Virus record (IMG/VR): IMGVR_UViG_3300044695_008209
Location: 96,001 to 160,000 of that record
From: a virus
DNA: 64,000 nt
Strand: one strand, 5' to 3'
The number at the start of each line of letters is the position of its first letter. Within the stretch, counting starts at the first letter, position 1. A program made the translations under genes and the position numbers. The notes under the pieces are model-generated. The model was not told the origin of the DNA. It saw only the letters and a list, made by a program, of their open reading frames with translations, and did no database searches. Below, one piece after another: positions 1 to 64,000 of the stretch.

Positions 1-107
1 GTGAGGAGGATCTGCCCGTGCACGTGGATGTCGACGGGTACCTCGAAGTACGGCACCTTTTCGGTGCGCACGGCGTCCCGGACGTAGAGATGGACGGTCT
101 CGTTCAC
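1..107 (-). CDS. Hypothetical protein, 5' part only (runs off the window edge)
   Basis: GTG at 107 overlaps the TGA of the upstream ORF (GTGA coupling); frame open to the edge (VNETVHLYVRDAVRTEKVPYFEVPVDIHV...). Confidence 0.5.
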   Translation of the reverse strand, partial: MNETVHLYVRDAVRTEKVPYFEVPVDIHVHGQILL

Positions 108-484
108 TTCTCGGTCTCCTTGGTGAAGGGGAGGGGGGTCTGCGCATCCGAGGGCTCATCCCCGGGACGCTCGTAGGGGGTGTACTGCTCGCGGTACGAA
201 CGCGGGTCCGGGCCGCGCCCACAGAGGTGGTCGAACATCTGCGTGTACCAGACAGCCTTCCGCTCGTCCTCGTCCACGGGCCCCTTCAGGCCCTTGCGGT
301 CGCGGTACTTGAAGGCGCAGGACGCGCAGTGAACGGCGAATGCCGCGTCCGCGATGCCGCATCCGGCCGCCAAGGCGTCCGTGAACCAGTCGCCGGCGCG
401 GTCGCGGATGCGGTCGATCGTCTCTCGGCCCTCCGCGCTGTAGCGCACCGGCGCCACGTTGAAGCCGGTGTTGTCGTCGCTCAT
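104..484 (-). CDS. Hypothetical protein (126 aa)
   Basis: Abuts polymerase stop, GC3-rich codons, HCASC motif. Confidence 0.7.
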   Translation of the reverse strand: MSDDNTGFNVAPVRYSAEGRETIDRIRDRAGDWFTDALAAGCGIADAAFAVHCASCAFKYRDRKGLKGPVDEDERKAVWYTQMFDHLCGRGPDPRSYREQYTPYERPGDEPSDAQTPLPFTKETEK

Positions 485-3016
485 TTAGCCCTTCCCCTCG
501 CCCCAGTTGAGGGCGTCGTTGATGTCGATGAGGATGGGGACCCGCATAGGGAACGGGTTCTCCATCAGGGTCTTGACGCGGCGCTTCGCCGCCGTGACGA
601 TCTCCGGGATATCTGGGACCTCCCAGATCAGCTCGTCGTGCACCTGCATGAGCATGCGCGCACCCAGCTGCCGGAGCTCGACGTCGCTCTCACACTTGTC
701 CATCGCTGCGTTGCAGATGTCGGCTGCGGAGCCCTGGATGCGGCTGTTCGGCGCCTGGCGATCCGCCTGCGACGACTTCATCCGGTCGTTGGAGATGATC
801 TCCGGCAGCCGGCGAGGGTGACCGATGACGGTGTAGACCGCGAGGTCCTGCCGACACTGCTCCCTCGTCCGCTCGATGAACTGGCCGATGCCGGGGAAGA
901 TCTCCCACAGGTACCGGTCGATCAGGTCCTGCGCTTCCGGGCAGGAGTCCCGGAGGTGCCCGTCACGCCCCTTGCGCTTGACGATGGGCAGTCCCAGCTG
1001 CATGCCCAGCTTCAGGGCGCCGATGCCGTACACGATGCCGAAGCCGGTGCTCTTCAGCGCCTTTCGAGCGTCGATGAGCATCTCCTCGAAGTCGGTGGGG
1101 GCCCGCCCCTTCCCCTCTTCGTGCGCCGCCGCGACGTCCTTTGCCGCCTTGGCCATCTCGTAGGTGATGCCCGGAGGCAATCCCGCAGCGCCCAGGGCCG
1201 ACGCGAGAGCCACGGTCTTGCAGTGGAGGTCCTGCTTCGCGTGGATGGCGCCGATCATCGCCTCGTCCTCGCTGAAGTGGGCGAGGATGCACATCTCCAG
1301 CTGCTTGAAGTCCGCCACGACCAGCCGCATCGGGAAGTCCGGATCGAGGTCCGGCCCCTTCACGTCGCGCAGGTGCGGCAGGCAGATGTCCTGGCTGCAG
1401 TCCCCCCACCGACCGGCGACGAACAGCCGGCGGATGAGCTTCCCCCACTTCCCCTTCGCGGGGATGTTCTGGAGGTTGGGGTCGCTGGAGGCGAGTCGCC
1501 ACGTGCGCGCGCCGCCACCGTTGAGGGACGTGTGGATCCGGCGAAGACGGTCGATCCACTTCGGGAGCCCGACCATGTAGTCGCCGTGCAGCTTCCGGAA
1601 CTTCCGGTGCTCGAGGATGAGCGTTGAGAGCTTGTGCCCCTTGCCGGCGAAGTTCTCCAGAACCTCGGCATCCGTGCTCGGCTCCTTGATGCCGCTCGCA
1701 CCGCCGGTCGTCATCTTCTTGGGAGTGTCGCCGAAGGGGTCGAACCACTTTCCCTTCGCGTCCTTCTCGAACAGCTTGGCTCGGAGCTGGTCCGCACTCT
1801 GCGGGTTGAAGGACAGGTCCCCGGTCTCGGACACCACCGCCCGCTCCAGGCGGTCGAGTTCCTTCTGCATGTCGACCGCGTAGGCGTGGGTCTGCTCCAC
1901 GTCGATCGCGAAGCCGCGCCGCTCGAGGTTCCAGAGGATCTGCTGGAACTTCGTCCGCTTGGTCTCGTAGTGCCAGAGCAGGAGCTCTGGGCGAACCTTG
2001 CGTGCGAGCACGTCCTCCGTGATCATCTCCATCTCCGGTCCCGCCAGCAGCGTGCGCATCTTCGGCACCAGCGAGAACGACCCCCAGCTGTCCAGGCTGG
2101 CGTAGTCGCACGCGCTCTCGCGTAGGGCCTCCACTGGGTTCTCCGGGATGCCGGTCTGCGCGAGCAGGAAGTCGTAGACGACCTGCGTCGCCTCACGCAG
2201 GCTGGGCTCGCTCTCCGTCAAGGAGATGAGGTCCTTCCGGTCTCTGGGAGCGATCTCGTCCGGCGCCCCGAGGAGCTGCATGAACTCGGACACGTACCGG
2301 TGCACCCCGGACTGCTGCTCGACGAGCCCGAACTGCTCAGCGATCGCCACCACCTGCCGGGCGGTGAGCGTACACTTCGCCGCGCGCAGGGACAGGTGAA
2401 GCCGCTTCACCGCCTCGAGGACCTCGGGATCCCCCTCAACGCGCTTGAGGCGCAGGAGCACGTCGCGAGCCCACTTCTGGGCCATCTCGACCATGCCCTC
2501 GTGGTCGTGGAGCTCGAGGATGTCGTGGATCTCGCACATCGTGCGGACCTCCTCATCCTTGACCCCCGCGCTGCCGAACACGTCCTTGAAGGTGGACATG
2601 CGGAGGCCGAGGTATTCCAACGCGCACGGCTTGAGGCCGTGCTGTCCCTGGCGGTTCTCGTCGATGCAGAAGTCCATGTCGACGGTGTCGACGATGTGGC
2701 CGCGGAGACGGATGCCGTGGTTGGCCAGCAGGTGCTGGTCGTAGTTCGAGTTCGACAGCCGCTTCTCGATCTCCTCGTCTTCGAGCAGATCCGTGAAGAT
2801 GGGCAGCAGCCGAACCGGGCCACAGATGCGGGCCTCGTGGACGGCGAGGGAGAAGAAACGGATGCGATCCCGGACGATGTCGAGGCCGGTGGTCTCGGTG
2901 TCGACGCCCAGGCCTTGGCGGGGCGCCTCCTGCTCGAAGTACGCCTTCCACTGGAGCGCCTGCTCCACGGTACGGACGTAAACCGGCACAGGGGTCCGGA
3001 TGATGTCAAAGCGCAT
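485..3016 (-). CDS. polA: Family A DNA polymerase with 3'-5' exonuclease, no 5'-3' exonuclease domain
   Basis: ExoI VDTETTGLD, ExoII NSNYD, ExoIII YASLD; motif A VADFKQLEMCILAHFS, motif B RKALKSTGFGIVYG, motif C QVHDEL. Confidence 0.96.
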   Translation of the reverse strand: MRFDIIRTPVPVYVRTVEQALQWKAYFEQEAPRQGLGVDTETTGLDIVRDRIRFFSLAVHEARICGPVRLLPIFTDLLEDEEIEKRLSNSNYDQHLLANHGIRLRGHIVDTVDMDFCIDENRQGQHGLKPCALEYLGLRMSTFKDVFGSAGVKDEEVRTMCEIHDILELHDHEGMVEMAQKWARDVLLRLKRVEGDPEVLEAVKRLHLSLRAAKCTLTARQVVAIAEQFGLVEQQSGVHRYVSEFMQLLGAPDEIAPRDRKDLISLTESEPSLREATQVVYDFLLAQTGIPENPVEALRESACDYASLDSWGSFSLVPKMRTLLAGPEMEMITEDVLARKVRPELLLWHYETKRTKFQQILWNLERRGFAIDVEQTHAYAVDMQKELDRLERAVVSETGDLSFNPQSADQLRAKLFEKDAKGKWFDPFGDTPKKMTTGGASGIKEPSTDAEVLENFAGKGHKLSTLILEHRKFRKLHGDYMVGLPKWIDRLRRIHTSLNGGGARTWRLASSDPNLQNIPAKGKWGKLIRRLFVAGRWGDCSQDICLPHLRDVKGPDLDPDFPMRLVVADFKQLEMCILAHFSEDEAMIGAIHAKQDLHCKTVALASALGAAGLPPGITYEMAKAAKDVAAAHEEGKGRAPTDFEEMLIDARKALKSTGFGIVYGIGALKLGMQLGLPIVKRKGRDGHLRDSCPEAQDLIDRYLWEIFPGIGQFIERTREQCRQDLAVYTVIGHPRRLPEIISNDRMKSSQADRQAPNSRIQGSAADICNAAMDKCESDVELRQLGARMLMQVHDELIWEVPDIPEIVTAAKRRVKTLMENPFPMRVPILIDINDALNWGEGKG

Positions 3017-3046
3017 GCAGACCTCGTCTGATCACGGTTTATAGGC

Positions 3047-3083
3047 AAGAAACGCCGCACCCCCCGAAGGAGGTGCGGCGTTT
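3047..3083 (-). terminator. Intrinsic terminator between SSB gene and polA
   Basis: AAACGCCGCACC...GGTGCGGCGTTT inverted repeat with TTCG loop, followed by TTTCTT on the minus strand. Confidence 0.85.
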
Positions 3084-3092
3084 CAGGGTCAG

Positions 3093-4412
3093 CTACTCGC
3101 GCCGACGCCGGCGAGGGGCGTCCTCTTCCGGCTCAGCGCGCCCGCGCCGGCGCGGGGTGTCGTCCTCGTCCGGCTCCGCCTCCGCGCGACCACCCCGACC
3201 GCGGGGCTTGTCGTCGTCCGCATCGTCGCCGCCGCCGTAGCGGGAGTACTTGCTCTCCCCCTTCTCCGGCGGGAACGGGTTGCGGATGCCGAGCGTCCGC
3301 GCGAGGAACTCGTGGTCCTTCGGCTCGTGGACCTTCTCGAAGTCCCACTGCGACGTGGCCTGCTTCCGGATGTCCATGTCCTCGACGAAGATCCACCCGC
3401 CGTCGTCGTCGTACTTCGGGTAGTACTCCTTACCGTCCTTCTCGAACTCGATCAGGTAGTTCCCGTTCGGGAGCTGGTACTGGTCGAGCGGAGTGATCTT
3501 CTTGACCACGATGTGCGAGTTGGTCCCCTCGCCCTCCTTCCGCACCCGGGCGACGACATCGAACGCGCTCAGCGGCTCGGGCCGCTTGCAGGAGTTGCAC
3601 GTGTTCTCGGGCACCGGCAGGCCGATGTGTCCGCACTTCTTGCACTTCTCCCGGGACATGGCGAAGGCCGCGACCTCCTTCTTGCCCATGTCGTCCTTGT
3701 CGACGTCCGCCAGCTCCTCCTCGCACTGCTCGCAGGTGAAGGCGATCGGGGTGAGGTCTCCACCGCACCGGCAGAACTTCGCCGCGTCCGCGTCGATCTG
3801 CGCCAGGTCATCGCGGTGGCCGCCGCCGACCTCGATGTACCGCTTCTGGAACATCCGGACCGTGCCGTCGTCGATGTAGTTGTCCAGGTCCGCGAGGATC
3901 CGCTTGCGGTCGCTGGGGCGCTCGACCGGCTCCCACACCATGACGGGCTTGCCGCGGTTCTCGCCGTCCTCGTGCTTGACGACCTTGCCATCCCGCTCCA
4001 GCGGCACCTTCTCGTACAGCCCGAAGTGCAGGATGTTGAAGCTGAAGTCCGGCTTCTTGGTGACGCGCCGATCGCCCTCCGCCTGCGCCTTGCAGCCCAG
4101 GCAGTCCTTCTTCCCCGCGTCGATGCCGCACCGCGCGGTCATGAACGAGCCCTTGCCCGAGGGCTTGAGCTTGAGGTGGTGCATCTGGCAGGTGTGGAAG
4201 TGCGCCAGACGCACCTCGCCCGTCTTCTCGTCCACGTCTTCCGGGTTCTCGTACGCCGCCCGAGTGAGGAGGATGTCCTCTTCCTCGGCCTTGGGGATGT
4301 CGTACCGATCCCGCCACGATCCTCGCCAGCCGGTGCCCTTCCCGGCCCTACGCGACTTTCCGTCGAGCACGCTGCGGCGGAGGCCGCTCACAACCCTATT
4401 CTGAGTGCTCAT
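3093..4412 (-). CDS. Probable T4 gp32-like single-stranded DNA-binding protein with Zn-ribbon insertion
   Basis: H/C...C...CxxC Zn site, KEGEGTNS-type beta segment, long charged C-terminal tail, position next to primase/helicase/polymerase. Confidence 0.6.
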   Translation of the reverse strand: MSTQNRVVSGLRRSVLDGKSRRAGKGTGWRGSWRDRYDIPKAEEEDILLTRAAYENPEDVDEKTGEVRLAHFHTCQMHHLKLKPSGKGSFMTARCGIDAGKKDCLGCKAQAEGDRRVTKKPDFSFNILHFGLYEKVPLERDGKVVKHEDGENRGKPVMVWEPVERPSDRKRILADLDNYIDDGTVRMFQKRYIEVGGGHRDDLAQIDADAAKFCRCGGDLTPIAFTCEQCEEELADVDKDDMGKKEVAAFAMSREKCKKCGHIGLPVPENTCNSCKRPEPLSAFDVVARVRKEGEGTNSHIVVKKITPLDQYQLPNGNYLIEFEKDGKEYYPKYDDDGGWIFVEDMDIRKQATSQWDFEKVHEPKDHEFLARTLGIRNPFPPEKGESKYSRYGGGDDADDDKPRGRGGRAEAEPDEDDTPRRRGRAEPEEDAPRRRRRE

Positions 4413-5400
4413 GATAGTTCCTTCTCCATTCTCTGAGTGAAAGAGGCGTCCCGAGCGCCTCGTCGATTTCGGCCTGAGTCAAGTCGTCGGGTTGCAACTT
4501 GATTTCTGGGTAGGGGTAGCGCATGACAGCTACGTCCTGGCCCCGGAGCTTATATCCAATCTTGGACGTTCCTACGCGCCCCCAGTGGTCATTGTCGCCA
4601 CACAGGATGATCTTCGTTCCCAGGCGTTCGAGGAACATTTGCTGCGTGAGCGAGAGCCCGGTTCCCATGACCGCCACGGTGTTGTAGTAGCCGTGCTGGA
4701 CGAGCCACAACGCCGCCTTGTAGCCCTCGGTGACGTACACCGGGCCAGCACCCTTGCTGTGGTAGACGGCCGCGTAGACCTTCTCCCAGCGCCAGAGGAA
4801 CTGCCTGTTGTTGATGTGGTACCCGCGGAACCCCATCTCCACGAGCTCCTGCTCGTAGACCCTGTACTTGCCGCCCCCTCCCGGGTCGTTCGGCTTTCCC
4901 ACGATGCCCGCGAGCGTCCCGTGAAGGTCGCGGATGGCGTACGTGGTGCGGTGTCTTTCGGTGTCGACCCCGACATCGTTGTCCTGCAGCACCTGCGGGT
5001 CGAACCCTACGCGCAGGAGCTCGGCCGGGGCGTACTCGAAGAGCCCGAGGATCTTCTCGGGCAGCGGGTACTCCGTCAGGAAGATGCCGCCCGAGGCGAC
5101 GACGTTCTTCTTCTTGCTGACGGGGACCAGGTACGGCCGCAGCCGCTCCATCGTGCGGTCGATGTACTGGTCGGACTTGTGCAGCCTCTTGAGGAGCTGC
5201 GTGAGCCCGCCCGCCCCACAACCTGCGAAGCAGTTCCACTGCCCGGTTGCGGCGTTGAAGCTGAAGGAGGGGGTGGATTTCCCCCGCACTTCTCCGTGGA
5301 TCGGGCAGAACCCGATCCAGTTGCTGCCGGAACCCTGACGGAGTCCGTCCACCAGGGGGAACACCGTCGAGAGTACCGGTCCCTGCTGGGCCGGCGGCAT
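4396..5400 (-). CDS. dnaG: DNA primase (CHC2 zinc finger + Toprim)
   Basis: CPIHGE...WNCFAGC zinc finger; Toprim VTEG and LCGDND. Confidence 0.88.
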   Translation of the reverse strand: MPPAQQGPVLSTVFPLVDGLRQGSGSNWIGFCPIHGEVRGKSTPSFSFNAATGQWNCFAGCGAGGLTQLLKRLHKSDQYIDRTMERLRPYLVPVSKKKNVVASGGIFLTEYPLPEKILGLFEYAPAELLRVGFDPQVLQDNDVGVDTERHRTTYAIRDLHGTLAGIVGKPNDPGGGGKYRVYEQELVEMGFRGYHINNRQFLWRWEKVYAAVYHSKGAGPVYVTEGYKAALWLVQHGYYNTVAVMGTGLSLTQQMFLERLGTKIILCGDNDHWGRVGTSKIGYKLRGQDVAVMRYPYPEIKLQPDDLTQAEIDEALGTPLSLREWRRNYHEHSE

Positions 5401-5403
5401 GGG

Positions 5404-6840
5404 TCAGCGGATCCGCGGACTGCTGACTTTCTTGCGGGGCCCGGACTTCCCCGGTGTCCCGAAGGCCGCTGCTGCGGGGGTCGGAGCGGAACCACCGCCC
5501 TCGGCGCGTGCCTCGTCCTCGTCGTGGTCCTTCTTGTCCTTCAAGAAGGCGTTCACGTCCACAGTCGCTTGGAGCAAGCTGAAGTCCTTCCCCGGATGGG
5601 CGTTGATGACGAACGGGTTGAGCACGGCGTCGCGCGTGCCCGGGAACGTGAACATGAGCTTCGGTTTGCCCGTTGCCAGGTTCCGAGCCTTGAACACGCG
5701 CATCAGCAAGTCGGTGTCCTGCCCGATCGCGTCAGCGTACCCGACCTCGTCGGTGTCATCCCCAGAGGTCTTCGATGCGCCGCGGTTCGCCTGCGTCGTC
5801 CCGATGACCGGGACCGCGAGGGTCTGGGCCATGTTCTTGAGGTCCGACGAGATGTTGGACACCTGCTTCCACTCGCGGCTGCGCTGGTTCGTGCGCCCGT
5901 CCCGCATCAGGTAGAACCCGTCCACGATGATGAGGTCGGCGCCGAAGCGCTCGGCCTCCGCGGACAGGATGTCCACCGTGGCACCCTTCGACCCGCTGCT
6001 CAGCTTCCGGTCGCTGAGGAACGTCATCGCCGCCTTCCGCCCGCCACCGGACGTGGCCTTCTCCCAGTCGGAGAGCCCCTCGAGGGTGTTGAAGAACTTC
6101 TTCTCGTCCTCTGCGGAGAGCTGCCCGCTCTTCAACTCCTCGTAGTCGATCTCGGCGATGATGGAGGCCGCCCGTCGCGCGAGGATCCGATCGGACATCT
6201 CCTTCGAGTAGACGAGCACTCGGTAGCCGCACAGGTACGCGTGGCAGGCGATGGCGATCGCCACCCAGGTCTTCATCTGCTTCGGACGAGCGTAGATGAC
6301 GATGAAGTCCTCCGGCTGCATTCCCGCGGTCGCCTTGTTCAGGGGCGCCCACGGGAACGGGAGTCCGGTGATGCCGCCGGCCTCCTGCATGCGGTCGTAG
6401 TCCTCACGCATGCCGAGCGCGGCGGACGACATCAGCAGGTGCTTGCTCTCACTGCCCTGCAGGCTCAGCTCCCGCAGCTGTGGAAGATACGCCCCCAGGA
6501 TCACCTGCGGGTCCTCGCCCTCGTCGAGCAGCCCGTCGATCTCCTCAACACTGGCACGGATCCCGGCCTTGACGTTGTTGTCGACCACCTCCTTCGCCAG
6601 CGCGTCGATCGGGTCTCTCGAGGGGCAGTAGTCGAACTCGGGGAAGTGCCGGCGAACGCGGTCCAGACTCGGAACTACCCCGCCGGTGTGGACGTTCGTG
6701 AACGCGTCCGAGATCCACCGGTACATCTCCCGGCCTTCTTCCGTCTGGAGGAAGGCGGCGTTGAAGCCAGAACGCCGAAGCGTCGAGATGTCGCCGTCCC
6801 GGATGATGTTGGAGATGAGAGTGAGTTCCACGTTCGCCAT
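5404..6840 (-). CDS. dnaB: DnaB-like replicative helicase
   Basis: IYARPKQMKT Walker A (variant), IIVDG Walker B, VPVIGTTQANR, YADAIGQDTD. Confidence 0.9.
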   Translation of the reverse strand: MANVELTLISNIIRDGDISTLRRSGFNAAFLQTEEGREMYRWISDAFTNVHTGGVVPSLDRVRRHFPEFDYCPSRDPIDALAKEVVDNNVKAGIRASVEEIDGLLDEGEDPQVILGAYLPQLRELSLQGSESKHLLMSSAALGMREDYDRMQEAGGITGLPFPWAPLNKATAGMQPEDFIVIYARPKQMKTWVAIAIACHAYLCGYRVLVYSKEMSDRILARRAASIIAEIDYEELKSGQLSAEDEKKFFNTLEGLSDWEKATSGGGRKAAMTFLSDRKLSSGSKGATVDILSAEAERFGADLIIVDGFYLMRDGRTNQRSREWKQVSNISSDLKNMAQTLAVPVIGTTQANRGASKTSGDDTDEVGYADAIGQDTDLLMRVFKARNLATGKPKLMFTFPGTRDAVLNPFVINAHPGKDFSLLQATVDVNAFLKDKKDHDEDEARAEGGGSAPTPAAAAFGTPGKSGPRKKVSSPRIR

Positions 6841-7140
6841 TCAGAGTTCCTCTTCGTCGGGTGAGACTTCTTCGAGGGCGCGCCCGTCTGCCGCCGCCTT
6901 CTCCAGCACCGACTCTTCTCCGAGCCCGACCAGGCGCCCCATGTGAAGGCCTACCGCGTACAGGAGCGCCTCGAGGTCGCGCTGGAGAGGTTCGGGCAGT
7001 GGGAGGGTCGTCTCCTGTGCCCGGGCCAGCACGCTCACGCTGCCGGCCCCCTCGTTGATGGCAGCGATGTTGTACCGAACGGAGATGCCTCCGTCGGTCA
7101 CGAGCAGCGCGGTGGGCTGGATCTCTACACGAGCGCCCAC
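6841..7140 (-). CDS. Hypothetical protein (99 aa)
   Basis: GTG start with GGAG RBS, tightly packed in operon. Confidence 0.65.
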   Translation of the reverse strand: MGARVEIQPTALLVTDGGISVRYNIAAINEGAGSVSVLARAQETTLPLPEPLQRDLEALLYAVGLHMGRLVGLGEESVLEKAAADGRALEEVSPDEEEL

Positions 7141-7142
7141 GG

Positions 7143-7511
7143 CTACTCCCTGGACCGCGCACGTTTCTCGGCCCGGGCGAGGAGGGTCGCCTTGTAGATC
7201 CCCTCCGCCGTGTCGATCGCGTCGGAGGTGAACCGAACCGCCAGAGAAGAGGCGAGGTCAGCGGCGCGCTCCACGTCTTCCTCCGACTGGTTGCAGGTCA
7301 GGCTGACGGTGCAGTGGGCGCCGAACCCATTGCCGAAGTCCTTGTCGGCGAGCTCGAAGGAGCAGGCCACTCGAGCGTTCCCGTCACCGACCAGGTCACG
7401 GAGTTTATCACGGGGCATGTCTACGTCCTCAGGGGTGATGGGGCGATCGAAGTAGAGGGGCTTGTCCGTGCTGAACTGGATGCGCCAGTGGACGGTGCCG
7501 ATGTCGAGCAC
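7143..7511 (-). CDS. Hypothetical protein (122 aa)
   Basis: Packed between neighbours, GC3-rich codons. Confidence 0.7.
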   Translation of the reverse strand: MLDIGTVHWRIQFSTDKPLYFDRPITPEDVDMPRDKLRDLVGDGNARVACSFELADKDFGNGFGAHCTVSLTCNQSEEDVERAADLASSLAVRFTSDAIDTAEGIYKATLLARAEKRARSRE

Positions 7512-7516
7512 GTGCC

Positions 7517-7993
7517 CTACTTCAACTCGGGAGGCAGGGACACCGACGCCGTGCCCGTCTTCGTCTGGATGTAGGTCTCGTACCGCACGCGCTGCTTCGC
7601 TGGCAGACGCGCGATCTGGTGGGGCACGACCTCGTACCTGAGGACGCCCAGCTTGATGAGCTCGTCGAGCTCGTTCGACTCGGTGGCCCTCTCGATGAGG
7701 CCGGCGCTGTCCACCGTGGTGCTCTGGGCGGCGTTCTTCACCTGCACGGCGTGCCCTCCAACGAGGTGCAGTCCGGGCCCCAGGAGCCTGCAGGCGACCT
7801 TGGCGGCCTCCTGCAGCCCGGGCACCTCGGCGCGGGCCTCCTCGAGGGCCTCCATCACCTCCGGCATCTGCTCCCGCAGACCGGCCTCGATGGAGAGGAT
7901 GGTCTGCGTGCGGGAGGCGAGGGCAGTGATGGCGAGCTCCGCAGCCTTGGCGGCGTCGGAGGGCTCGTCGTTCTCGAAATCACGTGGGTTCAT
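7517..7993 (-). CDS. Hypothetical protein (158 aa), N-terminal coiled coil
   Basis: Abuts UDG stop, GGAG RBS. Confidence 0.72.
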   Translation of the reverse strand: MNPRDFENDEPSDAAKAAELAITALASRTQTILSIEAGLREQMPEVMEALEEARAEVPGLQEAAKVACRLLGPGLHLVGGHAVQVKNAAQSTTVDSAGLIERATESNELDELIKLGVLRYEVVPHQIARLPAKQRVRYETYIQTKTGTASVSLPPELK

Positions 7994-8737
7994 CTAAGGC
8001 TCCAGGAAGCTGTGCTGGTAGTAGTCGTTGAAGAGCCTGTTGAGCAGCCGGAGGGCATACCGCAGGTCTTCGATGGTCTCGTACGTCTTGCCTTGCTTCT
8101 TCTTGACCAACTTCTGGTCCCCCTCCCGCAGGAGCTGCGAGGGACACATGATGGCGAGCATGGGGTACCGGACGGGGTTCCCGGTCACCGGACTCGGGAT
8201 GCTGATGTCGAAGATGACCCCGTGCTTGTCCGAGATGGCCACGGACTTCCCCACGAGGATCGACGCTGGGGTCTTGCCAGTGGCGATGATGAGCGCGGGG
8301 TCCACCGCGTAGATCGTCCGCCGGAGCCGGTCCGAGCAGTTCTTCACCTCGAAGGCGGAGGGGGTGCGCTTGTCTTCCGTGCGGCAGAGCACCGCGTTGG
8401 TCCAGAAGACGTGCTCGTCCAGGTAGTTGCGCAGCTTCTCGAAGTACACGGCGTCCTCGCCGATGCTGACCGCCTCGGAGAAGTCGGGGTCATCCTGTAC
8501 CGGCCACGCACGGGCGAAGACGTCCATGAGCAGCTTTCCGGAGTCACCCACGTGGGTGACTCCCTCCGCATCCTCTTCCTCTCCGGGGACCTCCCCGACG
8601 ACGAGGATGCTCGCTCTGCTGCTTCCCCCGCCGAACACGACCTGCTTGCGGGACTTCACGAGAAGGGGGCAGCGGGTGCACTCCCCGTACGCCTCCTCGA
8701 GCTCGAGAAGTGCCTCGCGTCCGCAGACGTGTCCCAT
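7994..8737 (-). CDS. udg: Uracil-DNA glycosylase family 4-like protein ([4Fe-4S] type), atypical active site
   Basis: CTRCPL, VVFGGG, VGEVPGEEED, TNAVLCR...NC; PFVG replaced by THVG and HP motif by CP. Confidence 0.88.
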   Translation of the reverse strand: MGHVCGREALLELEEAYGECTRCPLLVKSRKQVVFGGGSSRASILVVGEVPGEEEDAEGVTHVGDSGKLLMDVFARAWPVQDDPDFSEAVSIGEDAVYFEKLRNYLDEHVFWTNAVLCRTEDKRTPSAFEVKNCSDRLRRTIYAVDPALIIATGKTPASILVGKSVAISDKHGVIFDISIPSPVTGNPVRYPMLAIMCPSQLLREGDQKLVKKKQGKTYETIEDLRYALRLLNRLFNDYYQHSFLEP

Positions 8738-9126
8738 CAGGTACCCCTGGGCCGCAGCGGGCCCATGCCGGGGATGAGCAGCCCAGAGCCGCCCGTCATC
8801 ACCCGGTTGAGGTTGATCATGTTCTCGCAGGTGCTGAGGTCGAGGAACGCATCCACGCGCGCGATGATCTTCGTCGGTCCCTCGAACGGCCCGATGGGCA
8901 GCGGAAGCAGGGTCATCTCGATGGCCCCGCTCTGCTGCGGCCTGTGCTGCACGACGAGCTCGTACGCGTCCTTCAGCGCGATGTACCCGGGCCCGAAGCC
9001 CGAGGCACCCATGGCAGCCTTCGCGGAGCTGTCCAGCTTGCCGACGTAGTAGTACTTGTCCGAGCGGATCCCGATGAGGCCCGCTACGCCCGCCACGTCC
9101 GCGGCGCCGTTATGGTTCTTGTCCAT
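8737..9126 (-). CDS. Hypothetical protein (129 aa; start moved to ATG 9126)
   Basis: AAGGGAG RBS before ATG 9126; TGATG coupling to udg. Confidence 0.65.
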   Translation of the reverse strand: MDKNHNGAADVAGVAGLIGIRSDKYYYVGKLDSSAKAAMGASGFGPGYIALKDAYELVVQHRPQQSGAIEMTLLPLPIGPFEGPTKIIARVDAFLDLSTCENMINLNRVMTGGSGLLIPGMGPLRPRGT

Positions 9127-10520
9127 GTGTCTCCCTTGACCAGCCAGCCAGTTTTTCGGCACCACTTCAGGACGGACTGCAGCATCCCGAAGCTGTGATG
9201 GACCTCCCTGTCTGCGAACAGGTCGACGACGGGGTCCAGCTTCCCCTTGAGGGGACGCAGGATCCTCCCCACCGACTGCACCCACTCAGTGGGGGCGTAA
9301 TCATCGATCGACAGCGGCGTCGTCATGACCAGCGCGCTGAGGTCGGGGCGGTTGTAGTTCTCCTTCCCGACGTGCAGGGTAGCGACCACCACCGGGTAGT
9401 TGTTGAGCTGCCGCAGCCGCTCCTCCGCACCCTTCTCGTCCCCGGTGATGCCGCCGGCGAGGATGCCGACGTCCGTGAGCGCCCCCACGAGCTCGTACAC
9501 GTGCTTCTTAGAGTGGCTCAGCACATACACCTTGTGCCCTTGAGCCAGCCGTTCTTGCACCACGCCCACGATCACCTGGTTGCGCTCAGAGAGGCTCCCC
9601 AGCTTCCCTCGCAGCTTGGAGATGTTCGGCTGCTTGAGGACGTCGAGGATGTCCGGGTCGTCGTCCGCGAGGACGGTCCCCGTCTCGTGCAGGTGCACGC
9701 TCGGCACCAGCGAGTCCTCGGAGGGGTCGTCGTACAGGACCGGTCCGAGGTGGTAGAGCACGATGCCCTCGCAGCGGTCTCGCCTCTTGAGCGTCGCCGT
9801 CAACCACAGGCGTTGCCCCATCGTCAGGTCCGACCCGCGGGCGAACCACTCCGCTGCCTGGTGGTGCGCCTCGTCGTAGATGGTGAGCGCGAACCGGGAG
9901 TGGAAGTCATCCGGGAGCTTCCCGGCCTCGGCGCGCTTCACGAGCGTCTGGATCGTCGAGAACACGACCTCGCGCCTGTAGTCGAGCTGGTCTCCAAGAA
10001 CCCACCCGACAGGCCCCTTCATGTCGAACATCGTGCGGAGCTCGGTCTCCCAGTTACGAAGGTGAGCCTCCTGGGCGGAGACCACCAGAACCGGGCCCCC
10101 TACGATGCACGCGTACCGCAGGCCGAGCACCGTCTTGCCCTTCCCGGTGTCCAGCCGGAGCCCGCCGTCCACCCCACCAGCCGCGGCGCCCTCCAGGGCA
10201 AGCCACGCTCCGTGCTGGTTGGGGCGGAGCGCGAACCCGGGCTTCGGGGCAAGGCTCGAGGGCGTGAAGGATGGTGGACGCAGGTCGACCACCTGGTCGA
10301 TGCCGAGACGGCGCAGTGCTGCCGGGAGGAGGTAGTTCCGCGGTACCTCAAGGTGGTGGGGGTGCCGACGTACCAGTGTGCGAGGCTCCATCCCCGCCTC
10401 GATCCCGAAGGTGAGCGCCGTGCGGATGGGTGCCTCCGCCACGAGGCTCTTGGGAAGGAAGAGGGACGCCCCGATGTACGTGACGTCGGGCTCCAGCACG
10501 GGCAGGCGGAAGGTCGGCAT
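9084..10520 (-). CDS. Superfamily 2 (DEAH) helicase
   Basis: LRPNQ Q-motif, DTGKGKT, IYDEAHH, TAT, QSVGRILR. Confidence 0.92.
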   Translation of the reverse strand: MPTFRLPVLEPDVTYIGASLFLPKSLVAEAPIRTALTFGIEAGMEPRTLVRRHPHHLEVPRNYLLPAALRRLGIDQVVDLRPPSFTPSSLAPKPGFALRPNQHGAWLALEGAAAGGVDGGLRLDTGKGKTVLGLRYACIVGGPVLVVSAQEAHLRNWETELRTMFDMKGPVGWVLGDQLDYRREVVFSTIQTLVKRAEAGKLPDDFHSRFALTIYDEAHHQAAEWFARGSDLTMGQRLWLTATLKRRDRCEGIVLYHLGPVLYDDPSEDSLVPSVHLHETGTVLADDDPDILDVLKQPNISKLRGKLGSLSERNQVIVGVVQERLAQGHKVYVLSHSKKHVYELVGALTDVGILAGGITGDEKGAEERLRQLNNYPVVVATLHVGKENYNRPDLSALVMTTPLSIDDYAPTEWVQSVGRILRPLKGKLDPVVDLFADREVHHSFGMLQSVLKWCRKTGWLVKGDTWTRTITAPRTWRA

Positions 10521-11006
10521 CTACTCGTCCTCGTCCTCTTCGTCGCGCGGCCGCCTGTCTGCGGGGCGCTGCTCTGTGGGCCGCTTCGCGGCGGTCCGCT
10601 TCTTCATGATCTCGCGGAACGGATCCTCGTAGGGCGCCCGGGGGATCTGGTCCAGGGCGAAGACGGACTCGACCAGCCCCGCGCGGGCGCCGGAGAGCAC
10701 GCCGTTGAACATCAGGGCCTCGAAGAAGCCCAGGGACGCTTCTTCACGTTCCAGGTAGGACTCGGGGTCGGGGTTGACGGCGATCGACGGACCGGGCCCG
10801 CGGCGCCCGTCCCTCCTCGTATCCCGGTCCTCTCGCCGGTCCCCGCGATCCTCACGATCGTCGCGGCGCTTGTTCTTCACGATGACGGCACAGGTCTGCT
10901 CCCAGCGACAGCGCTCGCATGTCCGGTCTCGGGGGTCGTGTTCTCGCGGATCGCCGAAGCAGTTCGGACGCCGGAGGTTGCTTGATTGGTCCTCGTGTCT
11001 GGGCAC
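10521..11006 (-). CDS. Hypothetical protein with 4-Cys cluster and Arg/Asp low-complexity tracts; first gene of the replication operon
   Basis: CFG-x11-CERC-x5-C; AAGGAGG RBS before GTG 11006. Confidence 0.72.
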   Translation of the reverse strand: MPRHEDQSSNLRRPNCFGDPREHDPRDRTCERCRWEQTCAVIVKNKRRDDREDRGDRREDRDTRRDGRRGPGPSIAVNPDPESYLEREEASLGFFEALMFNGVLSGARAGLVESVFALDQIPRAPYEDPFREIMKKRTAAKRPTEQRPADRRPRDEEDEDE

Positions 11007-11030
11007 TTAGAGCCCTCCTTGGTTACTCCC

Positions 11031-11058
11031 CTTATGACCGGGGTATGTTAGGGTCTGC
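11031..11058. promoter_or_regulatory. Divergent promoter region (leftward CATAAG, rightward GGTATGTT, shared TTAGGGTCTGC)
   Basis: Strand switch point; motifs recur at other switch points. Confidence 0.55.
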
Positions 11059-11086
11059 CCCACCTGCCCTCCGTCTGAGGTACCCG

Positions 11087-12109
11087 ATGCGCGTTCTCGA
11101 CATTGCCGACGACTCCGGCGCGTTCCTCCTGTCCCGGGTCGGGGCGGAGGACTTGAACCCCCTCGTGAAGACCGCTTCCTGGAAGGAACCGGCAGAGATG
11201 AGGACGCGGGACTACGCGCTCCTCCTCATCGACACGGACGGGAAGGAGCACGGGAAGTACGCCTGCCACGATCCCGGCAACGTCATCGTCTCCATGGCGT
11301 ACCTCGAGAACGCGCAGCCGTACCTCAACCGTGCCGCGGTGAAGACGGCGGCGGCCGTGCTGTCCTCGCTGGCACGGGACTGGGGACTCGAGGTGCCAGG
11401 CGAGATCCAGAAGCTGGCGAACCTCTCACTCTCCGAGACCGACCGACGGGACATCGTCGATGCCCGCCGCGTTCGCTACAACCCGCCGCGGCAGGGCAGC
11501 ACCCAGAAGACCGCCTCCAGCCCCTTCGAGAAGGTGGCCGAGGCGAAGGAGCGGTGGGCGGACCTCGACCCGTTCCAGCGGCGTGCCGTCGCCTGCGAGA
11601 TGATCAAGGCCGCCGAGAGCGTCCCCCTGTCCATCCCGAACCGGTTCTACCAGTACGCCGGCGAGAAGCTGAGCAGCGGGTTCTCCTCCGCCATGCACCG
11701 GCGCCTGGACTACGTGAGCGACCCGGAGGTGGCCGAGGGCTACAGGACCCTCGCGAAGATCGCGTCGGCCTGTGAGCCGGACAGCGTGGTCCAGTCCCTC
11801 TACGAGCTGGACGCGCTGGCGCACCTGCGCTGGGCCGGCGGGGACCGCTACGGGGACGACCTGGCGGACCCCGTGCGCTGCGTCTACTCGACGACCAAGA
11901 TCGCGGCCTACTCCTGGAACCACGGAGCCGAGTTCACGAACGAGAACGACCTCTTCGTGTTCTCCACCCATCCGACCGGCGGGTCCAGGTTCCTCAGCGT
12001 CTTCACCCCTGAGGTCTGGCAGCGCTTCCGTACCTCTCCCGTCTCGACCTTCCAGGCCATGCCGCTCGAGCAGAAGATCCTGGTGTCCCGCATGGCCCGC
12101 GAGGTGTAG
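11087..12109 (+). CDS. Probable internal head protein with 7 K-x-A motifs
   Basis: GAGG RBS before ATG 11087; VKTAS, VKTAA, QKLAN, QKTAS, EKVAE, AKIAS, TKIAA. Confidence 0.75.
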   Translation: MRVLDIADDSGAFLLSRVGAEDLNPLVKTASWKEPAEMRTRDYALLLIDTDGKEHGKYACHDPGNVIVSMAYLENAQPYLNRAAVKTAAAVLSSLARDWGLEVPGEIQKLANLSLSETDRRDIVDARRVRYNPPRQGSTQKTASSPFEKVAEAKERWADLDPFQRRAVACEMIKAAESVPLSIPNRFYQYAGEKLSSGFSSAMHRRLDYVSDPEVAEGYRTLAKIASACEPDSVVQSLYELDALAHLRWAGGDRYGDDLADPVRCVYSTTKIAAYSWNHGAEFTNENDLFVFSTHPTGGSRFLSVFTPEVWQRFRTSPVSTFQAMPLEQKILVSRMAREV

Positions 12110-12111
12110 CA

Positions 12112-12918
12112 ATGGCCGACGGGACTGCAGATCTCGTGCGGCTGCTTGCGGATCCAACCGCATCCCCGCTCGCCCTTATGAGAGCTTTTACGTCCAGATT
12201 CGGGGTCGAGTGGCTCACGTGGGACTACACGGCGCTGCGCATGACGCTCGAGCGGGAGCTCCACGTGCAGGTCTCCCCCCAGACGATGAGCAAGGCCGTC
12301 GGCGGTGCTGCCATCGCGGTGAGCGACACCTTCTGGACAGACTGGGAGCACTTCCACTTCCTGGTCCAGGCGCTGAACGGGCGCATCCCCGACTTCAAGA
12401 ACCACCAGGAGCTGTCCGTTGGCCTGATGATGCGGGCCGTCCTGGTCGCCCAGGCGATCCGGAAGGAACTCGGCAAGCTCGTCGAGACGGTCCCCTTCTC
12501 GGAGGAGGTCGCGCGCTACGTCGCCGCCCAGGCGCTGCAAGCAGGAGTCTGGTACCTGCCTCCTCCGCTGGAGTTCGCCACCCGGCACGCCAGCGGGCTG
12601 AGCTACCGGTGCAAGGACTGCGGCAACACGTCCCCGGTCTTCGTTGACGACGGTCTCTGCGACGTCTGCGTGCACCGCTTCGACACGAGCCAGCTCGGCA
12701 GGTGGACGCCCGACCCGGAAGAGCTCGCGAAGGGCCGCGGGAGCAGCATCGAGTACTTCGAGAAGAATCCGACAGGTCCGATCGTCCGGAGGCTCCAAGA
12801 GTTGCACGACCACCCCGGTCGCACGCTCCAGGAGAACCAGACGGACATCTGCACCGGGAAGATCCTCGCCGCGGTAGAGTACGCACGCCAAGGGCAGTCC
12901 GGGGAGTCCGCGTGGTAG
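12112..12918 (+). CDS. Hypothetical protein with two CxxC pairs
   Basis: GAGG RBS; CKDC...CDVC. Confidence 0.75.
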   Translation: MADGTADLVRLLADPTASPLALMRAFTSRFGVEWLTWDYTALRMTLERELHVQVSPQTMSKAVGGAAIAVSDTFWTDWEHFHFLVQALNGRIPDFKNHQELSVGLMMRAVLVAQAIRKELGKLVETVPFSEEVARYVAAQALQAGVWYLPPPLEFATRHASGLSYRCKDCGNTSPVFVDDGLCDVCVHRFDTSQLGRWTPDPEELAKGRGSSIEYFEKNPTGPIVRRLQELHDHPGRTLQENQTDICTGKILAAVEYARQGQSGESAW

Positions 12919-13514
12919 ACCACCTCATGTACCGAGCCTGCTTCCGCGAGCTGGAGAAGTCCGCTGGGCTGGGGACCCGCGCAGCGGCCTGGGCCGGCGG
13001 GCACGCCGCACAGGTCGGTGGTGCCGTGAAGCACTTCGCTCACGACGTGGGGGATGCCGCACTGGGCACGGTGCGCCCCAGCGCGTGGAAGGCGGGGGTT
13101 CAGGCCGGCAGAGAGGAGATGAAGAAGGGTCCCTTGGCCGCGGGCATGACGGCTCTCATGGTGCCCATGACCGCCGCCGACACGGTGCACACCATGAAGA
13201 CGAAGGTGGACCCCGTCACCGGGCGGCAGATCGGTCTCGGGGAGCGAACTGCCGTCGCCGCGGGACGCATCGGTTCCTCGGTGGCCGGGATGCGCTACAT
13301 GAACGCGCAGAGCGGAGGCTTCTTGCGCGGCATGGGCGTTCAGGCGGGCGGGGCGGTGCTCACCGACGCGGTCACCAGCCGGGTCGGCCGCGCAGCTGAC
13401 AACTTGGCCGCGCGCAAGCCGCCTGCGACAGCGATCGGCGCAGGTGTCGGTACCCCCAACCGCGTCGTGCCTCACCTTGGGGGCGGGACACCCGTCGCTC
13501 GAGGAGTCGTATGA
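12912..13514 (+). CDS. Gly/Ala-rich probable head cargo protein (start moved to GTG 12912 or ATG 12927)
   Basis: GGGGAG RBS; FRELEKSAG motif; amphipathic Gly/Ala segments; ATGA coupling to portal. Confidence 0.65.
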   Translation: MVDHLMYRACFRELEKSAGLGTRAAAWAGGHAAQVGGAVKHFAHDVGDAALGTVRPSAWKAGVQAGREEMKKGPLAAGMTALMVPMTAADTVHTMKTKVDPVTGRQIGLGERTAVAAGRIGSSVAGMRYMNAQSGGFLRGMGVQAGGAVLTDAVTSRVGRAADNLAARKPPATAIGAGVGTPNRVVPHLGGGTPVARGVV

Positions 13515-15622
13515 GCTCCGACCCCACCCGCTTCTCTGGTCGCTCGACTACGGCCTCCTGGACGAGCCGCGGCTACGGCGTGCGGTACCCGTCGCCCTTC
13601 TTCGACGTCGCGCAGCAGTTCCTCCCGGAGAACGTGCACCAGCTGCACCTCTGGTGCCGCTTCTACTTCCTGACGAACCCCGTCATCAACGTCGCCTGTC
13701 AGAAGATGGCGGAGTACCCCGTCACGCCGCTCGTGTGGGAGACCGACGACAGCGAGCTCAAGTCCCTCTACACCAGCCTTGAGGCCCACCTTCGCCTGCG
13801 CCAGTTCCAGGTCGAGATCGGCCTGGACTACAACGTCTACGGAAACGGCTTCGCCAGCGTCTTCTTCCAGTTGGAGAAGTACCTGGTCTGCAAGAACTGC
13901 AAGGAGCGGTACCGCGCCTCGAAGAACCGCAGCCGCTACAAGTGGAAGAACGGGCGCTTCTTCCTCACCTGCGGGAAGTGCCACACGGAGGAGTACGCGG
14001 ACCAGGCCGACACCTACCCGCGGAACGTGCGCGGGGCCCGACTGGTCCGGTGGAACCCCGAGAACGTCGAGATCAAGCACAACGAGGTCACCGGCAACAG
14101 CCGCTACTACTACCGGCTCCCGCGGAGCGTCACGAACGACGTAAGGCTCGGGGACCCTGAGACCATCGAGACCCTCCCCTACCAGTTCCTCGAGGCGGCC
14201 CGCACTGGCAAGGCGCTCCTCTTCCACCCGGACAACTTCTTCCACCTGAAGCGCCCCACCATCGCCCAGAAGGACCAGGGCTGGGGATCGCCGCTGATCT
14301 TCCCGCTCCTCAAGGACGCCTTCTACCTGCAGGTCATGAAGAAGGCGCAGGAGAGCCTCCTTCTTGAGCACGTCGTCCCTCTGCGCATCGTCTTCCCGGG
14401 CCCCACCACAGGGGGGAACGACGGTCCCTTCGGTGCGTACAACCTGACGAACTGGAAGCAGAAGATCGACATCGAGCTGGCCATGTGGAAGCGGGACCAT
14501 AACTACATCCCGATCCTGCCCATGAACATCGGGTTCCAGCAGATCGGCGGGCAGGCCAAGGCGCTCATCCTGCACCAGGAGTTCCGCATCCACGCCGAGC
14601 AGATGCTCGCCGGTGCGGGCATCCCGGTGGAGTTCGTCTACGGCGGCCTCCAGTGGAGCTCCTCGAACACCTCGCTGCGCGCCTTGGAGAACACCTTCCT
14701 CGGCTACAACATCGAGCGCTTCAACCTCACGCGCTTCGTCGTCGACAAGGTCGCTGCCCACATGGGGTGGCCGACGATCCCGTTCCGCTTTGAGAAGTTC
14801 CGCATGGCGGACGACCTCCAGCGCGCGATGTTCTACTTCCAGCTCAACCAGGCGCAGAAGGTCTCGGACCAGCGCCTGTTGGAAGAAGTCGGCGAGGACT
14901 GGGACACCGAGAGCGAGCGCATCGCCGGCGAGCGCGTGAAGCAGATCGACGCGCAGAGGAAGTCGCAGCTGGCGACTGCCGAGATCCAGGGCGCAGCGCT
15001 GCTCCGCACTTCGCGCTACCAGGCCAAGGCCAACGAGCTGACGATGCTCGCGCAGAACAACGCCCAGATGCAGATCCAGCAGGCCCAGGCAGACGCCGGG
15101 ATGCTGGCGCCACCTGGAGCCGACCCGAACGCACAGGCAGCCGGCGGCCCGGCCGCGCCTCCGGCGGGAGCAGCGCCAGGAGCTCCGGGCAGCCCCGGGG
15201 CCGGTGCGCCGCCCGAGGACCCGGCTGCAGCCGGGCCGCCGGCACCCGTAGACCCCAACGCTGCACCCCCTGCCGGGGGACCCGCCATGTACGCCGAGAA
15301 CGCAGGAGCGCCGAACACCTCGGCAGCGCCCGTCGCCATGGCTGGGATGGAGTCGCCCCTGCAGATGGGCCAGGGCGGGATGGACCTCCGGTACGTCGCA
15401 CAGCGCGCGGCGGCCTACCTTCGCACGGTGGAGGCGCAGAACGGCAAGCAGGCGATGTTCCAGGAGCTGCAGAAGCTCCAGATGGAGAACCCGCCCATGT
15501 ACCAGCTCGTGGTGCAGCTCCTGAACGACACCGGATCTGCGGCAGATCCGATGAACGCGGCCAAGTCCCCGACCACGCCTCGCTCGGCAGCACAGCGGGA
15601 CCCCAGCCGGACTGTGGGCTAA
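13511..15622 (+). CDS. Portal protein with Zn-ribbon insertion and Pro/Ala-rich C-terminal extension
   Basis: NPVINVACQKMAEYP, LDYNVYGNGF, WNPENV, FHLKRP...WGSPLI pattern typical of portals. Confidence 0.75.
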   Translation: MSSDPTRFSGRSTTASWTSRGYGVRYPSPFFDVAQQFLPENVHQLHLWCRFYFLTNPVINVACQKMAEYPVTPLVWETDDSELKSLYTSLEAHLRLRQFQVEIGLDYNVYGNGFASVFFQLEKYLVCKNCKERYRASKNRSRYKWKNGRFFLTCGKCHTEEYADQADTYPRNVRGARLVRWNPENVEIKHNEVTGNSRYYYRLPRSVTNDVRLGDPETIETLPYQFLEAARTGKALLFHPDNFFHLKRPTIAQKDQGWGSPLIFPLLKDAFYLQVMKKAQESLLLEHVVPLRIVFPGPTTGGNDGPFGAYNLTNWKQKIDIELAMWKRDHNYIPILPMNIGFQQIGGQAKALILHQEFRIHAEQMLAGAGIPVEFVYGGLQWSSSNTSLRALENTFLGYNIERFNLTRFVVDKVAAHMGWPTIPFRFEKFRMADDLQRAMFYFQLNQAQKVSDQRLLEEVGEDWDTESERIAGERVKQIDAQRKSQLATAEIQGAALLRTSRYQAKANELTMLAQNNAQMQIQQAQADAGMLAPPGADPNAQAAGGPAAPPAGAAPGAPGSPGAGAPPEDPAAAGPPAPVDPNAAPPAGGPAMYAENAGAPNTSAAPVAMAGMESPLQMGQGGMDLRYVAQRAAAYLRTVEAQNGKQAMFQELQKLQMENPPMYQLVVQLLNDTGSAADPMNAAKSPTTPRSAAQRDPSRTVG

Positions 15623-15632
15623 AGGGCGGCCC

Positions 15633-16022
15633 CTACCGGGGGACCGCCAACATCAGGACGGAGCTCGCCTCGCCACACGCGTCGCACTCCCCGTCTTTCC
15701 AGTACGGCTGCACTGCGAACCCCCCGGTGCAGGTCGAGCACACCCACACGTAGTCCGGCGCCCTGTCCCCCAGTTCCTCCGACAGGAGCGGACATTCCCC
15801 GCAGTTGACGTCCCCGCACATCCCCCCGCGGTTGTACCTGCCGGCCGGCAGTCGAGCGCGCGCACTTCTGGTGCTGCGCTCGAGCAGGGGGCAGAACGCG
15901 AGGAGCCCTCCCTCCCCCGGGATCGTCGGGTCTACTCGAAGGGCCGTCCGTCCGGCGGGTTCATCCAGCTGCGTGCGATCTCGAAGCCGCCGGAGCGGGG
16001 AGTCTCGTCGCCGCTCAGGCAC
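15633..16022 (-). CDS. Small Cys-rich Zn-finger protein (may start at ATG 15821)
   Basis: CGEC, CSTC, CDAC in the last 62 aa. Confidence 0.5.
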   Translation of the reverse strand: MPERRRDSPLRRLRDRTQLDEPAGRTALRVDPTIPGEGGLLAFCPLLERSTRSARARLPAGRYNRGGMCGDVNCGECPLLSEELGDRAPDYVWVCSTCTGGFAVQPYWKDGECDACGEASSVLMLAVPR

Positions 16023-16125
16023 GGCTACCCTGCCTCTGGGCCTTCATCGAGTTTCCGAAGTCTACGATGAAGGCCATCGCGCCTCCCACGAACGCGAAGA
16101 CCATCATCCATGCCAGTGGACTCAT
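16015..16125 (-). CDS. Small single-TM membrane peptide (36 aa), not in the ORF track
   Basis: GGGAG RBS, MSPLAWMMVFAFVGGAMAFIVDFGNSMKAQRQGSRA, stop overlaps next GTG. Confidence 0.45.
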   Translation of the reverse strand: MSPLAWMMVFAFVGGAMAFIVDFGNSMKAQRQGSRA

Positions 16126-16273
16126 CAACATCTCCCAGATGCGCCTCGGCGCTCGGTCCTGATACGGCGTTCTCGACGAGCTGCGCAAAAGCGCGTAGCT
16201 CGGTCCCCTGCGGTGCGGTGCTGCGCCTCTGACGGGGCACCTTCGGACGTCCCGTGGTAGATATGTCGGACAC
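16025..16273 (-). CDS. Possible small hypothetical protein (82 aa)
   Basis: GGAGG RBS 5 nt before GTG, just downstream of GGCATAAG; 3' half has poor codon usage and overlaps the membrane peptide. Confidence 0.35.
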   Translation of the reverse strand: MSDISTTGRPKVPRQRRSTAPQGTELRAFAQLVENAVSGPSAEAHLGDVDESTGMDDGLRVRGRRDGLHRRLRKLDEGPEAG

Positions 16274-16318
16274 GGTCACCTCCACTTCTCTTATGCCGGA
16301 TAGCGGAGAACTTCTACG

Positions 16319-19300
16319 ATGCCGAACCTGAACCCGGAAGCCGCCTTCGAGAGCCTCAAGGGACAGGTGGCGGCGACGATCCGGGCACAGTTCCCTTTCG
16401 AGGGTGCCACGCGCCGGCTCGAGATCCTGGACGTCCTCTTCGACGAGAAGTCCAACACTGCCGCGGATGCGCACCACATCGACAACCTGGAGGAGCAGCT
16501 CAAGGCACGCACGACGGGCATGACGTGGGGCGTGAAGGTCCGCGGCCACCTGCGCCTCGTGGACAAGGCCTCCGGGCACACCGTCGAAGAGGCGACCGTC
16601 ACCCTGACCAACCTCCCCAAGATCACGCGCCGCTACTCCTACATCATCGACGGGCAGGAGAGGCAGCACGACAGCGTCTTCCGCTCGAAGTCGCGGGCCT
16701 ACCACCGCATCGCGTCGAACGGCGACATCCAGGCACGCTGGAACCTGGCACGCGGCCACGGGTTCGACCTCACGTACGACCCGGTGAAGGGCCGGATGGT
16801 CATGACGATCGGGGACTCGAACATCCCGCTCTACTCCGTGCTCCGCGTCCTCAACGTGGGGGACGCCGCGATGGAGCGGCAGTGGGGGCCCGAGGTGTTC
16901 CGCGACAACGTCAAGGCGGCGAAGCCGGGAGACGTGGACAAGATCTACACGGCGCTGCACCTGCGCATGGCTGACCGGTCTCCCGGCTCTCCGGCGCAGC
17001 GCGCAGAGAAGATCCGCGAGTACTTCGAGCAGGAGACGGAGGTGCTGCCGGACGCGATGAAGGCCGCCTTCGGCAAGGAGTACACCACCGTCAACGGAGA
17101 GAACCTCCTCCTCTCGTCCGGGCGACTCCTCGCCATCCAGAAGGGCCGCCTGAAGGAAGACCCTCCCGCGCACGAGCTCCCGGACGACCGGCAGGCCCTG
17201 TCCGCGAAGTACCTCGCGACGACGGAGGACTTCGTGATCGAGGCTCTTCGCCACCACGAGGCGAGCCTGCGGAAGCAGGTTCACGACCGCATCGACAAGC
17301 CCGAGTACAGCATCACCGACATCATGTCGCCGAACTCCTACGGGCGCGTCGTGCTCTCTCCCTTCCAGCACGCCCAGCGCCCGGAGCAGACCAACCCGCT
17401 GCAGTTCCTCTCCGGGTACATGCGCACGACCATCCGTGGCAAGGAGTTCGGCGGCGTCGGCGGCGAGAAGATCAACCTGGACGTCGAGAAGGAGCTGAAC
17501 CCCACCCACCTCGGGTTCATCGACCCCATCCAGACCCCCGAGGGGGAGGACACGGGCATCGCGCTCAACCTGCCGCTCGGGATCTCCCTGACGCGCGGGA
17601 CTGCCCGCCCCGGCACGAAGAGCCGCGCATCTCCGGGGCAGGAGATCCGCACGAAGGTCTACGACACCAAGGCCGGGCAGCTCGTGCTGGCGACGCCGGC
17701 GGAGCTCGAGCACGAGATCGTCGCGTACCCGGACCAGGTGCGCTGGACAGCCGGCCGTCCTACTCCAATCGCGAACGAGGTCATCTGCTACGACGAGCAG
17801 CGGAAGACCTCGAAGCGCCCGTGGTCCAAGGTGCGGTACGTGCTCCCCTCCGCGAAGGCGCTCCTCTCCTTCAGCGCGAACCTCATCCCCTTCCTGCAGA
17901 ACAACAACGGCAACCGGGCGATGATGGCGGCCAAGCAGCAGGAGCAGGCACTCGCGCTGGTACACCGCGAGGCCCCGCTCGTGCAGGTCAAGACGGACGG
18001 CACCAGCACCTTCGAGCACGTCGTCGGGTCCTTCGTCACGCACACGGCCCCTGAGGCAGGGGTGGTGAAGCACGTTGAGCCGGGAGCCATCCACCTCCAG
18101 ACACAGTCGGGGCTGGTGAAGATCCCCACCTACAACCACTTCCCCTTGAACGGAGGGAAGAACTCGCTGCACTCCATCCCGGTGGTGAAGGCGGGGCAGT
18201 CGGTGGAGAAGGGGGCCCTCCTCGCGGACTCGAACTACACGAAGGACGGGGCCCTCGCTCTCGGGGCGAACCTCCGCGTGGCGTACGTGCCTTGGAAGGG
18301 CCTGACCTTCGAGGACGGCATCGTCGTGTCCGAGAGCGCCGCGAAGCGCATGTCGTCCGACCACATGCACGCGCTCGAGATCACGGTCTACGCGGGCATG
18401 GTCGGAGCGGAGCCCGGCGCGATGGCGAGGTGGCGCGACTATGCGACGCCGGCGCGCGGCACGTCCGAGCACGTCAGCAAGCTGGACGACCGCGGGATCA
18501 TCCGCGAGGGGACAGTCGTCCACACGGGCGACGTCCTCGTCGCCGTTCTCAGCCCGAAGCAGCCGAATGAGTCTGACTTGGCCGCGGGGCGCATCCACAA
18601 GACGCTGGCGAAGTCGTACCGGGACGCCTCCCTCGTCTGGGACCACGACTACTCTGGCAAGGTCGTGCGCGTGCTCGTCTCGGAGGCGATGAACCGGAAG
18701 CACGTCACGGTCCACATCGCGACGGAACAGCCGCTGGTGGTCGGAGACAAGCTGGCTGGTCGACACGGCAACAAGGGCATCATCAGCCGCATCGTGCCGG
18801 ACCACGAGATGCCCCACACGGCTGACGGCGCTCCGGCAGACCTGCTGCTCAACCCCGCCGGGGTACCGAGCCGCATGAACATCGGTCAGGTCCTGGAGAC
18901 CGCGGCCTCGAAGATCGCCCAGAAGACGGGCAAGCCCTACGTCGTGGAGAACTTCGTCTCGGGGGTCGACTACTCCGCGAAGGTCATGCAGGAGATGCAG
19001 AAACACGGGCTGACGGACACGGAGGAGATGTTCGACCCCGTGACCAAGCGGTCCATCGGCAAGATCATGGTCGGCCCGCAGTACATGCTCAAGCTCCACC
19101 ACCAGGTGGAGAAGAAGGCGACCGCGCGCTCGATGGAGACCGGGTACACCCACACTGGTGAGGCCCCGAAGGGGTCCGGCATCCCTGGCGGTGGCCAGAA
19201 GATGGACATGCTCACGACGTACGCGATGCTCGCGCACGGGGCCAACCACAACCTCCGCGAGGCGTACACCTTCAAGAGCGACGGGGACCAGAACGCCGCC

Positions 19301-22300
19301 TGGGCCGCCGTGATCACGGGCAACCCGTTGCCGCCGCCGCAGCCCACGCGTGGGATGTCGCACTTCCAGAACTACCTGCGCGCCCTCGGCGTGAACGTGG
19401 AGAAGCGGAAGGACGACTACCACCTCTCCCCGCTGACGGACCTGCACCTGCTCGGCGACGAGAAGCGTGGGTTCCGCGGCATCTCGAACGGAGAGATCAA
19501 GCTGCCCGAGAAGCTCTCCGTGGCGCGTGGAGCGCGCACGGTCGAAGAGCACGGCGGCCTGTTCGACCCGAAGGTCACTGGCGGCATCCAGGGCAAGTTC
19601 TGGAGCCACGTCACCCTGGCGGAGCGGATGCCGAGCCCGCTCTTCGAGCCTGCCATCCAGACCCTGACGGGCCTGACCAAGAACCAGTTCAACAGTATGG
19701 TGGGTGAGAAGGGCTACGTCGACGGGAAGTCCGGGTTCCACACCATCGTCGAGCGGCTGGCCGCCCTCGACGTCGACACCGAGCTGAAGAAGGCCCAAGC
19801 TGAGGTCGGGAAGTCGAGCCGCGCCACGCTGAGCCGCTCGATGAAGAAGGTCCGCTACCTCGAGGCCCTCAAGGCGAGCGGGCTCACCCCCCTTGAGGCG
19901 TACACGAACAAGTACCTGCCCGTCCTGCCGCCGTCGGTGCGACGCGTGTCGATCGGACTCGATGGAACACAGGTTCTCGACGATCGGAACCCGCTGTACC
20001 TGGCGGTCGGCCACGCGAACGGGATCCTCAAGGCGGCGAAGCCCTCCACCCCCCACGAGGACATGCAGAAGGCGCGCGCGTCCCTCTACAGCAGCATCCG
20101 CTCCCTGAAGATGACCGGCATGACGACCAGCCCCGGCTCCGGCAAGCCGCGGCACATGCAGGGCCTGATGGAGCTCCTATCCGGCAAGACCGAGGACCAC
20201 GGCGCCCCCAAGGAGAGCTTCTTCCAGGAGGGCGTGCTCGCGCGTCGCCAGGACCTGTCCGGGCGCTCGACGATCGTGCCGGAGCCGGCCCTCGGTCTCG
20301 ACCAAGTCGGGGTGCCCCGCCAGATCGCCATGGAGATGTACAAGCCCTTCGTCGTGCGTGAGCTCGTGCGAGCGGGCAAGACTCCCATCGACGCGCTGAA
20401 GTGGGCGACCGAGAAGAAGGACCACCCGCAGGTGATGGACGCGCTCGAGCGCGCGGTGTCCGAGCGGCCTGTGTTCCTGAAGCGGGACCCGTCCCTGCAC
20501 AAGTTCAGCATCATGGCCTTCCACCCGAAGATCGTGGACGGCAGCGCCATCAAGATCCACCCGCTGGTCACCGGAGGCTTCAACGCCGACTTCGACGGGG
20601 ACACGATGGCCCTCTACGTCCCGGTGTCTGCCGAGGCGGTGGAGGAGGCGCACAAGATGCTCCCCTCGAAGAACCTGTTCTCGCCCACCCACTTCGGCCT
20701 GCTTCCCGTCCCCGGGCAGGACTCGCTCCTGGGCATCTACCAGGCCACGAAATGGGGCACCGAGGTTCCCGTTCCCGCGGGCACCACTGCCGAGCGCGCG
20801 ATGCAGATGATGCACGACGGGAAGCTCAAGCCGACCGACGTGATCACCATCGACGGGAAGAAGACGACCGCGGGGCGCCTGTCTCTCGCCAGGTTGCTTC
20901 CGACTGAGATGCAGGGGAACGAGAAGCTCCTGCACGACTCGGCCTTTCGCCTCAACAAGGATGGCGTCGAGAAGATGCTCTCCACGGTGGCGCGGGAGCA
21001 CGACAAGGGGTTCTCCGGGACGGTCGACGGGTGGAAGGACCTCGGGAACCACCTGTCCTACCTGAACGGCAGCTCCTTCTCCATCAACGACTTCCACGAC
21101 GGGGTCGCAATGCGCGACCGCGTCCTGAAGCCCTACGCCGAGCAGGAGAAGAAGCTCCACGCCACCCCCATGTCCCCGCGAAAGCGGGATCAGGAGATCG
21201 TCAAGCTCTACCAGGGGGCGCAGGCAGAGCTGAAGTCCGTCGGCAAGGTCAGGTACGACGCAGGCAGCAACCGCGTCTGGGAGTGGGCGCAGTCCGGGGC
21301 CCGCGGCAACTGGAACCAGTTTGCGCAGCTGACCCTGGCGCCCGTCCTCGTCGAGGACTTCGCCCGACGTACCGTCCCTGTGCCCATCACCAAGTCCTTC
21401 GGGGAGGGGCTCTCCGTCTCGGAGTACTGGGCGTCGATGCACGGAGCTCGTAAGGGCACGCTTGACCGTGCGCAGGGGACCCGTGAGCCCGGCGCCGTCC
21501 AGAAGGACATCGTCAACACGACCATGGGGATCCAGGTCACGGCGGAGGACTGCGGCTCGACCGAGGGCAAGCAGATGTCCCTGGGCCACAACGACATCGT
21601 CGGGCGCTTCCTCGCGCACTCCGTGAAGATCGGGACGGTCGACGTCCACGCGGGCGAGCTCATTACCCCCGCGCTCGTCTCGCAGGCGAGGAACGCGGGC
21701 GTCGTCGAGTTCGTCGTGCGCTCTCCCCTCTTCTGCAGGATGGGGAAGGGGGTCTGCGCGAAGTGCTACGGGCACAACGAGCGCGGAGGCCTGCACGCGA
21801 TCGGCACGAACCTCGGGGTCATCGCGGGGCAGGCGCTCAGCGAGCCCATCACGCAGCTCGCGATGAAGACCTTCCACACAGGCGGTGTTTCCAGCGCCGG
21901 CCAGTCCAGCGCCGTGGACTCCTTCAAGCGGGTGAAGCAGCTCTTCATGGTCCCCGACAAGCTGCCGGACAAGGCGGTGCTCGCCGTCATCGGGGGCAAG
22001 GTCGGGAAGATCTCCGCAGACGCACGCGGTGGGTTCACGGTCGACATCGAGGGCAAGCCGCACCGCGTCGTCACGGGGCACCTCCTCGAGAACGTCAAGA
22101 CGGGGGCTACCGTGCACCGCGGTGACCCGATCTCCACGGGCCCCATCGACCCGCACGAGCTCCTGGAGCACACCAAGAGCATCGGGCGGACGCGGAACTA
22201 CATCACGGACGAGGCCACTGCCGCGTACCAAGGCACGGTTCGGCAGCGGAACGTGGAGATGGTGGTCCGTGGGATGACGAACCTGACCGAGGTCCACAAC

Positions 22301-22630
22301 GCGCCTCCTGGAAGTCCCTGGCACCGCGGGGATATGGCACCGCTCTCTGCCGTCGACGAGCACAACGCCATCGCGACTGGCGAAGGCCACGAGACCATCT
22401 CGCATACCCCCACTCTTCGGGCGATGACGCTCGTGCCACTGTCCGGAACCGAGGACTGGATGGCACGGCTCAACTATCAGCGCCTCAAGGAGACGTATAC
22501 TGAGGGTGCTGCCCAGGGATGGAAGTCCAACATCCACGAGCACCCGATCCCCGGCCTTGCCCACGGGGCAGAGTTCGGGCTACATCCACCAAAGACCCGC
22601 GCACCACCGCCTTCTGGAGCACACCGATGA
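16319..22630 (+). CDS. rpoBC: Fused beta-beta' multi-subunit-type DNA-directed RNA polymerase (2103 aa)
   Basis: beta: QTPEG, NRAMMAAKQQEQA, FEDG, GDKLAGRHGNKG, GVPSRMNIGQVLE; beta': LPVLPP, SGRSTI, KRDPSLH, catalytic NADFDGD (20582-20602), SGARG, HGARKG, RSPLFC...CAKCYG, EPITQLAMKTFH; one uninterrupted frame. Confidence 0.97.
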   Translation: MPNLNPEAAFESLKGQVAATIRAQFPFEGATRRLEILDVLFDEKSNTAADAHHIDNLEEQLKARTTGMTWGVKVRGHLRLVDKASGHTVEEATVTLTNLPKITRRYSYIIDGQERQHDSVFRSKSRAYHRIASNGDIQARWNLARGHGFDLTYDPVKGRMVMTIGDSNIPLYSVLRVLNVGDAAMERQWGPEVFRDNVKAAKPGDVDKIYTALHLRMADRSPGSPAQRAEKIREYFEQETEVLPDAMKAAFGKEYTTVNGENLLLSSGRLLAIQKGRLKEDPPAHELPDDRQALSAKYLATTEDFVIEALRHHEASLRKQVHDRIDKPEYSITDIMSPNSYGRVVLSPFQHAQRPEQTNPLQFLSGYMRTTIRGKEFGGVGGEKINLDVEKELNPTHLGFIDPIQTPEGEDTGIALNLPLGISLTRGTARPGTKSRASPGQEIRTKVYDTKAGQLVLATPAELEHEIVAYPDQVRWTAGRPTPIANEVICYDEQRKTSKRPWSKVRYVLPSAKALLSFSANLIPFLQNNNGNRAMMAAKQQEQALALVHREAPLVQVKTDGTSTFEHVVGSFVTHTAPEAGVVKHVEPGAIHLQTQSGLVKIPTYNHFPLNGGKNSLHSIPVVKAGQSVEKGALLADSNYTKDGALALGANLRVAYVPWKGLTFEDGIVVSESAAKRMSSDHMHALEITVYAGMVGAEPGAMARWRDYATPARGTSEHVSKLDDRGIIREGTVVHTGDVLVAVLSPKQPNESDLAAGRIHKTLAKSYRDASLVWDHDYSGKVVRVLVSEAMNRKHVTVHIATEQPLVVGDKLAGRHGNKGIISRIVPDHEMPHTADGAPADLLLNPAGVPSRMNIGQVLETAASKIAQKTGKPYVVENFVSGVDYSAKVMQEMQKHGLTDTEEMFDPVTKRSIGKIMVGPQYMLKLHHQVEKKATARSMETGYTHTGEAPKGSGIPGGGQKMDMLTTYAMLAHGANHNLREAYTFKSDGDQNAAWAAVITGNPLPPPQPTRGMSHFQNYLRALGVNVEKRKDDYHLSPLTDLHLLGDEKRGFRGISNGEIKLPEKLSVARGARTVEEHGGLFDPKVTGGIQGKFWSHVTLAERMPSPLFEPAIQTLTGLTKNQFNSMVGEKGYVDGKSGFHTIVERLAALDVDTELKKAQAEVGKSSRATLSRSMKKVRYLEALKASGLTPLEAYTNKYLPVLPPSVRRVSIGLDGTQVLDDRNPLYLAVGHANGILKAAKPSTPHEDMQKARASLYSSIRSLKMTGMTTSPGSGKPRHMQGLMELLSGKTEDHGAPKESFFQEGVLARRQDLSGRSTIVPEPALGLDQVGVPRQIAMEMYKPFVVRELVRAGKTPIDALKWATEKKDHPQVMDALERAVSERPVFLKRDPSLHKFSIMAFHPKIVDGSAIKIHPLVTGGFNADFDGDTMALYVPVSAEAVEEAHKMLPSKNLFSPTHFGLLPVPGQDSLLGIYQATKWGTEVPVPAGTTAERAMQMMHDGKLKPTDVITIDGKKTTAGRLSLARLLPTEMQGNEKLLHDSAFRLNKDGVEKMLSTVAREHDKGFSGTVDGWKDLGNHLSYLNGSSFSINDFHDGVAMRDRVLKPYAEQEKKLHATPMSPRKRDQEIVKLYQGAQAELKSVGKVRYDAGSNRVWEWAQSGARGNWNQFAQLTLAPVLVEDFARRTVPVPITKSFGEGLSVSEYWASMHGARKGTLDRAQGTREPGAVQKDIVNTTMGIQVTAEDCGSTEGKQMSLGHNDIVGRFLAHSVKIGTVDVHAGELITPALVSQARNAGVVEFVVRSPLFCRMGKGVCAKCYGHNERGGLHAIGTNLGVIAGQALSEPITQLAMKTFHTGGVSSAGQSSAVDSFKRVKQLFMVPDKLPDKAVLAVIGGKVGKISADARGGFTVDIEGKPHRVVTGHLLENVKTGATVHRGDPISTGPIDPHELLEHTKSIGRTRNYITDEATAAYQGTVRQRNVEMVVRGMTNLTEVHNAPPGSPWHRGDMAPLSAVDEHNAIATGEGHETISHTPTLRAMTLVPLSGTEDWMARLNYQRLKETYTEGAAQGWKSNIHEHPIPGLAHGAEFGLHPPKTRAPPPSGAHR

Positions 22631-23028
22631 ACGCCTTCGAGAAAACCGCAGCCTTCTACGACACCGCCCTCTCTGCGCCGACGACCGACAAGGTCGCCAG
22701 CGTCTACGAGATCTACAAGCAGGCCGGCTTCGACAAGGACGCGGGACTCGCCTCCGGCATCGGAGAGGCCGTCGCCGCCGGCGGGAAGTGGGTCGGGCAC
22801 CAGGTCGGGCGCGTGGGTGGCGCGATGCAGCGGACAGCCTTCCAGGCGTCGAAGGGCGTCCCCACGCAGGGGCAGGCCATGCTCCACGCCGCCGGACAGG
22901 GCGTGCGCAACCTGGGCAAGGGGATCGCGGCGAACCCGGGCACCGCAGCCGGCGTCGCCGGCGTTGGCCTCGCCGGTATGGGGGCCGCGGGAGTGGCCGG
23001 TCGGATGTCCGCCCCTCGCCAGCAGTAG
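22627..23028 (+). CDS. Small K-x-A / glycine-zipper probable head cargo protein (start moved to ATG 22627)
   Basis: ATGA coupling to RNAP stop; EKTAA, DKVAS, YKQAG, DKDAG; NPGTAAGVAGVGLAG. Confidence 0.75.
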   Translation: MNAFEKTAAFYDTALSAPTTDKVASVYEIYKQAGFDKDAGLASGIGEAVAAGGKWVGHQVGRVGGAMQRTAFQASKGVPTQGQAMLHAAGQGVRNLGKGIAANPGTAAGVAGVGLAGMGAAGVAGRMSAPRQQ

Positions 23029-23049
23029 GTTCCGCCCACGAGGAAGATC

Positions 23050-24222
23050 ATGACGACCAAGAAGCAGGGGACGCATGACCTCCCGAACAAGGGCAAGTCC
23101 ACGGGCGGGGGCGCGGGGACGCCTGCGCTCATCCAGGCGGGGCGGATCCTCGACGTCGACCCACTGAGGTGGACGTGCGTCATCAAGACCGACGGCGGAG
23201 GCGACGTCTCGAGGACTTTCCGCGACGTTCCACTCGGCGGCATGTACCTGCACCCCCTCGGAGATGGCATCTTCGTGATGCCCGAGCCTGGTGCGCTGGT
23301 GTGGGTCTGCAAGCCGAGCGAGGGGGACGCGTCCGCGTTCATCGTCGCCTACCGGCCCTACCCGCGCAGGGACAACGTCACCTCGACCGAGGCCAACAAG
23401 CCGACGACCACCAGCAATCGTCCGCGCCTCAGTCCCGGCGACTTGGCGTTTCTCGGACGAGACCAGAACGGGCTCTTCGTGCGTCGAGGGCAGCTGACGG
23501 AGATCTTCGGAGGCCCGCTCGCACGGACGCTCTACCAGGGACGCACCGGCACGATCCACTCCTTCGCCCAGACGGTGAAGCTCGACGTGTTCGGCGGCTC
23601 AGTCCGCTGGGACGTGGACCGCCCCGAGCTCGACCCGGACGGCCACCAGGGAACGCGCGTGGACCTGAAGGCGAAGGAGTACGCGGACGACCGCGCCTAC
23701 GTCTCCAGGATCCAGATCGGCAAGTTCGACGCCAACACCACCATCTCGGAGCCCGTCCTCCGCGTGCAGGTCTTCTCGAGTGGAGATGCGGAAGAGGCGT
23801 CGCTCGTCCAAGCAGCATCCCTCGCGGCGAACAAGGACGGCGAGGTCGAGCTCTCTACGACTGGGAACGTGACGGTCGACGTGGTGGTGGGCGGCGCGCC
23901 GGTCGCGTCCGTGCACGTCTCGAAGGACGGCACGATCGCGATCACGGGGACCGCGGCCGTCGCGGTTCAGGGGACTTCGGTGACCCTCATCGCAGGTAGC
24001 ATGCAGATGGCTGTGGCCGGTGCCGGTGCCTCCGTCGGTGCCGAGGCCGGGGTCAAGACCAAGGTGTTGAAGGACCTGGCCTTCAGCACTGACGCCGCGG
24101 CTGCCTGGACCGAGGTCATGGCACTCTGTACCGCACTCGGACTGCCGAGCACGAACATCGCGAAGCATCTCGCCTCCCTGAGCGCAGCGGCCTACACCTC
24201 GACGGCGCTGGAGACTGAGTAG
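23050..24222 (+). CDS. Baseplate spike/hub protein (gpV/gp5/VgrG-like OB fold plus beta repeats)
   Basis: GRILDVD...DVPL...GIFVMPEPGALVWV OB-fold pattern; C-terminal beta-strand repeats. Confidence 0.6.
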   Translation: MTTKKQGTHDLPNKGKSTGGGAGTPALIQAGRILDVDPLRWTCVIKTDGGGDVSRTFRDVPLGGMYLHPLGDGIFVMPEPGALVWVCKPSEGDASAFIVAYRPYPRRDNVTSTEANKPTTTSNRPRLSPGDLAFLGRDQNGLFVRRGQLTEIFGGPLARTLYQGRTGTIHSFAQTVKLDVFGGSVRWDVDRPELDPDGHQGTRVDLKAKEYADDRAYVSRIQIGKFDANTTISEPVLRVQVFSSGDAEEASLVQAASLAANKDGEVELSTTGNVTVDVVVGGAPVASVHVSKDGTIAITGTAAVAVQGTSVTLIAGSMQMAVAGAGASVGAEAGVKTKVLKDLAFSTDAAAAWTEVMALCTALGLPSTNIAKHLASLSAAAYTSTALETE

Positions 24223-24750
24223 ATGCCCGGGCCGCACCTTCCATCCATCCGGCAGCGCGTACATCGACGCCTCAACCCGGGTCGACTGGCGCAGGACGGC
24301 TTGCCGGAACTCCTCGCTCAGGTGCTCTACGACGAGCTCCTCGAAAACCCGGGACCGCAGGGCGCCCCAGGTACCCCCGGTGCTCCAGGAGTAGCCGGTG
24401 ACCCTGGACCACAGGGGGATCCTGGGCCTCAAGGGGACCCCGGGCCGCAAGGAGATCCTGGTACCCCCGGAGGGACTGACCCCGCGCTCGAGATGGAGCT
24501 GGCCTTCAAGGTGGCCAACGCGAGCAACTTCAAGAAGCCGACCTACAACCTTCAGGGGCAGCTGACGGTGGTGGACATCTGGGAGACTCCGGCGATGCTG
24601 GTGAAGCTGTTCAGCAAGGCGCTGGCGTACACGGACGGGAAGCTGACCACGTCGACGCTGACACGCATCTCGGACGGCGCTACGCTTGTCCGGACGCTCA
24701 CGTACGCTGCTGAGAAGTGGGACGGTACGACCTCGGTATACACCCCATGA
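24223..24750 (+). CDS. Collagen-like virion protein
   Basis: About 13 Gly-X-Y triplets (GPQGDP repeats). Confidence 0.72.
24350..24475 (+). repeat. Degenerate 18-bp repeats encoding GDPGPQ collagen units
   Basis: ggggatcctgggcctcaa / ggggaccccgggccgcaa / ggagatcctggtaccccc. Confidence 0.75.
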
Positions 24751-24773
24751 CCTCGACGGGCTAAGGAGGGTCC

Positions 24774-27700
24774 GTGGCAACCTTCAACCTCGCCTCGGGC
24801 GGCACCACCTACTGGCACGACACGGCGTACACCACCCGCGCCGGCGGGGACACGTACAACCTGTCGCTGGGCTCGATCCTCATCGTGGACGGGGACTGCC
24901 GCTTCGGACCGAACACCACGACGGCGACCGGCCCCCCAGGCGTCATCGACATCGCGGCGAACACGGGCGGCGAGTTCCGCATCGACGGAAGCGGCGTCCG
25001 CCTGATCCCGTACAAGACCGGCTCGGGCAACGTCCCGGCGCTGGACACGGCCATCACCATCGGCGGGGTGAGCGGGAAGCTGCTGGGGGTCTGGGCGACC
25101 ATCGACGTGGCCCCGACGGCGGTTGGCGCGGGGATGCCCCCAACCGGCTTCATCAAGGTGCGCCAGGTCACCGGAGGCACCTACAAGGGCGGCACGCTGG
25201 GCGGCATCGGGGCCGTCGCGCTGGGCGACACGGGCGCGGCCCTGACGATCACCGTGGCGGCCGGCGCCAAGACCTTCACGCGCGGCGCGGGCGACTTCAT
25301 CGCGGACGGCATCAAGCTCGGCGACACGGTGGTCACCAGCGGCTTCACGAACGGGGGCAACAACGGCACCTTCGTCGTGACGACGATCACGACCACGGTG
25401 CTGACCTTCTCGGCGGCGACCGGGCTCGTGGACGAGACGGGCAACGGCAACGAACAGGTCATCTCCCAGACCGTGGACATCGTTGGCTGGATCGACTTCT
25501 CGGCGGACGACAACGGGACGATCACGGTTCGCCGCCTCGGCACGTTCAAGACGCGCGGGGCCTGGTTCGAGCTGGGGAAGACCAGCGGGAACCGCAACCA
25601 GACGATGGCGCTGCCCTGCTCCGGGCAGACCGCGTTCTGGATCAGCGGGGTGTGGATCGAAACGGCGGTCGCAAGCGGGCTGTTCGAGTATTGGCCATGC
25701 CTGACGACGAACGCGAACGGCGGCTGGACTACCGCGAACCAGGGCACGGACGGACGCTCACGAGCGGTCATGTGCGACGCGGCGAACAAGGTGATCCGCA
25801 TCGGCGCCGACGCAGCGGCGACGAGCATCGGAGAGCTGCCGGGAGCGGGCCGACGGGTGGTGGTCCCCAACGTGTTCCTGATGACGAACACGACGGCGGC
25901 CCGCACCGTGGCGGTCATCCCCAACGCGACCCCGGCCACCCGCTTCGAGTTCTTCACGTCCGGCGGCGCCGTGATCGACATGGAGTACACCGAGTGCAAC
26001 TGGTGCGCGAACACGGCCGCCACCAGCTTGAACCAATGCTACTCGATCACGATGACGAACGTGACGTGGGGGGACGTGCTGTTCCTCGGCGAGTGCGCCA
26101 CGCCGATCATCTGGAACAGCGGAGGCGTCAGCCCGATCAACCCGCAAGAGACGGCGGCGTTGATCGTCTCGTCGCAGTTCAACGGTGGCACGTTCACGGA
26201 CTGCAAGTTCTGGCGTGGCGGCGCCATCGGAGCTGGCGAGTACAGCGTTTCGCTTGTCACCTGCACCGACCTGAACTTCGTGCGCTGCCGCTTTGGCCAG
26301 GCGACGCTGAACACGAACGCGACCGGCTACTCGCTGAACGTGAACTCCTGCGTGCGGACGACGTTCACGACGTGCTGGATCACGGGCGGCGCCCTGATCA
26401 CGACCTGCTCGTTCACGACGTTCACGACCACGACGTACATCCAGCGGCACTCCGGCACGTCTGGGGCGACCCCGACGATGCACGTCTGGACGGTCGCGGG
26501 GCGCTCCAGCGACACCTTCCTTGACGGCCTGGACTGGGGCGGGTTCACGAACGTCCACGCCTACGGCGGCCTCCTGTCCGTAGCGGCGAGCGACCGCACC
26601 GAGCTGCGAAACGTGGGGACGGCCGCCGCCCCGCTGACCCTGGGCTCGGCGAACCAGACTCGGTTCCTGCTCACCACCGGCAGCGGCTGCGACGGCGTGA
26701 CCCTCAAGCGGGTCTACACGGACAACGCCAACGGGCTCTACTCCACGACGAACGGCGACAAGAACATCCTCCTCCAGAACGTGTGGGCGGACGCCGCGGA
26801 CAACTTCGGAGCCCAATGGTTGAGCTGCATCCAGAAGGGGTGCCGCGGCTTCGGCACAGTCGTCACGTCGTTCACGGCGTCCTACGACAACATCTTCTGG
26901 GACACGTTCAACGCGACCACGACAGGCAAGATCGGCATCCACTTCAACGAGGCGGTCGGTCCTGACGCCCCCTACGTCGCGCTCACGGGCACGGCGAAGT
27001 TCACGGCATCGGGCTTGATCTACATGCCGAACTCGGGCGACACGGCCACGTTCACGTTCCCCTACTACGTCATCGGGTACAACGGCTTCACCATCCTCGA
27101 GGAGACGCTGGCGAGCGCGAGCGGCACCATCAAGGACCGGATGCGCGTCCAGTACCAGATCGACAAGAACGACGGGGCCGGCTTCGGGAGCTACCACAAC
27201 CTGCACTACAACCGGACGGGTGGCGGCGGGACCGTCGGCCAGTTCACGATCACGATGACGAACACCGTGGGCGTCGAGGTCGGGGACTACGTGTTCGGGA
27301 CGAACGTGGGTGCGTCGGCCCGCGTGACCAGCGTGGACAACGGGACGACGGTGACGGTCAACGTCGCGAACGGCGGGGCAGTCTCGGGCACCCTGCGCTT
27401 CAACCAGCTCCCCTTCGAGGCGAGCGTCAGCCAGGCCAACGGGTTCAAGCTGAATCTCAAGATCACCTGCGAGACGACGGACACCACGAACAACACGATC
27501 CACACGCTCCACGTCCAGGGCATCACGACGAACGACGCGAACGGCATCCAGCGTCAGTACCCGCTGGACGTGGTGACGGTCACGCTGTCGAACCTCGTGG
27601 TTGGGAGCCGGTACAGCATCCTCCGGGCCGACGGCGTGACGCTGCTGGCGACGGGTACGGCCGCGAGCTCGACGGAGAAGCCGACGGTGACCTACCCAGG

Positions 27701-27839
27701 CGCCCCGGAGAACATCATCATCCGCGTCCGCAAGGGGTCGGCGGCGACCAAGTACTTCCCGTTCGAGACGCAGGCGCCCATCACCCGCTCCGGGGCCTCG
27801 GCGTTCATCTCCCAGACCCCCGACACCCTCGCAGCGTAG
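24774..27839 (+). CDS. Large Thr/Gly-rich beta-structured virion protein (fibre/receptor-binding candidate, possible beta-helix)
   Basis: AAGGAGG RBS; beta-helix-like F-x-x-C-x-F periodicity; modules shared with neighbours. Confidence 0.65.
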   Translation: MATFNLASGGTTYWHDTAYTTRAGGDTYNLSLGSILIVDGDCRFGPNTTTATGPPGVIDIAANTGGEFRIDGSGVRLIPYKTGSGNVPALDTAITIGGVSGKLLGVWATIDVAPTAVGAGMPPTGFIKVRQVTGGTYKGGTLGGIGAVALGDTGAALTITVAAGAKTFTRGAGDFIADGIKLGDTVVTSGFTNGGNNGTFVVTTITTTVLTFSAATGLVDETGNGNEQVISQTVDIVGWIDFSADDNGTITVRRLGTFKTRGAWFELGKTSGNRNQTMALPCSGQTAFWISGVWIETAVASGLFEYWPCLTTNANGGWTTANQGTDGRSRAVMCDAANKVIRIGADAAATSIGELPGAGRRVVVPNVFLMTNTTAARTVAVIPNATPATRFEFFTSGGAVIDMEYTECNWCANTAATSLNQCYSITMTNVTWGDVLFLGECATPIIWNSGGVSPINPQETAALIVSSQFNGGTFTDCKFWRGGAIGAGEYSVSLVTCTDLNFVRCRFGQATLNTNATGYSLNVNSCVRTTFTTCWITGGALITTCSFTTFTTTTYIQRHSGTSGATPTMHVWTVAGRSSDTFLDGLDWGGFTNVHAYGGLLSVAASDRTELRNVGTAAAPLTLGSANQTRFLLTTGSGCDGVTLKRVYTDNANGLYSTTNGDKNILLQNVWADAADNFGAQWLSCIQKGCRGFGTVVTSFTASYDNIFWDTFNATTTGKIGIHFNEAVGPDAPYVALTGTAKFTASGLIYMPNSGDTATFTFPYYVIGYNGFTILEETLASASGTIKDRMRVQYQIDKNDGAGFGSYHNLHYNRTGGGGTVGQFTITMTNTVGVEVGDYVFGTNVGASARVTSVDNGTTVTVNVANGGAVSGTLRFNQLPFEASVSQANGFKLNLKITCETTDTTNNTIHTLHVQGITTNDANGIQRQYPLDVVTVTLSNLVVGSRYSILRADGVTLLATGTAASSTEKPTVTYPGAPENIIIRVRKGSAATKYFPFETQAPITRSGASAFISQTPDTLAA

Positions 27840-27847
27840 GAGCACCG

Positions 27848-28042
27848 ATGGACAAGCTCGCGATCCCCTTCGTCATCGTCTCCACCCCAGACGATGCGAA
27901 CGAGCCCAACGTCGGAAGCGCGACATGCGGCTGCTGCGGCTGCGTGTTCCGCTACGACCTCGCGGCGCGCATCGGCGTCGAGCTCGTGGTCAACACCGAG
28001 AACCTCTACGCGCTCGCCTGCCCTGATGACTGCGCGGTATAG
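27848..28042 (+). CDS. Small Cys-rich protein (64 aa)
   Basis: AGGAG RBS; CGCCGC...CPDDC. Confidence 0.6.
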   Translation: MDKLAIPFVIVSTPDDANEPNVGSATCGCCGCVFRYDLAARIGVELVVNTENLYALACPDDCAV

Positions 28043-28067
28043 TCCCACATCCTGACCGGAGCCTCCC

Positions 28068-30629
28068 ATGGGCATCGAAACCGACTTCCTCATCGACTAC
28101 ACGAACAAGCGCGTCTACCACAACGCGGGCTCGACGGTCTACACCGTGAACGCCCTGTACACGCTGCTCATGGACACCTTCGATGAGATCGTCCAGATGG
28201 ACGACACCGTGCCGATGTCGGCCCAGACGCCTACCGAGTACACGATGATCAACGGCTGGTTCATCGACGACGTGTCGGTGCAGTACCTGTCCGGTGGTGC
28301 CATCAAGACCTCCGGCTACCTCAACGCCATCCAGGTCGTGACGCTGGTGGCCGGCGGCTACGTCGGCGCCATCGGCTCGGACATCGGGAAGCTCGTCACC
28401 GACGACGGCGGGAACACCGGCAACCTCATCGCCTACGACAACGTCCTTCGGAAGTGGTGGATTCGCTGGGGCACGACCGTGGCCGCGAGCAGCACCATGG
28501 CGATCACGGGCGGCACCGGCGCAGGCGTCACCATCGCCTCGGGATCGACCACCGGCGAGGACCTGTACGCGAACGCCTACACCCTTGGCACCATCGAGAG
28601 CTCCCCGGCGCCCCAGGTCTACGTCTACCAGAACAAGATTCGCGTCGCGGAGTGGTCCGCGCTCTCGAACTGGGACCCCGGCCAGATCGACGTGCTCCTC
28701 AAGGTGAAGGAGGCCGGCACCCTCATCGACGGCGGCCTGGCCACCGTGCTGGCCCGGCAGTCGGGCGACCTGTTCTCGCACTTCTCCATCGACCTCTCGG
28801 CCGGCGGTCGAAACGCCATCCCGCTGGGCACCTCGGACGACCTCAACGAGGACACCGGGGAGCACTACCTGCTCTACGACGGGCAGACCTCGGCGTTCGT
28901 CAACGGCGAGCGCCTCAACGGGCAGACCTCGGGCGCCACCGCGGAGCTCGTGCTCGACACCGACAACGGCACCACGGGCATCCTCAAGCTGCGGAACGTG
29001 CGCGGAGTGTTCGCGAACGACGAGAACATCCGCTCTGGGGTGACCGTGCGTGCGGTGGCCAACGGGGTCGTCGGCGACACGCTACTCACCTACGACGCCC
29101 AGAGCGCCAACTTCTCGTCCATGGCCCAGGTCCTCACCGGCTCCCTCTCGGGGGCGAAGCGCCTCCTTCGCGGGCAGCAGGACAACGGCGCAGCCGGCAT
29201 CCTCGTCTGCTCCGTGAACGGCGCCGTGTTCGGCGTGAACCGGACCCCCTACTACAAGGCGTTCGTGGACAACGACGTGGTGAGCGGCGCCTCCGAAGGC
29301 TCCTGCACGCTCGACGCCGCGAGCACCACGCTCGTCGCCGGCTGGGACGACATCACGGTGGCCTTCGTCAACGGCACCGTCACCCACGGCGGCACCACAG
29401 GAACCTTCGCCTCTGGCGAGCGGGTGACCTGGAGCGCGGGCGCACAGAGCGGCATCGTCCTCAAGGACGCGAGCGGCACCCTCACCCTCGGGAACTGCAC
29501 GAACACCGCGCTCAACGGCGTCACGGTCACCGGCGACAAGAGCGGGGCCACCTGCTCCCCCAACCAGAACCTCCAGTCCGCCCACACCATGACCAAGGCG
29601 TTCGAGCAGCAGAGCGCGAACCCCTACGACGTCATCGTGGAGTGCGGCGCGCTCTACAACGCCGGCCGCACGCTCGCCCAGGTCTACGAGTACCTCAAGT
29701 ACCTGACCCACGACGGCCAGCTCTGGGACTTCTACACGGTCGTCGCTGGCGTCATCACCAAGGTCAAGGGCGAGAACTACATCCAGGCGTACACGGGCTA
29801 CTCGCCGGTCGTCACCGCTCCGTTCGGCACCTTCGCGGGCGGCAAGCTGTTCGGCGCCCAAGGCGTCTGGGTCGAGGGCATGGCGCTCTCGCAGAGCTAC
29901 CAGGTCATCGACTCCAACGGCGTCGGGCAGGCCCCCTACGCGAGCGTCAACATCGTGGTCAGCTCGGTCGTCTCGGGTGACCGCGTGTCGGTGTTCCGCG
30001 CCAACGCCGGCGTCGTGGACGAGGCTGTGTTCACGAGCCACGCAGCCGACAACGACATCGGGGACGCGGACTTCATCATCAACGCGGCCATCCCCATCGA
30101 CACGCCGCCCGCCGGCGCCCTCCGGGTGGTCCACGGGACGACGAAGCAGCGGTATCGCTACTCGAGCTGGGCGACCTCGACCTTCACCCTGACCGCGGTG
30201 CCTGGCGGGACGGCGGACGCGGGCTCGACCGGGGCGACGTTGGAGGACGCGGCCAGCGACTTCGTGACCAACGTGCAGGTCGGCGACATGATCACGAACA
30301 CCCAGACGGGCGAGTCTGGGATCGTCACCGCCATCGCCGATGCCACCCACCTGACCGCCGCTCTCCCCAGCAACTGGACTGTCGGGGACACCTTCGTCAT
30401 CAACAAGCTGACGGCGAACTACGACGGCACGACCAAGGCATACGCCCCGTTCGTCGATGAGCAGGCCGCTGGCACCTCGGTGTCCAAGACCGTGCTCTAC
30501 GCCTCCAACCGGGATGTGCTGGTGCGCGTCCGCAAGAAGGGCATCCTCCCCTTCGAGAGCCCCGGCACCGTCACCTCCACCGGCCTGTCGGTGGCGGCCA
30601 ACCGCACCACCGACGGCATCGTCACGTAG
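28068..30629 (+). CDS. Large virion structural protein (853 aa)
   Basis: GGAG RBS; Thr/Gly/Ala-rich beta composition; N- and C-terminal modules paralogous to neighbours. Confidence 0.7.
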   Translation: MGIETDFLIDYTNKRVYHNAGSTVYTVNALYTLLMDTFDEIVQMDDTVPMSAQTPTEYTMINGWFIDDVSVQYLSGGAIKTSGYLNAIQVVTLVAGGYVGAIGSDIGKLVTDDGGNTGNLIAYDNVLRKWWIRWGTTVAASSTMAITGGTGAGVTIASGSTTGEDLYANAYTLGTIESSPAPQVYVYQNKIRVAEWSALSNWDPGQIDVLLKVKEAGTLIDGGLATVLARQSGDLFSHFSIDLSAGGRNAIPLGTSDDLNEDTGEHYLLYDGQTSAFVNGERLNGQTSGATAELVLDTDNGTTGILKLRNVRGVFANDENIRSGVTVRAVANGVVGDTLLTYDAQSANFSSMAQVLTGSLSGAKRLLRGQQDNGAAGILVCSVNGAVFGVNRTPYYKAFVDNDVVSGASEGSCTLDAASTTLVAGWDDITVAFVNGTVTHGGTTGTFASGERVTWSAGAQSGIVLKDASGTLTLGNCTNTALNGVTVTGDKSGATCSPNQNLQSAHTMTKAFEQQSANPYDVIVECGALYNAGRTLAQVYEYLKYLTHDGQLWDFYTVVAGVITKVKGENYIQAYTGYSPVVTAPFGTFAGGKLFGAQGVWVEGMALSQSYQVIDSNGVGQAPYASVNIVVSSVVSGDRVSVFRANAGVVDEAVFTSHAADNDIGDADFIINAAIPIDTPPAGALRVVHGTTKQRYRYSSWATSTFTLTAVPGGTADAGSTGATLEDAASDFVTNVQVGDMITNTQTGESGIVTAIADATHLTAALPSNWTVGDTFVINKLTANYDGTTKAYAPFVDEQAAGTSVSKTVLYASNRDVLVRVRKKGILPFESPGTVTSTGLSVAANRTTDGIVT

Positions 30630-30638
30630 GATCGGTGC

Positions 30639-31163
30639 ATGTCTGCGATCATCACCTTCGACAAGGCGAATCGGATCATCGAGGTGGACACCGCTGTCCA
30701 CCCGATTGTCTGCACCGTGCAGGAGCTGATCAACGCGATCCGCGACTACGAGGACGAGATCGTCAACATGGAGATCCCCAAGATCGCGAACGCGACGGGG
30801 AAGGACAACCTCGGCGGCGGGACCTACACCGGCATCACCCTGACCCTGCTGAACTGGACGATCAAGTTCGCGGACCACCCGGGGCCCGACTACGTCCTGT
30901 CCAAGGTCTCAGACGGGAACCTACTGGCAGTCGACGGGAATGGGGACTCGATGCTCCCGTTCACCCCGTCGACCTTCACGTCGATCCTGTACTCGACCGC
31001 CGTGTCCGTCGCCCTCTACGACGCCGGCGCATCCTCGAACCCGTGGTCGCTGCCCAAGGTCGACAACCAGGTTCCGGGGACGATGGGCGGCCGCGTGAAG
31101 GACCTCGAGGACGAGCTCGCCAAGGTCAAGTCCGACACAGCCCTGGTTCCTGCCCTCATCTGA
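30639..31163 (+). CDS. Virion protein paralogous to the N-terminus of 28068..30629
   Basis: ITFDKANRIIEV...TVQELINAIRD vs IDYTNKRVY...TVNALYTLLMD. Confidence 0.7.
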   Translation: MSAIITFDKANRIIEVDTAVHPIVCTVQELINAIRDYEDEIVNMEIPKIANATGKDNLGGGTYTGITLTLLNWTIKFADHPGPDYVLSKVSDGNLLAVDGNGDSMLPFTPSTFTSILYSTAVSVALYDAGASSNPWSLPKVDNQVPGTMGGRVKDLEDELAKVKSDTALVPALI

Positions 31164-31254
31164 CCTGCGGGAGGCGGCGGGCTTTCCGCCCTCATCGACG
31201 ACAGCTTACCGTAGACCCCCCGCAGGAGTTATCCTTGCGCCTGGAGTGTTCTCC

Positions 31255-32979
31255 ATGACCAGCTACCACGCTACCCACGAGCCGCTCTTCCTGCGGGAGC
31301 GTGTCCCCTCGGACCTCTTCACCGAGAAGGTCGCCGCTGCGCTTTCTCGCGTGCCGGATGACGAGAAGAAGTGGCCGGCGCACGTGTTCTCGGAGCTCTG
31401 CAAGGAGTTCCCGTACATGACGCAGTACGACATCGAGATCGTCATCGACCGGATGGACCCCGAGGCCGGAGCCGCGCTCGGCTACGCGCAGGTCCAGAAC
31501 AAGACGCAGAGCCGCCCCCAGGAAGCGGCCATGGCCGCCGGAAACGTGATCCGCGTCCCCATCATCATCAAGGACCGCCGCCTCCAGAAGTTCTACATCT
31601 TCGAGGCTGGTGGCCAGACCTATCCCATGGGCGAGAGCCGCATCCAGCAGGCGATGCTGAACCCTCTCGTCTTCGACACGGACGCCGCCCGCGTCCCGCA
31701 GTCGCCCGGACTCCTCGACCAGATCTACCCACCCGGGCAGCAGCGGACGGGTTTCGGCCGCGTGAGCGACCCGGTGTCGATGGGCCTCACGAAGCTCAAC
31801 TCGGTCGGTCTCCGCGGGTTCCTCAAGCTGGCGCGGACCCCCGAGCTGGCGGACGCGTACGCGGGTCACTGGCAGGAGAGCGCGGTCTCCCGCCCGGGCA
31901 TCAAGATGCCTCCCGCCCCGATGGCCCATGACACGCACGTTCCGACCCAGGCCAGCTCGTCCGTGGCTGGGCCTCGCGCAGCGCAGGTGCAGGCGGCCCC
32001 TCCGACTCGGGGCCCCGCAGTGCGGACCAACACACCGCCCGCCCCTTCCCCCGTCCCCGTGCACAAAGCGGCCCCTCCAGCCGCGAGTACGGCACCCACC
32101 GCGGTGCTGCAGAAGGCGCACGTGGCTCCCCGCGCAGAAACGACGGTGACCACCGCCGAGCGGGCAGCGACCGCGGCCACGCGCGCTGTCCCTGCCGCAG
32201 AGCAGGCAGCCGCGAAGACGACGGGCGGGCTCGCACGTCACCTCACGGGCCGCAATGCCCTGCTCGCCACGGGAGCCGTTGGGGCCGTGGCCGGCGGAGG
32301 GCTGCTCGCGCGCCACCTCCTGAAGGGGCGCAGCGCAGAGAAGGCGGCGGAGCACACGCCTGTCCCCGACCCCGGCGTCGTGGCGGCGTCTCTCCAACCG
32401 GTCCTGTCTGCACTGCTCGCGCTCCACCAGCTCTACTACTTCGCGCACTGGACCAGCCAGGGAGAGGCCGCGTACAGCGCGCACCAGCTGTTCACCCGGC
32501 TCTACGAAGGCGTGCAGGAGGACTTCGACAGCGTCGCCGAGCGCATCGTGGGCCACGGCGGGAACCAAGCGATGGACCCCGCAGCTGTCTTCGCCGAGGC
32601 GTCCGCCCAGAGCGCACAGTGGATCGGGGAGGGGTCGAGCATCTTCGCGGCCGCCCTCGCTGCTGAGCAGGCCGTGCAGGAAGTGCTGATGAACGCGTAC
32701 GGCACGATGGACCAGAGCGGCGGCCTCTCTCTCGGCATCGACGACATGCTCATGGCCATCGCCAGCAAGCACGAGACCAACCAGTACCTGCTCAAGCAGC
32801 ACGATCCGGGCGCCGCCCCGCAGGCCCAGCTGCAAGAGGCTGAGGTCGCGCCACAGCAGGTTGCGGCGCCCGCGGTAGAGCCCGCCGCGCCCCCTCCCGT
32901 GGCAGCTCCGGAGCCGACTCCCTCCCTGCCCCCCAAGACCGCCAGCCTCCGGGCCTTCCTCTCGAGGACTTCCACATGA
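31255..32979 (+). CDS. Multidomain probable head protein containing a Dps/ferritin-like domain
   Basis: GGAG RBS; AHWTSQG...SAHQLFTRLYE...FDSVAERI Dps signature at about 32392-32800; EKVAA, EKAAE, PKTAS. Confidence 0.78.
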   Translation: MTSYHATHEPLFLRERVPSDLFTEKVAAALSRVPDDEKKWPAHVFSELCKEFPYMTQYDIEIVIDRMDPEAGAALGYAQVQNKTQSRPQEAAMAAGNVIRVPIIIKDRRLQKFYIFEAGGQTYPMGESRIQQAMLNPLVFDTDAARVPQSPGLLDQIYPPGQQRTGFGRVSDPVSMGLTKLNSVGLRGFLKLARTPELADAYAGHWQESAVSRPGIKMPPAPMAHDTHVPTQASSSVAGPRAAQVQAAPPTRGPAVRTNTPPAPSPVPVHKAAPPAASTAPTAVLQKAHVAPRAETTVTTAERAATAATRAVPAAEQAAAKTTGGLARHLTGRNALLATGAVGAVAGGGLLARHLLKGRSAEKAAEHTPVPDPGVVAASLQPVLSALLALHQLYYFAHWTSQGEAAYSAHQLFTRLYEGVQEDFDSVAERIVGHGGNQAMDPAAVFAEASAQSAQWIGEGSSIFAAALAAEQAVQEVLMNAYGTMDQSGGLSLGIDDMLMAIASKHETNQYLLKQHDPGAAPQAQLQEAEVAPQQVAAPAVEPAAPPPVAAPEPTPSLPPKTASLRAFLSRTST

Positions 32980-34496
32980 GCCTCTCTGCCAAGCTCGCCG
33001 GCTCCATTCGCCAGCGGGACTTCGACGTCTTCGAGGGCATCTTCAAGGAGGCTTCGGTCGCCGAGATGCTGCCCCGATGCCCGACGGTCCTCGCGGCGCT
33101 CTCCAAGATCGCGTCGAAGGGCGCGGGCTCCAAGATCACGGTCGCCGGCGCCACGAAGCTCGCAGACCGCGGACGCTTCGACGTGGTGCAGGTGCGTCCC
33201 ATCGAGTTCGGCTACCTCGTGAAGTGGGCGGCTGCCCCGGACGGTGTGCAGCCCCAGCAGCAGGAGATGTCGGTCCCGCAGGCCCAGCAGGCGCTGCCTC
33301 CCGAGGCCCTCCAGGCTGCGGACCAGCAGGGCGTGGCCACGATGACCGGGGTCGAGGCCGAGCCCGACCCGCTCGAGGAGGTGCCGGCACCCATCGAGGG
33401 CTTCGGGATGTACAAGGTGACCGACACCGCGGGCAACCAGGCGGTCGGCTACGTGATCCCCTCCCTCTTCGACCCGCGCACCGGGCAGCCCACGCCCATG
33501 AAGCTGTTCGTGAACGGCAGCGCGTTCGCCCTGCAGCCCGACATGGCCGGCGTGCTCGTCGGCGTCAGCTACAGCCTGCCCGAGGGTCCGTCCGAGCCCC
33601 GCGGCATGGGTGTCTTCTACAAGACCGACGGCAGGGGCATCATCGCCACCATCCCGTTCAACGTGGCGAACTCTGTCAGCGTCGAGGGTGTCCGGTACTA
33701 CTCCGCGACGACGATGGAGGGGCAGCCCGTTCAGATCACCCCGAGCGAGGGCCTCGTCCGTCCTGTCGCCGCGAACCCCTCCGAGATCGCGATGCCGCCG
33801 GACTACACCTGGCTCCCGCTGAACGGCCAGATCCAGCTCATGGGCGCCAACACCGGCGCGGACCCGATGCAGCAGGCCAAGACGGCGTCCTTCTCGAGCT
33901 CGGTCACGGTGCGCGCGTGGACGGACGGGTACGGTGGTCTCCAGGGTGCGAAGCTCTCCGGACCCGTGTTCGAGAAGGTCGGCTCCGGCGACCACGACAT
34001 CCCCGACGCCCTGTTCTACCTCGCGGCCGCGGGCATGCCCCAGAACCTGGCACTCGCCGTCATGGAGAAGGCGGCCTCGACGGGGGAGCCCATCCGCATG
34101 TACGGCCTCCGCACCCTGTCGAGGGACTCGACCGTCGTGAAGGAGGCCTTCGCCGACGCGCTCGCGGACCTCGGCACCCGCGGCTACATGATCCCGAAGG
34201 CCCCCTGCCTGCTCAAGGAGGCCATGGCCATCGAGATGCACAAGGAGGCGCGCACGCTGGTCGGCGTGGACTCCCTCGACACCCTGCTCTCCATCGGCTT
34301 CATCAACCCGGAGAACATCCAGGACTTCGTCGACAGCATCCCCGATCTCGAGGAGACCTCGAGCAAGCTCGCGGGCCTTGTCTTCGCCACGCAGCTCGGC
34401 CTGCAGTCGGTGCCCGAGTCGGCCGTGGTCCGCGCCATGACCGCGCTCGAGGACGTGATCGCGGGACTCAAGGGCCTCAAGACCTACAAGCTCTGA
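32976..34496 (+). CDS. Probable internal head protein with many K-x-A motifs
   Basis: ATGA coupling; AKLAG, FKEAS, SKIAS, TKLAD, AKTAS, LKEAM, SKLAG. Confidence 0.75.
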   Translation: MSLSAKLAGSIRQRDFDVFEGIFKEASVAEMLPRCPTVLAALSKIASKGAGSKITVAGATKLADRGRFDVVQVRPIEFGYLVKWAAAPDGVQPQQQEMSVPQAQQALPPEALQAADQQGVATMTGVEAEPDPLEEVPAPIEGFGMYKVTDTAGNQAVGYVIPSLFDPRTGQPTPMKLFVNGSAFALQPDMAGVLVGVSYSLPEGPSEPRGMGVFYKTDGRGIIATIPFNVANSVSVEGVRYYSATTMEGQPVQITPSEGLVRPVAANPSEIAMPPDYTWLPLNGQIQLMGANTGADPMQQAKTASFSSSVTVRAWTDGYGGLQGAKLSGPVFEKVGSGDHDIPDALFYLAAAGMPQNLALAVMEKAASTGEPIRMYGLRTLSRDSTVVKEAFADALADLGTRGYMIPKAPCLLKEAMAIEMHKEARTLVGVDSLDTLLSIGFINPENIQDFVDSIPDLEETSSKLAGLVFATQLGLQSVPESAVVRAMTALEDVIAGLKGLKTYKL

Positions 34497-34503
34497 GGGA
34501 CTG

Positions 34504-35379
34504 GTGGCAGGCAACGTCTTCGCACACCCCGCGCATTACTACGCCAGGTACCTGGTGTTGCTGCTCGACGACCCGCGCAAGGAACTGACTCCTGCGCTGG
34601 AGGTCTGCGGGCTCGCGGGGATGGACAAGGCGCAGGTCGACCGTGCCATCTCGGACATGCAGGGCCAGCCCGTAGACTTCCGGCCGTGGGACCCTCACCA
34701 CGCCCCCTCCGTGCGCTGGCTCCGCCAGAAGAAAGTGCACTCGCTGATGCACCAGGATGCCGCGGTGGAGGGCATGTCCGGCATCGTCGCGCATCGACGC
34801 ATGAGGGAGACCGTCGAGCGCATGCTCATCGGCAACGTGGGTCACGCCGAGATCGCCTTCCGCCTTCGGGACCTCGGGTACGCCGTTGGGGAGTCTGCGG
34901 TCGCGGACTTCCGCCACTTCTTCTGGAACACGGAGATCATGGGGGCGGCCGACTGGGCGAACTACTTCCGCGAGGATGACCGCGGCCGTACGCGCGACCT
35001 GCAAGGCCAGTACGCCGCCGCGCGCATCTCGGGACCCCAGTTCGCCCTCTACAGGTCCGGCATCAAGGTCGAGGTCGACCGCCGCAAGGTCCTCGAGGAG
35101 GTCCACGACGAGCTCTACTTCACCTTCCAGGAGGTGCGCGCGCTGCCCACGTCTGAGAAGAAGGTGGAGATGCTGTCCACCATCTCGCGCAGCCTGGTGC
35201 GCATCGACGAGCGCATCGAGGCCGGCGACAGCGCCCTCGCCGACGTGCTCCGGAAGTTCGAGAAGTTCCGCGTCGTGCCGAACGCCGAGACGGTGCCTTC
35301 CATGAAGGAGCTTGCTCCGACTGGGACCATGAGTGATAGGGGGAGGCGTATGATCGCCACTTCCAAGGAGACCGCATGA
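34504..35379 (+). CDS. Hypothetical protein with HTH-like segment and coiled coil (terminase small subunit candidate)
   Basis: HAEIAFRLRDLGY...ESAVADFRH helix-turn-helix pattern; function is a guess. Confidence 0.6.
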   Translation: MAGNVFAHPAHYYARYLVLLLDDPRKELTPALEVCGLAGMDKAQVDRAISDMQGQPVDFRPWDPHHAPSVRWLRQKKVHSLMHQDAAVEGMSGIVAHRRMRETVERMLIGNVGHAEIAFRLRDLGYAVGESAVADFRHFFWNTEIMGAADWANYFREDDRGRTRDLQGQYAAARISGPQFALYRSGIKVEVDRRKVLEEVHDELYFTFQEVRALPTSEKKVEMLSTISRSLVRIDERIEAGDSALADVLRKFEKFRVVPNAETVPSMKELAPTGTMSDRGRRMIATSKETA

Positions 35380-35783
35380 CCGGAACTGACCAGCCGCCCC
35401 TCAACAAGAAGGCCATGCTCACCGCGTTCAGCGAAGGCGTCGACCTCTTCAAGCGTGCCGAGTTCTCCCTCGACGCCCGCGAGGAGTTGAAGGGTCAGTT
35501 CTGCGACGTCACCGTGGTGTTCAAGCCGCAGGGCGACGTGATCTTCCAGCTCTTCCCGAAGAAGCGGAAGTTGCTGCGCGGCGATCAGGACGGCCGAGTG
35601 CTGCTCAGCGAACTCGTCGAGGTCTACTTCTCCGACACCGGGCGCTTCTCCGCCTCCTGGGTCCCGGAGCTTGAGAGCTGGGCGCTCAAGGCCGCGCGCC
35701 TTGCGGACACGCTGAGCTACGACAAGGACCACCACGTCTACGGCTTCGCCACGTACATCAACCAGGCGCTCGCCGACCTGTAG
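35376..35783 (+). CDS. Hypothetical protein (135 aa)
   Basis: AAGGAG RBS, ATGA coupling. Confidence 0.72.
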   Translation: MTGTDQPPLNKKAMLTAFSEGVDLFKRAEFSLDAREELKGQFCDVTVVFKPQGDVIFQLFPKKRKLLRGDQDGRVLLSELVEVYFSDTGRFSASWVPELESWALKAARLADTLSYDKDHHVYGFATYINQALADL

Positions 35784-35791
35784 GAGTCCAC

Positions 35792-36442
35792 ATGGCCCTC
35801 CGCTCGAACACCTTCGCATCCGCGCACGCTCTGGCTACCTGGATGACCGCCAACGGCTACGGGCCGGAGGACGTGCACTTCATGTACCTGAACAGCTCGG
35901 GCCACTTCGACGTCCTCTACGACGACGCGGACCCGACTGGGATGATCGTGGGCGAGGTGGCGGGCACCACGGGGGCGCAGACCATCGCGGTGAGTTCGGT
36001 GACCAAGCGCTTCACGCGCTCCGCCGGCAGCTACATCACGGACGGCTTCAAGGTCGGAGACCACGTCACCTTCGCGGGCTGCACCAACGGGGCGAACAAC
36101 AGCACGTTCATCGTGACCGCGGTGTCCGCCCTGTACCTGGAGTGCTCCGGGGCCGTGGGCTTGGTGACAGAGGCCGGCACCGGTGACGAGACAGCCACGG
36201 CGGTGGGATGGAGCCTCGACATAGGGGACGGGCACCGCCTGGGCCTCATCCGGGTCATCGCCAGCGGCGGCGACACCACGGTGAACATCCTCAACCAGGG
36301 CGCTATCCCGATCCTCAGCGGGGACACCTTCGAGTTCGAGTACGGCGGGCGGTACCAGGGTGATGGGACTGCAGTGGACGCGAACCGCGTGACGGTCGGC
36401 GACAACGCCAAGTACACCGTCACCTGGCTGGATCGGAGCTAA
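35792..36442 (+). CDS. Virion protein sharing a roughly 70-aa beta module with 24774..27839
   Basis: AGGAG RBS; FTRSAGSYITDGFKVGDHV...TNGANNSTFIVT. Confidence 0.72.
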   Translation: MALRSNTFASAHALATWMTANGYGPEDVHFMYLNSSGHFDVLYDDADPTGMIVGEVAGTTGAQTIAVSSVTKRFTRSAGSYITDGFKVGDHVTFAGCTNGANNSTFIVTAVSALYLECSGAVGLVTEAGTGDETATAVGWSLDIGDGHRLGLIRVIASGGDTTVNILNQGAIPILSGDTFEFEYGGRYQGDGTAVDANRVTVGDNAKYTVTWLDRS

Positions 36443-36444
36443 AG

Positions 36445-36472
36445 GGACGGCCCTCTCAAGAGAGGGCCGTCC
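36445..36472. terminator. Hairpin at convergent gene ends (bidirectional terminator candidate)
   Basis: Perfect 12-bp stem GGACGGCCCTCT-CAAG-AGAGGGCCGTCC. Confidence 0.75.
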
Positions 36473-37076
36473 TGCACGCCTTCTTCCGGTGGTGGACCGT
36501 CAGGCCGTACTTCCGCAGCGCAGCGATGTGCTCGCTGGTCTGCTTGCCTCCGCCGGCGTAGCCCATGTTGGAGTCGAACCGGTAGAGCGGGAACTCTCGG
36601 TGCAACTCCAACATGATGGCGTCGCGGTAGGTCTTCGCGATGATGCTGGCCGCTGCCACGATCCAGAAGGAGGAGTCCGCCTGCGGGATGACGCGCTGGT
36701 CGATCCCGTGCAGCCCCTCGAGCATGATGTTGCCGTCCACCACGAGCAGGTCCACCGGGGCCTCCTCGTTGAGCACCTTCAGCGCGTCGAGCTTCGACCA
36801 CAACAGTGCCTTGCTGTAGCCGTGCTTGTCGATGTCCGCTGGAGAGATCTCTCCGATGCCCACGGCCGCGCGGCGCTCCAGGAGGTAGGGCATCAGACGC
36901 GACATGATCTCCACGCGCTGCGCCGGCGTGGTCTTCTTCGAGTCCCGGACCCCCGGCACCGGCCACCACTCTTGGAAGTTGCCGAAGGGCACGTTCACGT
37001 CGACCGCGACGGCGACGGAGACCAACGGCCCGGCCAACGCCCCGTACCCGACCTCGTCCACACCTGCGTACCTCAC
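36456..37076 (-). CDS. rnhB: Ribonuclease HII (start moved to GTG 37076)
   Basis: AGVDEVGYGALAGP, VRDSKK, VVDGN, VAAASIIAKTYRD, MGY, HRK; GTGA coupling. Confidence 0.93.
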   Translation of the reverse strand: MRYAGVDEVGYGALAGPLVSVAVAVDVNVPFGNFQEWWPVPGVRDSKKTTPAQRVEIMSRLMPYLLERRAAVGIGEISPADIDKHGYSKALLWSKLDALKVLNEEAPVDLLVVDGNIMLEGLHGIDQRVIPQADSSFWIVAAASIIAKTYRDAIMLELHREFPLYRFDSNMGYAGGGKQTSEHIAALRKYGLTVHHRKKACRTALS

Positions 37077-37258
37077 AGGACCCTCAGCAGGCCCTGCCGG
37101 ATCACCTCGATGTCCTGCTCGGGAACATCGAGAAGCAGGGACCAGAGGAGGCCGTGCCACCGACTTAGGTCTGCGCGGACAGCCTCGCGTTGGTTCGGGG
37201 TGAGACCCGAGACCTGCGCACGTAGGATGGCGTCAACCTCCTCCTGCGCTGTCTTCAT
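37073..37258 (-). CDS. Small hypothetical protein (61 aa; start moved to ATG 37258)
   Basis: ATGA and GTGA coupling on both sides. Confidence 0.6.
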   Translation of the reverse strand: MKTAQEEVDAILRAQVSGLTPNQREAVRADLSRWHGLLWSLLLDVPEQDIEVIRQGLLRVL

Positions 37259-37923
37259 CCTGGCTCCACGAAGGCGGCGCACTTGCACCCGCCGAAGATG
37301 CAGGTGCCTGCCGGCTTCATGCACCAGCCGGAGTCGTCCTCCTTCGGCATCCCCTTCAGCGGGGCCTCCCCGAGGTGGCTGTTGCGCTTGTGCCCGCACG
37401 TCCCGCAGAGGTTCTCGGGAGTCCCGTACTTGTCCGTCCAGTATGGCTCGGGGTCAGGCGGGCAGATGCAGTTCGACTCGAGATCGACGATCTGCTCCGA
37501 GAGGCGCATCTCCATGCAGTCGGGGCAGGGGTCGGGGGCGCGGATCTGTGAGCGCTTCCTGTCCTTCTCCACGCTCCACTCCCCGGGCAGCAGCGGAGTG
37601 CGCCGCTGGATCTCGCTGACCCGGATGAAGCACTGGTACGCGAGCTTCACAGAGATCGGGTCGGGGTTGGCGAGGTAGGTGAGTCCCTGGGTGTAGTAGG
37701 ACCGGACCTCCTCCGTGTACTTGCTGATCTGCGTCTCCGGGACGTCGGGGACAAGGCCGCCACCTCCGTCAGGGGTGACGACGAAGCGCAGGGGGTAGGT
37801 CACGTTGCGCACCTCGTGCTCGCGCCATTTCATCGCCTGAAGCCAGACCTGCCTGGCGTGCGCCATCTCAGCGGCGAACCTTGGGTCGGAGATGGAGTCT
37901 ACGTCTCGCGTTCCGAGCGACAT
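37255..37923 (-). CDS. Hypothetical protein with Cys-rich C-terminus
   Basis: GAGGAGG RBS; CPDC, CIC, CGTCGH, CxxGGCxC. Confidence 0.7.
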   Translation of the reverse strand: MSLGTRDVDSISDPRFAAEMAHARQVWLQAMKWREHEVRNVTYPLRFVVTPDGGGGLVPDVPETQISKYTEEVRSYYTQGLTYLANPDPISVKLAYQCFIRVSEIQRRTPLLPGEWSVEKDRKRSQIRAPDPCPDCMEMRLSEQIVDLESNCICPPDPEPYWTDKYGTPENLCGTCGHKRNSHLGEAPLKGMPKEDDSGWCMKPAGTCIFGGCKCAAFVEPG

Positions 37924-38245
37924 CGCTGTCCTCCTCGTAGGGGTTGACCTTCATCTCGGGCCCGAGACCGCGGATGAGGATGAGTGCCGTCCACCGAGTG
38001 CGGGGGTTCCCGATCCCGGAGGAGTCGAGCTCGGCGTTGTTGACGAAGCACCAGCTCTCGAGGAGCTGGCGCATGAAGGTGGACGTCGTCGCGGTCCACG
38101 TGGTGGAGGCGGTAAGGAACAGGACCCACTGGAGTGGGTCTGTCCGTTGAACGATCTGCGCGTCAAGCAGATCGCCGTCCAGGGCCCTGTTCGCCGAGGC
38201 GGCGAACAGGGGTACCCAGGCGAGCGAGGGTACGAGACCGGTCAC
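37868..38245 (-). CDS. Hypothetical protein (125 aa)
   Basis: GTGA coupling to upstream gene; GC3-rich. Confidence 0.55.
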   Translation of the reverse strand: MTGLVPSLAWVPLFAASANRALDGDLLDAQIVQRTDPLQWVLFLTASTTWTATTSTFMRQLLESWCFVNNAELDSSGIGNPRTRWTALILIRGLGPEMKVNPYEEDSDVARNARRRLHLRPKVRR

Positions 38246-39033
38246 GCTTCGGCCATCTCCTGCCCGTCGCGCACCGCCGAGAGGATGTCCGGATCCACTG
38301 CGCTCAATCCCGCCTCCTTGAACGCGGCACCCATGGTCGTATCCGCGTGCACCTCCAGCAGCGAGTAGTGCGGGGTGGGCTCGGCGAGGATCTCCAGCGT
38401 CACACGGGACCCGATCCCAGCGCGGCTCCGGAGCTGGGCGTGGAGTTTCGGGACGATCTCACTGAGGGGAGCGTCTCCCTTCTCGAGGACGGACTTCGGG
38501 TCCCCCGGAGTCATCCAGCGCACTGGCACCACCACCGCGGTCTTCCTCCCGTCGTCGTGCTCTTCCACCACCGTCGCCGCCAGGTACGGCACCAGGTGGA
38601 GCATGCGGGTGCGGACGTCCCACTCGAGGCCGATACCGCCGCCCATGACCTGGCCGTCCACGATGACAGGCACGTTCGGCCCCGCCCAGAACACGTCCTT
38701 CGGGGGGACCCAGAGGTGGTACTGCTTCAGCGGAGAGCTGTCGTTGATCGCGGCGCTGAAGACCCGGCCGTCACGAACACGCAGGGAGCCCCCGTCGATC
38801 GGGAAGTGCCGGAGGGTGTTGTTGAGGGCCGCGCGCGCGGATTCCATGCTGCTGTCGCGCCCGACGATCCCAGGCATGGTGGACCACATCCGAGGCACGC
38901 CACGGCTGTCGACCCCGCCGAACACCGCGATGGTGGTCCAGTGCGGCGGGATGGAGATGGTTTCGCCATCCTGAGCGTGGCTGGAGGCGGGAAGAAGGCG
39001 GCATTCGAGGCCGAGCGTGAAGACGTGGTTCAT
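38242..39033 (-). CDS. Hypothetical protein (263 aa)
   Basis: AAGGA RBS; first gene after CATAAG at 39075. Confidence 0.7.
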   Translation of the reverse strand: MNHVFTLGLECRLLPASSHAQDGETISIPPHWTTIAVFGGVDSRGVPRMWSTMPGIVGRDSSMESARAALNNTLRHFPIDGGSLRVRDGRVFSAAINDSSPLKQYHLWVPPKDVFWAGPNVPVIVDGQVMGGGIGLEWDVRTRMLHLVPYLAATVVEEHDDGRKTAVVVPVRWMTPGDPKSVLEKGDAPLSEIVPKLHAQLRSRAGIGSRVTLEILAEPTPHYSLLEVHADTTMGAAFKEAGLSAVDPDILSAVRDGQEMAEA

Positions 39034-39088
39034 GGATGATCCTTGTTGTAGCTGGCGGGAGTTGCCAGTACAGGCTTATGGCAAGATC

Positions 39089-40882
39089 ATGAAGCCTTTA
39101 GGGTCTGCAGATCCCCTGGACGTCTTCCGCCTGATCAGGCAGGAGTCCTCCGACGGCGTCCTCGAGGACTACCCGAACGAGTGGGACTACGAGCCCCCCG
39201 TGCCGGACGTCTCCCCGTGGGAGTACACGGACGCGATGAGGGGGGCGAACGACCTCCTCGAGGTGTCCCCCTCCCAGTTCGTCGAGACCTCGATCCTGAT
39301 GCCGGACGCGGAGACGAAGACGCTCGTCCCGTTCGACTTCACGCACCGCCCGTACCTGCGCCGCATCTACGACACCCCGAGCAAGCGCGTCCTCTTGATG
39401 TGCGCGCGGCAGGTCGAGAAGTCGACCACCCTCGGGAACCGCATCCTCGCGGTCAGCTGCCTCATCCCGCACTTCCGCACGCTCTACGTCTCGCCCTCCG
39501 CGCAGCAGACGCAGGAGTTCAGCAAGACCCGCATCCGCGAACTCCTCGAGACGTCTCCCGACCTGCGGCGCTGGTTCCCCGCGCACCTCACGGACAACGT
39601 CTTCGAGAAGCGCGCGATCAACCGCAGCACGGTGACCCTGCGGTACGCGTTCTTGAACGCGGACCGGTGCCGTGGTCTTCGCGCCGACTTGGTGGCGCTG
39701 GACGAGATCCAACACATCCACCTCGAGAACATCCCCGTCATCGAGGAGGCGGCGTCCCACTCCCCCTACCGGAACTTCATCTACTCGGGCACCCCGCTCA
39801 CGCTCGACAACCCGATGGAGCACTACTGGTCGAACTTCTCCACCCAGAACGAGTGGGCCGTCCCCTGCGAGCGCCACGGTGTGCCGAAGGACCCCGGGTC
39901 CTGGCACTGGAACATCCTCGGCGAGGACAACATCGGGAAGCTGGGGCTCATCTGCGACAAGTGCGGAGGGCGCATCAACGCGGCGCACCCGCAGGCGCAG
40001 TGGGTCCGCACCGGCTCTCCCGACCCCACGCTGAGCGTCTTCGAGGGGTTCCGGATCCCGCAGCTCATGGTGCCGTGGATCGACTGGAAGGATCTGTACA
40101 CCAAGTACCAGGACTACCCGCGGGCCATGTTCTTCAACGAGTGCCTCGGGCTCTCGTTCGACAGCGGGCAGCGGCCCCTCTCGGCGGCCGACATCCAGCT
40201 GAACTGCGACGACGAGCAGCGGCTCAGCCCGGAGAACGTGAAGCTGTGGAAGGAGAAGCTCGCCGGCGTGCCCCTCTACGGCGGCATCGACTGGGGACAG
40301 GACAGCTCGAAGTCGTACACGGTGATGAAGGTCGGAGGGTACTACCGCGGGAAGTTCCGCGTCATCTTCGCGCACCGCTTCGTGGGGGCGGAGTCCGACA
40401 TCCGCGCGCAGATGGACAAGATCTGCCGCATCATCGACACCTTCCAGCTCGCCAGGGTCGGCGTTGACTACGGCGGCGGTCTTCACCCCAACGACGAGCT
40501 CCTGCGGAAGTACGGATCCCAGCGCATCGTGCGTTTCCAGTACTCGACCCCCAGCGTCTACATGAAGTGGGACGCCCAGCTGGGCCGTTACATCATCCAC
40601 CGCTCGGAGGTGATGTCGGCGCTCTTCAACGCCATCAAGCGCGGGAACGTCTACCGCTTCCCCGCGTGGAAGGACTTCTCGCAGCCGTTCGCCGCCGACA
40701 TGCTCTCGATCTTCTCCGAGTACAATGAGTTCATGCACATGACCCAGTACAAGAAGTCGCCGAACAACACCGACGACTCCTTCCACGCGCTGCTGTTCAT
40801 GACGTGCGCATCCATGCTGGACACCCCCCGCCCCGACATCTTCGTCCCCAACGCCGCGATCGACCGTCGCCTTGCGGACTAA
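39089..40882 (+). CDS. terL: Terminase large subunit, lambda GpA-like (start uncertain; 39089 preferred)
   Basis: ARQVEKST Walker A variant, RGLRADLVALDE Walker B, IYSGTP, Zn-ribbon CERH...CDKC, nuclease GGIDWG / GVDYG / DDSFHA. Confidence 0.9.
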   Translation: MKPLGSADPLDVFRLIRQESSDGVLEDYPNEWDYEPPVPDVSPWEYTDAMRGANDLLEVSPSQFVETSILMPDAETKTLVPFDFTHRPYLRRIYDTPSKRVLLMCARQVEKSTTLGNRILAVSCLIPHFRTLYVSPSAQQTQEFSKTRIRELLETSPDLRRWFPAHLTDNVFEKRAINRSTVTLRYAFLNADRCRGLRADLVALDEIQHIHLENIPVIEEAASHSPYRNFIYSGTPLTLDNPMEHYWSNFSTQNEWAVPCERHGVPKDPGSWHWNILGEDNIGKLGLICDKCGGRINAAHPQAQWVRTGSPDPTLSVFEGFRIPQLMVPWIDWKDLYTKYQDYPRAMFFNECLGLSFDSGQRPLSAADIQLNCDDEQRLSPENVKLWKEKLAGVPLYGGIDWGQDSSKSYTVMKVGGYYRGKFRVIFAHRFVGAESDIRAQMDKICRIIDTFQLARVGVDYGGGLHPNDELLRKYGSQRIVRFQYSTPSVYMKWDAQLGRYIIHRSEVMSALFNAIKRGNVYRFPAWKDFSQPFAADMLSIFSEYNEFMHMTQYKKSPNNTDDSFHALLFMTCASMLDTPRPDIFVPNAAIDRRLAD

Positions 40883-40891
40883 GAAGACGCA

Positions 40892-40920
40892 CGGGAGGAG
40901 GGCTTGTGGCCCCCCTCCCG
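40892..40920. terminator. Hairpin at convergent gene ends
   Basis: CGGGAGGAGGGC-TTGTG-GCCCCCCTCCCG. Confidence 0.6.
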
Positions 40921-40942
40921 ATTGTCACCTGACCTCTCCCGC

Positions 40943-41407
40943 TCAGCTCGCCGCGGCCTTCTTGCCCGCCGGCTTCTTCTCGGCCGCGGGCTCCTCCTCT
41001 TCCGAGTCCGCCGTCTTGACCGGCTTGGCGGCCGCGTCAACGAGAGACTGTCCGAAGGCCTTCTGCTCCTCGTCGGTCTTGCCGGACATGGCCATGTAGG
41101 CCTTCCGGACGTTCTCGTCCTCGACCATGCTCTTGCCGAGCTTGCCCAGCTGGCGGGCGTTCTCTGCCGCGTGCACCTCGACGTCGCGGCCCAGGAACCA
41201 GAACCCGGCCTCGGTCACCACGACCACGGCGACCGTCGCCCCGATGATGACCTTCATCGAGAGGACCACGGGGGCTCCGCGGAAGTACTGGGTGGCGGCG
41301 GGCACCGCCCAGCCGAGGATGGTGACGGTGGCTGCTGCGGTGGCGACCGGGGCGCTGTACCCGAACAGGCGGCGGCGGAGAACTTCGAGCTTGCTGATGG
41401 CGTTCAT
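40943..41407 (-). CDS. Membrane protein with two hydrophobic segments and charged tail
   Basis: GAGG RBS; VATAAATVTILGWAV and VIIGATVAVVVVTEAGFWFLG. Confidence 0.72.
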   Translation of the reverse strand: MNAISKLEVLRRRLFGYSAPVATAAATVTILGWAVPAATQYFRGAPVVLSMKVIIGATVAVVVVTEAGFWFLGRDVEVHAAENARQLGKLGKSMVEDENVRKAYMAMSGKTDEEQKAFGQSLVDAAAKPVKTADSEEEEPAAEKKPAGKKAAAS

Positions 41408-41508
41408 GTTGACCTCTGTGAGATGAGATGGACGGGGGAAGGCAGCCGGTGATTGCTGTCACCTACCTTATGCCAGGTTCTTGGTGTCTTTTTAGCGAGT
41501 AGCGGTCA

Positions 41509-41967
41509 CTACCCCAGGTTCAGCCGCGGATGGCCCACCTTCTGCCGGGAGGGACGCACGTCGCTCTGCTGCTGGGCGCGCACCAGCGCGGACAGCTCGC
41601 GCACCTGCTGGTGCAGGTCCGTGACCTGCGCGGTGAGCACCGCGATGTGCTCGTCCGGGGTCACATCCGGTACCACAGCCGCGCGCTCCTCCAGGGCGCG
41701 CACGCGGCCCTCCAGCTCGGCCCACTGGTCCACCGTCGCCTGGGACTGCGTACCGAACTTGCTCTGCAGGTCCTTGAGGGCACCGGCGATGGCGTCGAGC
41801 TCTGTCCGGAGATCGGGCCCCGTGCTCGCTGGGGGAGGCGCCGGCGTACTGGCAGTCTCGCGGGCTTCGGGCTTCCGGGACCGCGGTGCCCGGGCGGGGC
41901 GAGCAGGTTCTCCCCCGCGTGCCACGCGATCGACTTCATCCGCCGCTGCGGTTCGTGCATCCTTCAT
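41509..41967 (-). CDS. Coiled-coil hypothetical protein (152 aa; start ATG 41967)
   Basis: AGGAG RBS, GGCATAAG 35 nt upstream. Confidence 0.65.
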   Translation of the reverse strand: MKDARTAAADEVDRVARGGEPARPARAPRSRKPEARETASTPAPPPASTGPDLRTELDAIAGALKDLQSKFGTQSQATVDQWAELEGRVRALEERAAVVPDVTPDEHIAVLTAQVTDLHQQVRELSALVRAQQQSDVRPSRQKVGHPRLNLG

Positions 41968-42002
41968 GAGAACTCCTGGAGTGATGTTGACTTCCAGGAT
42001 TC

Positions 42003-42734
42003 TTATGCCGACTTTTCGCGCCCCTTCTGCCGTGCGCGAGAGAGCAGGGACTCGCGGATGGACGCGGGAGAGTCGAGCAACGCTGCGCGACGCAGTTCCC
42101 GATCCGGGTCCGTGTTGTACAGGTCGTCGTAGCAGAGCGCGGTCACGCGGAGGCGCCGGCGTCCTTCCGTGAGGCGGCGGTGCATCATCTGCAGGTCCAC
42201 GTCGGTCTTGTACGAGGGGTGCTCGTACGTGTGGACGATGAGGGTGATGCAAAGGCGCAAGAACGTGCTCCAGGGCCGCGGTTCTGCCACCGCAGCGGCG
42301 ACGATGGCGAGGTCCTCCTCGTTGAGCTGGATGAAGATCTCCGCCCACTGCGAGAGGTTGTCGATGGACCAGCCTGTCTTGTGCAGGTCGGCGACGGCAG
42401 CCTCGTAGATGGCGCGCGCGGTCGGAGCGTCGAGGCGCAGCGGTGTCTCGTGCATGTCCAAGACCCGGAGGATCACGTCCATCTCGGAGCGGAGTCGTCG
42501 AAGCGCTGCGCGCATCTCCAGGATCTCGCCCTGCCGCGCAGCGGGGGTTCTCACCGTCGAGTGGATCTTGTCCTTGCGGAGTTCCTCGACCTCGAGGGGA
42601 GCGAGCCACTTGCGGCGGCTCCCCGAGGTCGTGGTAGTCGACAACAGCCCTTGGGCGATGTACTTTCGGACGGACCGCTGCGTGACACCGAGGTGCCGAG
42701 CAGCTTCTTCGATCGACATCGCCTCCTCTGCCAT
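42003..42734 (-). CDS. HTH (MerR/excisionase-like) DNA-binding protein (start moved to ATG 42734)
   Basis: MSIEEAARHLGVTQRSVRKYIAQGLL; GGGAG RBS; coiled coil follows. Confidence 0.82.
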   Translation of the reverse strand: MAEEAMSIEEAARHLGVTQRSVRKYIAQGLLSTTTTSGSRRKWLAPLEVEELRKDKIHSTVRTPAARQGEILEMRAALRRLRSEMDVILRVLDMHETPLRLDAPTARAIYEAAVADLHKTGWSIDNLSQWAEIFIQLNEEDLAIVAAAVAEPRPWSTFLRLCITLIVHTYEHPSYKTDVDLQMMHRRLTEGRRRLRVTALCYDDLYNTDPDRELRRAALLDSPASIRESLLSRARQKGREKSA

Positions 42735-42801
42735 CACGAACTCCCGTGCGCGTGTCCGAGAAAGGGTATATTCGGACGTACAGGTGACAAGGTAACCCGA
42801 G

Positions 42802-43716
42802 ATGACCCACTTCATCGAAGTGACCGAGCACTCCCTGCGGGACTTGTCCCGGCGGGCGACCACGCTCTATCTCAGCCCGGGCTCTGCTACGCCTTGCTCT
42901 CCGACGGAGGCCGTCATCAAGGTCGCGTCCGCCTTCACGGATGCGCCTCTCACGAGCGAGCACGTTCGCCGCATCTGCGAGATGACCTACCACGACATCT
43001 TCGAGCAGTCCTTCCGTGGGAGCGCCGGGCCCGACCGCATGGTCTCGTTCGATCCCCCCGATGCAGAGAAGGTCGCGTCCGCTATCCGGGCGCGGCGCCT
43101 CGACTCGTTCAGCGCGAAGGTGGCGAGTGCCCCCCGCGCAGGAGGCACCACGATGGACAAGAACGCTGATGCTCTGGCCGGACGCGCGCCGCCGGTACAG
43201 AACGCGTTCAGCGCGGCCATGCGTGCTGTCGCCCCCGACCGCTCTGGGATGAAGAAGGAGGCCCGCGCCTCGCTTCATCACACGCGTGTCCAGTTGAAGG
43301 AGGCGGAGACCGCCCTTCGTGTCGACCTGGCAACCGCTGTCGGCTCGGAGAAGGTGGCCTTCCTGGACCTCCTCAACGGCGCAGTACACGCCGTCCACCA
43401 GGGCGTGCCGGCGATGGCAGTGGTCACCGCGTGCCTCGAGTTCGCCAAGTCTGCAGGAGCTGAGGACGACCTCGTGCTCGAGGGTCTCGCCACGGACCTG
43501 CTGCGCGGGTTCGCCCGACGCGGCGTCGCCCTCAGCGGTGAGAAGGTCGCGAGCCTGAACGGGCTGTTCGTCAACGAGCGGCACCCCCTTCGCTCTCAGG
43601 TGATCAAGGTGGCGGAGCTTCGCGGCTACCGGATCCACGGAGAGATCGCGCTGCAGGACGTGCGCACCCAGATGCAACGTGTCGAGCGGGAGCTGCAGGA
43701 TGTCCTCTACCAGTAG
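42802..43716 (+). CDS. Probable head protein with multiple K-V-A motifs
   Basis: IKVAS, EKVAS x2, AKVAS, EKVAF, IKVAE. Confidence 0.75.
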   Translation: MTHFIEVTEHSLRDLSRRATTLYLSPGSATPCSPTEAVIKVASAFTDAPLTSEHVRRICEMTYHDIFEQSFRGSAGPDRMVSFDPPDAEKVASAIRARRLDSFSAKVASAPRAGGTTMDKNADALAGRAPPVQNAFSAAMRAVAPDRSGMKKEARASLHHTRVQLKEAETALRVDLATAVGSEKVAFLDLLNGAVHAVHQGVPAMAVVTACLEFAKSAGAEDDLVLEGLATDLLRGFARRGVALSGEKVASLNGLFVNERHPLRSQVIKVAELRGYRIHGEIALQDVRTQMQRVERELQDVLYQ

Positions 43717-43984
43717 AGCGCCGTCGGGTCCGCTCACCGAGTGGGCCAAGTCCGCAGGCCTCATCTCCTCGGGGGTGTCGCTGGCTGGGCGTGGTCTGGC
43801 CGCGACGGGCAAGGGTGTCTGGAACGCTGCCGGGCACCTTGCCCCGAACCCGCTGATGCGGGCGGGGCTCATCGGGGCGAGCACGGTCGCTGTAGGATCC
43901 CAGGTCCCGCAGCTTGCCGGGCGGATGTCCCAGGACTACCACTACGCCAACGGCACCGCCCCTACCACCAACCGAGGATTCTGA
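43700..43984 (+). CDS. Small K-x-A / glycine-zipper protein (94 aa)
   Basis: GGGAG RBS; WAKSAG, NPLMRAGLIG. Confidence 0.6.
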   Translation: MSSTSRAPSGPLTEWAKSAGLISSGVSLAGRGLAATGKGVWNAAGHLAPNPLMRAGLIGASTVAVGSQVPQLAGRMSQDYHYANGTAPTTNRGF

Positions 43985-45007
43985 ATGGACACCACACTCG
44001 TCGAGATCCTGGCTGCGCACGGGTCGGGCCGTATCAGCGCCGAGGGCGCCGCCCGGAGCGTGAAGCTGGCCAGCATGCTCGGGATGAAGAAGGAGGCCCT
44101 GAATCTCCCGCCGTCGGTGATGGCGGCCCTCGGCAAGCTCAACCCCAGCCAGTCGACGCGCGACGCCATGGTCCACGGGCTCGCGGCCAGCGGTGCGATC
44201 GGTGCTGCTGGGATGGGAGTGCACGCGCTCTCTTCCGGTGCTCGCGCGCTGACCGAGAGGTACTCCAAGAAGAAGGACCTCGAGAAGATCCTCCAGACCT
44301 TCCCGCGTCTGCGGGAGTACCCGCAGGCCGAGATCGACCTCGCGTACAACTCCATCCGGCACATGAACCCTCACATCGCGAGCGACCCGCTCGCGGGCGG
44401 TTCCCTTCTCGGCCAGGTGCTGCGGCAGCGGGACTCGCTGGACCCCAAGACGCTGCGCATGGAGGTCGACCTCGCCGGGAACCTGCTGCGTCTCCGTCCG
44501 GAAGAGCAGCACATCGGCGAGGAGATCATGCGCGACGCCACGAGCGCCGGCATGGCGATGGGCTTCCAGGAGGCTGCCAAGGCGCGCGACCGCGCGCAGG
44601 CGGAGGCCTTCCAGTTCGGAGAGAACCAGAAGAACCGCGACGCCCAGAGTGCGCTGCAGACCCAGCAGCTGCGTGCTCAGGGCGGCATCGCCCAGGCCAA
44701 CCTGAACCTCAAGAAAAAGGAGATGGCCAACCGCGTGAAGGAGATGGCCGCTGCGCGCGCCGCCTCTGAACGGGACTCGAAGACCGAGCACGGCCGTCGA
44801 ATCTCCCTCGCCGAGCGGATGCAGACCTTCCAGCGGGAGGAGAACGAGAAGGGCCACAACCGGCAGGACGAGCGCCTCTTCCCGCAGGCAATCCTGCGCG
44901 GCGCCGTACTCAACGAGTACATGGACCCGCTGACAGGCCAGTCGATCCCGCCCTCCATCGGGGACGTTCAGCATCTCTACCCCAGCCTGCGCCGCTTCAT
45001 GCCCTGA
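43985..45007 (+). CDS. Probable head protein, coiled-coil C-terminus
   Basis: GAGG RBS; VKLAS, KKEAL; TGATG coupling to protease. Confidence 0.72.
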   Translation: MDTTLVEILAAHGSGRISAEGAARSVKLASMLGMKKEALNLPPSVMAALGKLNPSQSTRDAMVHGLAASGAIGAAGMGVHALSSGARALTERYSKKKDLEKILQTFPRLREYPQAEIDLAYNSIRHMNPHIASDPLAGGSLLGQVLRQRDSLDPKTLRMEVDLAGNLLRLRPEEQHIGEEIMRDATSAGMAMGFQEAAKARDRAQAEAFQFGENQKNRDAQSALQTQQLRAQGGIAQANLNLKKKEMANRVKEMAAARAASERDSKTEHGRRISLAERMQTFQREENEKGHNRQDERLFPQAILRGAVLNEYMDPLTGQSIPPSIGDVQHLYPSLRRFMP

Positions 45008-46920
45008 TGGAGAAGTACTTCCAACTCCACGGGAAGACGGCCGAGGGCCGTCCTCTGATCCACCTGGTCGAGCCGGGCACCCGGTACGGCCTGGGTGCGT
45101 CTGCGGGGTTAGAGAAGGTCGCGGGCGGAGAGCACCTGCCGGAAGTGCTGGAGCTCATCGAGTCTATCCAGCCGCAGTCCGACCGGCTCTACCTCGTGAA
45201 CAGCGCGCTGGGTGCGGGGGAGTACGTCGGGTTCAACCTCCGGGGCGACTGGTTCGGCGAGCGCGGCCTCCTCCACACGCCACCCGGCTGGGACCGGATC
45301 CCTGTGTGGGACGTGGACGCGCGGCGGCGCGCGGCGAGTTCGACCGAGCGCGCTGGCGACTGGGGGATGCTCGCGTGGGGCTACCCCACGTTCATGAACG
45401 CCCACCGGTTCCGCCACCACGTGAACAAGGACCCCGAGAAGGCGTACGGCTACGTCCTCGGTGCGTTCTGGGACGCACGCATGCACCGCGTGGTCCTTGT
45501 GTCGGAGCTGGTGCGTGAGATGTGCGCGCGCCTGGGGGCCGTCGACCTCTACGACCGGATCGCCGGCGGGGAGTTCCCGGACACCTCGATGGGCGCGAAG
45601 GTCCCGTACGATCGGTGCTCGATCTGCAACCACTACGCGCGCTCACCGGCCGACTATTGCCTGCACGTGCGCCAAGGCGCATCCCCTCCCTACGGGATGC
45701 GGGCGATCCTCGGCGACGGACGCATGTGCGGGGTCTACAACGACTACCCCCGCTTCTTCGACGACTCGTACGTCTTCATCGGCGCGGAGCGATCCGCCAA
45801 GGTGATGGCCAACATCACCTCGCAGCTGAAGGGCACCCGCGCGTACACGAACCAGCTGTTCCAGCCGGGGGCGAGTCTCTCGACTCGTGAGGTGACCGCA
45901 GACGCTCCTGCCAGTCCGCTCGAGGAACGGAACGAGCGGCTCGGACTGGCCGTGGCAGGAGTCCTCAACTCCCGCGTTCGCGGTCCGAACGAGAGCCGTG
46001 TCAGCGAGGCCATCTCACAAGCGCTGTCGGCGGTGCCCGTCTCGAAGAATGACGCCGAGGCGAAGGCGATGCAGCACGCCGAGGAGCTGCTGCGCCGGCG
46101 CGCCGCGGTCTCCGACCACACAGTTTCGGAGGACGAGCTCCGCTTCTGGGAGGGCAAGGCGTCGAGAGACCTGAGCGATCGCCACAGCGTCACCACGGCC
46201 CAGCGGGACCGTGCAGTCGCCATCCTGCGCTCGCGCATGGACCAGATGGGCTCGACGGAGAAGCTCGGAACGCTCGCGAAGTGGGCCACCATGACGAAGC
46301 GGCTACCGGCACCGGACAGCACGCAGTACGCCCTGCTCCGCGACCACGTCGGACGCCTGACACCGGTTCTTCCGCAGCGCGTGTACGACGAGTGCAGTTC
46401 TTCGGTACCGGGCATGTGGCGAGGGCTGTCCGGACTGTCGGCCCTCGGGATCGTCCTTCGCCCCGAAGAGTTCCAGCAGTGCGCGCTGCGTGGCATGGGG
46501 GAGGACGCCCTGTCCGACCACTGCACGTTGGAGGGACTCCGGTTCCAGCCCACCCCGCGCGACCCGTACCATGAGCCCCGGTGGATTCCACACATCCCCG
46601 CCACCGGTGATCTACAGCGACTCGTACAGCTGCTCGGCTCCGTCCTGCAGGGACGCTCGTTTGCTCCGAGTGCGGTGCACGTACGGATCCTGACACCACC
46701 ACCGCTCGTGGGTCCTCGATCCGAGCGCGTTGTGGATGAACCGGTCTTGAATCAGGTATCTCAGATGTACAACGACTACCGGATGGGGTTGTTGGCGCGA
46801 GATGCCGACTGGAGCTATGTGCCTTTGGGTGCTCGTTCCGGTGCCTTCTCTCTCGACAGTAAGACCGCCGCCGCTGCCGATGCCGTCTCCGCACTTCTTC
46901 TTCATCTTGCACACTGGTAG
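45007..46920 (+). CDS. Prohead (maturation) serine protease, HK97/herpes-assemblin-like fold, with Cys-rich insert and C-terminal extension
   Basis: FRHHVNKD (His), DTSMG (Ser), CSIC...C, FFDDSYV...GA; position upstream of scaffold and capsid genes. Confidence 0.72.
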   Translation: MEKYFQLHGKTAEGRPLIHLVEPGTRYGLGASAGLEKVAGGEHLPEVLELIESIQPQSDRLYLVNSALGAGEYVGFNLRGDWFGERGLLHTPPGWDRIPVWDVDARRRAASSTERAGDWGMLAWGYPTFMNAHRFRHHVNKDPEKAYGYVLGAFWDARMHRVVLVSELVREMCARLGAVDLYDRIAGGEFPDTSMGAKVPYDRCSICNHYARSPADYCLHVRQGASPPYGMRAILGDGRMCGVYNDYPRFFDDSYVFIGAERSAKVMANITSQLKGTRAYTNQLFQPGASLSTREVTADAPASPLEERNERLGLAVAGVLNSRVRGPNESRVSEAISQALSAVPVSKNDAEAKAMQHAEELLRRRAAVSDHTVSEDELRFWEGKASRDLSDRHSVTTAQRDRAVAILRSRMDQMGSTEKLGTLAKWATMTKRLPAPDSTQYALLRDHVGRLTPVLPQRVYDECSSSVPGMWRGLSGLSALGIVLRPEEFQQCALRGMGEDALSDHCTLEGLRFQPTPRDPYHEPRWIPHIPATGDLQRLVQLLGSVLQGRSFAPSAVHVRILTPPPLVGPRSERVVDEPVLNQVSQMYNDYRMGLLARDADWSYVPLGARSGAFSLDSKTAAAADAVSALLLHLAHW

Positions 46921-46999
46921 TCCGCCATCATAGGATAGAGACCTTGGCGGCGACCGGCGAAAAGCCATCCCACCGAAACCCTCCTGGAGCTCGAACCGA

Positions 47000-48148
47000 A
47001 TGACCACCCTCGCCGACACCCTGGCCCAGCACAACATCAGCGCCGATGACCTGGAGAAGGCCGCGAGCGTGCGCATCTTCCAGAAGGTCGCGAGCGCCGA
47101 GAACATCGACCTCTCGCAGCTCGCGCCGGAGCAGCTCGAGGAGCTCTACGAGCACTTCGAGGCGAACGTCCTCCCGGCGATCGTCGGTGGTGGCGAGCCC
47201 ACCACCGAGGCCAAGATCGCCTCGCTGAGCGAGGACGACCTCATCACCCTCTTCGACAAGCAGGCCAGCGCCGAGGGCCTCGACCTCTCCGGTGCGACCG
47301 AGGAGCAGCTCTCCGACGCGTTCGGCTTCTTCCTCGAGAACATCCTCCCGGTCATGGCCGAGAACGGCTTCGAGCCCGTCACCGCGGAGAAGAGCGCGGA
47401 GGTCGAGGAGGCCCAGGCCAAGCTCGCCGAGGCCGACATCCTCGGCCGTCAGATGGCGCGCGGCTACGCCGACGAGCTGGCCAAGATCGCCGCGACGGAC
47501 GACCAGGGCAACTACTTCACGCAGGCGGCGAAGTCCAAGATCGTCGACGACGCGGGCAACGCAACGCACACTGGCCGCATGGGCAAGGTCAAGGACCTCG
47601 GGCTCTCGGCGCTGGGCAAGATGCGGCGCAACCCCAAGACCACCGCTGCTCTCGGAGTGGGAGCGCTCGCGGTAGGCGGAGGGGCGCTCGCACTCCGGAA
47701 GCACATGAAGGCCGAAAAAGAGACCACGGCCGGTGTGCAGCTCAGCGTCGAAGACGTGGAGATCCTCAGCCAGCTCGCCGACATCGGAGACGTGGCCGGG
47801 CTACAGAAGGCCGCGAGCCTCATCAAGAACGCGGCCGCGGGTGGCGAGATGGTGCACGTCCCGGGCAAGGGGTCAGCCCACACCATCAGCAACAAGCTCC
47901 GGCAGGGCGGAGAGGTCGCCCGCAAGGCGGTCACCGGCGGCTACGGACGCGGCGTGCAGGCAGCCACGATCGGCGGCGGCGCCGCTCTCGCCGCGGGCGG
48001 CGTTGGAGCCGCTCTCGCGCACCACATGAAGTCGAAGGCCTCCGAGGGGAAGGAGGCCACGGCCGACGCCGTCATCGACGTTCTCGTCGAAGAACGGGCC
48101 ACCGACCTCGCGGCTGAGTGGCTCGTGGCGAACGGCTACGGATCGTAG
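47000..48148 (+). CDS. Scaffold/core-like head protein with internal repeat
   Basis: Acidic helical repeat units, ADELAKIAA, 9 K-x-A motifs, two glycine zippers. Confidence 0.7.
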   Translation: MTTLADTLAQHNISADDLEKAASVRIFQKVASAENIDLSQLAPEQLEELYEHFEANVLPAIVGGGEPTTEAKIASLSEDDLITLFDKQASAEGLDLSGATEEQLSDAFGFFLENILPVMAENGFEPVTAEKSAEVEEAQAKLAEADILGRQMARGYADELAKIAATDDQGNYFTQAAKSKIVDDAGNATHTGRMGKVKDLGLSALGKMRRNPKTTAALGVGALAVGGGALALRKHMKAEKETTAGVQLSVEDVEILSQLADIGDVAGLQKAASLIKNAAAGGEMVHVPGKGSAHTISNKLRQGGEVARKAVTGGYGRGVQAATIGGGAALAAGGVGAALAHHMKSKASEGKEATADAVIDVLVEERATDLAAEWLVANGYGS

Positions 48149-48153
48149 TGGTG

Positions 48154-48351
48154 ATGTCGCTGCCCCAACTGACGGCATTCGTGGACGAGGTCAGCAAGCT
48201 CGCTGGCCTCGCATCCCACCCTGCCATCGCGGGGGGCGCGACGAAGAAGCTGCTCAGCGCCACCACTGCTCCGGCGGTGTCGGGGCTCAAGCAGATCTCC
48301 AAGGCCACTTCTCCGGCGGCCCTCACCCCTCCCCCCAACATCTTCGCCTGA
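48154..48351 (+). CDS. Small K-x-A protein (65 aa)
   Basis: AFVDEVSKLAG motif. Confidence 0.6.
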   Translation: MSLPQLTAFVDEVSKLAGLASHPAIAGGATKKLLSATTAPAVSGLKQISKATSPAALTPPPNIFA

Positions 48352-48358
48352 GGCATCC

Positions 48359-49702
48359 ATGTCGGTCCAATCCATCATCGAAGCGGCTCTGAAGAAGGCC
48401 CGCACCACGGCCGGGGGATCCGACAAAACGGCCTCGGCCGGCAGCCCGGACCTGATCAAGCTGGCGCACCAGCTGGCAGACGCCAACGAGTTCATCGCGC
48501 TGAGCGCCGCCGACGACGGCACTCCCGAGGGGCAGGTCCGGCGCAGCGTCGTCGAGAACTTCTTCAAGGGCGCCGGCGGCGAGAAGGTGCCGGGTCCCGC
48601 GCAGAGCGAGTCCCCCACGGGCACGCAGGCCGTGCCCCCGCAGTCCGGCGCCAAGAAGATCCTGCCGCTCGGCAAGGCCAGCGGCAACTCCCCCGCGGAG
48701 TCCGGAGCACCCACGGGCACGCAGGCCACCCTGGACCAGACCGGCACCAAGGCGGCGGGCATGACCCTCCTCGACATGCTCACCAAGAACGCGGACACGG
48801 CGTCCATTCCTGGGCCCAAGCAGAGCGTCGCCGGCGAGAACGCCGCGGCTCCGCCCGCGAAGAACGAGAACTCCAACATCGAGGCCCTCCGCTCGGCCGC
48901 CGGCATGGTCGCTCTGACCAAGCGCGAGGCCAAGCTCCCGACCCGCGAGCGTCTGAAGAAGCTCTTCGCGCACGCCGGTGACACGGGCCCCTCCAGCGCC
49001 GCAGCCCAGGCTGCGTTCCCCAACGCCTACGCCAAAGGCGGGATGAAGGTGGCGGCGATCGCCTTCACGGACGCCGGTCACGAGTACGAGCGCGCAACGG
49101 CGCGCGCGGAGTCCAATGCCCGCAGCCGCGCGATCAACGCGGACCGGGAATACTCCCGCGAGCAGCCCCTTCTCGGGCACCTCCAGGGCGTAGGGATGAG
49201 CGAGATCGGCCACCGTCTCGCGGCACGGCATGCCGAATACCGGGAGCGCAAGCACGGCGACAAGCGCCAGTCGTTGAACCCGTTCGGCGGCTTCCTCACC
49301 AAGACCAAGGCCGAACAAGCCGAGAAGAAGGAGGCGTCCATCGCCTTCACGGACGCCGGGCACAGGCGCAACGCCGAGTACGGACGTGCCATCGAGGAGG
49401 CGCACACGGGTCACCGGCACGCGGCTGACACCTACGACAAGGAAATGCCGATTCTCGCCGGCGGTACGGGAACGATCCATCGCCTCATCGCACGTCACGG
49501 CGCGTACCAGGCACGGAAGCACGACGACAAGCGTCAGGCCCTCAACCCGTTCGGCGGCTTCCTCACCAAGACCAAGGCCGAGGAGGACGAGAAGAAGGCG
49601 TCCCTCTACGACTACGCCGAGCTCGCCGAGATCGCCGAGGCCGGTGAGCTCGGTGACGAGGCCCGTGCCATCATCCTCTTCGCCGAGAGCCTCTCAGTCT
49701 GA
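48359..49702 (+). CDS. Probable internal head protein with tandem duplication
   Basis: GAGG RBS; DKTAS, MKVAA, KKEAS, EKKAS; duplicated IAFTDAGH...NPFGGFLTKTKAE unit. Confidence 0.75.
   Translation: MSVQSIIEAALKKARTTAGGSDKTASAGSPDLIKLAHQLADANEFIALSAADDGTPEGQVRRSVVENFFKGAGGEKVPGPAQSESPTGTQAVPPQSGAKKILPLGKASGNSPAESGAPTGTQATLDQTGTKAAGMTLLDMLTKNADTASIPGPKQSVAGENAAAPPAKNENSNIEALRSAAGMVALTKREAKLPTRERLKKLFAHAGDTGPSSAAAQAAFPNAYAKGGMKVAAIAFTDAGHEYERATARAESNARSRAINADREYSREQPLLGHLQGVGMSEIGHRLAARHAEYRERKHGDKRQSLNPFGGFLTKTKAEQAEKKEASIAFTDAGHRRNAEYGRAIEEAHTGHRHAADTYDKEMPILAGGTGTIHRLIARHGAYQARKHDDKRQALNPFGGFLTKTKAEEDEKKASLYDYAELAEIAEAGELGDEARAIILFAESLSV
49277..49581 (+). repeat. 38-bp exact direct repeat (49277-49314 and 49544-49581) within a roughly 270-bp coding duplication
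   Basis: aacccgttcggcggcttcctcaccaagaccaaggccga occurs twice. Confidence 0.9.
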
Positions 49703-49935
49703 TGCGCCAGATCCTCGCCAACATCGAGAAGTGTGCGGGTGCGGACGACCCTCGGGCCGCCGCGTTCCGTACACTCTCTGTGCTCCCCAAGACGGCATCG
49801 ATCGATGACCGCTCTTCGGAGACGGAAGAGGAAGCCCGAGCACGTCGCGTAGGCGAGTTCCTTCGCCGACGGGCCCCGAGCGGGCTACTGAACGGTTCAG
49901 CATCTCCCACCCCTCCGAAGGACACGACGCCATGA
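49702..49935 (+). CDS. Small K-x-A protein (77 aa)
   Basis: TGATG coupling; EKCAG, PKTAS. Confidence 0.6.
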   Translation: MRQILANIEKCAGADDPRAAAFRTLSVLPKTASIDDRSSETEEEARARRVGEFLRRRAPSGLLNGSASPTPPKDTTP

Positions 49936-50318
49936 GCTCCCACGATATCGACGGTGTTGCTGCCGTTGCGGTCCAGTCCGCCCGCGCCCTCCGTGAGTTG
50001 GCGACCAAGTGCGCCTCTCTGGAGACCGAGAACGTCTCCCTCCGCGAGAAGGTGGCCGGCTACGAGCGCGGGGAGCAGGTGCGCGTGCTCGCGAAAGAGA
50101 TGGAGGACCGGGGGCTCTCTCCCGAGCTCAGCATGGACGAGAAGATCGCGTCCATCGCGAAGTACCCGGACCTCGGCCTGGTGCGCGAATCCATCAAGCT
50201 CGCCGGCGGCGGGCGTCTGGACATGGCCCGCGTGGCCGACGAGTCCACGAGCTCCTCGCGGGATGCGGCCTCGGATTCCTTCACCCAGTTCTGCCTCACC
50301 GGGCAGCCTTCTTCCTGA
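49932..50318 (+). CDS. Coiled-coil scaffold-like protein (128 aa)
   Basis: ATGA coupling; EKVAG, EKIAS, IKLAG. Confidence 0.7.
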   Translation: MSSHDIDGVAAVAVQSARALRELATKCASLETENVSLREKVAGYERGEQVRVLAKEMEDRGLSPELSMDEKIASIAKYPDLGLVRESIKLAGGGRLDMARVADESTSSSRDAASDSFTQFCLTGQPSS

Positions 50319-50386
50319 CCCCTCCACCGCAATCCCTTGACCCTGCGTTACAGTAGGGGCAGAATCTCCCCACCGAGGAAATGAAC

Positions 50387-50923
50387 ATGGCCGGCAAGTA
50401 CGTCACCATCCTGAACCCTGGCTACTCGCAGCTCATCACGAAGGACCTGCCGTACCTGGCCGGCTCGGGGGAGAGCTCGTCCATCAATCCCTTCAACCCC
50501 TCGGACGACCGTCCGCTGGTGGAGGGTGAGTTCCTCGAGCTGGTCGCGTCCGGCACGGCGAACCGCTACACCCGCGGCGGGAACAACGTGGTCACCACGC
50601 CCGACACGCTGGACGGTGAGGGCACGGTTCCCTCGTTCCTGTACTTCCTCGAGGAAGGCCGGTACGACGCGCAGGTCGCCCAGATGTGCCACGTGATCCG
50701 CGGCCCCCTCGGCTTCGAGTTCCGCACCAAGCTGTGCCGGTCGTCCGGCCTCTCGGTCAACTCCAAGGTCTCGGTGTGGGACTGGGATGGTGGCGGCGCG
50801 AGCCCCGGCGCCTACGGCGTCGTCCGCCGCGTGCTCGGTCTCTTCTCCGCCGGCTGGTGCGTGGGCCGCGTCTCGCGGATCTACGGCACCGACGACATCT
50901 CCGTCATCTACGGGCTGCAGTAG
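50387..50923 (+). CDS. Probable capsid decoration/stabilising protein
   Basis: GAGGA RBS; small beta-rich protein immediately upstream of MCP. Confidence 0.55.
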   Translation: MAGKYVTILNPGYSQLITKDLPYLAGSGESSSINPFNPSDDRPLVEGEFLELVASGTANRYTRGGNNVVTTPDTLDGEGTVPSFLYFLEEGRYDAQVAQMCHVIRGPLGFEFRTKLCRSSGLSVNSKVSVWDWDGGGASPGAYGVVRRVLGLFSAGWCVGRVSRIYGTDDISVIYGLQ

Positions 50924-50999
50924 TCTCCTCAGCTACGCGCTGAGGGGCATGCCTCCTACTCCACCCCCCACCAGACCACTACTTCTTCTGAGGATCGCC

Positions 51000-52166
51000 A
51001 TGAACAGCAGCATCGACGGCACCAGCGCCCGCGACATGAACGCCGGGTTCGTCGAGCGGCTCGACACCGACGGCACCACCAAGACCGCGGCCGAGTCGCT
51101 CAACTTCATCCGGGACCGCATCCGCGAGGGCAGCTTCACGGACATGATCGTGGCCAACGAGCGCGTCGTGCGTGGCGATCTGCAGCGGTCCACCGAGCAC
51201 GACACCCTCGTGAAGATCGTGGACATCGAGCCCGGTTCGCGGGCGATGGCGTTCACCTTCCGCGGCCAGCCCGACGCCCAGTACGTCACCGGCAAGCGCT
51301 TCGCGATCGGCTTCTTCACCGTCTCGAGCCTCAAGTTCGAGATCGTGGAGCAGGAGCTGATGGCCTACGAGATGCCGGTCACGCGCATCATCGAGGAGAA
51401 CTCCCTCAAGGACATGGTCGAGGTCAAGGACCGCACGTTCCTCGTGCACACCGAGACCGCGGTCGAGGCCATGCAGGAGGAGGCGAACGGTTCCGTGGTC
51501 GGCTTCAACACCACCAACGTGAACTCGGGCGCCTGTCTCGAGGTCTCGAAGGTCAAGGGCAGCCTCGCGCTGCAGCAGGCCTCGGACACCTTCGTGGTCA
51601 AGGCGATCCAGCGCCCCGACATCGTCAAGATCAAGCGCCTCCTCAAGCGCGTGATCACCGACGGTTCCGGGAACGTGGTCCGCCAGGGCCGCCTGCGCCC
51701 CGAGGTCATGCTCGCCTGCGAGTCGGACATCGACGAGTTCGACAGCTGGACGCACGAGGACCTGGGCTCCAAGCTCCAGTCCGAGACCGCGGTCGACGGC
51801 TGGGCCTACAACAAGGCCGTCGGCCTTCGCATCGTGAAGACGATCAAGAACGACATCCTCCGCGAGGGGAACATCTACGTCTTCACCAGCGCCCAGTACT
51901 TCGGGCGGAACTACACGCTGAACGACGTGAAGTTCTACATCGACAAGATCGCCAACCGGATCTTCTGGCAGGCGTGGATGGACATCGGCATGGGCATCGC
52001 GAACATCGCCTCGGTGGTGAAGCTCGAGCTCTACTCCGGGTCCGTCACCAGCGGTGACACCGACAGCGGCTACGCCGCGGGCATCCCGGTCGAGATCGAG
52101 GACATGGGCGCGGTGAACAACAAGGTCGCCGAGGGCCTCACCTTCCCGCACATCAACCTCTACTGA
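51000..52166 (+). CDS. Major capsid protein (HK97 fold; start moved to ATG 51000)
   Basis: GAGG RBS; about 388 aa, strongly biased codons, follows protease/scaffold/decoration genes, followed by hairpin. Confidence 0.8.
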   Translation: MNSSIDGTSARDMNAGFVERLDTDGTTKTAAESLNFIRDRIREGSFTDMIVANERVVRGDLQRSTEHDTLVKIVDIEPGSRAMAFTFRGQPDAQYVTGKRFAIGFFTVSSLKFEIVEQELMAYEMPVTRIIEENSLKDMVEVKDRTFLVHTETAVEAMQEEANGSVVGFNTTNVNSGACLEVSKVKGSLALQQASDTFVVKAIQRPDIVKIKRLLKRVITDGSGNVVRQGRLRPEVMLACESDIDEFDSWTHEDLGSKLQSETAVDGWAYNKAVGLRIVKTIKNDILREGNIYVFTSAQYFGRNYTLNDVKFYIDKIANRIFWQAWMDIGMGIANIASVVKLELYSGSVTSGDTDSGYAAGIPVEIEDMGAVNNKVAEGLTFPHINLY

Positions 52167-52204
52167 GCCGCCAGGGCCGACAGGTCCCGGGGCTCTCCCC
52201 CTCC

Positions 52205-52244
52205 GTCGGCCCCGATCCTACCCGGTCGGGGCCGACTCGTTTCT
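52205..52244 (+). terminator. Terminator-like hairpin after MCP
   Basis: GTCGGCCCCGATC-CTACCC-GGTCGGGGCCGAC then TCGTTTCT. Confidence 0.65.
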
Positions 52245-52254
52245 GGAGCTGAGC

Positions 52255-53076
52255 ATGCGCCTTCTCGTCATCAATGCGGTCGGAGACCCCTCCACAGAGC
52301 GCACCCGTCGGCGCTTCCCGGGAAAGGTCTTCCAACGCCCCGTGATCGGCACCCTGCCCTTGGCGCCGGCGGGCCGCCGCGTGCTGCCGGTGGAGATGCT
52401 CAAGCCGGACCTCATCGACCAACTCGAGTACCTGGTGTCCATCGGGAACATCAAGGTGCTCGAGCTGGGCGCACGCTCTGCCGTCGACTTCGACGAGCTC
52501 CGCCGGCGCATGGGGTACCTCACCCGGACGGTGACCGAACCCCCGACTCCCGAGGCATCCGGTCCCTCAGTTCCGCTGGAGATCCCCGCGGAGTCGGGGG
52601 TTCCTTCCGTCGAGGTCTGCAGCTTCTGCGGTGGGTCCTTCCCGGCGCCCGTCGGGCTGCACCACACGGAGGCGGAGTGCGTGCAGGCGCAGCTGCCGCC
52701 CGCGACGACCCCAGGTGAAGTGCCGGACCCGCCCCAGGCACCGACCGAGACCCTCGACCAGGCGCTGACGCGGATCGATGATGTGCGGACTGCCGACATC
52801 GAGGAGATGCTCGCCGGCATCGAGGACGCACCGCCCGCACCTTCCCCGGAGCCCGCGCCGGGTCCTGGCGAGACCTTCACGCTCCCGGGCGACATCGACG
52901 ACCTCATCCGCAGCGCCAAGAACAAGAAGCTCGTGGCGGTCCTCGCCATCTTCGAGAAGTCGGGCGTGGGCAAGAACAAGCTCGTCCTCGTGAGCGAGGT
53001 TTCTGCCGTGCTCAGCGGGGACCCCGACCCCGTTCTCGCGAACCGTGCCATCGCGCTGCTGCGCCAGGAGGACTGA
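52255..53076 (+). CDS. Hypothetical protein with Pro-rich linker and CxxC...HH..C motif
   Basis: GGAG RBS; CSFC...HH...C. Confidence 0.7.
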   Translation: MRLLVINAVGDPSTERTRRRFPGKVFQRPVIGTLPLAPAGRRVLPVEMLKPDLIDQLEYLVSIGNIKVLELGARSAVDFDELRRRMGYLTRTVTEPPTPEASGPSVPLEIPAESGVPSVEVCSFCGGSFPAPVGLHHTEAECVQAQLPPATTPGEVPDPPQAPTETLDQALTRIDDVRTADIEEMLAGIEDAPPAPSPEPAPGPGETFTLPGDIDDLIRSAKNKKLVAVLAIFEKSGVGKNKLVLVSEVSAVLSGDPDPVLANRAIALLRQED

Positions 53077-53079
53077 CCC

Positions 53080-53568
53080 ATGGCCCAGATCACGATCCAC
53101 AACATCAGCGACCGCCCCAACACCCCCGGGGCACCGGTCTCCGTCATCCTCGGCGGCAGGAAGCTGCGCCCCGGGCAGAGCGTGTCGGTCGACGACTCCG
53201 TGTTGAACACGAAGCACCGCGCGATGCAGGGCACGCGCCTGTGGTTCGGAGAGCTCCCGAGCCGCTTCGTCCGCACGAGCCGGGCCGCGCTGAAGCTGCT
53301 CGAGGCGGCCACCGCTGCCGGGCCCACCGCCGCCCTCACCCTCGCCGAAGCGCGGGAGTACCTCTCGGAGTTCACGGTGGAGGACATGCTCGCGATGGCG
53401 CAGGCGTGCTCTCCCCCGATCGACCTCCGCCCGGGCGCGTCGAAGGAGGCCATTCTCTCTCGCCTGAGCCGTGCACTCTTCCAGGAAGGGCGTGAGCTCG
53501 ACCCGGAGACGTTCTTCTGGCTCGGACGCTGGACCGGTTCGCGCGGCGGGTTCACCCCCCTGGAGTAG
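53080..53568 (+). CDS. Hypothetical protein with C-terminal HeH/SAP-like helix pair
   Basis: GGAGG RBS; FTVEDMLAMA...GASKEAILSRL. Confidence 0.68.
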   Translation: MAQITIHNISDRPNTPGAPVSVILGGRKLRPGQSVSVDDSVLNTKHRAMQGTRLWFGELPSRFVRTSRAALKLLEAATAAGPTAALTLAEAREYLSEFTVEDMLAMAQACSPPIDLRPGASKEAILSRLSRALFQEGRELDPETFFWLGRWTGSRGGFTPLE

Positions 53569-53574
53569 CCGACC

Positions 53575-54066
53575 ATGACTACGGCTCTTCCCAACGACAC
53601 CGCGCGCATGAACGAGATGGTCGCCTATGTGCGGCTGTACATGCGCGACTTCCCAGAGCTGAACCGGCTCACGCAGGGCTACGAGAACTCCCCGCGCATG
53701 GTCGCGTGGGCGATCGTGGATGCGCTCGACGACTGGAACACGACGCCGCCCTTCTTGGGTGCGACCTCCATCGCGAACTTCCCCTCCAAGAGCCTGCTCT
53801 GTCGCGGCGCGGTCATCGCGCTGCTCGAGAGCGTGGGGCTGCTGCAGATGCGGAACCAGCTCTCGTTCAGCGACGGCGGGATCTCGGTGTCGGTGAACGA
53901 CAAGGCCCCGATGATCATGCAGTGGCTCTCGATGATGAAGGCCTCCTACGAGGACAAGAAGGTCCGCATGAAGTCCTCCATGAACGTCGAGATGGCGATG
54001 AGCGGCAGCGGACATCACTCCGAGTACTCCGCCATCAACGGCACCTACTTGCCCGGAGTGATCTGA
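53575..54066 (+). CDS. Probable head-tail adaptor (head completion) protein
   Basis: GGAG RBS; helical 163-aa protein after MCP; VRLYMRD...SFSDGGISVS pattern. Confidence 0.55.
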   Translation: MTTALPNDTARMNEMVAYVRLYMRDFPELNRLTQGYENSPRMVAWAIVDALDDWNTTPPFLGATSIANFPSKSLLCRGAVIALLESVGLLQMRNQLSFSDGGISVSVNDKAPMIMQWLSMMKASYEDKKVRMKSSMNVEMAMSGSGHHSEYSAINGTYLPGVI

Positions 54067-54905
54067 TGGAGTCGCACTGGGCCCCTCGTTCTCCCCTTGC
54101 GCGCCACGCCGCGGCCGCAGACCTGTGGATGGAGCTCACGGGCCGCAAGAGCGCCGCCGTGCTCGAAGTCGCCAAGGAGTCGATGTCGAAGCACGCCAAC
54201 GGGGACGCGGTCGCGAACCAGCCGCAGCCTGCTCCCGCCACACGTGCTCCCCTTGTCGGGGCCGTGGCCGGGGGGCTGACGGGTGCGGGCCTCATGGGCG
54301 CCGCGGCACACCACGCGAACAAGAGCCTCGCGACGGGCGCGGCACGCATCCCGCGGCACCTGGCCGCGCTCGGTGGCGGGACCGTCGGGGCCGGCGTCGG
54401 CGCGACCCTCGGGGCCGGGTACGCCATCCGCAAGATGATGAAGCAGCCGGACGAGGCCCCTGCGAAGACCGGGGCTGCGGGTCCGCTTCTTCATTTGCAT
54501 GCGCACGGTGCCGGGCCTCGCGACGTGGCCGGCAAGATGATCGAGTACCTGCGCACCCATCCGCGAGCTGCCGCAGCCGCCGGCGCTGCCCTCCTCGCAG
54601 CGCCGGCGGCGGGCGCGGGCTACCTCCACGAGAAGGCCCGCCACACCGCAGGTGGTGGCGGGAAGAGCGAGTACGAAATCGACAACGACCTGGCCCTGGC
54701 TGGGCACCAGGCGCGCGTTGAGCACAAGGGGAAGCCGCCGAGCGGCGTCGACCGTCTCGTGGAGAAGTACCTGTTGCTGAAGGCGCAGGCAGGGAAGGAA
54801 GGACGAGAGAACCCCGGGCGGGCCGCGGCCTACGGGGCGATCCCGTACGGGGCGCTCGCCGGCGTGACTGGTGCCGCGGTCGTACCTCGGCTGCTGCGGT
54901 GGTGA
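54066..54905 (+). CDS. Gly/Ala-rich glycine-zipper probable head cargo protein (start ATG 54066)
   Basis: TGATG coupling; SKHAN; four Gly/Ala hydrophobic segments. Confidence 0.68.
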   Translation: MESHWAPRSPLARHAAAADLWMELTGRKSAAVLEVAKESMSKHANGDAVANQPQPAPATRAPLVGAVAGGLTGAGLMGAAAHHANKSLATGAARIPRHLAALGGGTVGAGVGATLGAGYAIRKMMKQPDEAPAKTGAAGPLLHLHAHGAGPRDVAGKMIEYLRTHPRAAAAAGAALLAAPAAGAGYLHEKARHTAGGGGKSEYEIDNDLALAGHQARVEHKGKPPSGVDRLVEKYLLLKAQAGKEGRENPGRAAAYGAIPYGALAGVTGAAVVPRLLRW

Positions 54906-55789
54906 AGTTCACCCGCCTGCAGGTGACCGGCTTCAGTCGCCGGTACTTCGACGTGGACTGGGAGATCGCTCCTACCCACGACGACATGCAGGAGTGGGAG
55001 TTCTTCGTCGAGCGGTCGGAGTCCGAGGCGGGTCCCTGGATCGTCGTCGCCGGGCCCATCGTCGACCGCTACTACCTGCGGGACAACACGACCCCGCAGA
55101 TCTCCCTCAACCGCTCGCTCTTCTACAGGGTGCGGGCGGTGAACCCGTCTCGAGGACTCGACGTCGTCTCGATGCACGCGGATCGAGAAGGTGAGCCGGA
55201 CCTCATCGCCACTGAGATCGCGAGCCTGGAGCACCTGCTCTTCACGGAGTTCACGGGCACCCGCTCCTGGCTCTTCACCCGACGCACGTTCGGACAGCGG
55301 TGCCCGCAGTGCTGGGACGACGTCCTCTCGAAGATCATTGACGACTCCTGCCCGACGTGCTTTCGGACTGGCTTCTCCGGCGGGTACCACTACCCGATCG
55401 AGTTCTTCGCCCAGTTCGACAAGAGCCCTCAGTCGGAGAACGCGTCGACGTACGACCACCACCAGCTGAACCCGCAGACGTTTCGCTGCACGGCGTCTCC
55501 GAAGATCACGCCGATGTCTCTGGTCATCGACCACAAGAACCAGCGGTTCCGGGTCCTCACCGTCTCCCACACATCGCGGCTCGGGGTCGGAGTGCACCAG
55601 GAGGTGCAAGCGATCCAGCTCCAGCCGGGGTCCATCGAGGACGCCATCGAGCTGAAGGTCGAGCACCGGACGCTGAGTCTGGCTGCTTCTCGCAACTACA
55701 CCAACCCGCAGAACCTCGAAGCTGCGGGTGGGGCTGACCTGCCCGAACTGGATGGGCTACTGGGGCGATATGGATACCGAGATGCGTGA
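54899..55789 (+). CDS. Probable neck/head-closure protein with Zn finger
   Basis: N-terminal Ig/Fn3-like segment; RCPQCWD...CPTCFRTGFSGGY; position. Confidence 0.55.
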   Translation: MVKFTRLQVTGFSRRYFDVDWEIAPTHDDMQEWEFFVERSESEAGPWIVVAGPIVDRYYLRDNTTPQISLNRSLFYRVRAVNPSRGLDVVSMHADREGEPDLIATEIASLEHLLFTEFTGTRSWLFTRRTFGQRCPQCWDDVLSKIIDDSCPTCFRTGFSGGYHYPIEFFAQFDKSPQSENASTYDHHQLNPQTFRCTASPKITPMSLVIDHKNQRFRVLTVSHTSRLGVGVHQEVQAIQLQPGSIEDAIELKVEHRTLSLAASRNYTNPQNLEAAGGADLPELDGLLGRYGYRDA

Positions 55790-56204
55790 CCCGCTCCAGC
55801 ACATTCGGGACCAGCCCGGGTACCGGGAGTACCAGGACACGGCCGCGCAGGCGCCGCCGTCGAGGTACCCGTGGGGCACCCTCCTCGCCAACGTGGGCGG
55901 CATCGCGGCCGCGCACACGGCCGGGTACATCAGCGCCGGCACCCTCGCGAACATGCTCGCATCGTCCAGGGTCGGCGAGCGGTTCTCCCGGCTCAGCCCG
56001 ACGGCGCAGCGCAACGCTGTAGGGCAGGCCGTATCCATCGCTGGGTCCGTGGGGGTGGTTGCGACTGGGCTCGCCCACATCGCAGGGCAGATGCGCATCG
56101 CGGAGGAGGTCTCTCGACTGGAGAGGGAGCGCACCGCGGCGCCGAACGAGAAGGTCGCGTCGGTCTACCTCACGTACGAGCGTGCCTTCCGGGATCTCCT
56201 GTGA
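55782..56204 (+). CDS. Small membrane-like K-x-A protein (start uncertain: 55770 or 55782)
   Basis: Two hydrophobic segments; C-terminal NEKVAS. Confidence 0.62.
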   Translation: MRDPLQHIRDQPGYREYQDTAAQAPPSRYPWGTLLANVGGIAAAHTAGYISAGTLANMLASSRVGERFSRLSPTAQRNAVGQAVSIAGSVGVVATGLAHIAGQMRIAEEVSRLERERTAAPNEKVASVYLTYERAFRDLL

Positions 56205-57004
56205 GCACGGTCGCGACCAGATCCAAGCGGGTCTCCCTGGAACGGGGGACGAACCCGCTGGTCTACGCGCAGCGGCTGTACGTGCAGTTCCTTCAGGGCC
56301 TGTTCAACTTCAACGCCGTGGAGTGCCTGCACTGGGAGCCGGACGAGGAGATCACGGAGATCGTGATCCGCGCCGAGGCGCCCCTCAACATGAAGAGCGT
56401 CGGGAAGCGCCCCGTGATCACCGTGGTCATGGGGCCGACGCAGTTCCAGGGACTCGGCATCGACCAGATGCAGTCGATGGACCTGGCCGGAGAGAGGCGC
56501 GTGCACACGGACCTCATCTCCGGGCACCTCGTGGTCTACTGCCTCGCAGAGACCGACGTGGTGGCGCAGTGGATCGCGCACATGGTCGTGCACGGGACGT
56601 TGGTGAACCGGCGGCTCCTCGAGTCCTCCGGGGGGTTCCACCAGATCGCGCGCCCTGCCCCGTCGATGAACGCGCCGAGTCCTCCCGGAGCTCTCATCGG
56701 AGGGGATCCTGCCGGACTCGTCATGGTCCAGGTCAACCTGCCCTTCGCCTTCCAGTGGATGTGGTCTGCGGAACCTACTGCTCCCAGCCAAGCTCGATCG
56801 CTGGACATGGTTACGAGCAAGAAGAGGGCCAGCGACTACCCGTACACTTCCCCCTCTCGACTGGAGAAGGTAGAGTTGGCGATGTCGGCCGTCCCCGTCA
56901 CCGTTCGCCGGCTCTCCGGCGCCACGATCACTACCGAGACCATCCTCAACGGCATAGACGACCTGCAGGTTGTCCTTGCTTCTACCAGTTCCGACGAGGC
57001 CTGA
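56201..57004 (+). CDS. Probable tail terminator/completion protein (start GTG 56201)
   Basis: GTGA coupling; directly upstream of sheath. Confidence 0.55.
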   Translation: MSTVATRSKRVSLERGTNPLVYAQRLYVQFLQGLFNFNAVECLHWEPDEEITEIVIRAEAPLNMKSVGKRPVITVVMGPTQFQGLGIDQMQSMDLAGERRVHTDLISGHLVVYCLAETDVVAQWIAHMVVHGTLVNRRLLESSGGFHQIARPAPSMNAPSPPGALIGGDPAGLVMVQVNLPFAFQWMWSAEPTAPSQARSLDMVTSKKRASDYPYTSPSRLEKVELAMSAVPVTVRRLSGATITTETILNGIDDLQVVLASTSSDEA

Positions 57005-57008
57005 TCAC

Positions 57009-60000
57009 ATGGCATCCGAAAATCGTGTTGGTGTCGAAGTCGAGCAGGTTCTCTCCGAGAGCGCTGCCACCCCCGTCTCGCCCGCGTTGATCCCCGCGGT
57101 GGTAGGCGTCTGCCGGCAGATCGTCGAGGCGCTCGACAGCGACGGCGCACTGGACGCCGATGCGAAGTACGCCGACGCCCGGTACAACCAGGCGTCGATG
57201 TTCATCCCGCAGGCCGACTTCCCGGACCCCCGCGACAACATCGACGAGCTCAACGTGGACGAGGGGACCGTCGGGGCGGCGCTCTACTTCGGCGGGACGC
57301 TGCGCGATCTCGACCGCGGGAGCAACGACAGCTACGGGTCCGCCTTCCTCAAGCTGATGAACAAGTGCCGCGCGGCGGCGTTCCGCACGTCCGTGGGCAC
57401 CTCGTTCACCTTTGACCCCACGGTCGGCAACCCCCTCACGCTCGCCTTCGACGTGGTGAACCCCGAGAACGTGTCCTCGGACATCACGATCACCTTCGTC
57501 GGTACGCTGACGGTGGCCGAGGTGGTCGAGCAGGTCAACGAAGCTGTCGGTGCCGAGGTGGCCACGGTCTCCGGCATCGTGATGCAGATCACCTCGCCCA
57601 CCTTCGGGGCGACCTCCAGCATCACCGTGCGTGCGGGCTCCTCCGCCCTCCCGATCCTCTTCGGCGCCTCCTTCAGCGACGAGCTCGAGCACCGCGTAGT
57701 CGGGGCCGGCTTCCACGGACAGGACGACGAGGACGGCGACCTGGTCACCCCCTGGATCGAGTTCTCGCAGGGCGGGTACTACACGACCGACGACGCCGGT
57801 GTCGTCACCACGGTCTCCTCCTTCCCCGTGTCCCCGACGGCCAACGCGATGTGGGTCGGCCAGGTCGACCTCGACGGGACCTTCAACACCGCGAAGGCGG
57901 CCGCGGTCACCTACACGGGCACCTCCGCCACCGTCCCGCTGATCGCCGCGACGTCCTCGGTGCCCGGCGACCAGATGTGGGCCGGAGGCGCGCAGGTCGG
58001 CAGCGGCGAGGTCATCAAGGTCGAGGCGTCGCGCATCAAGATCGGCAAGCTGAACAACTCGCTCTCCACCTTCGACGACGACGGCGAGCCCACGAACCGC
58101 GTCTACGACACGGTCGAGGTGAACACCGAGAACCACGGCACGCCGTTCGCCCCCAAGTACGTGTACTTCAAGGCGTTCGGGCTCACCTACGGAGAGATCC
58201 TGCCCGAGGGCGAGGCCGCGACCCTTACGGGCTCCCTCCAGGGGCTCGTCGAGCGTTCCGCCTACGTCCAGAGCTCGACGGACATCACCTTCCCGCTGAG
58301 CCCGGCCAGCCTCACGCTCATCTTCCAGGTGACCGAGGACGGGATCGACGGCGACGAGGTCACCTACACGTTCGCCGGCGGCCCCTACGCCAACATCGGA
58401 GCGCTCGTCTCCCTGCTCTCCGCGGCCGATGAGTTCAGCCAGCTCACCGTCAGCAACAACGGCGACCAGCTCGTCCTCCAGACGACCAAGACCGGCGCGG
58501 ACCAGAGCATCACGGTCAAGTCGACGGGCACGGCGAACACCGCGCTCAAGTTCTCCGCCTCGGTGGCGACCACCGACACCGGCAAGGACGTGGAGTTCGC
58601 CACGCAGGCGACGCTCACCGGCGAGGTCATCGCCCTGCCGATGGCGGCGGAGACCAACCTCGTGTTCGGCCTCACGATCGAGGACTCGAAGGGCACCCAC
58701 ACGGTGACCTCGACCGCCGTGACGCTCGCGACCGTGACCAACTTCACCACGCTCATCGACCGGATCTGCGAGGCCTTCGGCTCCGCCAACGGCACCACCG
58801 ACCCGACCATCTACGACGGCGGCATCGCCATCGCGACCCTGTCCTCCTCCGGAGGGTCCGACACCACCGGCACGCTCACGATCACCACGATCGAGGGCGG
58901 GGCCGCTGTCACCCTGGAGCTCACCGCGGTCGACGAGACCGACGGGTGGCGCTTCCTCGGGTTCCACGACGACACCGGTGGTACCTCGGCGCAGCTCGAC
59001 TCCGCCGGCGGGATCAGCGACTTCGTCGACCTCGCGGGCTCCTGGGTGGTCGGTGCGGGTCCGGACGGGTTCCGCCTGACCATCGTCGGCGGCGCCAACG
59101 CGCTCGTCGCGACCGACATCACCATCCCGGCCGCGACCTACGACGCGGACGCGCTCGCGGCTGCGATCCAGGCTGCGGTCAACACCGCCATCGGCGCGGG
59201 CACCACCACCTGCGCCTGGAACGACGCGGGCTACTTCGTACTCACGGTGCCGGGGGGTACGACCATCACCATGGCCGCCCGCGGAGCGGGCGTTGACATC
59301 GCCGCTACGATCTGGGGCACCCTCGGTGCCCAAGTGGCCGCCGCGTACACCGGCACCGCGCCGACCCAGCCGCGTCTCACGATCACGCTGACCAGTACCT
59401 ACAACGGGTCGCCCGAGGTCATCACCGGCCTCGCGACCTACGCGATGGCCGCCGCCGCCAGCGCAGAGGTACTGGCGGAGCTGCTCAACGCGTCCACGGA
59501 CTTCTCCGGTCACACCGTCGCCGGGGAGCGCCTCGTCGAGTGGGTCGTCGCCAGCGGCACCGTCATCACCGTCCGCTCCATCAAGGGCGGCACCCTCGCG
59601 TCGCTGTCCTACGGCGCCGCGCAGCCCGGGCTCGTGGCCATGGGCTTCTCCGGTGCCGGCGCCACCGACTCCGGGGCGGCCCTGGGCGGCAACGCGGATG
59701 GTGTCGGCGCGGACGACCTCAAGTCGACCACGCTGCTCTTCAGCCTCGACGACAACCCGTACGAGTACAGCATCACCTTCGACACCAACTCGCTTGCGGA
59801 CGCCATCGTCCTCATCAACGAGGCGGTCGACGGCTCCGACGACGTGGCTTCCGAGGACACCCGCAAGCTCGTCCTGACCAGCCTGCTCGCCGGCGCAGCG
59901 TCGAAGGTCTCCATCAACTCCACGGACGGGGATGCGGACGAGGTCTTCGGCATCACCGGGACCGACGAAGGGGCCGGTCGGCCGAACCCCGACTTCTACC

Positions 60001-61496
60001 TGGACGGCGATGGTGCAGTGCACATCGGGCCCAACATCCTGCGGAACAAGAGCTCCGGCATCCCGTTCTCGCTCGAGTCGGCCCTCGCAGACGTGTACCT
60101 GCCGTACATCGCGCTCCGGAAGGACGTGACCTCTTCGGCCTCGTCGGCCTCCCTGCTCGCGTTCGACGACACCACCACGATGGAGGCCAGCATCGGCCCC
60201 ATCAGCATCAAGAACCCGCTCGCGCTGGGCGTCTTCCTCGCGATGGCCAACTGCCAGACCTACCAGGTCAGCGCCCTGGGCATCGACGAGGACAGCGCGG
60301 CCGCTCCCTACGGCACGCTGGACGGGTGGAGCCGCGCGATCGAGTTCCTCGAGAGCAAGGAGATCTACGCGCTCGCCCCGCTCACCGACGACGAGTACGT
60401 GCAGGGACTCCTGGCCACGCACGTCGTCGCGATGAGCGCCCCGACGGAGCGCGGAGAGCGCATCCTCTTCATCTGGCAGCCCATCCCCACCCGTGCGGCC
60501 ACCGTCACGGTGTCCAGCGGAGAGGACGGCGAGACGAACGGGACGGACAACTCCTTCACGCTCGACTCGAACCCGAACGCCGACCTCATCGCCAACGACA
60601 TCGACCCGTCCGACACCATCGAGGTGGACGCGAACCTCTACCTCGAGGTGGTGGTCACCAACGCGGGGGCCTCGGAACTCCGGCGCTACTCGGTGGAGGA
60701 GGTCAACGGCGTGGTCCTCACGCTGCGCACGACCTTCGCCGCCGACGAGAACACGGATGGCTTCTTCACCACGGAGACGCTCGACGAGGAGTTCTCGGGG
60801 GCGGACTACTCCCTGAAGATCCGCGGCGCCGAGCTGCTGATCACCGGGACGGCCATCCCCGACCTGGCGTCCCGCGCGACGGCGGCGGCGGCCGAGGCGA
60901 CCCCCTACGCGCATCGCCGCATCTACATGCTGGCGTGCAGCTCGGTGGACACCAGCATCAACGGCGTGACCCAGAACGTGGAGGGCTTCTACGCCGCGGC
61001 GGCCATCGCGGGCATGGTCGCGCAGCAGGCTCCCGCGCAGCCCTTCACCCACTTCCCGATCGCCGGGCTGGGTGCGGTGTACGGGACGGACGACACGTAC
61101 AGCGAGAAGCACCTCGACACCGTCGCAGACGGCGGCCGGTACGTGCTGGTCAACATGGGCGGCGCGGTCGTCTCGCGCAAGCAGCTCTCCACCTCGACCA
61201 CCAGCATCCAGAGCAAGGAGCTGTCGATCACGAAGGCGGTCGACTACCTGGCCAAGGGCCTGCGGGCGACGAACCGGGCGTTCATCGGACGCTCGAACAT
61301 CACCTCCGGGTTCCTCGACCAGCTCACGCTCGCCAACGAGGGCTACCTCGACTACGTCGAGAACCTCGGGGTGGTGAAGAAGGCAGAGCTCAAGAGCCTC
61401 CTCCAGGACACCGACCAGCCCGACACCGTGATGGTCGAGGTGGAGGTCGAGGTCCTCACGCCCTGCAACAAGATCAAGATCACCATCGTCTCCTGA
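57009..61496 (+). CDS. Contractile tail sheath protein, very long (1495 aa; start ATG 57009)
   Basis: N-terminal PAVVG; C-terminal sheath core (AIEFLE, ERILF, AAAIAG, ELSITKAVD, VEVEV..PCNKIKITI). Confidence 0.85.
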   Translation: MASENRVGVEVEQVLSESAATPVSPALIPAVVGVCRQIVEALDSDGALDADAKYADARYNQASMFIPQADFPDPRDNIDELNVDEGTVGAALYFGGTLRDLDRGSNDSYGSAFLKLMNKCRAAAFRTSVGTSFTFDPTVGNPLTLAFDVVNPENVSSDITITFVGTLTVAEVVEQVNEAVGAEVATVSGIVMQITSPTFGATSSITVRAGSSALPILFGASFSDELEHRVVGAGFHGQDDEDGDLVTPWIEFSQGGYYTTDDAGVVTTVSSFPVSPTANAMWVGQVDLDGTFNTAKAAAVTYTGTSATVPLIAATSSVPGDQMWAGGAQVGSGEVIKVEASRIKIGKLNNSLSTFDDDGEPTNRVYDTVEVNTENHGTPFAPKYVYFKAFGLTYGEILPEGEAATLTGSLQGLVERSAYVQSSTDITFPLSPASLTLIFQVTEDGIDGDEVTYTFAGGPYANIGALVSLLSAADEFSQLTVSNNGDQLVLQTTKTGADQSITVKSTGTANTALKFSASVATTDTGKDVEFATQATLTGEVIALPMAAETNLVFGLTIEDSKGTHTVTSTAVTLATVTNFTTLIDRICEAFGSANGTTDPTIYDGGIAIATLSSSGGSDTTGTLTITTIEGGAAVTLELTAVDETDGWRFLGFHDDTGGTSAQLDSAGGISDFVDLAGSWVVGAGPDGFRLTIVGGANALVATDITIPAATYDADALAAAIQAAVNTAIGAGTTTCAWNDAGYFVLTVPGGTTITMAARGAGVDIAATIWGTLGAQVAAAYTGTAPTQPRLTITLTSTYNGSPEVITGLATYAMAAAASAEVLAELLNASTDFSGHTVAGERLVEWVVASGTVITVRSIKGGTLASLSYGAAQPGLVAMGFSGAGATDSGAALGGNADGVGADDLKSTTLLFSLDDNPYEYSITFDTNSLADAIVLINEAVDGSDDVASEDTRKLVLTSLLAGAASKVSINSTDGDADEVFGITGTDEGAGRPNPDFYLDGDGAVHIGPNILRNKSSGIPFSLESALADVYLPYIALRKDVTSSASSASLLAFDDTTTMEASIGPISIKNPLALGVFLAMANCQTYQVSALGIDEDSAAAPYGTLDGWSRAIEFLESKEIYALAPLTDDEYVQGLLATHVVAMSAPTERGERILFIWQPIPTRAATVTVSSGEDGETNGTDNSFTLDSNPNADLIANDIDPSDTIEVDANLYLEVVVTNAGASELRRYSVEEVNGVVLTLRTTFAADENTDGFFTTETLDEEFSGADYSLKIRGAELLITGTAIPDLASRATAAAAEATPYAHRRIYMLACSSVDTSINGVTQNVEGFYAAAAIAGMVAQQAPAQPFTHFPIAGLGAVYGTDDTYSEKHLDTVADGGRYVLVNMGGAVVSRKQLSTSTTSIQSKELSITKAVDYLAKGLRATNRAFIGRSNITSGFLDQLTLANEGYLDYVENLGVVKKAELKSLLQDTDQPDTVMVEVEVEVLTPCNKIKITIVS

Positions 61497-61535
61497 TACA
61501 CTTCCCCCACCTGCCGCCAGATTCTCGGAGTCCAC

Positions 61536-62939
61536 ATGTCCGCCACTGCCAAGGCCCTCAGCAACGTCGCTTCCTACACCCGTCGGTTCGCGGAGTCCTT
61601 CGCCACGCGGAAGCACCGTGTGCTCGATGACCGCGATCAGTCGCTGGCGGACGCGCTGCACGTCCTCGAGGAGAGGTCCGACAGCTACTACCCGATGATC
61701 ACCGACCTCGACGCGACCATCGTCCTGCTCGACTCGGCTTCCCCTCTCACCGGCCTGGTGATCACCGGCGCGAACTTCGTCGGCGATGCGGTCCGGGCGT
61801 CGGGCATCAGCGACGAGGACGACACCGTCACCACCAAGGAGCTGACCTGGACCCGCGTGGTCCCGGGCGACGAGGACATCACCGTCACCATCGTCTCCTC
61901 GGGCGTCGCCAACAACGCCGTGACCTGCGCGTGGAACCCCACCACCCTGGCCCTCACGGTTACCCGCGGCACCACGGCCACCGCCAACGACGTGTTCACC
62001 GCGGTCAACACCGACGCGGTGGGCAAGTACATCGTCGACGTGACGAAGACCGGCCTCTCGGCCACTGGTGTCCCCACCGCGGGCTCCATCACCCTCACCG
62101 GTGGCGTGGGCGACCTGCTCACCCTCACCATCGGCAGCACGGCGGTCGATGGCGTGCTCACCGACTGCGGCATCACCGCGGTCACCGACGCCGCCATCAC
62201 CTTCGACTTCGACGCCTCGAACGAGACGACGGAGACCATGGTTCTCCTGCAGCTCCGCTGCGACGGCGTCCTGGTCACCCCGATCCCGCTCATCGTGGAC
62301 TTCCCGACCGTCACGGTGGCGGACCTCGCCGTCACGAGCGCCAAGCTCGCGGTCGGCGCCCTCTCCGCCGACGCCACGGGCCGCGCGGTCATGGCGACCG
62401 ACTACTTCAACGCCGCCACGATCCTGCTCAAGATCGCCGACGGTGCCTTCGCCGCCGACGCCGCCACTCGTCTGCTCTTCGGCGACGGCATCTGGACCTC
62501 GGCGAAGCTGGACGCGAACCTGATCCAGTACGCCGAGGTGACCGTCTCGACCGCCGAGCTCAAGGCGCTGCGGGCGACCCCCAAGACCCTCGTGGCGGGT
62601 CAGGCCGGGAAGGTCATCCAGTACGTGGGGGCGGTCTACTTCTACGACTACCTCACCAACGCGTACGTCATCGCCGCCCCCGGCGATGACCTCCAGGTCA
62701 AGTACACCAACGGTGCCGGCGCCGCCGTCGCGGCTGTCGTGCCCTCCACCGGGTTCATCGACCAGGCGAGCGACCAGGTCTACGTCGGGCCCGCCCCGAC
62801 CGCACAGGTGCTCGCCAAGGCCGCCATCGAGGGGCAGGCCCTCGTGCTGCACAACGAGGGTGGCGGGGAGTACACGTCGGCCACTGGTGGCGTTCTCCGC
62901 GTCCAGATCGCCTACCGCGTCCACACCACCGGCTTCTGA
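61536..62939 (+). CDS. Virion/tail-associated protein (467 aa)
   Basis: GGAG RBS; Thr/Ala-rich beta domains, between sheath and tube. Confidence 0.65.
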   Translation: MSATAKALSNVASYTRRFAESFATRKHRVLDDRDQSLADALHVLEERSDSYYPMITDLDATIVLLDSASPLTGLVITGANFVGDAVRASGISDEDDTVTTKELTWTRVVPGDEDITVTIVSSGVANNAVTCAWNPTTLALTVTRGTTATANDVFTAVNTDAVGKYIVDVTKTGLSATGVPTAGSITLTGGVGDLLTLTIGSTAVDGVLTDCGITAVTDAAITFDFDASNETTETMVLLQLRCDGVLVTPIPLIVDFPTVTVADLAVTSAKLAVGALSADATGRAVMATDYFNAATILLKIADGAFAADAATRLLFGDGIWTSAKLDANLIQYAEVTVSTAELKALRATPKTLVAGQAGKVIQYVGAVYFYDYLTNAYVIAAPGDDLQVKYTNGAGAAVAAVVPSTGFIDQASDQVYVGPAPTAQVLAKAAIEGQALVLHNEGGGEYTSATGGVLRVQIAYRVHTTGF

Positions 62940-62945
62940 GATGTA

Positions 62946-62971
62946 GGAGGGGGCGGGCAGCCGCCCCCTCC
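62946..62971 (+). terminator. Hairpin between tail-associated gene and tube gene
   Basis: Perfect 11-bp stem GGAGGGGGCGG-GCAG-CCGCCCCCTCC; weak U tract. Confidence 0.55.
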
Positions 62972-63014
62972 GCCTCTCTCGACCACCTTCCCACTCTTCG
63001 ACAAGGCAGAACCC

Positions 63015-63716
63015 ATGGCGACACTTTCGGAATGGAGCCCGTACGATCAGTACGTGCAGGGAGGAATGGTCGACGGCCGCTACATGAACGCGGCCTACAC
63101 GCTCATCGCAGCCGGCCCTCCCCGACTGGCGAACGTAGGCGGACCCGCCTTCCTCGCGGCGGCGTTCGCGGCTGGCAGCTCGGCAGGTGATCAGATCGCC
63201 TACCCGGTCGGCGTGGTGCAGAGCTTCAGCCTCGGCCACTCGATGCAGCTCAACCGCTTCTTCGAGATCGGGTCCGAGCGCAGCTACTTCGTGCCCGGGC
63301 GCGTGATGGGGCAGCTCTCGCTGTCCCGCATCATGTACCACGGTCCGTCGCTGCTACGCGTGCTCTACGCCTACTACCAGGACCTCGTCCCGAAGACGGT
63401 CGTTCCGGCCCTCTTCCCGAACGTCGGTGCCGCCACCGTGGCCAACCCCCACGACGTCGTCATCCCGCCCGGGTACGAGAACATCTACCTCAACCTGGCC
63501 TCGGACCTCTTCAAGCAGCCCATCGGACTGCTCACGATGTTCAAGGACAGCAACGAGGACACGATGGCCTCTTACTACTTCGAGTCCTGCTACGTCCCGC
63601 AGCACAGCCTCTCCACCGACGCGATGGGCACGGTCATGCAGGAGCAGGTCGGCATCCAGTTCGAGCGGATGATCCCCATCGCCACCACGGTCGTCGGCCT
63701 GATCAGCGGCCTGTAG
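63015..63716 (+). CDS. Tail tube protein
   Basis: VGVVQSFS...FFEIGS..SYFVPG...GQLSLSRI...Q..FERM pattern; follows sheath. Confidence 0.78.
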   Translation: MATLSEWSPYDQYVQGGMVDGRYMNAAYTLIAAGPPRLANVGGPAFLAAAFAAGSSAGDQIAYPVGVVQSFSLGHSMQLNRFFEIGSERSYFVPGRVMGQLSLSRIMYHGPSLLRVLYAYYQDLVPKTVVPALFPNVGAATVANPHDVVIPPGYENIYLNLASDLFKQPIGLLTMFKDSNEDTMASYYFESCYVPQHSLSTDAMGTVMQEQVGIQFERMIPIATTVVGLISGL

Positions 63717-63725
63717 GAGCCGCTC

Positions 63726-64000
63726 ATGCCGTTCGCCAGTGAGGCCCAGCGCCGCCTGCTCTGGGCCAAACACCCGGATATCGCCAGGCGCTGGGCCCAC
63801 GAGCCCGGCGCGAAGAACCGCGACCTCCCTCCGCACGTCAAGGAGGGCGCACGGCTCTTCTCCGAGCTCGGGCTGAAGCTCGCGGACATGATGCCAGCAC
63901 CCCCGCAGTCCTCGCTGCGGCCAGGGGTGGAGTTCCGCCCTCACCAGGAGGACGCCATCCAGAAGGCGATGCGGCAGAACGGCAACCTGCTGCTCAGCCA
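63726..64000 (+). CDS. 5' part of a probable SF2/SNF2 helicase with an N-terminal leader (partial; not in the ORF track)
   Basis: AGGAG RBS; MPFASEAQRRLLWAKHPDIARRW...LKLAD...FRPHQEDAI...GNLLLSH (Q-motif, approaching Walker A). Confidence 0.6.
   Translation, partial: MPFASEAQRRLLWAKHPDIARRWAHEPGAKNRDLPPHVKEGARLFSELGLKLADMMPAPPQSSLRPGVEFRPHQEDAIQKAMRQNGNLLLS

Follow-up and report, generated by a model that had tools for sequence, protein, structure and literature searches.

Natural fusions of the two largest subunits of bacterial RNA polymerase are known from Helicobacter (PRK09603) and Wolbachia (PRK14844). In these RpoBC proteins a short linker joins the end of beta to the start of beta', so that a single chain carries both. 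Some phage enzymes, such as crAss-like gp66 and SPbeta YonO, also carry both catalytic barrels in one polypeptide. The gp66 enzyme is delivered by the virion and is similar in size to the protein described below.

Another group is formed by the phiKZ/AR9-type phage polymerases. This class is defined by subunits split two or three ways, paralogous sets and the lack of a sigma70 (PMC7598289, PMC7824862). One set is packaged in the virion for early transcription (PMC7598289, PMC13282480). These enzymes are active although they have neither alpha nor omega and bind no host subunits stably (PMC13282480). In Salmonella phage Arash, the polymerase protein Gp206 has been labelled "subunit beta", and a fusion is not discussed (PMC10585845). 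No paper describing a single-chain beta-beta' design for a phage polymerase was found in the literature.

The gene described here encodes a protein, P0001, in which beta is likewise followed by beta' across a short linker. It lies in a window of 64,000 nucleotides, the whole stretch that was analysed, which is part of the genome of an uncultured phage, 182,777 bp in length (CheckV, 99% complete). As predicted from its sequence, the product is most likely a functional single-chain bacterial-type core RNA polymerase. The proposal as a whole adds the lack of alpha and omega, a phage sigma factor, CATAAG promoters and probable packaging in the virion; it is favoured with moderate confidence.

The fused gene and its product

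P0001 is an uninterrupted open reading frame of 2103 codons, from an ATG at 16319 to a TGA ending at 22630, with a strong GC3 (0.92) over its full length. It is the only locus of its kind, since no second beta/beta' locus was found in the phage genome. Its parts are as follows.

16319..22630, plus strand: fused bacterial-type RNA polymerase beta-beta' (P0001), from translation and ordered Pfam Rpb2/Rpb1 domains
16319..19408, plus strand: beta module, residues 1-1030, with lobes, fork, catalytic barrel, flap and C-terminal part of the clamp
19406..19414, plus strand: beta/beta' junction, a linker of about 3 residues (R-K-D), from alignment to the Salmonella RpoB C-terminus and RpoC N-terminus
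19415..22630, plus strand: beta' module, residues 1033-2103, from phmmer against PDB and TIGR02386
19550..19615, plus strand: position at which the zinc-binding domain near the beta' N-terminus (E. coli C70-C88) is absent, from alignment
19970..20113, plus strand: helices of the beta' clamp (residues ~1218-1265), where sigma is predicted to dock, from alignment and a complex model
20582..20602, plus strand: catalytic Mg-binding NADFDGD, residues 1422-1428, from alignment
21416..21943, plus strand: bridge helix (1700-1736), second Zn site and trigger loop (1830 to ~1875) without the SI3 insert

The Pfam domains follow the order Rpb2_3 (356-418), Rpb2_6 (579-939, E 1.4e-68), Rpb1_2 (1309-1448, E 1.5e-31), Rpb1_3 and Rpb1_5 (1697-1872). 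Beta ends with its C-terminal motif LRALGVNVEK at residues 1020-1029; ISNGEIKLPE, a motif from the N-terminus of beta', is found at 1055. A preliminary description had placed a seamless join near 19377-19510, and the linker (~19406-19414) falls within this range.

All catalytic elements are kept in P0001 and conserved over 23 aligned family members. The beta motifs FED (beta 813/814), GDK..GRHGNKG (residues 809-820) and KL.H are conserved family-wide in the alignment; in P0001 itself, Rpb2_6 is present with the Mg-II ligands (beta E813/D814), the lysines of GDK..GRHGNKG, and KL.H. Within NADFDGD, A1423, D1424, D1426, G1427 and D1428 are invariant in the 23 members, and N1422 and F1425 are nearly so. 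The ligands of the second Zn site are C1745, C1806, C1813 and C1816. The clamp helices are full-length and align to Salmonella beta' 250-312 with a single 1-aa gap.

Residues 1-620 were modelled with AF2 (pLDDT 61, with confident blocks). In PDB the model matches beta chains of bacteria over ~650 columns (E ~1e-20), and the fold of the beta N-terminal lobe and protrusion is present. With phmmer the top PDB matches of the beta' half are bacterial beta' chains (Thermus, C. difficile, Bacillus; E ~1e-105), and identity to the Salmonella subunits is about 28%. These matches agree with the earlier view that the protein is far less diverged than the phiKZ and crAss types. It nevertheless scores below equivalog level: TIGR02386 (rpoC) spans 1122-2069 but gives 464.5 bits where its cut-off is 963.5, and the beta models PRK00405 and TIGR02013 give 379 (cut-off 896) and 347 (801).

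The protein is indeed several hundred residues shorter than E. coli beta plus beta', namely by 646 (1342 + 1407 versus 2103). Relative to Salmonella, 737 residues are absent, of which about 470 belong to the inserts betaSI1, betaSI2, beta ~1126-1210 and beta'SI3. The shortness is thus mostly due to the absence of enterobacterial inserts, to which is added the beta' zinc-binding domain that the whole family has lost. Because so much of the difference is lineage-specific insertion, "minimal" overstates the case. Past residue 1088 of P0001, nothing aligns to Salmonella beta' 64-88. This gap is shared by 23 of 23 aligned family members, and residues 1033-1121 contain no Cys. Judging from the alignment, loss of this domain is the distinctive reduction of the family.

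Gene neighbourhood, promoters and probable packaging

The gene lies on the structural strand, as first described, between a portal gene and a probable spike gene. Its neighbours on this strand are listed here.

13511..15622, plus strand: portal protein gene, 703 aa, upstream neighbour, from tblastn and synteny
22627..23028, plus strand: Gly/Ala-rich ORF of 133 aa, whose ATG (22627-22629) overlaps the polymerase TGA (22628-22630) as ATGA
23050..24222, plus strand: probable baseplate central spike (gpV/VgrG-like), 390 aa, from ESM Atlas, as a lead only
24223..24750, plus strand: collagen-like tail fibre protein, 175 aa (PHROGs tail fibre, E 5e-10; Pfam Collagen, 6.4e-07)

The portal protein finds Arash gp204 (E 4e-80) and its counterpart in Vibrio phage D69 (E 2e-86) by tblastn. 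The order portal-polymerase-spike is kept in all seven IMG/VR relatives, with the spike visible in the six loci that extend past the polymerase. The 390-aa protein has an ESM Atlas feature score of 0.94-0.96 to Phage_base_V clusters and a TM of 0.50 to Phage_base_V/VgrG clusters.

The polymerase was also said to be translationally coupled to a K-x-A protein, followed by baseplate genes. The ATGA overlap and the spike-like gene agree with this. Homologues of the small ORF occur in L011 and L014 (72%) and in L015 (32%) but not in L010 or L013, and it has no family match. The closest relative lacks this ORF, which is therefore not obligate as a partner of the polymerase. The phage sigma factor is the only other protein with its N-terminal F-E-K-x-A.

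On the other side of the polymerase gene lies a conserved divergent promoter cassette, which separates it from the portal gene.

16291..16296, minus strand: CATAAG, an extended -10-like promoter core directed away from the polymerase, 25 nt upstream of its ATG
16025..16273, minus strand: divergent ORF of 82 aa under that promoter, from translation, with a GTG start preceded by GGAGGTGA

A reverse CATAAG is found 25-40 nt upstream of the polymerase ATG in six of six relatives examined, and the N-terminal coding sequence of the 82-aa ORF is recognisable in L010-L012. All 37 copies of the motif lie on the minus strand (plus strand, 0), and their consensus is cgG-N-CATAAG. At 20 of the 37 sites a ribosome-binding site and start codon follow within about 30 nt. 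Motif and strand bias are kept in relatives. For the genes of the plus strand, the polymerase gene among them, no promoter was found.

CATAAG differs from the bacterial -10 element at the normally critical -7 position, which argues that host sigma would not read these promoters. The GG-N-CATAAG element before minus-strand, early-looking genes is likely to be the target of the phage holoenzyme.

Evidence on packaging comes from the proteomics of two relatives. In Arash virions, Gp206 ranks first by mass spectrometry with 3516 spectra, above the major capsid protein; Gp216 gives 1210 spectra, and the sigma factor Gp10 is also present (PMC10585845). In YerA41 the polymerase subunits and sigma are particle-associated (PMC7354516). 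Given that no other protein of the Arash virion is detected as often as this homologue, packaging is plausible, and from Arash and YerA41 it may extend to the P0001 phage. Together with the late, structural-strand location of the gene, the presence of polymerase and sigma in these particles suggests that the enzyme is probably packaged. By homology, it would be packaged, probably as holoenzyme, and ejected with the DNA, and would then start transcription independently of host polymerase.

Alternatively, an active polymerase could be made after infection by host polymerase and serve middle and late transcription, like the T7 and phiKZ non-virion enzymes. Its detection in particles would then be contamination. 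The 116 Arash "particle" proteins do include metabolic enzymes such as ribonucleotide reductases (PMC10585845), so that proteins abundant in the cytoplasm may have been carried over, and the YerA41 polymerase genes belong to the early expression class (PMC7354516). Likewise, K-x-A is not enriched in P0001 (9 of 132 Lys), unlike in neighbouring head-module proteins, and the F-E-K-x-A leader of putative head cargo is absent. There is also a single polymerase locus, as against the separate virion and non-virion sets of phiKZ-type phages. However, spectral counts in the Arash virion are highest for this homologue, every relative has the gene set between portal and spike on its structural strand, and the mismatch at -7 speaks against transcription by host sigma. 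A purely non-virion role is therefore rather unlikely.

Sigma factor and the search for alpha and omega

No alpha, omega or sigma gene had been recognised in the window, and Pfam searches agree. Profile searches of the whole genome found no match to alpha (PF01000, PF01193, PF03118) or omega (PF01192), and a T7-type polymerase is absent as well. The phage does, however, have a sigma gene outside the window, so that the picture of a sigma-less phage does not hold.

genome 63684-64571, 48 kb upstream of the polymerase: sigma70-family gene, 295 aa

The protein is homologous to Arash Gp10 and is found in relatives' records; sigma and phage polymerase share contigs across the clade. Sigma70_r3 (PF04539) matches 19 of 19 family members (best E 3.9e-10), and this phage's own copy reaches 22.7 bits, slightly below the cut-off of 25.3. 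The C-terminus scores only 11.8 bits with PF04545, the FliA/WhiG model gives E 6e-5, below its cut-off, and region 2 (PF04542) has no match in the phage genome. All of the protein's own Pfam and NCBIfam scores lie under the curated cut-offs. In an AF2 model (pLDDT 77) it has a sigma2-sigma3-sigma4 fold. The top 50 Foldseek matches in PDB are all of the sigma70 family (probability 1.00; 235-280 aligned columns), with a TM of only ~0.3 because domain orientations differ.

A model of the complex joins beta' 1218-1259 to sigma 77-130, with at least 77% of contacts shared between runs and a partner pLDDT of at least 75. Its ipSAE is 0.76, against 0.00 for the best control. Of 80 solved complexes 58 attain this mark, and of 110 mismatched pairs 2 do; sigma and beta' being a textbook pair, this reflects likeness to solved holoenzymes rather than proof of binding. 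The partner of the polymerase is probably this phage-encoded sigma factor. Promoter specificity would most likely come from the 295-aa protein, with its sigma2 domain docking on the retained beta' clamp helices.

A less favoured reading is that the sigma factor redirects host core polymerase, as T4 gp55 and SPO1 gp28 do, and that the fused enzyme uses another factor or none. It is common for phage sigmas to take over host core, and the model may reflect only general likeness between sigma/beta' pairs. In bacteria the beta' zinc-binding domain contacts sigma and promoter DNA, and this domain is missing from P0001. Against this stand the full-length clamp helices and the sharing of contigs across the clade. 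A sigma and a bacterial-type polymerase are also paired in YerA41 and Arash, both being found in the particles, and in Carin-5 the genes for sigma, beta' and beta are adjacent. Redirection of host core is thus improbable.

P0001 most likely assembles without alpha or omega, as predicted from the gene content of the genome. The covalent link between beta and beta' would stand in for the alpha-dimer scaffold. The evidence for alpha-independence consists of profile searches that find no alpha gene, and host alpha could be used. In such a hybrid, the fused chain would need host alpha, and perhaps omega, for folding, assembly or regulation. The fully bacterial architecture, with all core domains and ~28% identity to Salmonella, would allow this, and the Helicobacter fusions still use alpha. 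However, no alpha gene was found in a 99%-complete genome, and a virion-delivered enzyme would need co-packaged host alpha. The phiKZ/AR9-type enzymes, moreover, dispense with alpha, omega and stable host subunits (PMC13282480). A hybrid with host alpha is accordingly quite unlikely.

Relatives and known systems

The fully fused design is predicted from sequence in hundreds of uncultured phages. At least 120 metagenomic proteins are listed that span the same junction, at 41-93% identity, on contigs of up to ~200 kb; they are ~2030-2120 aa long, or longer with inteins. Among the seven IMG/VR relatives, the fused frame is continuous in five (L010, L011, L013, L015 and L016), and in L012 it reaches the contig end still open. 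In-frame inteins lie within the polymerase of some relatives, which argues that the fused enzyme is made and needed. The fully fused form was not found among the records of 50,697 phage genomes.

An assembly mis-join, or a pseudogene left by a lost stop and start between rpoB and rpoC, can be dismissed: in L014 a 1-nt deletion at the junction does split the frame relative to its near-twin L011, but the junction is seamless in at least 120 independent metagenomic proteins and in the Arash and Vibrio isolates, frame and gene order are kept in relatives, GC3 is 0.92 throughout and catalytic residues are invariant.

In a tree with 19 sampled bacteria, including Helicobacter, Campylobacter and Sulfurovum, the P0001 lineage lies across a 100%-supported branch from all 19. 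The fusion is therefore independent of that in Helicobacter. PRK09603 and PRK14844 are the top-scoring NCBIfam models for P0001, yet reach only about a tenth of their cut-offs (550 versus 5372 bits), and tree and scores speak against common descent with the Helicobacter and Wolbachia proteins. P0001 is also some 700-800 aa shorter than these, lacks the zinc-binding domain and comes from a genome with no detected alpha or omega.

The polymerases of Arash (OQ632216) and Vibrio phages D69, D148 and D181 belong to the same tree lineage (95% support). Their genomes (~180-187 kb) have the same beta-to-beta' junction, with beta fused to the N-terminal part of beta', and the same order of portal then polymerase, and Arash has a homologous sigma. 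Identity to P0001 is only ~27-31%. Their beta' is cut into two genes (Gp206 and Gp216 in Arash) at a point equal to P0001 ~1515-1520, where P0001 is uncut. The rpoC1/rpoC2 split of cyanobacteria falls at this point too. Between the halves lie several genes or a homing endonuclease; an intron was not detected.

Yersinia phage YerA41 and Cobetia phage Carin-5 likewise have bacterial-like beta, beta' and sigma. However, beta' comes before beta, the two are unfused, and they form a separate long branch. The gp66 and YonO enzymes are minimal and RdRp/YonO-like, without the bacterial flap, lobes and clamp, whereas P0001 has the full bacterial domain set.

The phiKZ/AR9-type enzymes resemble P0001 in being phage-encoded and two-barrelled, with no alpha or omega. 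In other respects they differ, being highly diverged, split into four or five polypeptides, present as two paralogous sets, and without a sigma70 homologue. One ORF, one locus and a sigma70-family gene set P0001 apart from this class.

More tentatively, beta-beta' and sigma may form a two-protein machine, free of alpha and omega, that is packaged in the capsid, ejected with the DNA and reads GG-N-CATAAG early promoters independently of host polymerase. If so, no natural holoenzyme of bacterial type would be simpler, and it would represent a third class of phage transcription strategy, beside split sigma-less polymerases and the hijacking of host polymerase by phage sigmas.

A single-chain polymerase and its relatives

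The polymerase is encoded by one open reading frame (ORF) on a source contig of 182,777 bp (66% GC, CheckV completeness 99%), the ends of which share an overlap of about 18 bp. The window covers positions 96001-160000 of this IMG/VR virus contig.

16319-22630, + strand: RNA polymerase (RNAP), 2103-aa ORF free of interruptions, strongly coding by sequence statistics (GC3 0.92)

Along this chain, Pfam domains occur in the order Rpb2_3, Rpb2_6, Rpb1_2, Rpb1_3, Rpb1_5, which is that of bacterial beta followed by beta'. The C-terminal motif of beta ends at residue 1029 and beta'-like sequence starts at about 1033, leaving a linker of about 3 residues. The seamless fusion of the preliminary description is thereby confirmed.

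Evidence that the fusion is genuine is provided by its relatives. A junction query (residues 900-1400) returned 637 proteins. In the best 120 of these 637, Rpb2 and Rpb1 domains are both present, the junction is 41-93% identical to that of the RNAP, and nearly all proteins are 2030-2120 aa long, with a few shorter or truncated; contigs reach about 200 kb. Longer family members (2400-2900 aa) bear LAGLIDADG or intein domains according to Pfam.

Seven IMG/VR relatives with 48-88% identity were compared. Five of the seven carry the ORF without a break, and in a sixth, L012, it is still open at the contig end. In the closest relative, L010 (10001-18907), the RNAP is a continuous ORF of 2968 aa with two in-frame insertions of about 460 and 350 aa, one directly following NADFDGD and the other within the trigger loop. 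This is typical intein behaviour, and the sequences suggest that inteins target catalytic motifs of the fused RNAP. L014 differs from its near-twin L011 in lacking one nucleotide at precisely the beta/beta' junction (about 13100 in each), so that beta ends in a TGA overlapping the start codon of a separate beta' ORF (ATGA). This deletion may be a sequencing error, or it may be a natural un-fusion into two coupled subunits.

The same fusion of beta with the N-terminal part of beta' is found in gp206 of Salmonella phage Arash and 0261 of Vibrio phage D69; in both phages the C-terminal third of beta' is a separate gene. Conservation of the fusion throughout the family, including these two phages, rules out an assembly artefact or a pseudogene. 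The fusion is almost certainly genuine and catalytically intact. For the two RNAP genes of D69, a linking group I intron was rejected, as there is no Rfam match and the break is a clean stop and start.

The beta' half has its best PDB matches among bacterial beta' chains (E about 1e-105), and the AF2-predicted fold of residues 1-620 aligns with bacterial beta over about 650 columns (E about 1e-20). Aligned in E. coli numbering, the RNAP is 27.6% identical to Salmonella RpoB and 28.9% to RpoC. The beta elements E813/D814, GDK..GRHGNKG and KL.H are kept across 23 family members, as are NADFDGD, the bridge helix, the trigger loop, the second Zn site and full-length clamp helices of beta'. Compared with Salmonella, beta lacks betaSI1, betaSI2 and pieces of 1126-1210, and beta' lacks beta'SI3, residues 127-161 and the C-terminal tail. 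The N-terminal zinc-binding domain of beta' is absent in every aligned family member (n=23). The chain had been described as several hundred residues short. This length difference is true, but it largely consists of absent enterobacterial inserts, and the RNAP is reduced only modestly against the NCBIfam core models of about 1096 and 1147 positions.

In the alignment, rifampicin cluster I lacks conservation, an indication that the RNAP would be insensitive to the drug. A weak Peptidase_M23 match at residues 1885-1939 is probably not a peptidase but the sandwich-barrel domain at the C terminus of beta'.

The placement of the RNAP among bacterial and phage enzymes was examined with an unrooted tree, built by IQ-TREE (LG+C20, quick search) from three concatenated conserved blocks with 37 rows and 723 columns. 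The 19 bacteria, which represent at least nine phyla, all lie on one side of a branch with 100% support, and the fused phage lineage stands apart from every one of them. The fully fused family forms one group with Arash and Vibrio D69 (95% support). YerA41 (Yersinia) and Carin-5 (Cobetia), phages with an unfused RNAP, have their own long branch separate from this group. Since the fused lineage is not nested in Campylobacterota in this unrooted tree, the fusion arose independently of the one in Helicobacter.

No close bacterial donor or host clue was found: a single-protein scan of 185,579 prokaryote genomes gave no relative, and an alignment-based scan of prokaryote genomes recovered ordinary bacterial rpoBC only, at 27-34% identity. 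The fully fused form is absent among 50,697 phage records. The fused design is widespread, occurring in hundreds of uncultured phages of about 150-200 kb and in the cultured relatives Arash and Vibrio D69, D148 and D181. The RNAP is the conserved single-chain, bacterial-type core of a large, essentially unstudied phage lineage.

Accessory subunits, sigma factor and promoters

Profiles of the alpha N-terminal domain, alpha C-terminal domain, RNA_pol_L and omega, run against all six frames of the whole genome, matched nothing. The earlier observation that alpha and omega are missing from the window thus extends to the entire 99%-complete genome. The same kind of search detects a single beta/beta' locus; no second RNAP set was found in the genome, nor a match to a T7-like RNAP in a weak search without a positive control. 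The fused core is somewhat likely to be independent of alpha.

The preliminary description is partly supported; its claim that a sigma gene is missing fails at genome scale.

Genome 63684-64571, + strand: sigma70-family gene, 295 aa, located 48 kb upstream of the RNAP gene, beyond the edge of the window

This sigma is homologous to Arash Gp10 (E 4e-18), an annotated sigma found in virions (PMC10585845), and its gene lies within a block syntenic to Arash gp4-gp10. It is kept in the records of relatives at 81, 69 and 46% identity (records without it are fragments of 25-66%) and is also found on the same contigs as fused RNAPs. The genome has only one Sigma70_r3 locus, which is this gene. Because a region 2 profile found no match in the genome and phmmer of the sigma against the PDB found none either, membership was shown via family scan and fold. 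Sigma70_r3 is matched by 19 of 19 sigma family members (best E 3.9e-10), and the top 50 PDB matches of an AF2 model (pLDDT 77) are all sigma70-family factors.

A complex was modelled from sigma residues 60-295 and the beta' clamp fragment 1033-1345. Its ipSAE is 0.76 compared with 0.00 for the best control; among solved complexes 58 of 80 reach the mark applied, among mismatched pairs 2 of 110. Contact agreement between runs is at least 77%, and partner pLDDT at least 75. The modelled interface is the canonical one between sigma2 and the clamp helices, with beta' 1218-1259 facing sigma 77-130. Since sigma and beta' are a textbook pair, the pass reflects likeness to solved holoenzymes and does not tell phage core from host core. 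The model supports binding, and the phage sigma is a likely partner of the RNAP.

A candidate for what such an enzyme would read is CATAAG, which has 37 minus-strand copies and no plus-strand copy in the 183-kb genome, compared with about 17 per strand expected by composition.

16291-16296, - strand: CATAAG site
10521-11036 region, - strand: CATAAG
38242-39080 region, - strand: CATAAG

The aligned sites give the consensus cgG-N-CATAAG. At 25 of the 37 sites the motif lies 5-65 nt ahead of a minus-strand start codon, and at 20 of 37 a GAGGTGA ribosome site and start codon follow within about 30 nt. No -35 element occurs at a fixed distance. Both motif and strand bias recur in relatives. In 6 of 6 relatives examined, the RNAP start codon is preceded at 25-40 nt by a reverse-oriented CATAAG, a putative promoter that would drive a small divergent ORF.

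GG-N-CATAAG resembles the bacterial extended -10 element TG-N-TATAAT, differing at -15, -12 and -7. Extended -10 promoters are read by factors with sigma regions 2 and 3. The G at -7 would argue against reading by a host primary sigma.

Plus-strand genes, including those for RNAP and sigma, are without CATAAG. No conserved plus-strand promoter motif was found, and a scan upstream of the RNAP for a consensus sigma70 promoter and terminator was empty. GTATA has six copies on each strand, and four of the six plus-strand copies, about 30 nt before plus-strand genes, read GGTATA(G/C/T).

24736, + strand: GGTATA(G/C/T)
28037, + strand: GGTATA(G/C/T)
42766, + strand: GGTATA(G/C/T)
Genome 62909, + strand: GGTATA(G/C/T)

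This is a candidate late-promoter element, with too few sites and none ahead of the RNAP gene.

Gene neighbourhood and virion packaging

The RNAP gene follows a portal gene and a divergent cassette, and precedes genes for a putative spike and a collagen-like fibre.

13511-15622: portal gene (E 4e-80 to Arash portal)
22627-23028, + strand: 133-aa ORF, its start overlapping the RNAP stop (ATGA)
After the 133-aa ORF: gpV/VgrG-like protein (identity from an ESM Atlas lead), then collagen-like fibre

The order portal-RNAP-spike is kept in all relatives. Of the proposed translational coupling to a small protein and then baseplate genes, the ATGA overlap is seen, but the 133-aa ORF is not conserved. 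Most neighbours of the RNAP have no family in PHROGs or Pfam.

An N-terminal F-E-K-x-A leader is found in only two plus-strand proteins of the proteome, the sigma and the 133-aa ORF. The sigma begins with MGLLLRAFEKRA, after which come a Pro/Ala linker and a Trp-rich motif that is missing from shorter family members; the 133-aa ORF begins MNAFEKTAA. A third match, a minus-strand ORF (genome 8255-8998), reads F-G-K-N-A. The leader may serve both proteins as a signal for targeting or processing.

A 577-aa protein (31246-32979, +) has a C-terminal ferritin/Dps-like domain (Pfam E 1.3e-08), matches the PHROG "DNA binding protein" (E 2.3e-10) and is kept in the six relatives with loci past the RNAP. 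A 286-aa protein (42003-42863, -) with an N-terminal MerR/HTH_17-type helix-turn-helix (E about 3e-06) is a candidate phage transcription regulator, not a sigma. An 824-aa protein (63726-64000 onward; genome 159726-162200, +) has a homologue (E 9e-49) in Arash Gp217, a helicase whose gene directly follows that for the beta' C-terminal part and which was detected in virions (PMC10585845); it may be an RNAP-associated SNF2/RapA-like factor.

A 637-aa protein (45007-46920, +) has a homologue in Vibrio D69 and weakly matches the PHROG head maturation protease (E 4.3e-05); together with the terminase at 39017-40882, it places the head module at about 39-52 kb. The share of lysines in K-x-A is far above alanine frequency in three plus-strand proteins, at 42802-43716 (10/11), 10919-12109 (9/14) and 32976-34496 (12/22). 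This pattern would be consistent with a code for targeting or for a maturation protease in proteins of the head module. The RNAP shows no K-x-A enrichment: 9 of its 132 lysines are in this context, compared with up to 10 of 11 in neighbouring proteins.

For packaging of the polymerase, as proposed in the preliminary description, direct evidence comes from relatives only. In Arash virions, Gp206 was the protein most detected by mass spectrometry (3516 spectra), and Gp216, the C-terminal part of beta', and the sigma Gp10 were found too, although the particle list holds 116 proteins, metabolic enzymes included (PMC10585845). The RNAP subunits and sigma of YerA41 are likewise associated with particles, with the caveat that the RNAP genes are expressed early (PMC7354516). 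A further caveat is that the K-x-A motif of neighbouring proteins is not enriched in the RNAP. By analogy, the balance tips slightly toward packaging of the RNAP in the virion.

Proposed mechanism and comparison with known systems

In the best-supported mechanism, the fused core, without alpha and omega, would join the phage sigma and transcribe from extended -10-like CATAAG promoters. It would probably be delivered into the host within the virion; such delivery, if true, would explain early expression independent of the host.

Should the enzyme prove active on its own, it would offer a natural model of bacterial-type initiation with two components (2103 aa + 295 aa). It could test the covalent beta-beta' link as a substitute for the alpha scaffold and the omega chaperone, and could show where the beta' zinc-binding domain is dispensable. 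With its unconserved rifampicin pocket, the RNAP might serve synthetic biology as an orthogonal polymerase insensitive to the drug.

No published account of a fused bacterial-type phage RNAP, or of its pairing with a sigma, was found in the literature; the Arash paper labels Gp206 "subunit beta" only (PMC10585845). In reviews of 2020, 2021 and 2026, phage multisubunit RNAPs are presented as split, highly diverged enzymes that have no sigma homologue, and phage sigma factors are assigned to phages without an RNAP, where they are directed at the host enzyme (PMC7824862, PMC13282480). The fused lineage fits neither group. It combines a bacterial-like single-chain core with a recognisable sigma70-family factor, and so breaks the current classification.

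Follow-up and report, generated by a model that had tools for sequence, protein, structure and literature searches.

The window analysed here (the whole 64,000-nucleotide stretch) comes from a 183-kb uncultured phage, the source of the proposed K-x-A-S tag system described below. Its head module contains, in this order, TerL (39089-40882), a putative protease (45007), a coiled-coil protein (49932) and the major capsid protein (MCP, 51000), so that the protease gene lies upstream of the scaffold and MCP genes, an order common to Salmonella phage Arash and Vibrio phage D69. GC3-based gene calls gave the same gene starts as an earlier ORF-based reading of the letters alone (the sequence-only reading). 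The relevant genes, with their matches ("sites") to K-x-A followed by Ser, Ala or Gly (K.A[SAG]), are:

11087..12109, + strand: 340-aa protein outside the block, five sites vs 0.41 expected; predicted head or internal protein
22627..23028, + strand: 133-aa protein, four sites, all in the first 40 residues
31255..32979, + strand: 574-aa protein; ferritin-like domain at aa 379-487, with one site on either side of it (aa 25 and 561)
32976..34496, + strand: 506-aa protein, eight sites vs 0.74 expected
42802..43716, + strand: head-module protein, 304 aa, five sites (aa 40, 90, 106, 216, 248), four of them KVAS
43700..43984, + strand: 94-aa ORF, KSAG at aa 17
43985..45007, + strand: head-module protein, 340 aa, leader ending in KLAS at aa 27
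45007..46920, + strand: putative maturation protease precursor, 637 aa, assigned by fold model and a weak match to PHROG 18299
47000..48148, + strand: 382-aa protein, seven sites (aa 20, 29, 72, 87, 162, 270, 276)
48154..48351, + strand: 65-aa ORF, KLAG at aa 15
48359..49702, + strand: 447-aa protein, six sites
49702..49935, + strand: 77-aa ORF, sites at aa 10 and 30, homologues in three loci
49932..50318, + strand: coiled-coil, scaffold-like protein, 128 aa, four sites (aa 26, 40, 71, 89)
51000..52166, + strand: MCP, 388 aa, assigned by alignment and by a tblastn match (E 6e-21) to Arash gp226, a 'major capsid protein'
51081-51092, + strand: single MCP site, K28-T-A-A31, assigned by motif

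Coding evidence is weak for the small ORFs at 43700, 48154 and 49702, and the first of these has a homologue in only one related locus.

The sequence-only reading had proposed that K-x-A-[S/A/G] is over-represented in the head block and had suggested counting it against a composition-matched null. We ran this count on the 11 + strand proteins of 42802-52166 with 2000 per-protein shuffles that keep composition, and the excess was borne out: 30 sites vs 6.2 ± 2.4 in the shuffles, whose maximum was 18, so that none of the 2000 reached the observed count. Moreover, an unbiased scan of the block that ranked all 8000 X.YZ patterns placed K.AS first (16 vs 1.36 expected, P=2e-12) and K.AG second (9 vs 1.73 expected), and neither pattern was enriched outside the structural region. 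There, 167 genes hold 39 K.A[SAG] sites vs 38.3 expected; early genes are at chance, and likewise the tail-side genes (52255-63716; 4 vs 4.0). Counts also sit at expectation in the 1495-aa protein (one site vs 1.28) and in five large proteins that include the fibre-like 1021-aa and 853-aa products (4 vs 5.7). Each of the 18 proteins that the sequence-only reading had listed as motif carriers contains one strict site or more, but taken singly only some eight reach significance (11087, 22627, 32976, 42802, 47000, 48359, 49702 and 49932). A site lies in the first 40 residues of 16 of the 18, the exceptions being the 55782 protein, whose sole site is C-terminal, and the 63726 protein, with an off-consensus KLAD close to the start and, besides it, just an internal KEAA. 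The first site falls within 40 residues of the start in 10 of 11 consecutive head genes, vs 5 of 165 in the background; N-terminal propeptides ending in the motif are a sequence prediction for these genes, and their removal is inferred.

The extended context F-x-x-E-L-x-K that had been suggested did not survive comparison with relatives: the logo of the family reads [M/L/F]-E-K-[T/V/I/L]-A-[S>A>G], with information restricted to six residues (positions -2 to +3). Lys and Ala are the invariant residues: the Ala is 100% conserved, the next position is Ser in 51%, Ala in 31% and Gly in 18%, Glu is confined to position -1, in 25% of sites, and the logo holds no replacement of Lys by Arg or of Ala by Gly or Ser. 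Since synonymous codons are free to vary at the motif, the constraint acts on the protein and not on the DNA. In alignments of relatives, the Lys and Ala columns are 0.50-0.93 identical vs 0.22-0.47 for other columns, and N-terminal sites are retained in 55-95% of relatives; many internal sites turn over. Some orthologous positions carry K-x-A-D/E/H, which implies either that the P1' rule is loose or that those sites are dead. The motif is under selection; it extends across the clade and lies at protein N-termini and domain boundaries.

Individual genes of the block demonstrate the same positional conservation. The 42802 protein, which corresponds in position to Arash gp220 and D69 gene 268, has five sites vs 0.45 expected, and those at aa 40 and 248 are retained in 89% and 68% of relatives. 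In the 43985 protein the Lys and Ala columns are 0.86 identical vs 0.22 elsewhere, and in the 47000 protein (seven sites vs 1.44 expected) the first five sites are retained in 59-86% of relatives between flanks that are 19-60% identical. The 48359 protein contains two tandem units of ~90 aa, each directly after a K-x-A-[A/S], at aa 230 and at aa 324; another site, at aa 412, lies behind the second unit. Scaffold-like proteins carry 4-10 copies each; the one at 49932, which has weak matches of coiled-coil type, shows four sites vs 0.24 expected, with Lys and Ala columns 0.93 identical vs 0.37. From its single site, the MCP is predicted to lose a propeptide of ~30 aa.

The protease precursor comprises a 39-aa N-propeptide, a catalytic domain spanning roughly aa 41-290 and, behind it, a helical C-terminal extension, and it bears the following features:

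45115..45126, + strand: N-site K37-V-A-G40, in the linker just before the folded domain
45418..45420, + strand: His138, candidate catalytic His, invariant
45586..45588, + strand: Ser194 of DTSMG, candidate nucleophile, invariant
46861..46872, + strand: C-site K619-T-A-A622, 16 residues (after Ala621) before the C-terminus

Its fold model (pLDDT 88.4, pTM 0.82) is best matched by T4 gp21 (5jbl_B; Z 9.3, rmsd 2.9 A, 131 of 164 residues), followed by 34 herpesvirus protease entries at Z 5.3-8.0, vs at most 4.6 for unrelated chains (MCE proteins). Foldseek also placed T4 gp21 and herpesvirus proteases at the top, with an E of only 9e-3, and at the sequence level a weak match to PHROG 18299, 'head maturation protease', was found (E 4e-5). 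No Pfam model, Peptidase_S77 included, matches the window protease or any of 60 homologues, S77, S78 and S21 sequence models do not match the protease, and a profile search of PDB sequences with it found nothing. A six-frame search for S77, S78, ClpP and S21 proteases elsewhere in the genome detected none (the S21 control gave no signal anywhere), and relatives of the protease are annotated solely as 'hypothetical protein'. The 'assemblin-type' label of the sequence-only reading is right at the level of fold but is better worded as 'gp21/assemblin fold', given that T4 gp21 is closer and no S21, S77 or S78 model matches; gp21 and assemblins are the only clear structural matches. His138 and Ser194 are invariant in 60 sequences at 33-74% identity and remain candidate catalytic residues, assigned on invariance only; some homologues have inteins inserted at the S194 motif.

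Both motif copies that had been noted at the ends of the protease are present. In the same 60 sequences, K37 and A39 of the N-site are at least 90% conserved, and the model passes from pLDDT ~52 for aa 21-40 to at least 89 from aa 41. The C-site begins the terminal helix (618-636) behind a segment with pLDDT below 50 (aa 608-616), and is retained as K-x-A-[SAG] in 24% of relatives, the others having K-x-A-D/E. The window protease lacks the post-domain site typical of most relatives.

The protease family comprises 2452 clusters at 50% identity, and 150 representatives contain 678 K.A[SAG] sites vs 159 expected. Among 114 diverse full-domain members, a site lies just before the catalytic domain in 90, within 60 aa after it in 95 and in the last 45 aa in 24. 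The motif brackets the catalytic domain in ~80% of these homologues; together with its placement at N-termini and domain boundaries, this is as expected of a self-processing, multi-substrate maturation protease. In 34 family members an InPase cargo domain, otherwise a separate leader-bearing protein, is fused behind the protease; a site marks the C-boundary of the InPase in 25 of the 34, and their InPase cores hold only 2 sites in 4141 residues. An internal-cargo role for such motif-bearing enzymes is inferred. In Pfam searches, the 67505 protein matched InPase only and the 66207 protein matched nothing.

The clade-wide distribution of the motif is established by related viral contigs, in 30 of 31 of which K.AS is the top pattern at GC contents of 46-68%. 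K.AS likewise ranks first in the head modules of the cultured phages Arash (13 vs 1.7) and D69 (18 vs 2.2); the first 50 kb of Arash show no such enrichment. The MCPs of both phages, 22-24% identical to that of the window, have K-E-A-G at aa 27.

We consider it probable that 45007-46920 encodes the prohead maturation protease, a Ser/His enzyme of gp21/assemblin fold, and that this enzyme recognises K-x-A-[S/A/G] and cuts there. The inference of a K-x-A/S maturation system in the sequence-only reading is accordingly supported by fold, site positions and clade-wide motif, with cleavage itself still inferred. Its register is inferred as well: in the absence of cleavage data, the scissile bond is probably A|S, with Lys at P3, Ala at P1 and a small P1'. 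Under this model, late head proteins would be made with N-terminal leaders of 6-40 residues ending in the motif, while the protease would start out as a precursor that carries an N-propeptide and, at its C-terminal end, a long helical extension. Leader-bearing proteins and precursor would co-assemble with coiled-coil scaffold-like proteins inside the MCP shell; a targeting role of the leaders is inferred. The activated protease would then trim itself after residue 39 and near residue 621 (in most relatives additionally right behind the catalytic domain), take ~30 residues off the MCP, chop the scaffold-like proteins into peptides, and cut leader-bearing or fused cargo (ferritin-like, InPase, others) at domain boundaries. 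No experimental N-terminus or cleavage product exists for any family member, which counts against a cleavage code. So do the 100% coverage of the motif-rich gp221, gp223 and gp224 in the Arash virion proteome, which indicates that leader peptides were detectable in that sample, the post-domain site missing from the window protease, the turnover of many internal sites, the K-x-A-D/E/H found at some orthologous positions, and the lack of any match between the protease and a curated protease sequence model. However, 116 of 272 proteins were present in the Arash sample, and cleaved peptides can remain in heads.

The same protease and motif could instead operate by a cut after Lys ([M/L/F]-x-K|x-A-S), a charge-reversed form of the T4 gp21 rule L/I-x-E| in which P3 would be hydrophobic and P1 charged. 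We regard this as unlikely without setting it aside, since T4 gp21 is the closest structure, a hydrophobic residue stands two positions before Lys as L/I does before Glu in T4, and the cut would be invisible to a tryptic virion proteome; however, an invariant Ala and a small residue at P2' and P3' behind a variable P1' would be an unusual specificity, information ends at the S/A/G position as expected for P1', and the herpesvirus proteases that share this fold cut A|S. Quite improbable, in our judgement, is a motif that stays uncleaved and serves for docking or targeting, bringing proteins into the prohead by binding scaffold, shell or protease, with cleavage elsewhere or none. The N-terminal position of the motif in most head proteins, the full Arash coverage of several motif-rich proteins, and the T4 capsid-targeting sequences, which prove that leaders can target, would all suit such a peptide. 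Yet proteins carry several sites, at domain boundaries, scaffold-like proteins have 4-10 copies, and the motif brackets the catalytic and fused InPase domains and is avoided in domain cores; boundary sites, bracketing and multiple copies fit cutting better than docking.

We give little credence to a post-translational modification site, for instance one at which Lys is acylated or crosslinked or at which a phage enzyme phosphorylates Ser. The invariant Lys would allow it, but half of the sites have Ala or Gly in place of Ser, which is thus no obligatory acceptor, the leader and domain-boundary positions have no obvious meaning for it, and no crosslink partner motif was seen. As for a functionless by-product of composition, coiled-coil repeats or shared leader ancestry, internal tandem repeats do inflate the counts in the 48359 protein, Arash gp223 and D69 gene 271. 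Nevertheless, no composition-keeping shuffle attains the observed count, the confinement of information to six residues means that the leaders lack homology, Lys is not swapped for Arg nor Ala for Gly or Ser, and neither GC content (46-68%) nor the free choice of synonymous codons disturbs the pattern. Shuffles, pattern scan, 30 of 31 related loci and logo effectively refute this reading, and we leave it almost no room.

The proposed maturation by cleavage, probably A|S, at K-x-A-[S/A/G] can be compared with characterised systems. In P2 gpO and lambda C/Nu3, an N-terminal maturation protease is joined to a C-terminal assembly domain and cleaves itself; unlike in the window system, the phages are small, the substrates are few, and no short code spans the proteome. 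Herpesvirus assemblins (MEROPS S21), which cut (V/L/I)-x-A|S release and maturation sites, have the same fold, an Ala followed by Ser at the centre of their motif, and a protease N-terminal to a long extension; a post-domain site occurs in the 95 of 114 family members noted above, and a site close to the C-terminus in the window protease (aa 619 of 637). They differ in that Lys at P3 is obligatory in the window clade, P4 is not hydrophobic (with an A|S cut, P4 would be Glu and P5 the hydrophobic residue), the window protease has no post-domain site, and there is no S21 sequence match. As with T4 gp21, one protease would serve many head substrates through a very short motif, with N-terminal propeptides on MCP and internal proteins, a scaffold cut into several pieces, and motif copies at both protease ends (PMC9026906). 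T4 uses an L/I-x-E code with capsid-targeting leaders (PMC9026906), whereas the window motif has invariant Lys and Ala and no Glu at P1, and its protease, which has an inserted Cys cluster and extends for 340 aa at the C-terminal end, is ~3x the length and lacks a sequence-level Pfam Peptidase_S77 match. The phiKZ gp175 and SPN3US gp245 proteases (S/A/G-x-E or A-x-E; the SPN3US processing motif is given as AXE, PMC10052503) likewise cleave themselves and extensively process inner-head and ejection proteins via N-terminal propeptides (PMC10052503), and RNA polymerase is found in virions of these giant phages as in the Arash proteome. However, their cuts follow Glu, their proteases form a different sequence family, and genomes of the window clade are ~180 kb. 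Phage polyvalent proteins with InPase, predicted to be virion-packaged and host-delivered (Iyer et al. 2017, PMC5512222), contain the same InPase domain lineage; processing by a zincin-like MPTase was proposed there (PMC5512222), in contrast to a gp21/assemblin-fold enzyme with K-x-A-S junctions here.

We found no description of a K-x-A-S cleavage specificity from a phage in the searchable literature. More tentatively, it is possible that a large unannotated gp21/assemblin-fold family cuts Ala|Ser as herpesvirus assemblins do, in a protease-scaffold-cargo polyprotein arrangement, with [M/L/F]-E-K-x-A-S leaders as portable capsid-targeting and release tags. If true, this would contrast with every characterised myophage relative, which cut after Glu, and the leaders would tag enzymes delivered to the host (InPase, ferritin-like, others). 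A cleavage code would make the mature virion proteome of a large, almost entirely uncultured clade readable from sequence, including propeptides, scaffold fragments and packaged enzymes, and would add a second, non-Glu specificity to gp21-type proteases. With its Ala-Ser centre and its sites behind the protease domain and close to the C-terminus, such a code would bear on the kinship of phage and herpesvirus maturation proteases and, if cut at Ala|Ser, would be a phage counterpart of herpesvirus release- and maturation-site logic. The leaders would then also be candidates for tags that load foreign proteins into capsids, a use already made of T4 capsid-targeting sequences. These proposals can be tested directly, since Arash and D69 are in culture.

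The viral IMG/VR record from which the window is taken comprises 182,777 bp at 67% GC and is estimated to be 99% complete. Because spurious ORFs abound at high GC, genes were called from third-position GC and start context, which yielded 220 genes (93% coding) and reproduced the gene starts of the sequence-only reading. The genes that anchor the head module are as follows (gene numbers below are start positions in the window).

39089-40882: large terminase (PHROG 675, E 1e-52), upstream of the head module
42802-52166, + strand: head module
45007-46920, + strand: protease gene
51000-52166, + strand: last gene of the module, whose product matches the annotated major capsid protein (MCP) of the cultured Salmonella phage Arash (E 6e-21)

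Most neighbouring structural genes have no PHROG or Pfam annotation, which leaves the names sheath, tube and fibre, earlier given to some of the proteins, without support from these databases; no portal was recognised either. GNAT and kinase domains were not recovered just beyond the window (Pfam, E ≤ 0.001).

The motif K-x-A-[S/A/G], previously proposed as a maturation-protease code, is indeed over-represented in the head module, with 30 sites in 11 + strand proteins compared to 6.2 ± 2.4 after shuffling; per-protein shuffles reached a maximum of 18, and 0/2000 reached 30. To avoid reliance on the motif as first chosen, we scanned all 8000 X.YZ patterns and found that K-x-A-S (K.AS) has the top rank in the module (16 vs. 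1.36, P = 2e-12), followed by K.AG, and that genes beyond the structural region are enriched in neither. Another five + strand proteins (11087, 12912, 22627, 31255 and 32976) carry 20 sites vs. 3.3, and the controls follow expectation: 4 vs. 4.0 in tail-side genes, 4 vs. 5.7 in five large proteins, and 39 vs. 38.3 in 167 other genes. The first site falls within 40 residues of the start in all genes from 42802 to 51000 except one (background 5/165). At the sites, synonymous codon use is unconstrained in this genome and in a 46%-GC relative alike; therefore, the constraint acts on the protein.

A logo over 675 sites reads [M/L/F]-E-K-[T/V/I/L]-A-[S 51%, A 31%, G 18%]; positions flanking this hexapeptide carry virtually no information. 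The longer context F-x-x-E-L-x-K suggested from sequence alone is unsupported. At these sites Lys is not swapped for Arg, nor Ala for Gly or Ser. Given that only the hexapeptide is shared and that its Lys and Ala are not substituted, the leaders are not homologous to one another.

An IMG/VR pattern scan with the protease domain recovered 31 related loci (66-87% identical in that domain, GC 46 to 68%). In 30 of them K.AS again outranks all other patterns, at P values as low as 1e-20. The phage collection contains no cultured relatives other than Vibrio phages D69, D181 and D148, Salmonella phage Arash and, at a greater distance, Bacillus phage G. Within the head module, K.AS also ranks first in Arash (13 vs. 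1.7) and in D69 (18 vs. 2.2). It shows no enrichment in the tail and early genes that occupy the initial 50 kb of Arash. The capsid proteins of these two phages are only 22-24% identical to that of the window and carry K-E-A-G at residue 27, the counterpart of K-T-A-A at residue 28 in the window MCP. When the fast-evolving head proteins are aligned, identity is 0.50-0.93 in the K and A columns vs. 0.22-0.47 elsewhere, and the N-terminal-most site of each protein stays in register in 55-95% of relatives. Phage G encodes a distant relative of the protease, gp19, and its head module shows no K.AS enrichment, so the code is not common to all relatives.

Arash gp223 and gp225 and the product of D69 gene 271 are small proteins built from repeated E-L-V-K-E-A-S / E-L-E-K-A-A-A units, and carry as many as 10 sites in 269 aa. 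They probably serve as scaffold and are cleaved into short peptides.

The 637-aa protein encoded at 45007-46920 is annotated only by a weak PHROG match to "head maturation protease", has no Pfam match, and matched no PDB sequence by single-sequence or profile search. An exhaustive HMMER search identified 2452 representative clusters at E ≤ 1e-3, and the close homologues are all named "hypothetical protein" by their sources. Six-frame Pfam searches of the genome for S77, S78 and ClpP detected no other prohead-protease type; the corresponding S21 search was uninformative, as its control also gave no match. A domain model built from a 60-sequence domain alignment reached pLDDT 88 and most closely resembles T4 gp21 (Z 9.3, rmsd 2.9 Å over 131 residues), followed by 34 herpesvirus protease entries (Z 5.3-8.0) and, after a gap, by unrelated proteins at 4.6 or below. 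An earlier full-length fold from a 16-sequence alignment was discarded, its catalytic domain lying below pLDDT 50. His138 and Ser194, the latter within DTSMG, are invariant, and in some homologues an intein is placed exactly at this Ser194/DTSMG motif; intein insertion is typical of essential active sites. These homologues are ~1010-1046 aa long, and the ~400-aa intein contains Hint, LAGLIDADG and Intein_splicing domains.

Intein-bearing protease homologues: loci L028-L030, 10001-13141; proteins P0003, P0007, P0010, P0154, P0157 and P0209

Just after the nucleophile, the protein has an inserted, conserved Cys cluster (C204, C207, C218 and C241; window 45616-45729, aa 204-241) that looks like a zinc-binding insert not found in T4 gp21 or the assemblins.

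The protease family is itself rich in the motif. Across 150 family representatives (36-77% identical), K.A[SAG] occurs 678 times vs. 159 expected, and K.AS 347 times vs. 44 expected. Among the 114 representatives with a complete catalytic domain, a site directly precedes the domain in 90 and follows it within 60 residues in 95. In the window protease the post-domain site is lost; the N-terminal site is KVAG at aa 37, and the C-terminal site is KTAA at aa 619, with 16 residues remaining after Ala621. K37 and A39 are kept in ≥90% of the 60 aligned sequences, and the model places the N-terminal site in a low-confidence linker adjoining the well-folded domain. An InPase domain is fused into the C-terminal extension in 34 of the 150 representatives; its homologue in this genome is an InPase protein with a leader of its own, encoded by a separate gene directly past the window. 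In these fusions, a site lies at the C-terminal InPase boundary in 25/34 and just upstream of the domain in 16/34, while the domain cores contain only 2 sites in 4141 residues. From this distribution across fused and split gene arrangements, we conclude that the sites are placed at leaders and at the junctions between domains, and are kept out of folded cores.

From window position 63726 onward and across the window end (genome 159001-166000), the tail genes are followed by genes for an 824-aa SNF2-family helicase and for a 757-aa protein that has an InPase domain and six sites.

These results are best explained by a maturation programme that resembles that of T4 but uses another code, although cleavage is inferred. 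Under such a programme, leader-bearing head proteins would enter the prohead, where the protease would trim itself, take ~30 residues off the capsid protein, break scaffold-like proteins (49932, 47000, 48359 and 42802 types) into fragments, and set cargo domains free. Precedents exist in T4, with its L/I-x-E code, capsid-targeting leaders and motif copies at both gp21 ends (PMC9026906), and in SPN3US, with its A-x-E code and N-terminal propeptides (PMC10052503). In the absence of cleavage data, we favour the bond between Ala and Ser, because the conserved positions then run from P5 to P1′, information ends at P1′, and assemblins, which share the fold, cut between Ala and Ser. Cleavage after Lys instead would mirror the T4 rule of a hydrophobic residue, any residue and a charged residue, and cannot be excluded; trypsin, too, cleaves after this Lys. 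All motif-rich head-module proteins were detected in the Arash virion proteome, but coverage is reported only at the protein level, is 100% for some, and cannot settle cleavage; the Arash paper and its supplements give no data at the peptide level and mention neither a protease nor cleavage. When the protease domain (aa 36-292) and MCP residues 1-60 were modelled as a complex, the prediction scored 0.01 vs. a mark of 0.32, which counts neither for nor against the proposal.

It is well known that a gp21-type protease can process head proteins across the proteome. What appears to be new is the inferred specificity, with Lys and Ala-Ser in place of Glu, along with a large protease sequence family that lacks a Pfam model and has only "hypothetical protein" close homologues, and its frequent fusion to cargo domains. 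Searches for the K-x-A-S motif and phage protease motifs in the searchable literature, from which most subscription journals are excluded, returned only the Glu-type codes of T4, phiKZ and SPN3US and work on polyvalent proteins.

Individual proteins show further features. The 48359 protein contains two ~90-aa tandem units (aa 230-414; window 49046-49600) with conserved ends, IAFTDAGH at the start and FGGFLTKTKAE near the end, and each unit begins directly after a K-x-A-[A/S] site. The 178-aa product of 50387-50923 (+), between a scaffold-like gene and the MCP gene, is kept in 27 related loci and is the sole head-module protein without any site; it may be an unprocessed decoration or auxiliary shell protein. 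The 574-aa product of 31255-32979 (+) has a ferritin-like Pfam domain at aa 379-487 (35 bits, cut-off 24.5) with sites on both sides (aa 25 and 561), and is possibly a packaged Dps/ferritin-like protein. A single 2103-aa ORF at 16319-22630 (+) joins RNA polymerase Rpb2 (beta) and then Rpb1 (beta′) domains, a fused multisubunit RNA polymerase amid structural genes; it lacks an N-terminal K-x-A site, and in the Arash virion the RNA polymerase subunits rank as most abundant by spectral count.
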